DNA from: Clostridiales bacterium
GTDB taxonomy: Bacteria; Bacillota; Clostridia; Oscillospirales; Acutalibacteraceae
NCBI GenBank assembly: GCA_021200555.1
Contig: JAJQGK010000026.1
Location: 19,945-51,944 of the forward strand
DNA length: 32,000 nucleotides
Reading direction: 5' to 3'
Position numbers and translations under genes: made by a program. The number at the start of each line of letters is the position of its first letter. Positions within the stretch are counted from its first letter, which is position 1. Of this stretch, positions 1-32,000 are shown piece by piece. The notes beneath the pieces were generated by a model, which saw only the letters and a program-made list of their open reading frames with translations, was not told where the DNA came from and made no database searches.

Positions 1-461
1 AAAATAAGAATTGGCGGTCTGCCAATCAAAGCACTTGCAAGCCCTAATCTTTGCTTCATACCAAGCGAATACTTTTTCGCAAGCCTGTCTTTATACTGTG
101 TCAGCCCGACAAGCTCCAATGCATCGGAAACAGCAGTCTTAGGAAGCCCCAAAATTGTGCTGATGATTTCCAGATTTTCTTTACCGCTTAAATTCCCATA
201 AAAAGCAGGTGCTTCAATGAATGACCCGACCTCTTTCAAAATCTCTACTCGATTTTCTGGGTATTTTTTTCCGTCAATCATAAAAGAGCCATTTGTGGGC
301 TTCGTCAATCCGAGAAACATTTTCATCGTTGTAGATTTGCCTGCCCCGTTTGGACCGAGGAAGCCATACACCTGTCCTCTTGGAATATGAAGATTTATAC
401 CAGATACAGCCGTAAAATCAGCATACGATTTTGTTAAGTTTTTTGTTTCAATAATGTTCAT
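1..461 (-). CDS. ABC transporter ATP-binding protein (BcrA/lantibiotic-immunity-like ABC-2 ATPase), C-terminus cut by window edge
   Basis: Absent from the ORF track because it runs off the window. The reverse complement from ATG at 461 reads MNIIETKNLTKSYADFTAVSGINLHIPRGQVYGFLGPNGAGKSTTMKMFLGL...YSLGMKQRLGLASALIGRPPILI. It has Walker A GPNGAGKST and an ABC signature-like SLGMKQR. AAGGAG SD at 471-476. Confidence 0.85.
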   Translation of the reverse strand, partial: MNIIETKNLTKSYADFTAVSGINLHIPRGQVYGFLGPNGAGKSTTMKMFLGLTKPTNGSFMIDGKKYPENRVEILKEVGSFIEAPAFYGNLSGKENLEIISTILGLPKTAVSDALELVGLTQYKDRLAKKYSLGMKQRLGLASALIGRPPILI

Positions 462-526
462 ATCTGTTTGCTCCTTTCTCGTTATGGCTTCATTCTACAC
501 TTCCAACCTTGTGGCAACATTCTCGC

Positions 527-547
527 TACCTTACATCTACCTTACAT
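527..547. promoter_or_regulatory. Perfect direct repeat TACCTTACAT-C-TACCTTACAT (11-bp register), candidate OmpR-family response-regulator box in the divergent promoter region
   Basis: TACCTTACAT at 527-536 and again at 538-547. The repeat lies just upstream of a weak -35 for a minus-strand TAGAAT -10 (492-497), and about 35-60 bp upstream of the plus-strand extended -10 (580-588). Confidence 0.5.
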
Positions 548-579
548 TTATTCGCACATTAGAAAACTTCATAATTCTG

Positions 580-588
580 TGGTATAAT
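580..588 (+). promoter_or_regulatory. Extended -10 promoter element (TGgTATAAT) for the response regulator/kinase operon
   Basis: TGGTATAAT at 580-588, 24 nt before the ATG at 613. GAAGGTG SD at 601-607. No good -35, consistent with an extended -10 or activator dependence. Confidence 0.5.
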
Positions 589-612
589 GCTATTTAGAAA
601 GAAGGTGTCCGT

Positions 613-1317
613 ATGGATTTTCAATATTTGAAGAATAAACGCCTGTTACTCGTAGATGATGAGCAGGAACTTTTAGATATGGTTGTTTCTATTCTAAAAG
701 AGGACGGATTTAATCAAATAGCAACCGCAAAAACCGAAAAAGAAGCACTCACATTAGCAGACAACTTCCAACCAGAGCTTGCTATTCTTGATGTTATGCT
801 CCCAGACGGGAACGGTTTTTCTTTAATGGAACAGTTAAAGGAAAAGGGCGAATACCCCATACTGTTCTTAACTGCTCGTGGAGAGGACGAGGATAAATTT
901 AAGGGCTTTGGACTTGGGGCAGATGATTATATAGTCAAACCCTTTTTACCCAAAGAGCTGATATTCCGTATAATGGCAATTCTACGCAGAAGCTATAAAG
1001 GCGAAAATCCGCTTGTCAAATTACAAAATAGTGAAATTGATTTTGACCGTGCAGAAGTAATCAAAAACGGAGAACATATCGCACTTACCGCAAAAGAACA
1101 CGATATTTTGGCTGTACTTTACCGTAACGCAGGTCGTATTGTAACCATAGATGCCTTATGTGAAGCAGCTTGGGGCGAAAATCCTTTCGGATATGAAAAT
1201 TCTCTGATGGCACATATAAGACGCATCAGAGAAAAAATAGAGTTAAATCCCTCACACCCTGTATCCTTAATCACGGTCAAGGGATTAGGATATAAATTGA
1301 TTGCAGGAGGAAACTAA
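613..1317 (+). CDS. OmpR/PhoB-family two-component response regulator
   Basis: Receiver-domain motifs LLLVDDE and AILDVMLPDGNG, conserved K in YIVKPF, and a C-terminal winged-helix (trans_reg_C-like) ending ITVKGLGYKL. Confidence 0.95.
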   Translation: MDFQYLKNKRLLLVDDEQELLDMVVSILKEDGFNQIATAKTEKEALTLADNFQPELAILDVMLPDGNGFSLMEQLKEKGEYPILFLTARGEDEDKFKGFGLGADDYIVKPFLPKELIFRIMAILRRSYKGENPLVKLQNSEIDFDRAEVIKNGEHIALTAKEHDILAVLYRNAGRIVTIDALCEAAWGENPFGYENSLMAHIRRIREKIELNPSHPVSLITVKGLGYKLIAGGN

Positions 1318-1318
1318 T

Positions 1319-2710
1319 ATGAAAAGTGTACCGAAACTAATACGCCGTTTTGTGGGTATTTTGCTTCTCAGCTCCATTCTTTTAGTCATCTTAAATATTG
1401 CCCTGTTGGTTATATTTACAATGAAGCAGCTACCCAATGCCCAACCGTGGCAAACTGCTGAAGAAGTCGTTAATGCCCTACATCAGACGGCAGACGGAAA
1501 TTATGTACTGACAGACGAAATGGCTCTTGAATTAAATGAAGCTGATGTCTGGGGTATTTTCATTGACAATGACACAAAACAGGTAGTCTGGAAAACGGAT
1601 AATTTACCAGATACCGTACCTACAACATACACACTTTCAGATATTGCAAGTCTAACCCGTGGTTATATAAGCGATTATCCTACCTTTACGGGCGAAGCAG
1701 AAAACGGACTTGTGGTGCTTGGTTATCCCCCAAAAAGTTTTTGGAAACATATGTGGTCGAGTTGGGATTATCAGTTAATTGCTAACTTACCTAAGACGGT
1801 TCTCACGGCAATGATAATCAATGTTACTGTTATATTCCTCATTTATGTGATAGCAAATACAAAACTCTTAAAATCAGTAAAACCTATTACAAAAGGAATA
1901 CAGGACTTATCTATTGGAGAGCCAGTACAGATTAAAGAAAGCGGTTTGCTTTCGGAGATTTCCGCAAATATCAACCGTACCTCTGACATTCTCCAAAGTC
2001 AGAAATACCAACTACGAAAAAAGGAAACCGCCAGAGCAAATTGGATTGCAGGAGTATCCCACGACATCAGAACACCTCTATCAATGGTTATGGGATATGC
2101 AGGTCAGCTAAAAGATGATACACTCTTATCGGAAGAAGAACGGCAAAAAGCTGCGGTCATTGTAAAGCAAAGTGAACGTATGCGAAACTTAATCAACGAC
2201 CTTAATTTGGCATCAAAATTGGAATATGATATGCAACCGATAAATCTTGAAAAACAGAATTTAATTGCTATTGTACGGCAAGTTGTTGTAGATTTTATCA
2301 ATATGGATATTGAAGATAAATACCCGATTGAATGGGAAACAGATGAAACTTTAACTGTCTGCCATGTAAATGCCGACAAAGATTTAATCAAACGAGCCGT
2401 CAGTAATCTTCTCCAAAACTGTATTAATTATAATGAACAGGGCTGTAAAATATATGTTTGTGTCACGGCTACTGGTGAGAATTGTATAATTACGGTTTCC
2501 GATGACGGTGTTGGTGCAACAGACGAGCAAATAGAAAAACTCAATAGCACCCCTCATTATATGGTTTGTGATGAAAACACCACGGAACAGCGACACGGGT
2601 TAGGATTACTTATAGTAAAACAAATCCTTTCTTCTCACGGTGGAGATACCATTGTAGAGCATAGCATTTATGGCGGTTTTGCAGTCAAATTAACACTACC
2701 TATGATATAA
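1319..2710 (+). CDS. Sensor histidine kinase (two TM segments flanking a roughly 130-aa extracytoplasmic loop)
   Basis: H-box GVSHDIRTPLS, N-box NLLQNCINYN, G-boxes DDGVGA and GLGLLIV. The track start at 1301 is a TTG. ATG at 1319 sits 8 nt after GGAGG (1306-1310) and just after the regulator's stop codon, so it is preferred. Confidence 0.93.
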   Translation: MKSVPKLIRRFVGILLLSSILLVILNIALLVIFTMKQLPNAQPWQTAEEVVNALHQTADGNYVLTDEMALELNEADVWGIFIDNDTKQVVWKTDNLPDTVPTTYTLSDIASLTRGYISDYPTFTGEAENGLVVLGYPPKSFWKHMWSSWDYQLIANLPKTVLTAMIINVTVIFLIYVIANTKLLKSVKPITKGIQDLSIGEPVQIKESGLLSEISANINRTSDILQSQKYQLRKKETARANWIAGVSHDIRTPLSMVMGYAGQLKDDTLLSEEERQKAAVIVKQSERMRNLINDLNLASKLEYDMQPINLEKQNLIAIVRQVVVDFINMDIEDKYPIEWETDETLTVCHVNADKDLIKRAVSNLLQNCINYNEQGCKIYVCVTATGENCIITVSDDGVGATDEQIEKLNSTPHYMVCDENTTEQRHGLGLLIVKQILSSHGGDTIVEHSIYGGFAVKLTLPMI

Positions 2711-2719
2711 CTAATGAGA

Positions 2720-2764
2720 AACCGATGATTTATGATACATTCATAAGTCATCGGTTCTTTATAT
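2720..2764 (+). terminator. Rho-independent terminator after the kinase gene
   Basis: AACCGATGATTTATGA-TACAT-TCATAAGTCATCGGTT: a 16-bp stem with one mismatch, followed by a T-rich tract (CTTTATATTT). Confidence 0.75.
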
Positions 2765-2892
2765 TTAAGCAGTAATTCTGCCTACAACAAGAAGTGAAAC
2801 AGCTTGTTATAGGAATTTTCAAAGCGTTTCATAAGAAGTCACATCTCTGTACAATATAAAAGTAGCAGTTTCAGAGAATAGGTGGTGAGCTT

Positions 2893-3252
2893 ATGGACGA
2901 GAAAAATACTGACCTTGACTTCGATTTTATGCCGATAGGACAAGCGATTAAGAAAGCCCGTGAAGCCAGAGGAATAACCAGAGAACAGCTTGCAGGTATT
3001 GTTGACCGCAACCCCAGACACATTCAAGCAATCGAAAATGAGGGTAAATATCCGAGCATTGAGCTGTTTATTCAGCTTATTACGATGTTTGATATATCGG
3101 TTGACGAGTACATATTCCCAAATAAAGAAGTCAAAAAGAGTTCTGTCCGCAGACGCTTAGACGCACGGCTTGACATTTTGGATGATAGAGAGCTATCGGT
3201 TATCGAAGCAACTGTAAACGGTCTATGTAAGGCAAAAGAGCCAGAGGATTAA
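2893..3252 (+). CDS. XRE-family helix-turn-helix transcriptional regulator
   Basis: IGQAIKKAREARGITREQLAGIVDRNPRHIQAIENEGKYPSIELFIQLITMFDISVDEY is a canonical HTH_3/Cro-C1 domain. AGGTGGTGA SD lies upstream. Confidence 0.9.
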   Translation: MDEKNTDLDFDFMPIGQAIKKAREARGITREQLAGIVDRNPRHIQAIENEGKYPSIELFIQLITMFDISVDEYIFPNKEVKKSSVRRRLDARLDILDDRELSVIEATVNGLCKAKEPED

Positions 3253-3265
3253 ACCTCTGGTTTTT
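3241..3265 (+). terminator. Rho-independent terminator of the HTH gene (stop codon in the loop)
   Basis: CCAGAGG-ATTAAA-CCTCTGG followed by TTTTT. It sits between convergent genes. Confidence 0.65.
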
Positions 3266-3279
3266 CTTTTGCCCTTTTC

Positions 3280-5055
3280 TTAATAGGCAGGGATGCCATA
3301 CCCATAAATTGAGCTGCTTCCAACTCCGTATTGGTTTTGCCTGCAAGCATCGCCAGAGTTGCCCTCAACGGTGTAAACAATGCCGTTTTCGCATCGTTCC
3401 ACAATGCCCACATGGTCGATTATCCCGTCGCTATCCCAATCAAAGAAGATGATATTACCTGCTGTCGGCTCATAGTTTCGGTCTTGCCATTGACCGTTGC
3501 CCTTAAACCAGTCTGCACCGTCCGAACAGAGGGAGAATTTCGGGATAAGCCCGCTTTCCAGATAGCCGCATTGGTCGGCACACCAACTGACGAAGCAGGC
3601 ACACCATTCCACACGCCCGTCAAAGCCGTACCACGACCAATAAGGCTGACCGCCCTCATTGCCAAGCTGTGTCAGGGCAACCTCTACAATCGCCTGATTG
3701 CCGCCGCTTGTAAACGCCCGTCCGTATGGATAGTACCGCAGCACATGGGCGACATACTGTGTGTCGCCGTAGCTTTCCCAACCTAACCTTGATGCCTGCA
3801 TCGTGGAAAACTCCACCGCATTTGCATAGGAATAGCCGCCGTAGTTAGTTTTCGCCCACGAGATATAGCCGTTTCCGAAGTTGTAGCCCTGCAAGGCAAG
3901 TTTGATATGTTCCATATCAATCGGATTTTCCACTTCCGCAGAGATAAGGGCTGCCTTTAATTCCTGTACGCCACACTCAATGGAATATTCAGGGTCTTGG
4001 ATACCGTTCGGCTCGTGGGGATAACGGGTATTAAAGCTCCCTTCCGCCGCCTGCATCGGGTCAAGCCCACGACCGCCGCTTTCCTGCATCATCACGGCTT
4101 TGATAAGCTCCACATACTCAGGGATACCATATTGCTTGGCATATTTCTGTATCAACGGCTCATAGGCTTCCACCTCTGCACCGACAGGTGTGTAGGCATT
4201 GCTGCCGCCACCGCCGCCGAACAGTGAAACGGCACAACCTAACAGGACAACAATCAGGATTATCACAACAGAAACCCAACCGCCTGCTATCAAAGCAGAG
4301 ATAAGAGCCTTTGTTCCTGCGATAATCGCCTTGACCGACGCAATGGTGGCTCTGACTGCTGTTTTGGTTGCTTCCGCAGTCGCCTTTGCGGTAGCTTTTG
4401 CTGCCTGTGCCGCTTTCTGTGCGGCTTTCGCAGAAGCCTTTGCCGCTTCTTTCGTTGCCTTTGCCGTCTGCTCGGCGGTTTTAATCGTTGCCTTAGAGGT
4501 AGCCTGTGCGGTTTTTACCCCTCTTTCGGCGGTTTTGACCGAGCCTTTTGCAGCAGACTTTACCGCCTTTTCTGTATTTCGGGCGGTGGTCTTAATGGTT
4601 TTCCTGCTTTGCTGACGGGTCTTTATGAGCTGGCTTTTCCCACTCTGGGACATATCGGGAGCAGCAGAACGGCTTGCAGTTCCGTGACGGATCTGCAAGC
4701 CGTGTTGTTCTGACATATTCCGTTCCATTCTCTGCTCGGCGGCTTTGGCAGCCCGCTTTTGCTTGAAACCGGCAATCTTGTCCTTTGCCTTTCCGATATT
4801 CTCCTGTGTGGTCTTAACACTTTTCTGCCCCTGTTTATTGAATTGGTGTACGCCTTCCTCCGTCACACGCTCGGAAGCATAGGAAACTCTGTCGGCAGCG
4901 TACTCGGTGGCAGAGTTTTCATCTGCATAATACCCTTGTTCCGCTTTATCCTTTGTCTTGGCATAAGCGGCTTTCATTCGCTCGGAAGCAACGGCGGCTT
5001 TGTCTATGGTCTTGATTGTGCCTTTGACCGCATCTCTGGTTTTAATATTCGCCAT
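3280..5055 (-). CDS. Conjugation-associated peptidoglycan hydrolase: K/A/T-rich cytoplasmic N-region, one TM, lysozyme-like domain, C-terminal CHAP/NlpC-P60-type amidase
   Basis: MMQESGGRGLDPMQAAE is a lysozyme-like/transglycosylase motif. CACFVSWCADQCGY (Cys) and IIDHVGIVE (His) are CHAP-type. TM segment GGWVSVVIILIVVLLGCAVSLF. AAGGAGGG SD. Confidence 0.88.
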   Translation of the reverse strand: MANIKTRDAVKGTIKTIDKAAVASERMKAAYAKTKDKAEQGYYADENSATEYAADRVSYASERVTEEGVHQFNKQGQKSVKTTQENIGKAKDKIAGFKQKRAAKAAEQRMERNMSEQHGLQIRHGTASRSAAPDMSQSGKSQLIKTRQQSRKTIKTTARNTEKAVKSAAKGSVKTAERGVKTAQATSKATIKTAEQTAKATKEAAKASAKAAQKAAQAAKATAKATAEATKTAVRATIASVKAIIAGTKALISALIAGGWVSVVIILIVVLLGCAVSLFGGGGGSNAYTPVGAEVEAYEPLIQKYAKQYGIPEYVELIKAVMMQESGGRGLDPMQAAEGSFNTRYPHEPNGIQDPEYSIECGVQELKAALISAEVENPIDMEHIKLALQGYNFGNGYISWAKTNYGGYSYANAVEFSTMQASRLGWESYGDTQYVAHVLRYYPYGRAFTSGGNQAIVEVALTQLGNEGGQPYWSWYGFDGRVEWCACFVSWCADQCGYLESGLIPKFSLCSDGADWFKGNGQWQDRNYEPTAGNIIFFDWDSDGIIDHVGIVERCENGIVYTVEGNSGDACRQNQYGVGSSSIYGYGIPAY

Positions 5056-5088
5056 AGAAGCCCTCCTTTCTTACAGGCTCTGGAGCAG

Positions 5089-5862
5089 TCAGGCAATCTT
5101 TTTTGCTACCACAACAAACCTGCCGTTCTGTACGGAGTATTCGCAGGTGGAGAGGGTAATGAGCCTGTCGCCGTATTCGGCGGTCACACCCGTATCATAC
5201 AGGGCAAGCTCCTTGCACTTGTTCACATACTCATCAAAGGCTTTCTCGTCCTCGGCATCTACAAAGTCATAATAACGGAAGCCTGCGGAGCTGTATGCTA
5301 CGGTCTTGAACACAGCTACGATTTCATATTCTGCCTGCTCGATCAGGGTATCAAACTGAATGGTCTTGTGTTCCTCATAAAAACCCTTGTCCTTGTAGCT
5401 CTCCAATGCTCCGAACATCTTGCCGCCCTTAATGTGATGACCGTAAATCACAAGGTTGTCGCTTTCTGCAAGGTCGCAGTTCTCCTGCATATAGGGCGTA
5501 CCTAAATCGCTGTACGCCTTTTCAAAATTGTGCTTCAGATAAAAGTTCGGGTCATTGGGCGTCTGCATTACGGGATAATTGACTGTCGTGCCGTCAATGG
5601 AAATCCAACCGACCATATCCTCGTTTTGCAAATACAGTTCCTTATACTTGGCAAGTACATCTTCGCCCTCGCTGACAGGGATATCATCTGGTACGCCCTC
5701 GGTATCTGGGGTCTGCTCCACAAGCTCGGCTATCTGCTCAAAGGCTTCGGTCTGCTCGTCCACCTGTGCATAGTGATGATATACCTGAAAGCCGCAAAAA
5801 ACCGCCGCTGCGAAAAGCAGTACGGCGGCAACTACACAAATCTGCATCTTATATTTTTTCAT
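5089..5862 (-). CDS. srtB: Class B sortase
   Basis: N-terminal TM anchor, NYPVMQTPNDPNFYLKHNF, LVIYGHH (catalytic His), TLSTC (catalytic Cys), and a downstream Arg in NGRFVVV. Confidence 0.9.
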   Translation of the reverse strand: MKKYKMQICVVAAVLLFAAAVFCGFQVYHHYAQVDEQTEAFEQIAELVEQTPDTEGVPDDIPVSEGEDVLAKYKELYLQNEDMVGWISIDGTTVNYPVMQTPNDPNFYLKHNFEKAYSDLGTPYMQENCDLAESDNLVIYGHHIKGGKMFGALESYKDKGFYEEHKTIQFDTLIEQAEYEIVAVFKTVAYSSAGFRYYDFVDAEDEKAFDEYVNKCKELALYDTGVTAEYGDRLITLSTCEYSVQNGRFVVVAKKIA

Positions 5863-5877
5863 TGATTGCTCCTTTCC

Positions 5878-6282
5878 TTATCGAACATTGTCCGTCTGCT
5901 GCTTGGGTGTGGGAAGCTCCCTGCAATATTCGGGATACCTGACCTTAATCCCCTCCATAAAGTATGGGGCAAGCTCGCAGCAGAACAATTCCTCTGGCGT
6001 GAAAAGCCGTTCCCGCCCTTCTTCCGCATAGCCGTTCCAGAGATTAAAGGCAAGGTGGCAGACCTTGACCGTTCCGCTCGTCTGCCAGCCGCCGTGCATA
6101 CCCTCTGGCACAATGCAGTCGGTCTTAAAGTCAAACATCTGGTTAATGTTTGCCCTCGTTTCCGATGCAATCCCCATTACATAGAAAAATGCCCTGTGAT
6201 AGCAGTCATTGACCCTGCTTTTCATCATATTCTCCAGAAAGAAATCACGGTGGGCTGTACTTTTGAATTTAATATCTGCCAA
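5878..6282 (-). CDS. Conserved ICE protein of unknown function (DUF6075-like by recollection)
   Basis: ORF 5878-6300. The track start is a TTG overlapping the VirB4 stop. An in-frame TTG at 6282, 7 nt after GAGGTG, gives (M)ADIKFKSTAHRDFF..., which matches how I recall this family beginning. The family name is from memory only. Confidence 0.6.
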   Translation of the reverse strand: MADIKFKSTAHRDFFLENMMKSRVNDCYHRAFFYVMGIASETRANINQMFDFKTDCIVPEGMHGGWQTSGTVKVCHLAFNLWNGYAEEGRERLFTPEELFCCELAPYFMEGIKVRYPEYCRELPTPKQQTDNVR

Positions 6283-6286
6283 ACCT

Positions 6287-8620
6287 TTACACCTCACCAA
6301 ACTTGGTCGTCATCAGTCTGTAAAGTTCGGTGTTTCGTGGGAACTTATTGACAAACGGCACAAGGGAGCTTCCGACCTTTAGAAGCCCCTGACCTGCACC
6401 CACATTGGTAATATAGCTCATCTGAAGGTCGGAGATATTCAGGAGCTTGGCAAGCTCGATACGGTCTGTCGATGCCTGATTGAGCATAATGATAAACTCA
6501 CTGTTTGCAAGCATCGTCCTCGCCGTGTGGCTCTGCAAGAGGTCGTCCACGTTCTGGGTAATACCCGTACAGTATGCACCATACTTACGCACACGCTTCC
6601 AGAGGGTAAAAAGGAAGTTTGCGGAGTATTCATGCTGAAAGAGCAGATAAATCTCATCAATAAATATGAAAGTGTTCCTGCCTTTTGCCCTGTTCTGGGT
6701 AATGCGGTTTAAGATGCTGTCAAGAACGACAAGCATACCGATAGGCTGTAGCTGTTTACCCAGATCCAGAATGTCATAACAGATAAGACGGCTGTGCGTG
6801 TCCACGTTGGTATGCTTTGCAAAGGTATTCAGAGAACCGTTGGTAAACAGCTCAATGGCAAGGGCTATTTCCTTTGCTTCTGGCTCGTCCTGCTTTAACA
6901 GTTCCTCACGGAAGTCCTGTAAGGTTGGCGGCATTCCCTGATAATTGCCCTGCTGATAGTAGCGGTACACGCCTGCCGTGCATCGGTCAATGATAGACTT
7001 TTGTTTTGCCCCCAGACTTGCACCGCCGATGAGCTGTTCGCAAAGGGACAAAATAAACTCCGATTTCAAGATGACAGGGTTTGCACCGTCACCGTAATCG
7101 GAGTTCATGTCCATTGCGTTGATGTGGTTTTCGCTTGTTGCCGAGATATGGACAACCTCGCCCTGCATTGCCTTTACAAGCGGCGAATACTCACGCTCTG
7201 GGTCAATGATGATAACATCGGCATTGGGGTCAGTCAGGATGATATTCGTCATTTCTTCCTTTGCCGTAAAGGATTTTCCTGCGCCTGACACGCCGAGAAT
7301 AAATGAATTGCCGTTCAAGAGGTGGCGGCGGTTGGCGATAATCATATTTTTGCTGATGACATTCTGCCCGTAATACACGCCGTCCTTGTGGTAGATTTCC
7401 TGCACACGGAACGGAATAAATACCGCAAGGCTCTCCGTTGTTAGGGTACGCAGGGCATCAATCTTTCGTACCCCAAAAGGCAGAGCCGTGTTCAGCCCGT
7501 CCATCTGCTGATATTTTAGCACCGCAAACTGACAGAGGTGTTTCCTTGCCGTTGTGAGAAGAGCTTCGGTGTCGTTATCAAGCTGCTCTTTGGTGGCGGC
7601 GGTATGCACCATTGTCAGCACGGCGAACATCATTCTTTGGTCACGGGTCGTCAAATCGTCCAGAAACTCCTTGCTTTCCTTTCGCTGCTGTTCAAGGTCA
7701 TAGGGAATGACCGCCGAAAAGTTATTGTTCTGGTTTTGCTTTCTCTGCCAGTTCGTGATATTGGTTTCCACGCCGAGCAGTCGGTTTTCCACCTCACGCA
7801 CGGCTTCGTCCGTGGGAACGGGTACAACATCAACCGACAGCATCATATTACGGTTAAGCTCGCAAAGCTCCGCCACCATACTGTCTTTGATATAGGCGGC
7901 GTATTCCCTGAGAAAAATCACACGCCCGTACCTGTTGCCCATACGGAAATAGTCTTTTTCAAACTCAAAGGTATCAGGGCAGATAAAGTCCTTAAAGTCG
8001 TGACCTTTCCGCATCGTCTGTGACATATCAAAACGGAACGCCGTTTCCTCGCCTGTGCGGTAGAAGTCGTGAAAGATACGGAGCTTTTCTTCCGCTTCAA
8101 GCTCCACGCACCGAGAGCCGAGTCTGGAGAAATGGGCGATAAGGTCAGCACCCACACGGGCAAAGTAGTTCCGTGCTTCCTCAATGTTCTTTTTGCACAC
8201 CGATACCGTCACATATTTGTCCTGCACAATGGAATTAGCCCCCGTTGCCTTATCAAGCAGCATCTTGTTGTATTCCGTGCGGTATTTATCCAGACCGTCC
8301 TCTGCCATAGGAATAAGAATGGTCTGCTCAAAGTCAGCCTTATTCAAACGGCGATTGTTGATAGTGATTTTCGTGGTCGCACCGCTGTCGAGAGCGTTCA
8401 GAAGCTCCGAGTATTCAAGGAACATCGCTTCCTTGTCCTCACGGCTTGCCACGGCATAGTTTATATCCTCAAACTTAAATGTCTTTGCGTATTTGTTGCT
8501 GCCGACAAGGAAAATGCCGTCTGCCCAGATAGTCTTTATCGGGATAACGCTCTGCACCGATTTCGGCACAACAAACTTTTCCTTGTCCTGCTTGAACAGA
8601 TTTCTAAGCGTTTTTAACAT
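6287..8620 (-). CDS. VirB4-like type IV secretion ATPase (CD1110/TcpF-like)
   Basis: 777 aa. Walker A GVSGAGKSF, Walker B TFIFIDEIY. AAGGAGG SD. 17-nt overlap with the upstream PrgI-like gene. Confidence 0.93.
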   Translation of the reverse strand: MLKTLRNLFKQDKEKFVVPKSVQSVIPIKTIWADGIFLVGSNKYAKTFKFEDINYAVASREDKEAMFLEYSELLNALDSGATTKITINNRRLNKADFEQTILIPMAEDGLDKYRTEYNKMLLDKATGANSIVQDKYVTVSVCKKNIEEARNYFARVGADLIAHFSRLGSRCVELEAEEKLRIFHDFYRTGEETAFRFDMSQTMRKGHDFKDFICPDTFEFEKDYFRMGNRYGRVIFLREYAAYIKDSMVAELCELNRNMMLSVDVVPVPTDEAVREVENRLLGVETNITNWQRKQNQNNNFSAVIPYDLEQQRKESKEFLDDLTTRDQRMMFAVLTMVHTAATKEQLDNDTEALLTTARKHLCQFAVLKYQQMDGLNTALPFGVRKIDALRTLTTESLAVFIPFRVQEIYHKDGVYYGQNVISKNMIIANRRHLLNGNSFILGVSGAGKSFTAKEEMTNIILTDPNADVIIIDPEREYSPLVKAMQGEVVHISATSENHINAMDMNSDYGDGANPVILKSEFILSLCEQLIGGASLGAKQKSIIDRCTAGVYRYYQQGNYQGMPPTLQDFREELLKQDEPEAKEIALAIELFTNGSLNTFAKHTNVDTHSRLICYDILDLGKQLQPIGMLVVLDSILNRITQNRAKGRNTFIFIDEIYLLFQHEYSANFLFTLWKRVRKYGAYCTGITQNVDDLLQSHTARTMLANSEFIIMLNQASTDRIELAKLLNISDLQMSYITNVGAGQGLLKVGSSLVPFVNKFPRNTELYRLMTTKFGEV

Positions 8621-9044
8621 CGTCTACCTCCTTACGCTTTTTTGCTTTCTTTGGTTTCTTCTGGGCTTTTACCCTTTGCTTCTTTGGCACAGCAGGCAAG
8701 CCCTTTTCGTGGGCTGCAAGGGTCGGCTTCAACGCTTCGTAATAGAGATTGTCAGGCAAAAACACAATCCGTTTCGGCATCAGAAACTCCGACTTTATCC
8801 ACGCCCAGACAAACTGCTCGGCGGTCATACCGTTGTACTTGATAAAGCCCATAGCCGCAAAGGGGAATGCACCTAAGATACACACCCAGCTTAGGGTTTC
8901 CGTTCCAAAGTGAGGGCGAAGCAGAAAGTATAGCCCCGCCGCCACGCCGCAGGCAAGAACTGAAAAAATAAACTGCCTGAGTGACAGCCCGAAAAACATA
9001 CTTTCCGTATAATTGCGTATTTCCTTATTTATCTTGACTTCCAA
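8604..9044 (-). CDS. PrgI-family membrane protein (T4SS component)
   Basis: (M)EVKINKEIRNYTESMFFGLSLRQFIFS followed by two TM helices. TTG start 5-6 nt after AAGGAGGTGA. Its position immediately upstream of VirB4 is conserved in these elements. Confidence 0.8.
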   Translation of the reverse strand: MEVKINKEIRNYTESMFFGLSLRQFIFSVLACGVAAGLYFLLRPHFGTETLSWVCILGAFPFAAMGFIKYNGMTAEQFVWAWIKSEFLMPKRIVFLPDNLYYEALKPTLAAHEKGLPAVPKKQRVKAQKKPKKAKKRKEVDDVKNA

Positions 9045-9056
9045 AATGTCACCTCC

Positions 9057-9893
9057 TTACAAGCCCATCATTTCGCGGACAACTCGGTCTGCCATTTTGA
9101 CCGCACCGACCAAGACGAGCATATTGAACACAAGCTCCCCGATATAGCTCCAGACCATTGTGACTGCCGCCGCATCAGGGTTGACCGCAGGCGGCGTTGC
9201 CGCAAAGACCGAAAAAATGATACAGGCAAGCACAATAATCGCTCCCTCCAGACACACGGCAGCGTATGACTTAATAAAGCTCTTGCCTACATTCTGGCTC
9301 GGCTCTCCCGCAAAAGTTGAGAGGGGAACAGGGGCGATGGCTGTATAAAGATAGAGCTTGAAAAACCTGCCGTATACCGACATGATCATAATGAAACTGA
9401 GTACCGTAATGAACAGACCGCCGATAAGCGTAACCGCCCATAGCGGGATGCTCTCAAAAAAGCCACAGTCCTCCACGGCGGTCACGATTTCCGACGGCAA
9501 GACAGTCTGCGTTGCTGTCCCGAAGCCTGCGGCGTTCATAATAGTGGAAATAATGCCCTGCACAATCTTAAAGAGAGCCATCATCAGCTCCAGACCATAA
9601 GTTACCGCACCTTTGGCAAGGGCAAATCGGATAAAGAGCTTCAATGCGTGTTCGGGCTTCTTGACTTCTGCAAAGTTGCCGCAGGTACGCATCACACCCA
9701 CGACAAAAAACAGCACGAGCAGGGCAAGCCCGATTGCCTGCAACGCACCGTGAATATCAACGATAACATTCCATATCGCACCGCCCTTGAACTGCTCTGG
9801 GGATTGGGTAACGAGCTGCCATATTTCTGCTAACTTCTCATTCCAAGTGTTCAGGGCATTTTCCAAGTTCTGTACGACCCAGTTATCAGACAT
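9057..9893 (-). CDS. VirB6/TrbL-like polytopic membrane protein (CD0415/CD1112 family)
   Basis: 278 aa with at least five hydrophobic helices. AAGGAGGTGG SD. Typical position between Maff2 and PrgI. Confidence 0.8.
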   Translation of the reverse strand: MSDNWVVQNLENALNTWNEKLAEIWQLVTQSPEQFKGGAIWNVIVDIHGALQAIGLALLVLFFVVGVMRTCGNFAEVKKPEHALKLFIRFALAKGAVTYGLELMMALFKIVQGIISTIMNAAGFGTATQTVLPSEIVTAVEDCGFFESIPLWAVTLIGGLFITVLSFIMIMSVYGRFFKLYLYTAIAPVPLSTFAGEPSQNVGKSFIKSYAAVCLEGAIIVLACIIFSVFAATPPAVNPDAAAVTMVWSYIGELVFNMLVLVGAVKMADRVVREMMGL

Positions 9894-9910
9894 TCGACCA
9901 CCTCCTTGTT

Positions 9911-9949
9911 AAAACGGGTTGTCGGGCAGTCCACAATGTGACCTGCCCG
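9911..9949 (-). terminator. Weak hairpin / possible attenuator between Maff2 and the VirB6-like gene
   Basis: Minus strand reads CGGGCAG-(13 nt)-CTGCCCG, then ACAACCCGTTTT. The stem is short and the T-run is short and offset. Confidence 0.3.
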
Positions 9950-9983
9950 ATAAGCCCTGTCTTTTGTCCTCTGGGTATCAAAA

Positions 9984-10346
9984 TCAGCCCGTGATGAGGG
10001 TTAAGATTTCTTTTGCGAAAGTAATAACAACGCCGCCCGCAAGGGTCAGGAAACCGTTCGCCCTCTGGGACGGGTCATGTGATTTGAGGGACAATCCCAC
10101 CTGTACGATGCCGAAGCCGAGCATAATCATGCCGACGGCACGGATCAGACCGAAAATAAAATCCGAGAGGTTGTTGATAACCGTCAGCGGGTCATCAGCA
10201 GCAAAGGCAGTAACGGAAGTGCCAAGTACAAGGGTCACAGCCATAACCGCAAGACAGTAATAGCGGAAGCCCTTTTTGACCCTGCCCGTCATCGGCAGCT
10301 TGGTGGTTCCTTTCTTCTGGGTGTCCTTCATGTTAAAAAGCTTCAT
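9984..10346 (-). CDS. Maff2-family small secreted/membrane protein
   Basis: Signal peptide ending TAFAADDP, followed by two hydrophobic helices (IFGLIRAVGMIMLGFGIVQVGL and FLTLAGGVVITFA). AAAGGAGG SD. Confidence 0.8.
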   Translation of the reverse strand: MKLFNMKDTQKKGTTKLPMTGRVKKGFRYYCLAVMAVTLVLGTSVTAFAADDPLTVINNLSDFIFGLIRAVGMIMLGFGIVQVGLSLKSHDPSQRANGFLTLAGGVVITFAKEILTLITG

Positions 10347-10360
10347 AGATAAATCCTCCT

Positions 10361-12154
10361 TTAGATATTAAATATTTCTTCCAAGTCCTCATCGGACAGA
10401 AGTTCATAGGAAGTGCTGACAGGTATAACGCTTATGGCGTTATCTGGAATTTCACTGTCAAACACGAGGGTTGCAACCGCCTGCGTCGGCTCGCCGTGGA
10501 TATACGGCGGCTGACCTCCGTCGGCAGTCAGCTTTACATTGGGATGCTTTAAGATGTCGTACTTAAAATCCATTACGGGTCGTTCGCCACGCACAAAAAG
10601 AAGCGCATAGCGGTTATCAAGCATACGCACTTCGTCTGGCGTCATCAGCTCACGCCCTGAAATCTGGTAGTTGGTGGAGTAGTTCCCGCTCCGCCCTGAG
10701 CTTTTCCCGTAAGTGTTGGTGTCAATGGTTTCCTTACCCAACAGCTCCGACACATACTTGTGGGTACTCTGCTCATTGCCGCCCAGATATAAAAATTCAT
10801 CGCAGTTGCCCACGATGCTTTCCCATTGTTTTTCAAACAGGGCTTTAAGCTGTGCCAAATTTTGCAGAATGATACTTACCGACACGCCACGGGAACGCAT
10901 TACCGACAGTATCTTGTCAAAATCATCTGGCAGGGAAACATTCGCAAACTCGTCCATAATGAAGTGGCAATGCACTGGCAGGCTTCCGCCGTACTTGTGG
11001 TCTGCCAGATAGAAAAGCTGCTGAAAGAGTTGCGTGTATAAAATCGACACCAGAAAGTTAAAGCTCGTATCGTTGTCAGGTATCAAGGCGAACAGGGCGA
11101 CTTTCTTTTCTCCCAGACTTGGCAGGTCAAGCTCATCGGTGGCGGTAAGTCCTGCAAGGCTCTCCAGATTAAATTTTTCAAGCCTTGCGGCAAGAGTTAT
11201 CTGGATACTCTTTAAGGTCTTGGCACTTCCGCTATGATAATCACGGTAGTATTTCAGGGCGATATGCTCTGGGTTTACCAGTTCCAGACGGTCAAAGAGT
11301 TCGTCAAGGGGGCTTACATAGCTGTCATCGTCCTCACGCACTTCTCCTGCCCGTAAAAGCTCCATCACCATCGGGAAGTTTTGTTCCTCTGGCGGCGCTT
11401 CATATTTGAGATAGAATACCAATGCCAGTAGCAGCATACTCGCCGCCGTATCCCAGAACGGGTCTTGCGACTGGCTTCCTTTGGGCGTTGTCGCTTTAAA
11501 GAGATTTGTCACGAGCCTTTGCACATCGTTGTCGTTCCGAAGATACACAAAGGGATTGTAACAATGGCTGCGGTACATATTGATAAGGTCAAGCACACGC
11601 ACCTCATAGCCTTTCTTTTCAAGCAGACCGCCGATGTCACGGACGATTTCGCCCTTCGGGTCAAGCACTACCATCGAGGTGTTGCACTGCATGGCGTTGG
11701 GCTTGCAGAAAAACCTCGTCTTGCCCGCACCAGAGCCGCCGCAGACCAGAATATTTAAGTTTCGGCGATGCTTCTTCCCGTCCAAGCCGATACGAACATT
11801 CTGGGTGAGCAGCTTGTTCTTTGACGGGTCTTTATCTCGGTACTTTTTATTGAGAGTACCTGTGTTGCCCCATTTTGCCGAGCCGTGTTCCTCCCGCCTG
11901 CGGTAGTTCCTGCGTGTGGAGAAATAAATGCCGATGCCCATAGCGTAGGCAAGCAAAAAAATAAGGACAGTCTTTACGCTGTCCTCACACACCGTTATGG
12001 AAAACGGGTTATTGATTGCCACGGATAAGCCGCTGACTATCTCTACAATGCCGTCGCTGACATAGGGAGCTGTCAGCAGGGCAAGCCACACAACAGGAAC
12101 GATGCCGCAAACAGAAAGGATTAATCCCGTCTTTTGGTCGTTATCGTTCCTCAT
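10361..12154 (-). CDS. VirD4/TraG-like type IV coupling protein
   Basis: Two N-terminal TM helices, Walker A VCGGSGAGKTR, Walker B HFIMDEFAN. The open frame extends to 12211, but ATG at 12154 (MRNDNDQKTG...) gives a 14-nt overlap with the upstream small ORF and is preferred. Confidence 0.92.
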   Translation of the reverse strand: MRNDNDQKTGLILSVCGIVPVVWLALLTAPYVSDGIVEIVSGLSVAINNPFSITVCEDSVKTVLIFLLAYAMGIGIYFSTRRNYRRREEHGSAKWGNTGTLNKKYRDKDPSKNKLLTQNVRIGLDGKKHRRNLNILVCGGSGAGKTRFFCKPNAMQCNTSMVVLDPKGEIVRDIGGLLEKKGYEVRVLDLINMYRSHCYNPFVYLRNDNDVQRLVTNLFKATTPKGSQSQDPFWDTAASMLLLALVFYLKYEAPPEEQNFPMVMELLRAGEVREDDDSYVSPLDELFDRLELVNPEHIALKYYRDYHSGSAKTLKSIQITLAARLEKFNLESLAGLTATDELDLPSLGEKKVALFALIPDNDTSFNFLVSILYTQLFQQLFYLADHKYGGSLPVHCHFIMDEFANVSLPDDFDKILSVMRSRGVSVSIILQNLAQLKALFEKQWESIVGNCDEFLYLGGNEQSTHKYVSELLGKETIDTNTYGKSSGRSGNYSTNYQISGRELMTPDEVRMLDNRYALLFVRGERPVMDFKYDILKHPNVKLTADGGQPPYIHGEPTQAVATLVFDSEIPDNAISVIPVSTSYELLSDEDLEEIFNI

Positions 12155-12338
12155 TGCACCTGCACGGAATGACCCTGACCTTTTTGGTCGGGGCGTTCGC
12201 CACCTTATCAATCAGCTCGTCAACAGGGTCGGTGGGGCGTTCCTCCTGCAACTGCCGTGTACGCAAGGTGTTCAAAGCATTGATAACGATATTCTTGTCG
12301 TACTTGTCAAGTGCGATGTGGTATCGTTCTTCTTTCAT
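12141..12338 (-). CDS. Small hypothetical protein (65 aa)
   Basis: MKEERYHIALDKYDKNIVINALNTLRTRQLQEERPTDPVDELIDKV... ATG at 12338 lies 6 nt after GGAGGTG; the track start at 12347 is a GTG. It appears translationally coupled to the coupling-protein gene. Confidence 0.6.
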   Translation of the reverse strand: MKEERYHIALDKYDKNIVINALNTLRTRQLQEERPTDPVDELIDKVANAPTKKVRVIPCRCNEER

Positions 12339-12353
12339 AGGCTGCACCTCCGA

Positions 12354-13217
12354 TTAGCGTTCCTGCTCTTTGTTCTTCGGCGGCTTGTTCTTTTCAAGGC
12401 TCTTAAACATATCGCTCTGGATTTCTCCCAGAACATCACGCATCGAGCCAAGCTCGCCTTTGAATACCTGCGTGTCCATTTCCAAAAACTCTCTCGGAAT
12501 CCTGTCAAAACTGAAACCTCTGGTGTCAACGCCGTAACGGGTGCTGACCATATAAGCAACGCAGAAGGATTTGAAGTCGGAAGCATCACGGCTCTGCCCG
12601 TGCTTGAAGTCAAAGACCGCCGCCGACACTTCCTTTGCCATACTGACAAAGAGCTGTTCCTCCGTAAGCCCTGTCTTAATGAAAATCGTCTGCTGCTTGC
12701 TGTCATAGTAGGCAGGAATTTCAAGGTCGGCAACGGGTACAAAGGGAACGGGACTTGCATCAATCATAGCCGATACAAGCTCACGCATTGTTTTCGGCTC
12801 CTGTGCCTGCTGTCTGTCCTTTGCCGATGTTTCGGAGATGTCATAGACCACCTTTGCGTTATAGCCTACCGCCTTAGTCCCGTCATCACGCTTATACTCC
12901 TTGCTCGGCTCAAGGATAACGATTTTCTGTGCATCCTTGTTCACATAGACACGGCTCTGCTTCCAAGCGTTGTAATCTTTGAGTTGTGTCGCTTCGGGCA
13001 TCTGAGACGATACCAGAATAGCATTTGCAACCGAGTAGCGGTCAAAACGCCCCTGCACATCAAGATACTGGCGGAAGCTCTTGCCGTCTGCCATCATCTC
13101 GGAGCAGGTGTGGTCAATCATCTCATAGGCTTCCTGCCTTTGTGCCTGCTTCTGGGCAGCCCACTCCGCTTTATTAAAGGGCTTGCTGCCACCGTTAAAT
13201 ACATCATAAATGCTCAT
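12354..13217 (-). CDS. ArdC-N-like ssDNA-binding domain protein, with a C-terminal domain lacking HExxH
   Basis: RYSVANAILVSSQMPEATQLKDYNAWKQSRVYVNKDAQKIVILEP fits the ArdC N-terminal (DUF1738-type) pattern. No HExxH anywhere in the protein. Recognition is by eye only. Confidence 0.6.
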   Translation of the reverse strand: MSIYDVFNGGSKPFNKAEWAAQKQAQRQEAYEMIDHTCSEMMADGKSFRQYLDVQGRFDRYSVANAILVSSQMPEATQLKDYNAWKQSRVYVNKDAQKIVILEPSKEYKRDDGTKAVGYNAKVVYDISETSAKDRQQAQEPKTMRELVSAMIDASPVPFVPVADLEIPAYYDSKQQTIFIKTGLTEEQLFVSMAKEVSAAVFDFKHGQSRDASDFKSFCVAYMVSTRYGVDTRGFSFDRIPREFLEMDTQVFKGELGSMRDVLGEIQSDMFKSLEKNKPPKNKEQER

Positions 13218-13222
13218 ACTGT

Positions 13223-14035
13223 TTACCTCGTTTCTTTGGATTTTGGTTTTCTTTTTCGCTTCTGGGGCTGTTTATGCTCCGTCGTGCCTGCGGGCGGCTT
13301 CTTCGCCCTGTCGGAAGCAGAGCTTTTGTCCAAGGCAGAAGAAGTATCCGCTTCCTGTTCCTTTCGGCTCTCCTTGATTTTCCGCAGTTCCTCTCTGACC
13401 GAGGGTTTTTCCTTAGTCATAGTAGCCCCCTCTGCGGACTTCTTTGGCTGCTCTGAGGTAGGCTCGGACTGAGGGGATTTTTCGGTCTTTGCCACCGAGG
13501 GGTTTGGGGCATTTTCCTCCTTTTGGATTGGCTTACCCATAAGAGCATCAAGCAGTTTGTCTTTTTCTGCCTTGTCCTGTACGTCGATGTCTGGCTCTGG
13601 CTGACCTGTCTTTTCCGCTTTTTCTTTTTCGGCTTCGGTCACGATAGAAGCGGTAGCTTCCGATGCCAACTTAAAGCGTTCCGCAATACGGCTTATTTTC
13701 GATGCGTCCTCTGCACGGGCTATCACATCAACCTCCGCATTGGGGTCTTTGTTCTTGCGGTCTGCAAGGACACAATAAAGAACGCCGTACTTTTTGGCTT
13801 CCTGCGTAAATTTTTTCAGGTCGCTGTTCTTTACGGTAAAAACTTTCAGCTCCTTGCCAGAACGCAGCATATTAGTAAGCCGAGCCTTACCCTTTGTTTT
13901 CTTTTCTTCTTTAAGAATGGAATACAACAGGATAGCGATATTCTTTGCACCTGCACCTGTGATTTTGGCAGCGACCTCAAATCCCTCCAAGCTCATTCGG
14001 ACGATTTGTTCTGCCGCTTCGCCGCCTGTGTTCAT
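13223..14035 (-). CDS. pcfB: PcfB-family (DUF3801) protein with a K/E-rich disordered tail
   Basis: MNTGGEAAEQIVRMSLEGFEVAAKITGAGAKNIAILLYSILKEEKKTKGKARLTNMLRSGKELKVFTV is characteristic of PcfB/DUF3801. It sits downstream of the relaxase. Confidence 0.8.
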   Translation of the reverse strand: MNTGGEAAEQIVRMSLEGFEVAAKITGAGAKNIAILLYSILKEEKKTKGKARLTNMLRSGKELKVFTVKNSDLKKFTQEAKKYGVLYCVLADRKNKDPNAEVDVIARAEDASKISRIAERFKLASEATASIVTEAEKEKAEKTGQPEPDIDVQDKAEKDKLLDALMGKPIQKEENAPNPSVAKTEKSPQSEPTSEQPKKSAEGATMTKEKPSVREELRKIKESRKEQEADTSSALDKSSASDRAKKPPAGTTEHKQPQKRKRKPKSKETR

Positions 14036-15383
14036 TCGTCATCAGCTCCTTTCCTTGCTGTTCATCTGCCCGTATGGTTGTTAGCTTTTCTTTGAGGGTA
14101 TCGTTACGGGCTTCGATGCCCCCGCATAATCTGACCTCCTTCCGTAAGAATTTCATTCTCTCTGTGATTTCCGTAAGCCGAGCCTTAACCGCTTCCTTTT
14201 CTTCGCCGCCTGATTTACGGGATTGGGAATACAGTTCCTTTCGCTGCTTAGTAAGCTCCGCCATTTCCGTTTCCAGAGATCCTTTATATGACAAGAGCTG
14301 TTCCACCGTATCAATGTGATTGCGGCAGAGCAACCTTGTTTCCTGTGATATGGCTTCCATCTTCATCAGGTCGTCTTTTAAAAGATAGTGAAGCCTTGCA
14401 TAATTCTGTTGTCTGCCTTCTGGCAGGATACCGAGCCTATAACAGTAATGAAGATACAGACCACGCAAGCCGCCGATTTTCTTCGCATTTTTGAGCGAGC
14501 CTTTGACACGGAAAACCTGTACGGTCTTGTGCGGCTCGGCAAATCTGGAAAATTTCACGGCATAGGAATTTTCCCTGATACGCTCCGTAATCCTCTCGTT
14601 GCTATAATCCTCGCCAAGCTTATAGAGCCGCTTTGGGCGTTTCCAACCTCTACCGATAATCGTCCAGTATTTGCGGTTGGGGTCAAAGCTCACACGGTAG
14701 CCCATCTCTGCCATAATGCGGTCAAAGTCTTTCAGCGTAAACGATTTGCTGATAGCTTCGTCCACCGCCTGCCGTGCTACATTATCCCTTGTGGGCATCC
14801 CGTTCTTTTCCGCCTGATACAAAGCATAGGGTTTCTTTTTTCCGCTTGGGTGTTCAATGACGGACAGAGCATATTCACGGCAAAGTTCATCAGAGCGTTT
14901 ACGGAGCAGCCGCAGATTTGCTTTGTTATCGTGGTAGTGCTTACCGTCCATAAAGGAAACGGAGTTTACGACAAAGTGGTTATGCAGGCACTCGGTATTT
15001 AAGTGGGTGGCAACGATGACCTGAAACCTGTCACCCCACATCTTCTCGGCAAGTTTTACGCCGACTTCGTGTGCCTGTTCGGGAATGACCTCGCCGTGCT
15101 TGAAACTCTGGAAGCCGTGATAACAGACAATCTCACTTTCATCTCCCCACTCCGCTTTGGCAATCATCATTTCATCTCTGGCGGTAGCAGGGTCACAGTT
15201 TACCCCTGTAACAAAATACTGCCGTTCCGTCTTGCTGTCGTTAGTGGCATATTTCATCACATCTCCAAGAGCCTGTAAATCTGCTTCGGTGTATTTGGGG
15301 TTGGCGGTCTTGTCTGGGTTTTCAGCATAGTCAATCGGGTGGTCGAGCCTGCCACGCACATCCCAGATTTCACAGACAGCCAT
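13977..15383 (-). CDS. Relaxase / mobilisation nuclease (MobA/VirD2-type domain)
   Basis: N-terminal relaxase domain with the His triad ATHLNTECLHNHFVVNSV. The start forms a TAATG overlap with the mobC stop. The 3' end overlaps pcfB by 59 nt. Confidence 0.9.
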   Translation of the reverse strand: MAVCEIWDVRGRLDHPIDYAENPDKTANPKYTEADLQALGDVMKYATNDSKTERQYFVTGVNCDPATARDEMMIAKAEWGDESEIVCYHGFQSFKHGEVIPEQAHEVGVKLAEKMWGDRFQVIVATHLNTECLHNHFVVNSVSFMDGKHYHDNKANLRLLRKRSDELCREYALSVIEHPSGKKKPYALYQAEKNGMPTRDNVARQAVDEAISKSFTLKDFDRIMAEMGYRVSFDPNRKYWTIIGRGWKRPKRLYKLGEDYSNERITERIRENSYAVKFSRFAEPHKTVQVFRVKGSLKNAKKIGGLRGLYLHYCYRLGILPEGRQQNYARLHYLLKDDLMKMEAISQETRLLCRNHIDTVEQLLSYKGSLETEMAELTKQRKELYSQSRKSGGEEKEAVKARLTEITERMKFLRKEVRLCGGIEARNDTLKEKLTTIRADEQQGKELMTNEHRRRSGRTNRPNELGGI

Positions 15384-15712
15384 TACGATACCTTTCGTGG
15401 AAGCAGATATTTTTTACGGACATCAATCTGAAAGTCGTGCCACTTCTTCGCTTCCTCACGGAGCATCGGGGCGTCAACAAAGTCAAGAGCGTTAGCTTTG
15501 GCGGCAAGCTGATTGATGCGGTTGCCGATAGCCGACAGCTCACGCATTATGCCGTAAAACTCAGGGTCGGGCTTTTCACAAAGGCGGTAGCCCTTTACCA
15601 TTTCTCTCAGGAATGCTTCTTTAGAGCGACCTGATTTTCTGACAAGCTCATAGAGCTGTTCGGCTTCTTCCTCATTAAGACGGAAAAGTATCTGTACGCT
15701 TCGTTTTCGCAT
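15383..15712 (-). CDS. mobC: MobC-family relaxosome accessory protein
   Basis: RSVQILFRLNEEEAEQL (RHH-like) and MRELSAIGNRINQLAAKAN are typical MobC motifs. The gene lies immediately upstream of the relaxase. Confidence 0.88.
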   Translation of the reverse strand: MRKRSVQILFRLNEEEAEQLYELVRKSGRSKEAFLREMVKGYRLCEKPDPEFYGIMRELSAIGNRINQLAAKANALDFVDAPMLREEAKKWHDFQIDVRKKYLLPRKVS

Positions 15713-15824
15713 AGTCCACTTCCTCTCTTTCGGAGAGCCTGTTAATCTGCAAGCTGCACATTAGCACAACACCGATAAGACCGCCGAGCATTGTGCCGAT
15801 GGTAAAAAACAGAAACTCACTCAT
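15675..15824 (-). CDS. 49-aa membrane micro-protein (DUF3789-like by recollection), below the ORF-track cut-off
   Basis: Hand translation: MSEFLFFTIGTMLGGLIGVVLMCSLQINRLSEREEVDYAKTKRTDTFPS. AAGGAG lies 9 nt upstream of the ATG at 15824. The 3' end overlaps the mobC start by 38 nt in another frame. Confidence 0.5.
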   Translation of the reverse strand: MSEFLFFTIGTMLGGLIGVVLMCSLQINRLSEREEVDYAKTKRTDTFPS

Positions 15825-15854
15825 TCTTAAAAACTCCTTTCTCATATCGAGGTA

Positions 15855-15915
15855 TTAGGGGCTGTGACCCTAACAAGCGAATTTGGTATCCAAAGACTTT
15901 TGGATAATCAAATTC
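15855..15915. promoter_or_regulatory. Candidate oriT region: two inverted repeats upstream of the mobC-relaxase genes
   Basis: IR-a: TTAGGG-N7-CCCTAA (15855-15873). IR-b: GAATTTG-gt-ATCCAAAG / CTTTTGGAT-aat-CAAATTC (15879-15915), about 15 paired positions. These are the only noncoding bases between the relaxosome genes and the next gene. Confidence 0.45.
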
Positions 15916-15935
15916 AGTGCTTGGTAAGACATTAC

Positions 15936-16238
15936 TTAGTCCTCGTCCTCCAGACGGCACTCTCCACGCACGGGGCAGAAGTACGGACATTCCCAACAGC
16001 AATCGTCCTCTATATTTTCGTTCTCGCATTCATCATCGGCTCTGTTTTCTGCCGTTCTGTCCTCATCGGCTTCCTGAATATCCGCTTCTCCGTAATCGAA
16101 ATCCTCATCAGAAAAGTCGATAAGGTCGGTATTACAAAGAATAATCCTTACCTTTTCCGCCGCCTGTTCTGGGCTTTTGGCATACACGGCAATGGTCTTT
16201 TTATAGTGTCCTGTCAGGGTTACATCATACTTTTTCAA
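15936..16238 (-). CDS. Small acidic, Cys-rich hypothetical protein (100 aa)
   Basis: TTG start 7 nt after GAGGAT. In the C-terminal 60 residues I count 26 D/E and 6 Cys (CCWECPYFCPVRGEC). Confidence 0.65.
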   Translation of the reverse strand: MKKYDVTLTGHYKKTIAVYAKSPEQAAEKVRIILCNTDLIDFSDEDFDYGEADIQEADEDRTAENRADDECENENIEDDCCWECPYFCPVRGECRLEDED

Positions 16239-16312
16239 TGGTTAAATCCTCGCTTTCATTCTTAAAATCTGTTGTGGTTGGTTTGTTTTCTTGGGGCAAT
16301 ATCAGCAGACAA

Positions 16313-17296
16313 TCAACGGGCATCACTCCTTTCACGGTTTGAAATCGGTCTTGCAATCCCCAGATAGGACAACAAAAAATCGTTGAAGTCCTTGCCGGCA
16401 GGCGGAGGATCATTAACGATTTGGTAGTCTTTCTGCAACAGTTCTATGAGGGCGGCGGTGCAAAGCCTGCCTGTCTTGTCGTTATCCAGATGCAGAACGA
16501 TAGTCTTTATATGGGGATTTGCGTTTAAAAATATGGTGAGTGCTATGGGGATTTTGCTGTCTTTTATCTCTTTCTTTGGCTGATACACACCCGAAAGAGA
16601 AAGCAGGTTTTCTGATTTATAGTCCTTCCCCTCACACTTTAGATAGGTGGCGTAGGACAATAAATCAATGGCAGCTTCAAATAAATGCACCGAGGGTATG
16701 GGCTTATCTGCCAGAAGTCGGAACGAATACCGCTTGTCGCTGCCCGATGCGTCGCCCTTAAAGGAGCTGCCTATCGTGCTGCGGTAAGCGGCATACTTGG
16801 GCGTTCCGCTTTCGTCCTTGCCGACAAAAACAGCATTGTGGTACTTGGTACTTTCAAAAATCGTACCGTCTGCAATACAATCCTGTATGATAGAAAGGTC
16901 AATCCCACGCCCGAAAAGGTAGTCGGTCACTCGGTTACAATCACGATTTTTCGGTGGCAAAAGCAGCACCTTTGGCTCGTCTTTGGGTACGGAAACGGGC
17001 GGCGGCTTCCAGTCTGCCGTAACACCTGTAAGCATTTCTACGGCTTCTACAAAGCCGTACTCCCTGACCTTAATGAGATAATCAAGGGCAGAAACGCCGC
17101 CGAAACCTCTCGACCACCAGTACCACTTGCCGTTGGAAATCTTCAAGCTGTCGTGTTCTCTGGTACAGTAAACATTGCCTGCCACACGCTTTAAGTTGCT
17201 TGGCTCATACCTTTGCAAGTAAGATAGCAAGTCCATCTGCCGTGCCTGCTCAATCACGGCAGGTTCAAGCTGCACATAGGGTCGGTTACTTCTCAT
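16313..17296 (-). CDS. Toprim-domain primase-like protein (DUF3991 + Toprim)
   Basis: Toprim acidic motifs VHLFEAAIDLLSY and VLHLDNDKTGR. N-terminal KISNGKWYWWSRGFGG. GGAGGTG SD. Confidence 0.82.
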   Translation of the reverse strand: MRSNRPYVQLEPAVIEQARQMDLLSYLQRYEPSNLKRVAGNVYCTREHDSLKISNGKWYWWSRGFGGVSALDYLIKVREYGFVEAVEMLTGVTADWKPPPVSVPKDEPKVLLLPPKNRDCNRVTDYLFGRGIDLSIIQDCIADGTIFESTKYHNAVFVGKDESGTPKYAAYRSTIGSSFKGDASGSDKRYSFRLLADKPIPSVHLFEAAIDLLSYATYLKCEGKDYKSENLLSLSGVYQPKKEIKDSKIPIALTIFLNANPHIKTIVLHLDNDKTGRLCTAALIELLQKDYQIVNDPPPAGKDFNDFLLSYLGIARPISNRERSDAR

Positions 17297-17322
17297 TCAA
17301 TCATCATCACCTCCAGAAATAG

Positions 17323-17362
17323 AAAAAACCGAGGGGCTTTCGATTAAGTGAAAACCTCTCGG
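17323..17362 (-). terminator. Strong rho-independent terminator (minus strand)
   Basis: Minus strand reads CCGAGAGGTTTTC-ACTTAATC-GAAAGCCCCTCGG: a 13-bp stem with one mismatch and one G-U, followed by TTTTTT. It ends only 26 nt before the primase-like gene's ATG. Confidence 0.75.
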
Positions 17363-17368
17363 CTATGT

Positions 17369-17399
17369 AAAAGACGGCATCAGCTTTACGCTTATGCCG
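17369..17399 (-). terminator. Second, weaker terminator-like hairpin in tandem
   Basis: Minus strand reads CGGCAT-(13 nt)-ATGCCG, then TCTTTT. It lies directly after the stop of the 109-aa ORF. Confidence 0.45.
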
Positions 17400-17410
17400 C
17401 CTTTGCTCGG

Positions 17411-17740
17411 TTATAAAATTCCTGCCTTTTTCAGATACCCAACGCTGTCGTAGCAGCCACGGAAGTAAACCGACTGCATTTCCATATCGGTCAGCTTGTT
17501 CTTTAACTCCGTTACTTTGATAACAGCGGCACATTCTTCCTTTGTAAGCTCCGCCGTCCGTTCCGTATCAAACACCCCTAACACTTTCGGGTACTGCTGA
17601 TACAGGCTCTCAATCTCGTCCTGAATGGCTTTGTATTCTTCATTCTCTTTGGAAAGATTGGCAGCAACAGAGCTTAGATATTCGTTGAATATATTGCTGT
17701 GGGTATCTACAAAGGTTTCAAATCTGAACGCTCCAGACAT
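17411..17740 (-). CDS. Hypothetical helical protein (109 aa)
   Basis: GGAGGTG SD 6 nt before the ATG. Predicted helical, E/K-rich. No family recognised with confidence. Confidence 0.65.
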   Translation of the reverse strand: MSGAFRFETFVDTHSNIFNEYLSSVAANLSKENEEYKAIQDEIESLYQQYPKVLGVFDTERTAELTKEECAAVIKVTELKNKLTDMEMQSVYFRGCYDSVGYLKKAGIL

Positions 17741-17774
17741 CGTTTACACCTCCGACTTGTAACTATCTGTCCTT

Positions 17775-17803
17775 ATTATACTGCCCAGAGTGGGGCAATA
17801 CAA
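17775..17803 (-). promoter_or_regulatory. Sigma-70/SigA-type promoter inside the transfer region
   Basis: Minus strand reads TTGTAT-(17 nt)-TATAAT (-35 at 17798-17803, -10 at 17775-17780). It sits in the 77-nt gap after the giant gene's stop, about 35 nt before the ATG at 17740. Confidence 0.6.
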
Positions 17804-17817
17804 ATCTGCAAATGACT

Positions 17818-20800
17818 TTATCGCTCCCGATTTTCACATTTTCTTTCGGGCGGCTCGTCGCTTTGCTCTGGCTCGGCATCAAGTACGGCAGGGTCTTTCT
17901 GGTCTAAATTCAATTCAATATTCAGAGCGTTCAGCCGTTCCGATTTCTCTTTCAGCTCATTTTCAAAGGCAAAGGACTTTTGTACCTCCACCTTTGCGGT
18001 TTCAAACTGTGCGATAGTTTCCGTTCTTTTGGTCTTGGCAGCTTCCAGTCTGGCAGGGAGCTTGGCAAGCTCGTTCTCAATTCGGGTCAGGTTTCCCAGA
18101 GGGTCAGAGCCTAAATCCACCTTATACTTTGCCTTTCCGCAAAGGTTAAGACAGTAATGGGCGTTGACCGTATCATAGAAAACCTCCATTTTGAAGCCAC
18201 GGTAGCTGCCGATTTCGGTAGGTGCGGACAGCGGATATTCCTTACAGATAGCAAGGAGCATTTCGCCTGCGGCTGCCTTTTCGGTGTACTTAATCCCTCG
18301 CAAGGTCATCGGACAGAACTTTTCCTCGCCCTGCGGCTTGTTCTGCTCGGCAAGAACGGTATCCGCTTCATAGCAGACGATACGCTGTTCATACTCCTTA
18401 ATGGTCTGTGGAAAGTATTTGAGTATCCTGTCCTCAAGGTCGTAATGCTCGGAAAGGTAGCTTTGTTTCAGCACTTTGAGCTTGGAAACCTGAATATCCA
18501 AATCCATTTTCTCCTTAAAACGCTCATCGCCTGTGGCAAGCATTTTGACCTCCGCAAAGGACAAAGCAACCTCGTCCACATCTTCGGCAGAACGGACAGG
18601 GCTTTTGCTCGTCATTATCTGGCTGATAAATTTCTGCTTACTCTCCACCAACTGATAGAGGTAGGCATCAAAAGTCTGCTCGGTCACATAGCGGTAAACC
18701 TCAACCTCTGGGAACATATTTCCCTGCCGTTCAATACGCCCTTGCCGCTGTTCAAGGTCAGAGGGTCGCCACGGACAGTCGAGATTGTGAATGGCGATAA
18801 GCCTGTCTTGGACATTCGTGCCTGCACCCATCTTCTGGGTGGAGCCTAACAGCACACGCACTTCGCCGCTTCTAACCTTGCCAAACAGCTCCTTTTTCTG
18901 TGCATCGGTAGTGGCTTCGTGAATAAATCTTATCTGTTCGGCAGGAACGCCACGGGCGATTAGCTTCTCCCGAAAATCGTCATAGACATTGAATGTGCCG
19001 TCATTTTTCGGGGTAGACAGGTCGCAGAAAATAAGCTGCGTTGCCTTTGTGTCGGCGTGTTCCTCCCAGATACGGTACACATTGTCGATACAGGCGTTGA
19101 CCTTGCTGTCTGGGTCATCGGGCAGCATCGGGTCAATCATTCTCTGGTCGAGGGCAAGTTTCCGCCCGTCATTCGTGATTTTAAGCATATTGTCAATGTT
19201 CGGCTCTACAAGCCTTGCCCTGACTTTCTCGGCTCGCTTGGCAAGGGAAGCCACCATTTCGGTCTGTATCTCGCTCGGCTTAGTCTTTACATTGTGGTAA
19301 TTGACCTTTGGCACGGGGAGCTTTAGCATATCGGCGGTCTGTATATCCGCCACCTCACGGAACATCATCATCAGCTCTGGAAGATTGAAAAACTTGGCAA
19401 AACGGGTCTTCGCTCTGTAATTCGTGCCTTCTGGTGCAAGCTCCAGAGCTGTGACCGTTTCGCCAAAAGTGGAAGCCCAACTGTCAAAATGCTGCAAGCC
19501 GTTCTGCATCAGAGTGTCGTACTGCAAGTACCTCTGGACAGAGTATAGCTCCACCATTGAGTTACTGACAGGCGTACCCGTTGCGAATATCGTGCCACGG
19601 TTGCCCGTGATTTCATCCAGATAGCGGCACTTCATAAAGAGGTCGCTTGACTTCTGGGCTTCGGTCTGGGCAATGCCGCCCACATTCCGCATCTTGGTAT
19701 AGAGGTACAAATTCTTGTAAAAATGGCTCTCGTCAATAAAAAGTCGGTCTACGCCGAGCTGTTCAAAGTCGATGACCGAGTCCTTGCGTTTGGTATTATT
19801 GAGCTTGTCGAGCTTCGCCTTTATCCCTTTTCGGGTTTTCATAAGCTGCTTAACCGTGAACTGTTCACCGTGGGATTTCTGTATCTCGTCAATGCCCATC
19901 TCTATATCGTCAAGCTGCCGTTGTAGCTGCTCCCTCTGGCGTTCCATGCTCATCGGGATTTTTTCAAATTGGCTATGCCCGATAATGACCGCATCATAAT
20001 CGCCCGTAGCGATACGGGAGCAGAACTTCTTGCGATTGCCCGTTTCAAAATCCTGCTTCCTTGTCACAAGAATATTGGCACTCGGATAAAGCCGCAGGTA
20101 CTCGGAAGCCCACTGACCGACAAGATGATTTGGCACAACGAACATTGCTTTATTGCATAGTCCGAGCCGCTTGCTTTCCTGTGCGGCGGCGACCATTTCA
20201 AAGGTTTTACCTGCCCCGACCTTGTGGGCAAGGAGCGTATTCCCGCCGTAAAGGATATGGGCAATAGCGTTGACCTGATGGGGTCTTAGAGTAATCTCTG
20301 GGCTGATACCGCCAAAAGAGATATGGCTTCCGTCATACTCACGGGGGCGTACTGAATTAAAAGTATCATTGTAGTACCTGACAAGGCGGTTTCGCCGTTC
20401 TGGGTCTTTCCATATCCAATCCTGAAATGCCTGTTTGATAGTTTCCTGCTTTGCCTGTGCCGCCGTGGTTTCCTTTGCGTTGAACACAGCTTTTTTATTG
20501 CCGTTTTCATCGTACACATAGTCAAAAATACGGGTGTCACGCAGATTTAAGGTGTCCTCAATAATACGATAAGCGGAAGCCCTCTTTGTACCGTAGGTGC
20601 TGTCCGCCTTGACATTTCCGTAATCTGAACTCTTATTCTCAATAAACCAGTCGCCGTTCATCGGGGTGTAGCGTACCTTTAGCCTGCCCATTGCATAGCT
20701 TGACGGGGTTAATAGCTCCACCACAAACCGCTGAATATCCTCCTGCGGTATCCAAGTCGTACCCAGACGGACAGAGATTTCAGCCGCAGACAGGTCTTGC

Positions 20801-23800
20801 GGTATGACCTGCTTTAAGGCTTCCACATTGACCGTAAATTCTGGGTTTTCTTTCGCTGCGGCTTCGGCAGTCAACAGCTTTGTTCTCACATTGCCCGACA
20901 AATACTCATCGGCGGTCACATACCGAGCAGGCTCACTTGCAGGGATACGGAAGATAACGTCCTGTAAGTCCTTAATGATTTCTTCCTGTGTTTTGCCTGT
21001 GAGCTGTTCCATATAGGATAAGTCAACACGGGCTTTCTCTCCGATAGAGAGTGCAAGGGCTTCGCTTGCAGTTTCCACGGAAGTGATTTCACGGTGGGGC
21101 TTTATCGTCCGTTTTGTAAACATATCCGCTTTTCGCTTGAAGTTGCCCTCATCGTCAAGCACCTCCAGAGAACACAAAAGGAAGTAGCTCTCGTCCGATG
21201 CAAAGGCAAGGTAATTTCCTCGGCTGTTGATAAGCCCGTATTTCTGGGCAAAAGCATCATACAGGCGGTTTAAGTTTTCCTGCTCGGTCTGTATCATTTC
21301 CTCTGGGTAGTCCTCGGTCTGATACTCAATGAGCTTTCTCACGCAGTCACGGATTTGGATTAGTCCCTTAATGCGGTTTTCTGCGGTCATAGATGCCGCC
21401 GCAGGGGTCATACGGTCATTTTCTCGGAAGTAAACCTTACCGTCCACCAACGCATACGAGAAATTTCGTACATTCGGGTCGGTAGGAATAGAATTGTCCT
21501 GCTCATCGGAGATTTCATCAATCTCGTTGTCGTACTCAGGGATTTCGCCCTGAATATTCTGGACAGCATTGTGCAACAGCTCCGACAGGGGCGTATCCTG
21601 ATATGCTTTACAGGCAGAGTCAAAGCCAAACCGTGTGCTTTCCATTTTCATCTCGCCCAAAATCATTTCAGGGTGCTGCACAAAATAGCTGTTCATCCTG
21701 ATCCCGTTCTCATCAGTATCAAGGTGTACCCAGTCAGGCTCTATATCGCTAATGCGGTCACGCTTCTGCAAAAAAAGAATATCACTTGTGACCTCCGTGC
21801 CTGCATTTGCCCTGAATGTGTTGTCGGGCAGTCGAATTGCTCCAAGCAGCTCAGCTCTCTGGGCGATATACTTCCGCACCTCTGGGCTTGCTTTGTCCAT
21901 TGTACCCTTAGAGGTAATGAATGCCACCACGCCGCCTTTGCGTACTTTATCCAGAGCCTTTGCAAAGAAATAGTCGTGGATGAGGAATTTCTGGGCATTG
22001 TAGCGGATGTCATTGACCTTAAAATCTCCAAACGGCACATTGCCGATAACCACATCAAAATGGTCGTCAGGGAGCTGTGTTTTCTCAAAGCCCTCTATGG
22101 CAATATTTGCTTTCTGGTAGAGCTGCCTTGCAATCCTGCCTGTGAGTTCGTCGATTTCCACGCCGTGGAGCTTGCTGCCTGCCATACTGTCGGGAAGCAG
22201 ACCGAAAAAATTTCCTATGCCGCAGGACGGCTCCAAGAAGCTGCCCTCGGAAAATCCCAGACGATCAAGGGCTTCATACATTCCCTTAATCACAACAGGC
22301 GGCGTATAGAACGCCGTCAGGGTGGATTCCATCGCCGCACGGTATTCCTCTGGCGACAGGCTTGCGTATAGCTCCTGAAACTCGTTTGCCCACGCTGCGT
22401 TATTCTCATCAAACGCCATTGACAGACCGCCCCAACCAACATACTTGGAAAGGGTTTCCTGTTCTTCAGGTGTGGCAAGGCGGTTTTCAATCTCCAGTTC
22501 GTGCAAAAGGTTGATTGCCTCCATGTTGCCCCTGAATTTTTCTTTTGCGCCGCCTATACCTAAAGTATCCTCAGAAATGCGGTAGTTGTGTCGTAAAGCA
22601 GAGGGAACGGCAGGCGTTTTATCCTTTTCTTCTGGTAGTAATTCTGGCTCGTCAAAGCGTATTTTCTCGACAACAATATCATAGGGAAGTCCGTTTTCCT
22701 CGGCGGAGTATTGCTCCACCGTTTCCGTAGATGCCTGTACGCCTGCTGCGGGCTGGTTTTTCCCCTGCTCCAGAAGGCTTCGAATATAGCCGATTTTCTC
22801 CACACGGTTGATAGGGAAACCTACGCCATCCTTAAAAGTAATGTCACGCATCGACACATCGCCGCTGACTTTCCCAACGCTTTCAATGAGATAGCGGCGG
22901 TTGTCTACGACGATTTCCTTGCCGATAAGGTCAGAAGTGTCCTGTTCAGCAGGCTCTAAACCTTGCTTTGCCCGTTCCACATAAAGCCATTCCGCAGCCT
23001 CTTTATCGGCAACCTCTTTTTTGACCACCGCAAGTCCTGTTTCGGCTTCTTCCTCTGTAGGATAGGTCAGTACCTTGTCGTAGCTGTCAGCGTAGTATTC
23101 CTCTCGGATATTATCCCAGATAGCAAAGGCATCTTCGGGGTCTGGGAACGCATCGGAAGTCATAACGACCTCAAAGCGTTCTTCTGGCGGCTCGTTTTCG
23201 CTTTCTGCGGCTGCCTTTTCCACATAAGCAATCATTTCGTCTACCGCAGACGATTTTTCCTCGACAGGAGCAAACCATTCCTTTTCAAAGGACATTATCT
23301 CGTCAAAGAGTTGTCTGTCCTCTGGGGTCAGGTCTTTGTGCTGCTCCAGATAGGGGATAAACACATCCCGTCCCCACCGCAGGCTTTCCATCTTTTCACG
23401 GTAATAATCCTCGCCCTGCCGTTTCCATTCTGGGATAAATGGACAGTTCGGGGAGAGGGAATATTCATAAAAGTTTTTGATGTGGGCAATTAGGTCGCCC
23501 TCTCCGTCGCCAATGTCAAAACGTCCTTCATAGGTGTGTTCTTCTCCGCTGATAACTGTCCTGATGGTAAAATCTGTCTTATGATACCAACCGACATTAT
23601 CATCGCCCTCACGCTCACGGTGCTGCTTTTCGTCCAGAACGCCGAGAAGGTAATTTCCGAGGGCGAAGCTTATATCGGTATAGCGGTCATTAAACTGCCT
23701 GTCATAAAAGGCAGGATGTTCAGAAAAACCAATAGAAAAGCTGATGCTGTCTGGCTTTTGTTCAGAAAGTGTTTCCGATTTCTGTTTCTCGGTCACAACA

Positions 23801-25995
23801 ACCTTCAGGTGGTCGTTTGCAGGGTTTTCCTTCAGCTTTTCCTCAAAGTCGGCACGGCTGAATTCTTTGCTGAACAGGGGAAACTCTGCATTACGCAGGT
23901 AAACGGCATCCCCGCTCAGATCAGAGATTTCGTATCTATCCGCACCGATATATACCACATCATTCTCGTGGTAGAGGTAGCGAAGCGGATACAGCTCCAG
24001 AAGCTCCTGCGAAAATCGCCACGCATTGCTGCGGCTGTAAACATCAGAAGTCTTTAGCTGTACCAGAGCAAGGAAGTCAATGAGCTGCTGAACGGTGGCG
24101 GGGTCGCCTAGATGTTGTTCCATTTGCACGGCACTCACTTCGGCAAGGTCGTTTCTGTTGACATTTTCAAGCAACCCTTTTTCATAACCGTCCAAGTCAC
24201 GAATAAAATCGGACAGCCGCAAAGAGAGTGTATCCCGCTTATCGGCAAGGGGCAGGTCACGGTGGGCATCAATAAATCTCTGCCTGTTGACTTTTTCCTG
24301 CGTGTCGATTTCATACTGCGGAGCTTCCACGCTCTTTAGATATTCGGGATAGTGGTCTTTCTCTTTCTCATTCAGATAGCGGTTATTCTTTATCAGCTCA
24401 CGCAGCCGTTTTTCCACCTTGCCCCAAGATAGGATAATGTCAGGGCTGGTGTATGAGCCGTGTTTCTCGATATGGATGCCCTTTCCGTCATGGGAATGAC
24501 CGCCTTGTGTTCCGTCTGGGAAAATATGCGTACCACCGCCAATGCCATATTCATTTTTCAGGAAAGCGATGTTGCTTTTACTGTCCTCATGTTTTGCAAA
24601 CTGACGGTAGATGCGGTATTTTCCGTTCTGGAAACCGCTTCCCGATAAAAGAACAGAGTCAATATCCTCTTGAGAAACGGAAAAAGCAGAGGATTTTTTG
24701 TCCTCTGCTTCCATCATCATTTCAATCTGTTCGTCTACGGTAGGGAGATTAGCCCTGACCTCAGTTTCATTGGCGATGCTTTCCTCGGCAGGCTGTGACC
24801 CGTCTAATTGTAAATCAGCTCGGTCAGTATCACTTCCTCCGCCTGACTGCGGATGTTGTTCATCAATCCGACCCACTGCATCGGGGCTTTCGCTTTCAGT
24901 TCCTCGGTCACGCCCTGTTCGGCTTGTAGCTGCTTCGTCAGAAGTTCTAACCGTTGTAGTGCTGTCTGCTCTGTCTGATGCAGGTGTTCGTTCAGCCTGC
25001 CTGTTGTCAGCAGGTTGAGGTAGGTCACTCTCTTGTGCTGCTCCAGATAATCCCTGTGCATCAAAGCGTATCTGCCAAGCGGAAGCTCTGGCTCTGTCGC
25101 TAATGTCAGGTCGGGAATAAGATAATCGCCCTGTTTGGTGTAAGTGATTTCGCTCATTATTTTCGCTCCTTTCGGGTTGTTTTCTGCCTATATCATACTG
25201 ATTTTGCGGATTGGGTGCAAAGCTGCGATTTTGGCTTTTCTCTGCAATTTGCACATCTCGGATAGTCTGTGAGATTTCCCTGAGCGCCATTTCCGCAATA
25301 TCACTTGTGGCAATACCGAGGGCGTTAATGGTGGCGGTGGTATTGAAATTGATAATCTCCTGAAAATCCTCACGGTCAAAAAACTCGCCCGTGTCCAGAC
25401 CGCAGCGGCTGATCAGCATAAAAGCAACGCTGTTTGCTGCCAGCCGCTTATAGATGACCTCCACATTGAAGTCGTCCAGTTCTTCCAAGAAGCTGTCCTT
25501 TGTGCAGTCCTGTAACTGTGAAAGATAGTCCTGTAAATTATACTCGACAGCGTTCTTTGCCGTTTCCATTAAAACAGAAGCAAGGTCAGAGCCTTCGACC
25601 TCTCCAAACCTGTCGGTAAGCCTTTCCATAACAGCCTGCTCGTATCGCTCATTCATCTGCCATATCGGAACGGGGCGGCTGCCATAATACCCTTCATGCG
25701 TGTCTGACACATCAAAGTAATATTTCAGCGTGTTCCTGCGACCTTTCGGGTCAAAGACCGCTATGCCTTTGCTGTCCTTATTGACCCACCGCCGAAACTG
25801 TTTGTTCCAAGTTTCAAGCTGTGCCACGGCAATGGCATCAGGGCGTTGGGCATAGATTAGAAGCTGTTCGTCAAAACGGCATTTATAGTTGCGGCAGGCG
25901 GCAGCTAAAAAGTTCTGCCACGCCTGCGGATTTTTCGCCACGGCAACACCTGTACGCCGATACAGCTCTGTGATTAGCTGATACTTCGCAGCCAT
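17818..25995 (-). CDS. Giant polyvalent protein: ArdC-N-like ssDNA-binding domain, low-complexity linker, LPD-type domains, N6-adenine DNA methyltransferase, SNF2-family helicase (P1 DarB-like architecture)
   Basis: 2725 aa with an AAGGAGGTGG SD. N-terminus: LLIYAQRPDAIAVAQLETWNKQFRRWVNKDSKGIAVFD. MTase motif I FLEPSCGIGNFF (nt ~22204-22233) and motif IV VIGNVPFG (nt 22027-22044). Helicase Walker A AHKVGAGKTF (nt ~20199-20229), DEsH box FIDESHFYKN (nt 19711-19737), and helicase-C GSTQKMGAGTNVQ (nt ~18813-18847). Confidence 0.9.
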   Translation of the reverse strand: MAAKYQLITELYRRTGVAVAKNPQAWQNFLAAACRNYKCRFDEQLLIYAQRPDAIAVAQLETWNKQFRRWVNKDSKGIAVFDPKGRRNTLKYYFDVSDTHEGYYGSRPVPIWQMNERYEQAVMERLTDRFGEVEGSDLASVLMETAKNAVEYNLQDYLSQLQDCTKDSFLEELDDFNVEVIYKRLAANSVAFMLISRCGLDTGEFFDREDFQEIINFNTTATINALGIATSDIAEMALREISQTIRDVQIAEKSQNRSFAPNPQNQYDIGRKQPERSENNERNHLHQTGRLSYSRPDISDRARASAWQIRFDAQGLSGAAQESDLPQPADNRQAERTPASDRADSTTTVRTSDEAATSRTGRDRGTESESPDAVGRIDEQHPQSGGGSDTDRADLQLDGSQPAEESIANETEVRANLPTVDEQIEMMMEAEDKKSSAFSVSQEDIDSVLLSGSGFQNGKYRIYRQFAKHEDSKSNIAFLKNEYGIGGGTHIFPDGTQGGHSHDGKGIHIEKHGSYTSPDIILSWGKVEKRLRELIKNNRYLNEKEKDHYPEYLKSVEAPQYEIDTQEKVNRQRFIDAHRDLPLADKRDTLSLRLSDFIRDLDGYEKGLLENVNRNDLAEVSAVQMEQHLGDPATVQQLIDFLALVQLKTSDVYSRSNAWRFSQELLELYPLRYLYHENDVVYIGADRYEISDLSGDAVYLRNAEFPLFSKEFSRADFEEKLKENPANDHLKVVVTEKQKSETLSEQKPDSISFSIGFSEHPAFYDRQFNDRYTDISFALGNYLLGVLDEKQHREREGDDNVGWYHKTDFTIRTVISGEEHTYEGRFDIGDGEGDLIAHIKNFYEYSLSPNCPFIPEWKRQGEDYYREKMESLRWGRDVFIPYLEQHKDLTPEDRQLFDEIMSFEKEWFAPVEEKSSAVDEMIAYVEKAAAESENEPPEERFEVVMTSDAFPDPEDAFAIWDNIREEYYADSYDKVLTYPTEEEAETGLAVVKKEVADKEAAEWLYVERAKQGLEPAEQDTSDLIGKEIVVDNRRYLIESVGKVSGDVSMRDITFKDGVGFPINRVEKIGYIRSLLEQGKNQPAAGVQASTETVEQYSAEENGLPYDIVVEKIRFDEPELLPEEKDKTPAVPSALRHNYRISEDTLGIGGAKEKFRGNMEAINLLHELEIENRLATPEEQETLSKYVGWGGLSMAFDENNAAWANEFQELYASLSPEEYRAAMESTLTAFYTPPVVIKGMYEALDRLGFSEGSFLEPSCGIGNFFGLLPDSMAGSKLHGVEIDELTGRIARQLYQKANIAIEGFEKTQLPDDHFDVVIGNVPFGDFKVNDIRYNAQKFLIHDYFFAKALDKVRKGGVVAFITSKGTMDKASPEVRKYIAQRAELLGAIRLPDNTFRANAGTEVTSDILFLQKRDRISDIEPDWVHLDTDENGIRMNSYFVQHPEMILGEMKMESTRFGFDSACKAYQDTPLSELLHNAVQNIQGEIPEYDNEIDEISDEQDNSIPTDPNVRNFSYALVDGKVYFRENDRMTPAAASMTAENRIKGLIQIRDCVRKLIEYQTEDYPEEMIQTEQENLNRLYDAFAQKYGLINSRGNYLAFASDESYFLLCSLEVLDDEGNFKRKADMFTKRTIKPHREITSVETASEALALSIGEKARVDLSYMEQLTGKTQEEIIKDLQDVIFRIPASEPARYVTADEYLSGNVRTKLLTAEAAAKENPEFTVNVEALKQVIPQDLSAAEISVRLGTTWIPQEDIQRFVVELLTPSSYAMGRLKVRYTPMNGDWFIENKSSDYGNVKADSTYGTKRASAYRIIEDTLNLRDTRIFDYVYDENGNKKAVFNAKETTAAQAKQETIKQAFQDWIWKDPERRNRLVRYYNDTFNSVRPREYDGSHISFGGISPEITLRPHQVNAIAHILYGGNTLLAHKVGAGKTFEMVAAAQESKRLGLCNKAMFVVPNHLVGQWASEYLRLYPSANILVTRKQDFETGNRKKFCSRIATGDYDAVIIGHSQFEKIPMSMERQREQLQRQLDDIEMGIDEIQKSHGEQFTVKQLMKTRKGIKAKLDKLNNTKRKDSVIDFEQLGVDRLFIDESHFYKNLYLYTKMRNVGGIAQTEAQKSSDLFMKCRYLDEITGNRGTIFATGTPVSNSMVELYSVQRYLQYDTLMQNGLQHFDSWASTFGETVTALELAPEGTNYRAKTRFAKFFNLPELMMMFREVADIQTADMLKLPVPKVNYHNVKTKPSEIQTEMVASLAKRAEKVRARLVEPNIDNMLKITNDGRKLALDQRMIDPMLPDDPDSKVNACIDNVYRIWEEHADTKATQLIFCDLSTPKNDGTFNVYDDFREKLIARGVPAEQIRFIHEATTDAQKKELFGKVRSGEVRVLLGSTQKMGAGTNVQDRLIAIHNLDCPWRPSDLEQRQGRIERQGNMFPEVEVYRYVTEQTFDAYLYQLVESKQKFISQIMTSKSPVRSAEDVDEVALSFAEVKMLATGDERFKEKMDLDIQVSKLKVLKQSYLSEHYDLEDRILKYFPQTIKEYEQRIVCYEADTVLAEQNKPQGEEKFCPMTLRGIKYTEKAAAGEMLLAICKEYPLSAPTEIGSYRGFKMEVFYDTVNAHYCLNLCGKAKYKVDLGSDPLGNLTRIENELAKLPARLEAAKTKRTETIAQFETAKVEVQKSFAFENELKEKSERLNALNIELNLDQKDPAVLDAEPEQSDEPPERKCENRER
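24804..25157 (-). CDS. tnpV: TnpV-family protein ORF nested out of frame (+1) inside the giant polyvalent gene
   Basis: 117 aa: MSEITYTKQGDYLIPDLTLATEPELPLGRYALMHRDYLEQHKRVTYLNLLTTGRLNEHL...PMQWVGLMNNIRSQAEEVILTELIYN. This matches the transposon-encoded TnpV family over its full length, by recollection. AAAGGAG lies 8 nt upstream of the ATG. An in-frame TAG lies 12 codons upstream, so the ORF is exactly family-sized. Confidence 0.6.
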   Translation of the reverse strand: MSEITYTKQGDYLIPDLTLATEPELPLGRYALMHRDYLEQHKRVTYLNLLTTGRLNEHLHQTEQTALQRLELLTKQLQAEQGVTEELKAKAPMQWVGLMNNIRSQAEEVILTELIYN

Positions 25996-26028
25996 TGGGT
26001 TTCCACCTCCTTATAGATTTATTTGGGG

Positions 26029-26238
26029 TCATTCGTTGGCTTCACCGCCAAGAAAGGAAATGACCTTGTTAGCCTTGATGCTCTTTTGCAGGTCATTGAT
26101 AAGGGAAATATCCGCAACCGTGATGCCCTGCATAGAAAGAATATCGTCCATTGTCATGGCGGCAATAGTTTTCTCATCGGTAAATCCTGCGTCCAAGACC
26201 TTGTTTAAGACCTTGACCGCTTTCTGGTTTACTGCCAT
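26029..26238 (-). CDS. Small hypothetical protein (69 aa)
   Basis: GGAGGG SD 6 nt before the ATG. MAVNQKAVKVLNKVLDAGFTDEKTIAAMTMDDILSMQGITVADISLINDLQKSIK reads like a small helical, HhH/SAM-like fold (impression only). Confidence 0.6.
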   Translation of the reverse strand: MAVNQKAVKVLNKVLDAGFTDEKTIAAMTMDDILSMQGITVADISLINDLQKSIKANKVISFLGGEANE

Positions 26239-26250
26239 TTGTCAGCCCTC

Positions 26251-26949
26251 CTATCGTTCTAAATCTTTGTGTTTAGGAGCTTTAATCGCCGCTTGCACCT
26301 CTTGGGGCTTCGGCTCATAGGTTGCTCCGTTTTTCTCCATACGTTCGGCAAATTCGCAGATATGGAAAAGGTCGTTGCCAACTTCCGTATGGTACTCATC
26401 AATGAAGCGGCAGGAATATTCCGATTTTTCGCCCCACGATGATGTGATGATGATTTTGCCGCCGTCTGGGATACGGAACAGTTCTTTGTAGTTCGGGTCG
26501 ATAAATCGGATGCCCTGTTCTGCTTTGGAAATGTGGCGGTCAAGCCATTCCTTTACATAGCAGAAGCAGTAAAAGTTGTAGTCGCCCTTAGTGGGATTGC
26601 ATCGGAACAGAAATGCGTGTTTCTCCGTATCGACACGAAAGCCGTACTCGGTACAATAATTCCCCTTAAAGGAGCTGTCGGGGAAACGCCTTGCAAACGC
26701 ACTCATATCATAGCGGTTGTGCAAAAGTCCTTTGTCCTCACGAAGCGAATTGATAATCTTGTCAAGCCCTTCCTTAAACTCGTCCGTTTTCCATTGCGGT
26801 CTGGCATCAAACCAAGTGGTAAAAAAGCCACAGCCAGAGGTATCAAAATCGCCACGCAGATAACCGATATTGCCTGTCTGCCCCTGAAGCTGCATACTCT
26901 GGGAATAGGTGTATTTCTGTTCATTCGGCTGTAATGATCGTATCTTCAT
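26251..26949 (-). CDS. Conserved ICE protein of unknown function (232 aa; possibly an LPD-type domain found free-standing)
   Basis: AAAGGAGCAGC SD. The ATG directly abuts the upstream stop (TAAATG). MKIRSLQPNEQKYTYSQSMQLQGQTGNIGYLRGDF resembles proteins I recall from related elements, but I cannot name the family reliably. Confidence 0.65.
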   Translation of the reverse strand: MKIRSLQPNEQKYTYSQSMQLQGQTGNIGYLRGDFDTSGCGFFTTWFDARPQWKTDEFKEGLDKIINSLREDKGLLHNRYDMSAFARRFPDSSFKGNYCTEYGFRVDTEKHAFLFRCNPTKGDYNFYCFCYVKEWLDRHISKAEQGIRFIDPNYKELFRIPDGGKIIITSSWGEKSEYSCRFIDEYHTEVGNDLFHICEFAERMEKNGATYEPKPQEVQAAIKAPKHKDLER

Positions 26950-27096
26950 TTAGCTGCTCCTTTCGTTCTTTTTCTCTTTCCGTTCATCTAAAATCCTGCG
27001 GATACAGACATCGCAGAAAATAACTGACCCGTCTTTATATCGGGGATAAGGACAGGTCATGCAGTTATATTTCTTCTGGTTATCGCTCACGGTCAT
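26950..27096 (-). CDS. 48-aa zinc-ribbon-like micro-protein
   Basis: MTVSDNQKKYNCMTCPYPRYKDGSVIFCDVCIRRILDERKEKKNERSS has CxxC...CxxC. The track start at 27150 is a GTG with no SD. ATG at 27096 overlaps the upstream gene's end by 17 nt. Confidence 0.5.
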   Translation of the reverse strand: MTVSDNQKKYNCMTCPYPRYKDGSVIFCDVCIRRILDERKEKKNERSS

Positions 27097-27355
27097 CACC
27101 GCTTTTCTGCTTCGGGGCAGGGAGATTATTATACGGCATCTGGCGTTCACTGTTATATCGTTCGCTCAGGCTTTCCCTCGCCGCCGACAAATCGTTGCAG
27201 TAACATCCCCAGAAATAATTGTTGCCGCCCTTACAGTACCAACACACATAAGAGTTAGGGGCATTGGGGTTATAACCGATAACAAGCTCGTTACTACCGA
27301 TAGTACAGCTCTCTATGATTTCATAGCCCCCGTTGGAGCGTTTTTCTTTGTCCAT
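27080..27355 (-). CDS. Hypothetical Cys/Tyr/Trp-rich protein (91 aa)
   Basis: ATG at 27355 lies about 5 nt after GAGAGGTG; the track start at 27361 is a GTG. Contains YVCWYCKGGNNYFWGCYCN. Confidence 0.55.
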   Translation of the reverse strand: MDKEKRSNGGYEIIESCTIGSNELVIGYNPNAPNSYVCWYCKGGNNYFWGCYCNDLSAARESLSERYNSERQMPYNNLPAPKQKSGDDRER

Positions 27356-27364
27356 AGACACCTC

Positions 27365-27667
27365 TCATTCTTTGGCATACTTCCAATATGCCTTTTCGCC
27401 TGTTGCCCGAAGCCGCTGCATACGGGCGTTGCCTGACAGTTCTGGGTGCTTCGCCTGCAATTTGCGGCGTGTCCTGCTGACACTTTCAAAGCTCGGCAGA
27501 CCGAGATATTTATACTGTGTCATTATCTCCGCAAGGGGGATTGCCCCTGCATCTTTCAGGCACACATTACAAAGGGCAAGATACAGCACCATATCGTCAT
27601 TTCGGGCATCTTCGTTCTTTTCCAGAATAGCCCTGACTTTCTTTTCAACGGTCTTTAAGTTCCGCAT
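27365..27667 (-). CDS. Hypothetical protein (100 aa), possibly winged-helix-like
   Basis: ATG at 27667 lies 6 nt after GGAGGT. The longer track ORF starting at 27706 has no SD. MRNLKTVEKKVRAILEKNEDARNDDMVLYLALC...SFESVSRTRRKLQAKHPEL. Confidence 0.6.
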   Translation of the reverse strand: MRNLKTVEKKVRAILEKNEDARNDDMVLYLALCNVCLKDAGAIPLAEIMTQYKYLGLPSFESVSRTRRKLQAKHPELSGNARMQRLRATGEKAYWKYAKE

Positions 27668-27775
27668 TGAATACCTCCATATATGGAAAGAGGGCGGCTG
27701 CGTCATCGCAAATTACGCTCTGTTCGTTTCCGCCTTGCGGCGAAAAGCTCACACGCTCCATTGCTCCTCTTTTCC

Positions 27776-27804
27776 CCCCACGAAGTCGAATGACTTCCGT
27801 GGGG
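27776..27804. other. Stable GC-rich hairpin in a 213-nt noncoding gap, function unknown
   Basis: CCCCACGAAGTC-GAAT-GACTTC(C)GTGGGG: a 12-bp stem with one bulge. No U-tract on either strand, so it is not a canonical terminator. Confidence 0.5.
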
Positions 27805-27835
27805 ACCCCAGACATAGCCGCTCCATTCCTGCATT

Positions 27836-27911
27836 TTATGGGTCACTTATTCTTTCTGTTTCGAATATTCAGCTTATGGGTCACTTATTCTTTCTGTTTC
27901 GAATATTCAGC
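27836..27911. repeat. Perfect 38-bp tandem duplication (2.0 copies)
   Basis: TTATGGGTCACTTATTCTTTCTGTTTCGAATATTCAGC occurs at 27836-27873 and again at 27874-27911 with 100 percent identity. Each copy contains the 8-bp palindrome GAATATTC. Confidence 0.97.
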
Positions 27912-27973
27912 CATACCGCCGCACCCACAATGAATACGACAAGCACGATTGCGATAATGGTTTTAGCGTCCAT
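27881..27973 (-). CDS. 30-aa single-TM micro-protein, below the ORF-track cut-off
   Basis: Hand translation: MDAKTIIAIVLVVFIVGAAVWLNIRNRKNK. The SD AAGGAGGA is embedded in the last codons of the adhesin gene, 7 nt before the ATG at 27973. Its last 10 codons and stop lie in copy 2 of the tandem repeat. Confidence 0.45.
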   Translation of the reverse strand: MDAKTIIAIVLVVFIVGAAVWLNIRNRKNK

Positions 27974-27976
27974 TCC

Positions 27977-30900
27977 TTAGTCCTCCTTTTTCTTCTTCCT
28001 GCTCTTAAAGCCAACAACACCGAGAACACCTGCACCGATAAGGGATATTGCCGCAAGGCTTACCCACAAGGCAGGATTGAAGTCATCGCCTGTTTTCGGT
28101 GTGTCACGAAGCTCATTGTGCATCTGGACAATGGTGGTTGCTCCGACCTTGACCGTTGCCTGCTTGTCGGCAGGGAGAATATAGCCTGCGGAAGCATTAT
28201 CGCTGACCTCGGAAACGGTGTATTCGCCAATACGCAAGCCCTCAATGAAGATTTCACCGTTTTTGTCGGTCTTAAAGGTCTGGTCATAGTCCGTGCCTGT
28301 TACCCTGAAAGAGAAGCCCTCCAGTTTTCCGTTAGAGGAAGTCTTGACGATTTTCAGGGAGCCTTTCTGTGCGGTGTTGATAAAGCCAACGCCTGCCTTG
28401 TTCTCTACGGCATAGGTCTTTCCGTTTTCCTCAATGGATACGCCATACACGCCCTCGTCAAGCACAAAGCCCTCTGGGGCTGTCTTTTCACGGACAAGGT
28501 ATTTGCCGTATCTGAGGTCGCCCATCTGATAAACGCCTTTTTCCACTTCGCCCATTTCTCCGAGCAGCTCGTCGTCCTTGTCGAGCTTTCCGTCGCCGTT
28601 TTTATCGGTGTAAACCTCAAAGACCGCACCTGTCAGCTTGTTTTCAGGATAATCCTCGTCCACCTTTGTCAGTTCGATTTTGCCTGTGATATAGAAGTTT
28701 ACAAGCTCGATTTCTACAACCTCATCGACTTTGCCTATAGTGACAGGGATTTCTTCCTCGGAGAGTACAAAACCTTTCGGGCTTTCGATTTCACGAATGA
28801 CCCAAGTTCCGTAAGGCACTTTGGCAAAAGAAAAACTACCGTCATCTGCTGTGACAGTAGTCTGAATTGCTGTTTCCTTTGTAAACTCGGTTGTTTCCGT
28901 CTTAAAGATGCCGATAACCGCACCGCTAAGAGCCTTTCCGTCCTCATCGGATTTCAGACCGCTGACAGAGCCGTAAATCAGCTTGTTTTCAATGGCGTTG
29001 CCCTCGTTTGCCGTGATGTGGACGGTGGCGGTGTCCTGACCTGCGTACTCAAAGTTTACGGGATATTTGGTATCGCTCGTCAGATAAGCCGCATTGGTCT
29101 TGATTTCCTGCACATAGTAGCTGCCAATCGGCAGGTCGCTGATTGCCTTGCCGTGACCATTCTCATCAAGGAAGATGACCTCAATCAGACCGTCAGCAGG
29201 GATAGTCTTTCCGTCTGCGGCAGTCAGTTCCTCGGCGGCATACAAGCCAAAGGTTACATCGGCAAGCTCGCCGTTTTCGCCCACGCCGTAGTCCTTGTCT
29301 GTTTCAAGGGTTTTCACAAGGTCAATTTCCACACGCTGACGCTCGTTCACAAAACCTGTGGCAGTTTCCGTTACGGCGATTTCCTGACCTGCATATACAA
29401 GCTCGACAGCGTGGATTTCCTCATTCAGCACCATACCGAATGGAGCAGCAACCTCTTTGACCTCGTACTTTCCGAGATACAGCTCTTTGGATTTTGCCGT
29501 ACCGTCTTTGCCTGTGGTAACGGTGTCCACAACCTCGCCCTTAGAAGCTCTGAGCGTTCCGTCCAGAGTATAAATATCCTCGGCTGCGGTAATCTCATAG
29601 ACCGCACCCTCCAGATTGCCGACAGAGAAAATAGGCTGATACAAGCCCTTGTCGCCTGCAACGGTGCTGAACACCTCGCCAGATTTGGTTACGGTAACTG
29701 TGCCTTTCTGTGCCAGATTGGAGCGTACCACTTCGATAACGGTAATGCCACTTTCTTCCTCGGAGTTCTCCTGCATTACATCAAAATAGACAGGCTCGGA
29801 GTTCAGCACATAGCCGTAAGGAGCTTGCACCTCAACCAGAGAATAGCCCTTGCCGTATTCCAAAGTCTGCGGTGTGATGAGGTTGCCGTCTGCGGTGGTG
29901 TAAAAGGTATCAATGGTCGTCACTTCTGGATAAGTGAAAGTCATAGATACAAGGCTGCCGCTTGGGTCATAAATCTGGAAGCCTGCCCCTGCATACGGGA
30001 TTGTCTTGCCCGTTTCTGCATCTTTTTTGACAATCTTGATATAGCTCTCAAAGTTTGCGTTGTTGATAAGGTAGCGGTAGGTCTGACCGTCCTGATTGAT
30101 AAATATATCAAAAGGCTTCATCAGCTCACGACCCTCCCAACCAGAGGTCTGCTTCACGGTATAAATGCCGTATGGCATATCCTTTGTCTGGGCAAAGCCG
30201 TTCTCATCGCAGGTGAGTATATCTCGCTCGGTTTCCTTTGCCGCTTCATAGCTGCCTGCGGCTTTCAGGTAAACCTCAAAAACAGCTCCTTCTTCGGGTG
30301 TTTCAATCTGTGTTTCTCCGTTGTCGGTGTGTTTGATAATGGAGATGTTACCCTTAATAACCTGTTCATTCACGGCGTTTTCCGTGCTGTTCAGCTCCAC
30401 GGTATAAGCTAAAGGCTCTGCACCGACCTTATGAATAGTGGTGTCAAGCAGATAGCCCTCGGACGGGCTGATTTCTCGGACAGTCCAGTCATTGGCACAA
30501 ATATAATACTTGGTCGTAAACTGACCGTTTGCATCGGTGGTATAAGTGTCAATGAGTTCTTCGCCCTTGTAAATGCCGTACACCGCACCTGCAAGGGAAG
30601 CGTCGCCCTGCGGCTTGCCTGTTTCCGCATCGGTCTTTGTGACCGTTACATTGAATTTCTTTAAGATGTTGTGGAAGCTGCGGTTTGTGACCTTGTTCCA
30701 TTCAATCGGGGCGGTCTGGGAAGCAGGAACGACATAGCGGATTGCGGTATCCACTTCCTCTAAGGTGTAAGGGGTGTTTCCGCTGATAAGGACATTTTCA
30801 AACTTTGCAACGCCCTTTTCGTTGGTTACGGCATATTCGTCTACGGGATGACCGCTAAGGGAAGTGCCGTAAAGGTGGAATTTCACTCCCTCCACCAAGT

Positions 30901-32000
30901 TGTCCTCGGAAGTCTTAACCACTTCAAGGCTTCCACGCTTTAAGACATTGCTGAAAGTGACGGTTGTGGTCTTGCCGCCGATAAGGGTAATGGTCTGGGT
31001 CTGCTGCGGCTCATATTTATCAATCGCCTGTTCCGTAATGGTGTAGGTGTCAGGTACTAAGCCTGCCACGGTAATATTGCCGTTTTTATCTGTTGTGACC
31101 GTCTTACTGAAGCTATTACCCTTTATTGTAAACTGGATGCCCTCTACAACGCCGTCCTCGGAAGCCTTTTTCAGTGCAATCGTTCCTGTAGGAGTTTCCA
31201 CGTTAAGGTAGGCGGCTACCGTATCGGCATTTTCAACGCCTGTTACCAAGTCCTGAAGGTTCGGGTCGCCGTAGGCAATCAATTTTGCGCTGCTGCTGAC
31301 CGTCGGCACGTTGTTCCTCGTTGCGGTAATGCGTACCGTACCGTCAAAGGCTTTGGCAGAACTTACGGTCAACTTGTTCCCAGATTTTGATACGGTTACG
31401 CTGCTGTCAGAGCTTGTAAAGGAATAATCCGACAGGACACCGTTGCTGTCCGTAAAAGTCAGCGTGTATTTGCCGTCCTGATAGGAAAGCTTTTTCGTGA
31501 CGCCATTCTTGCTTCCCGACATAAAGCTTGGAATGGTGTTATGCTCCGTCAGCAGGGAGACGATCTGGTCATACGCTGCCTTTGCCCCACTGTTGGGGTA
31601 GTTTGACCCGAAATGCAGGCTGTAAACTTTGTTGCTGGTCTTGCTATATGAGCCTGTGGCTTCACGGCAGCCTGTGACAAACTCCCATACAAGGGTCTGT
31701 GTCGCAAGCCATTTCTCATCATCGCTGCCTGTCAGATTTCCTTTGTTGCCCTGATACCCGTAGAGCAAGGCAAGCCCGACTGCCTTTTTCTGATTGGCAG
31801 AAAGGGCGTTCCAAGTGTCCGAAGATGCTTTCGTCAGGGTGTTGCCTGTTTTCAGCGGTACGCCCGGCTGAATGCAGAAGGCGTTTTCCCCATCCACAAA
31901 CATACGGTACTTATAGTTGCCTGTGCCGCCTGCGGTATGACCGTCAAAGGTGGCACTTGAATTGTATCTCATCGCATTGCCGCTGCTGTCGTAGGTGTGG
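27977..32000 (-). CDS. Cell-wall-anchored adhesin: thioester (TED/TQxA)-like domain, about nine or more Cna-B/SpaA-type repeats, and a TPKTG sorting signal; N-terminus beyond the window
   Basis: The frame stays open from 31972 to the window edge (...HTYDSSGNA-MRYNSS). AFCIQPG (Cys codon 31874-31876) and ATQTLVW (Gln codon 31697-31699). Repeated G-x-Y-x-(V/I)-x-E and DENG/DANG/DKNG motifs. C-terminus: TPKTG (28088-28102), a hydrophobic helix, then KSRKKKKED. Confidence 0.88.
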   Translation of the reverse strand, partial: HTYDSSGNAMRYNSSATFDGHTAGGTGNYKYRMFVDGENAFCIQPGVPLKTGNTLTKASSDTWNALSANQKKAVGLALLYGYQGNKGNLTGSDDEKWLATQTLVWEFVTGCREATGSYSKTSNKVYSLHFGSNYPNSGAKAAYDQIVSLLTEHNTIPSFMSGSKNGVTKKLSYQDGKYTLTFTDSNGVLSDYSFTSSDSSVTVSKSGNKLTVSSAKAFDGTVRITATRNNVPTVSSSAKLIAYGDPNLQDLVTGVENADTVAAYLNVETPTGTIALKKASEDGVVEGIQFTIKGNSFSKTVTTDKNGNITVAGLVPDTYTITEQAIDKYEPQQTQTITLIGGKTTTVTFSNVLKRGSLEVVKTSEDNLVEGVKFHLYGTSLSGHPVDEYAVTNEKGVAKFENVLISGNTPYTLEEVDTAIRYVVPASQTAPIEWNKVTNRSFHNILKKFNVTVTKTDAETGKPQGDASLAGAVYGIYKGEELIDTYTTDANGQFTTKYYICANDWTVREISPSEGYLLDTTIHKVGAEPLAYTVELNSTENAVNEQVIKGNISIIKHTDNGETQIETPEEGAVFEVYLKAAGSYEAAKETERDILTCDENGFAQTKDMPYGIYTVKQTSGWEGRELMKPFDIFINQDGQTYRYLINNANFESYIKIVKKDAETGKTIPYAGAGFQIYDPSGSLVSMTFTYPEVTTIDTFYTTADGNLITPQTLEYGKGYSLVEVQAPYGYVLNSEPVYFDVMQENSEEESGITVIEVVRSNLAQKGTVTVTKSGEVFSTVAGDKGLYQPIFSVGNLEGAVYEITAAEDIYTLDGTLRASKGEVVDTVTTGKDGTAKSKELYLGKYEVKEVAAPFGMVLNEEIHAVELVYAGQEIAVTETATGFVNERQRVEIDLVKTLETDKDYGVGENGELADVTFGLYAAEELTAADGKTIPADGLIEVIFLDENGHGKAISDLPIGSYYVQEIKTNAAYLTSDTKYPVNFEYAGQDTATVHITANEGNAIENKLIYGSVSGLKSDEDGKALSGAVIGIFKTETTEFTKETAIQTTVTADDGSFSFAKVPYGTWVIREIESPKGFVLSEEEIPVTIGKVDEVVEIELVNFYITGKIELTKVDEDYPENKLTGAVFEVYTDKNGDGKLDKDDELLGEMGEVEKGVYQMGDLRYGKYLVREKTAPEGFVLDEGVYGVSIEENGKTYAVENKAGVGFINTAQKGSLKIVKTSSNGKLEGFSFRVTGTDYDQTFKTDKNGEIFIEGLRIGEYTVSEVSDNASAGYILPADKQATVKVGATTIVQMHNELRDTPKTGDDFNPALWVSLAAISLIGAGVLGVVGFKSRKKKKED

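Follow-up and report, generated by a model that had tools for sequence, protein, structure and literature searches.

The gene for a giant polyvalent protein contains, on its own strand and out of frame, a complete gene of the TnpV family, and comparison with more than 100 related elements makes it highly likely that the two form a true dual-coding pair, in which different frames of the same DNA encode two proteins. Both genes were found in the window, the whole 32,000-nucleotide stretch of DNA that was analysed. A preliminary description had already proposed a complete TnpV-family gene with its own Shine-Dalgarno (SD) sequence, out of frame inside the polyvalent gene. This headline claim is upheld, and among the three readings offered at that time a true overprinted gene pair is best supported. 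A literature search retrieved no published description of tnpV nested within a polyvalent gene.

The giant gene (positions 17818–25995, minus strand) encodes 2725 amino acids in an open reading frame (ORF) that is free of interruption, as first described, and is preceded by its own SD sequence, AAGGAGG, 8 nt 5' of the ATG. The parts of the protein follow each other as an ArdC-N-like header, a disordered linker, LPD25, an N6-adenine methylase and an SNF2-type helicase, and the Pfam domains LPD25, N6_Mtase/Eco57I, SNF2-rel_dom/ResIII and Helicase_C are all held by this one ORF. Several unrelated effector domains, the methylase-SWI2/SNF2 dyad and an LPD domain make it a polyvalent protein in the sense of Iyer 2017, and the relaxase, the T4 coupling protein and the VirB4-like ATPase that are also encoded in the window correspond to a conjugative element in the sense of the same work. 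Further genes of the window encode a lysozyme/CHAP protein, a Toprim protein and an SpaA/TED adhesin.

The N-terminal header domain (25231–25995, minus strand, about residues 1–255) is conserved in all relatives with 27–94% identity. The likeness to ArdC that had been proposed for it is distant: 4 of 15 diverged header homologues matched Pfam ArdcN (PF08401, best E 5.9e-4), but the copy in the window gave no Pfam match (the best was the unrelated DUF4381, E 0.06) and no PDB sequence match. A profile made from the 15 homologues found only chance uS2 matches in the PDB, and the AF2 model of the header core (residues 51–114) is of low confidence. ArdC-N has been proposed to be an N-terminal 'header' coupling the polyvalent protein to the transferred DNA (PMC5512222), and such a role would give a reason for keeping header and body linked.

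The nested gene tnpV (24804–25157, minus strand) consists of 117 codons and a TAG and lies wholly within the giant ORF, in its +1 frame. The profile search that had been proposed as a check confirmed it as a TnpV-family member from end to end, with a match to Pfam TnpV (PF14198) of 144.3 bits against a cut-off of 27 (E 1.7e-42) over profile positions 1–111 of 111 and a further match to phrog_24764 (E 3.9e-35). The AF2 model of TnpV reached a pLDDT of 82.6 and had no significant match among PDB folds (all E > 4), and the locus gave no PADLOC match. For TnpV of Tn4451, an Xis-like role in transposon excision is a postulate only (PMC3158075).

Upstream of tnpV, the SD sequence noted earlier as AAAGGAG is confirmed, as GAAAGGAG (25166–25173, minus strand), 8 nt 5' of the ATG. 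Its position is invariant in the main clade and in relatives with 36–53% TnpV identity, with varying spacer bases, and the unit of GAAAGGAG, 8-nt spacer and ATG is invariant or nearly so across copies, as is characteristic of independent initiation of a nested gene. An in-frame TAG (25188–25190, minus strand) closes the nested ORF at its 5' end; it is the 11th codon upstream of the ATG and not the 12th as first counted. This stop is not conserved, and the tnpV frame of relatives is open for 27–285 nt 5' of the ATG.

In the close clade (loci from GTDB genomes) the giant frame is open across tnpV in 82 of 82 loci, and of the 69 loci that do not run off their contig, 60 have an intact giant ORF. 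It is shortened or disrupted in 9 of these 69, and assemblies also hold frameshifted variants that split the giant gene; therefore, the fusion can be lost, at least transiently. Relatives from a plasmid collection with 47–53% TnpV identity have tnpV nested in the same frame, and nesting is kept in relatives down to about 36% identity. About 33 of 78 tnpV loci in IMG/VR are nested, always in the same frame and with the start of the enclosing ORF 790–916 nt upstream; the remaining ones stand alone and have both alternative frames closed. A search anchored on the N-domain found tnpV in the +1 frame within the N-domain ORF at 56 of 59 loci, and of the other three, one is cut off by the end of its contig, one has a Mu-like insertion and one an internal deletion. 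The ATG, stop and length of tnpV are kept in at least 114 unique copies, down to about 36% identity, and the expectation that nested ORF, SD and stop would be retained in homologous giant genes was borne out. Indel-bearing variants of the region do occur in public assemblies and could suggest that a spurious indel has joined separate genes in the window. However, more than 130 independent loci show the same architecture and frame, whether taken from isolate genomes, MAGs, plasmid records or IMG/VR contigs, and because of this replication across assemblies an assembly or sequencing artefact is refuted and has a negligible probability. The TnpV tree was poorly resolved, with nested copies not cleanly monophyletic, and thus does not establish a single origin.

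Read in the giant frame, the tnpV promoter-like region, SD and coding sequence together become a linker of the giant protein (24766–25230, minus strand, about residues 256–410), which has a biased composition and is free of stops in relatives. AF2 gave a pLDDT below 50 and no secondary structure for these residues. The giant translation had been noted to turn low-complexity over tnpV and to use at least seven CGA and several TTA codons. It is indeed rich in R, S, A, D, Q, G and P and poor in hydrophobic residues, and its 118 codons across the overlap contain 7 CGA and 5 TTA, compared with 19 CGA and 18 TTA in the other approximately 2570 codons. Ordinary genes of the window have a stop every 14–16 codons or so in the equivalent alternative frame, and none of 5741 windows of 118 codons in that frame was open; therefore, the open giant frame exceeds chance.

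Frame-specific constraint, another check proposed earlier, revealed amino-acid selection in the TnpV frame together with stop avoidance in the giant frame. Over the overlap, pN/pS was 0.20 for the TnpV frame, compared with about 1.44–1.45 for the giant frame and 1.16 for the remaining one. At codon positions 1, 2 and 3 of tnpV, 52, 36 and 87 of 117 sites are variable, with most of the variation of the overlap falling on TnpV third positions. Judged from these substitution patterns, amino-acid constraint over the overlap resides in the TnpV frame and is absent from the giant frame. It is hardly credible that only the giant protein is functional and the nested ORF a frozen, untranslated relic of a captured tnpV. 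Nesting might, in principle, prevent initiation at an internal start, but the low pN/pS, the concentration of variation at third positions, the retention of ATG, stop and length and the near-invariance of the SD and its spacing all speak against this, and the giant frame cannot explain conservation of the overlap because it is unconstrained at the amino-acid level.

Openness of the giant frame was assessed at codons at risk, defined as those in which a synonymous NNT would make a giant-frame stop (about 34 per tnpV gene). A third-position T was found at 0 of 2099 such codons, and at 0 of 607 in an independent set (0 of 2706 in total). The corresponding values were 25.7% for safe codons, 23.7% for at-risk codons of stand-alone tnpV and 27.6% for control genes of the window. 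When synonymous changes to T were counted by parsimony, they affected 1 of 63 at-risk versus 74 of 315 safe sites (p = 7e-6), and C-to-T changes alone 1 of 21 versus 58 of 83 (p = 4e-8). Stand-alone tnpV paralogues carry 2–8 stops in the frame corresponding to that of the giant. These patterns indicate that selection maintains both frames, TnpV for its amino acids and the giant frame for its openness. They also bear on the proposal that only tnpV is functional and the long ORF is either a chance arrangement that was inherited or a fusion in decay, with header and body being separate or dead genes. This proposal draws on gene callers and PGAP, which annotate tnpV plus an N-terminally truncated giant, on the missing amino-acid constraint of the giant frame across the overlap, and on disrupted giants at some loci. 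It is contradicted by the stop-avoidance statistics, since the avoidance is context-specific and backed by event counts, and has very little probability. Moreover, the frame is open at 36–53% TnpV identity, where nucleotides have largely turned over; header and body on the flanks of the overlap are under purifying selection (pN/pS 0.17 and 0.23–0.24); and no SD-associated start for the body alone is conserved.

The start chosen by gene callers for the truncated giant is an in-frame ATG triplet (24712–24720, minus strand) encoding MMMEAEDKK. It had been placed at about 24720 and is now located exactly, as giant residue 426 at 24720. This Met is missing in 16 of 70 relatives, and no SD-associated start codon was found within the stretch in 60 of 70. 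Standard annotation pipelines do not cope with the nested arrangement. The same start formed part of the earlier suggestion that programmed frameshifting, considered here as a +1 shift or as slippage at A-runs, yields a header-TnpV fusion and internal initiation at MMMEAEDKK the body. An SD-like element stimulates +1 shifting in Escherichia coli prfB, and a strong internal SD is located just upstream of tnpV. Both frames are open 168–285 nt 5' of the tnpV ATG in many relatives, and the protein database contains dozens of 396-aa in-frame fusions of header and TnpV. However, these fusions switch frame at differing positions, and those compared with near-identical intact relatives arise from single-nucleotide indels in the DNA; one fusion locus (L085) has a 1-nt deletion and another (L087) belongs to an assembly riddled with frameshifts. 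Among relatives, no slippery or shift-prone motif is conserved between SD and ATG, no heptamer is retained and the bases vary freely, and a stop ends the tnpV frame of the window 33 nt 5' of the ATG. A programmed frameshift site was rejected on the grounds of the missing motif and the differing, indel-based switches. With neither the downstream Met nor an SD being kept for the body, this suggestion did not hold and is very unlikely, and it is weakened further because avoidance of giant-frame stops within tnpV would be pointless if ribosomes left the frame before tnpV.

A sequence motif suggests that tnpV probably has its own promoter. Candidate boxes on the minus strand are TTGCAC at −35 (25215–25220), marked by motif conservation, and, 17 nt after it, TATGAT at −10 (25192–25197). 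Of 75 unique nested copies, 68 have the motif TTGNNN-17-TANNNT upstream, compared with 2 of 44 stand-alone copies and 12 of 672 control windows (1.8%). Its spacer is 17 nt long in 67 of the 68 cases and hypervariable in sequence, and the −35 TTG is a conserved island within a hypervariable stretch. Positions 1, 2 and 6 of the −10 hexamer stay TA...T although the encoded residue varies (D/N/H/A), and position 5 is always A in 51 main-clade sequences. The motif is absent in some diverged clades (14 of 26), and giant-frame residues (NRTF...QYD) could explain part of its conservation.

For a dual-coding pair, ribosomes would start at the giant's own SD and ATG (25995), translate the ArdC-N-like header and, without leaving their frame, go on to read the tnpV cassette, with its promoter-like region, SD and coding sequence, at an offset of one nucleotide. 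A disordered tether of about 150 residues would result, and translation would then proceed to the body with LPD25, methylase and SNF2 helicase. The sequence of the tether would be irrelevant and its openness would matter, because it would be the sole route to translate about 2300 downstream codons and keep them attached to the header. Separate ribosomes would start at the conserved GAAAGGAG-N8-ATG to make the 117-aa TnpV, probably on a transcript from the candidate internal sigma-A-type promoter (TTGCAC-17-TATGAT), and the amino-acid sequence of TnpV would be under ordinary purifying selection. As the TnpV family has many stand-alone members, tnpV would be the older frame and the giant-frame linker the younger, overprinted reading. 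Most likely, a header gene and a methylase-helicase gene were joined into one, either across a tnpV cassette or around it. The earlier idea that the linker was born by read-through of a former tnpV fits this origin and an overprinted pair, although none of the loci compared showed an unfused ancestral state, with separate genes for header, TnpV and body. Actual production of both proteins, promoter activity and the route of origin are what we infer from comparing sequences. With somewhat less than an even chance, an ancient complete tnpV cassette was engulfed at the fusion of header and methylase-helicase and then became an obligate module through the whole radiation of this family of Clostridia conjugative elements. 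If true, the locus would be unusually old and well replicated for a bacterial dual-coding pair, with the host frame, and not the nested frame, as the overprinted one; TnpV would serve the polyvalent protein as a dedicated partner, e.g., a regulator, chaperone or transfer adaptor, and nesting would keep the two from separating.

Embedded genes with two functional products are known from phages, i.e., Rz1 in Rz of lambda and B in A as well as E in D of phiX174. They share complete same-strand, out-of-frame embedding and independent initiation with tnpV. However, in the compact phage genomes the protein sequences of both frames are constrained, whereas the giant frame, coding for a disordered tether, appears to be under constraint for openness alone, and the setting is a Clostridia conjugative element of about 30 kb or more and not a size-limited virus. 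In Bacillus subtilis, comS is likewise a small gene wholly inside a very large multi-domain gene, srfAB, on the same strand and in another frame, and both are expressed from one locus (PMC12915044). ComS is a lineage-restricted peptide of 46 aa, overprinted on an old NRPS gene whose promoter it shares. In contrast, the nested tnpV is an old gene whose 117-aa product belongs to a widespread Pfam family, and it appears to retain its own SD and candidate promoter, the host gene's reading of the overlap would be the young, unconstrained frame, and the pairing is conserved across very deep divergence.

Polyvalent proteins as described so far resemble the giant in their ArdC-N-type header, LPD25, adenine methylase-SWI2/SNF2 dyad and T4SS/relaxase neighbours (PMC5512222). 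The paper defining them makes no mention of TnpV, overlapping genes or frameshifts, and an obligate nested gene in the linker between header and body is outside the known architecture. Stand-alone tnpV genes of Tn4451/Tn4453-type elements and many plasmids belong to the same family as the nested ones, with 42–48% identity and similar length, but differ from them in their alternative-frame stops, their normal use of third-position T at at-risk codons and the rarity of the promoter-like motif. Their neighbours are serine recombinase or mobilisation genes, or they are located directly 3' of a giant gene.

The giant polyvalent-protein gene of the window reads through 2725 codons without interruption (17818-25995, minus strand), and a 117-codon ORF (24804-25157, minus strand) lies in its +1 frame, so that the ORF coordinates bear out the nesting proposed in the preliminary description. 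Its assignment as a full-length TnpV-family gene also holds, as the small ORF matches the Pfam profile PF14198 end to end (positions 1-111 of 111, 144 bits vs a cut-off of 27, E = 1.7e-42). GAAAGGAG lies 8 nt 5' of the tnpV ATG, and the upstream in-frame TAG, formerly placed at 12 codons, occupies the 11th codon upstream. The remark on at least seven CGA and several TTA codons in the giant frame was accurate, with 7 CGA and 5 TTA per 118 codons of overlap vs 19 CGA and 18 TTA in the remaining ~2570 codons. In eight ordinary coding stretches of the window, the corresponding alternative frame meets a stop every 14-16 codons and none of 5741 windows of 118 codons was open; the open giant frame is thus not due to chance.

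Conservation of the +1 ORF in homologous giant genes had been named as a check and was analysed in several collections. A scan with the TnpV protein over one genome per GTDB species identified 80 loci, mostly from Lachnospiraceae and other Clostridia, with TnpV identities of 86-98%; together with the window and one ENA contig these form a close-clade set of 82 loci, and the giant frame is open across tnpV in all 82. When loci cut by contig ends are left out, 60 of 69 have an intact giant ORF that extends 838 nt or more upstream and 5.9 kb or more downstream. Eight close-clade loci carry a second tnpV paralogue (45-48% identity), which stands alone and has both alternative frames closed. Three plasmid-collection records (TnpV identity 47-53%) showed the same nesting in the same frame, with open stretches of about 2000-3200 codons. 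From IMG/VR, a TnpV alignment retrieved 78 loci (identity 31-97%), of which about 33 are nested, invariably in the same frame, in an ORF that starts 790-916 nt upstream and, where undisrupted and complete on its contig, extends up to 8.7 kb downstream; the remaining tnpV genes stand alone with closed alternative frames. Finally, a scan anchored on the N-terminal header domain (N-domain) of the giant protein yielded 59 loci, and in 56 of them the N-domain ORF contains tnpV in its +1 frame; the other three are explained by a contig end in one case, a Mu-like insertion in another and an internal deletion in the third. Neither an intact header-body gene without nested tnpV nor an unfused ancestor or 'empty-site' giant gene was found among these 59 loci. 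Database N-domain proteins of 282 and 406 aa were rejected as tnpV-free forms, because the former is cut short by a contig end and the latter by a frameshift beyond tnpV. A neighbour-joining tree of the 117-aa protein was too weakly resolved to decide on monophyly of the nested copies. Over 110 different nested copies could be set against dozens of stand-alone family members as controls, and replication of the architecture in more than 130 independent loci excludes an assembly artefact. Strains that carry the locus include Sporofaciens musculi WCA-9-b2, Coprococcus aceti H2_11 and Petralouisia muris.

Disrupted giant genes were seen at individual loci. At L208 (1640-5700), a Mu-like transposable element with two HTH repressor-like genes, a 604-aa transposase and a MuB-like ATPase breaks the header gene directly after residue 254. 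At L089 (10001-11300), a frameshift just past the tnpV stop leads to a 406-aa header-linker protein and a 2356-aa body, and the nested tnpV is intact.

To assess selection on each frame, the overlap was compared in 61 close-clade copies, all distinct and free of gaps. TnpV codon positions 1, 2 and 3 are variable at 52, 36 and 87 of 117 sites. Pairwise identity at the amino-acid level is 0.89 for the TnpV frame vs 0.73 for the giant frame, and the Nei-Gojobori pN/pS values are 0.20 (TnpV frame), 1.45 (giant frame) and 1.16 (third frame); the third frame contains stops in every case. Thus, over the overlap the TnpV amino-acid sequence is selected and that of the giant protein is not. The flanks of the giant gene are under purifying selection (pN/pS 0.17 in the header and 0.23-0.24 after the linker).

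A giant-frame stop arises wherever a TnpV codon ending in T is followed by a codon beginning with AA, AG or GA, which puts about 34 codons per tnpV gene at risk. Counted only at codons where NNT is synonymous, T at the third position occurs in 0 of 1464 at-risk codons of the 61 close sequences vs 27.6% of their safe codons, in 0 of 2099 at-risk codons of 88 unique nested genes including distant ones (safe codons: 25.7%), and in 0 of 607 at-risk codons of 26 further nested genes from the N-domain-anchored set. The corresponding at-risk values are 23.7% in 48 stand-alone tnpV genes and 27.6% in ordinary genes of the window, and the normal use of T in safe, stand-alone and control codons shows that the zero counts are no dinucleotide or codon-usage effect. 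At the at-risk third positions, A, C and G do replace one another. When common ancestry was taken into account by parsimony on a neighbour-joining tree, synonymous third-position changes to T made up 1 of 63 at-risk vs 74 of 315 safe cases (Fisher p = 7e-6), and C-to-T changes only, 1 of 21 vs 58 of 83 (p = 4e-8). In addition, pS in the TnpV frame is 0.33 vs 0.50-0.58 in the flanks, as expected if some synonymous change is forbidden. The check for frame-specific constraint thus located amino-acid constraint in the TnpV frame and avoidance of stops in the giant frame, a substitution pattern which indicates that the giant frame is actively kept open. The proposal that only tnpV is real is contradicted by this stop avoidance and by the constrained giant flanks, and the proposal that only the giant gene is real by the TnpV-frame constraint and the conserved Shine-Dalgarno (SD) sequence, ATG and stop. 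On these comparisons, the region is best read as a real, selected, dual-coding locus.

Programmed frameshifting to a header-TnpV fusion protein, which the preliminary description had also considered, looked attractive at first, as dozens of 396-aa in-frame header-TnpV fusions were retrieved when the header domain served as query. However, the fusion junctions differ between proteins, the best-placed fusion has a single base deleted beside an A-run when compared with near-identical intact relatives, another stems from an error-ridden assembly with frameshifts across the whole region, and no conserved shift site was found. Stop avoidance within tnpV would also be pointless if ribosomes had left the giant frame before reaching it. 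The fusions were therefore rejected as evidence for programmed frameshifting, and they are sporadic DNA indels or sequencing errors; their constant length of ~396 aa follows because any single +1 shift within the doubly open region yields it. Fusions from single-base indels, often at A-runs, were listed for locus L085 (6881-8071) and for the database proteins P0121, P0122, P0158, P0177, P0220 and P0223. Some fusions are assembly errors (locus L087), and others may represent genuine knock-outs in which the giant gene is split.

The initiation signals of the nested gene are conserved. GGAG is found exactly at -12 to -9 in all close relatives and, given the true ATG, also in relatives of 36-53% identity, which confirms that tnpV has its own SD; the eight bases between SD and ATG vary freely. 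Further 5', the giant frame is hypervariable and contains conserved islands, namely a TTG island (25220-25215, minus strand), followed by 17 unconserved nt, and a TA..AT island (25197-25192, minus strand), both candidate promoter elements. The pattern TTGNNN-N16-18-TANNNT lies upstream of 68 of 75 unique nested copies, with a 17-nt spacer in 67 of these 68, and in 14 of 26 of a more diverged nested set, compared with 2 of 44 stand-alone genes and 12 of 672 control windows. The -10 box encodes different residues in different copies (D/N/H/A), and its last T is never C. Constant spacer length within a change-tolerant region is more promoter-like than expected of a protein motif, and an internal tnpV promoter is probable.

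In the giant protein, the promoter-like region, the SD and the tnpV coding sequence together encode a linker (aa 256-410), which includes RLSYSRPDISDR. R, S, A, D, Q, G and P are abundant in it and hydrophobic residues scarce, and in an AlphaFold2 model of residues 1-470 the linker lacks secondary structure (pLDDT <50), in agreement with the low-complexity linker noted earlier between header and next domain. A helix-forming motif, NLPTVDEQIE...AEDxKSSAF, is conserved just 3' of the tnpV stop, distant relatives included, and begins in the window 19 giant-frame codons after that stop. The header copy of the window has no sequence match in Pfam, PHROG or PDB, and a header profile search against PDB returned nothing meaningful. 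Four of 15 diverged header homologues match Pfam ArdcN (best E 5.9e-4), and the conserved core QRPDA...WN...RWVxKGxKGIA...YxFDxSDT resembles ArdC-N by eye; this core is poorly modelled. Iyer et al. (PMC5512222) proposed that ArdC-N serves as an N-terminal 'header' through which the remaining parts of a polyvalent protein are coupled to transferred DNA; if so, the physical linkage of header and body would be what selection protects. Internal initiation of the body at MMMEAEDKK (aa 426), suggested earlier, was rejected, as 16 of 70 relatives lack these methionines and no start codon with an SD occurs in this stretch in 60 of the 70; no conserved SD-associated start for the body was found. A stop in the linker would therefore also end translation of ~2300 codons.

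On public contigs, Prodigal-type callers and PGAP annotate tnpV and an N-terminally truncated giant gene. GCA_045062245.1 has an 852-nt gap over the header-coding stretch, and header stretches without a listed gene occur in L170 (8149-9001) and L083 (9160-10022, and a further 1.9 kb at 10354-12271). In NZ_OY725736.1 (RefSeq/PGAP), tnpV and an 'SNF2-related protein' starting 1.9 kb downstream are given and the header region has no listed gene, although the PLSDB table leaves out pseudogenes and this region may carry that label. No full-length giant protein is among the best 120 database matches to the header, which probably explains the lack of a family model for this domain. The absence of a listed gene over the ~850-nt header appears to be a systematic annotation error that results from the nesting, and polyvalent-protein architectures in elements of gut Clostridia are under-described as a result.

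Same-strand nested genes are known from lambda (Rz1/Rz) and phiX174. Likewise, comS in srfAB shares with this locus the nesting of one gene inside another on the same strand (PMC12915044). In contrast to these systems, the nested gene here is the older one and family-sized, the host frame is overprinted and unconstrained, tnpV seems to retain its own promoter and SD, the pairing is obligate over a large radiation of elements, and the setting is polyvalent proteins. The paper that defined polyvalent proteins mentions neither TnpV nor overlaps (PMC5512222), and no description of tnpV nested in polyvalent genes was found in the open-access papers searched on TnpV, on polyvalent proteins with overlapping genes and on overprinting in ICEs. 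The usual polarity of overprinting would be reversed, with the frame of the large gene as the newcomer over an older small gene, which suggests a route to gene fusion without deletion of the intervening gene. The locus offers a natural experiment in dual coding, in which one frame is selected for sequence and the other for openness only, and the cost is measurable as ~34 third positions per gene barred from T and as the lowered pS.

For TnpV itself, AlphaFold2 predicts a beta-hairpin and five helices (pLDDT 82.6). Foldseek with this model gave no PDB match below E = 4, PADLOC no match, and PHROGs only a family of unknown function. A Xis-like role was once postulated (PMC3158075), and the tight tie to ArdC-N-headed polyvalent proteins provides a lead on function. 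Two single-base mutations, each predicted to remove one product only, represent a concrete handle: C-to-T at 25056 (minus-strand sense) leaves TnpV unchanged and makes giant Gln314 a stop codon, and T-to-C at 25156 leaves giant Asn280 unchanged and converts the tnpV start from ATG to ACG.

The giant ORF contains LPD25, N6-adenine methylase/Eco57I, SNF2/ResIII and Helicase_C domains (Pfam), and its neighbours encode a relaxase, a coupling protein, a VirB4-like ATPase, a lysozyme/CHAP protein, a Toprim protein and a SpaA/thioester adhesin; by its domains and conjugation neighbours it thus belongs to the polyvalent proteins of conjugative elements as described by Iyer et al. 2017 (PMC5512222). 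Directly upstream lies a 232-aa ORF without Pfam match (26251-26949, minus strand), whose position is kept in related elements, where callers give genes of 230-235 aa. Also upstream and kept in related elements is a 1331-aa surface protein (27977-31972, minus strand) with a thioester (TED) domain and nine SpaA-type repeats, probably a mating adhesin. The margin of the conjugation module carries, on the opposite strand, a gene pair for a response regulator and a histidine kinase (613-2710, plus strand), which may be cargo or may regulate the element.

Several related elements have a further tnpV paralogue at the 3' end of the giant gene, which stands alone, shares 42-48% identity with the nested copy and begins at or a few bases before the giant stop codon, as in L017 (16904-17278), L063 (16580-16951), L075 (16409-16780) and L078 (16766-17137), and likewise in L059, L067, L095 and L106; TnpV-like genes are thus associated twice with these polyvalent genes. 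The window has a DUF6664 gene in its place (17411-17740). In L170, a truncated 1699-aa giant gene is followed by a group II intron-type reverse transcriptase (RVT_1, 15299-17140), and a group II intron may have inserted into this polyvalent gene.
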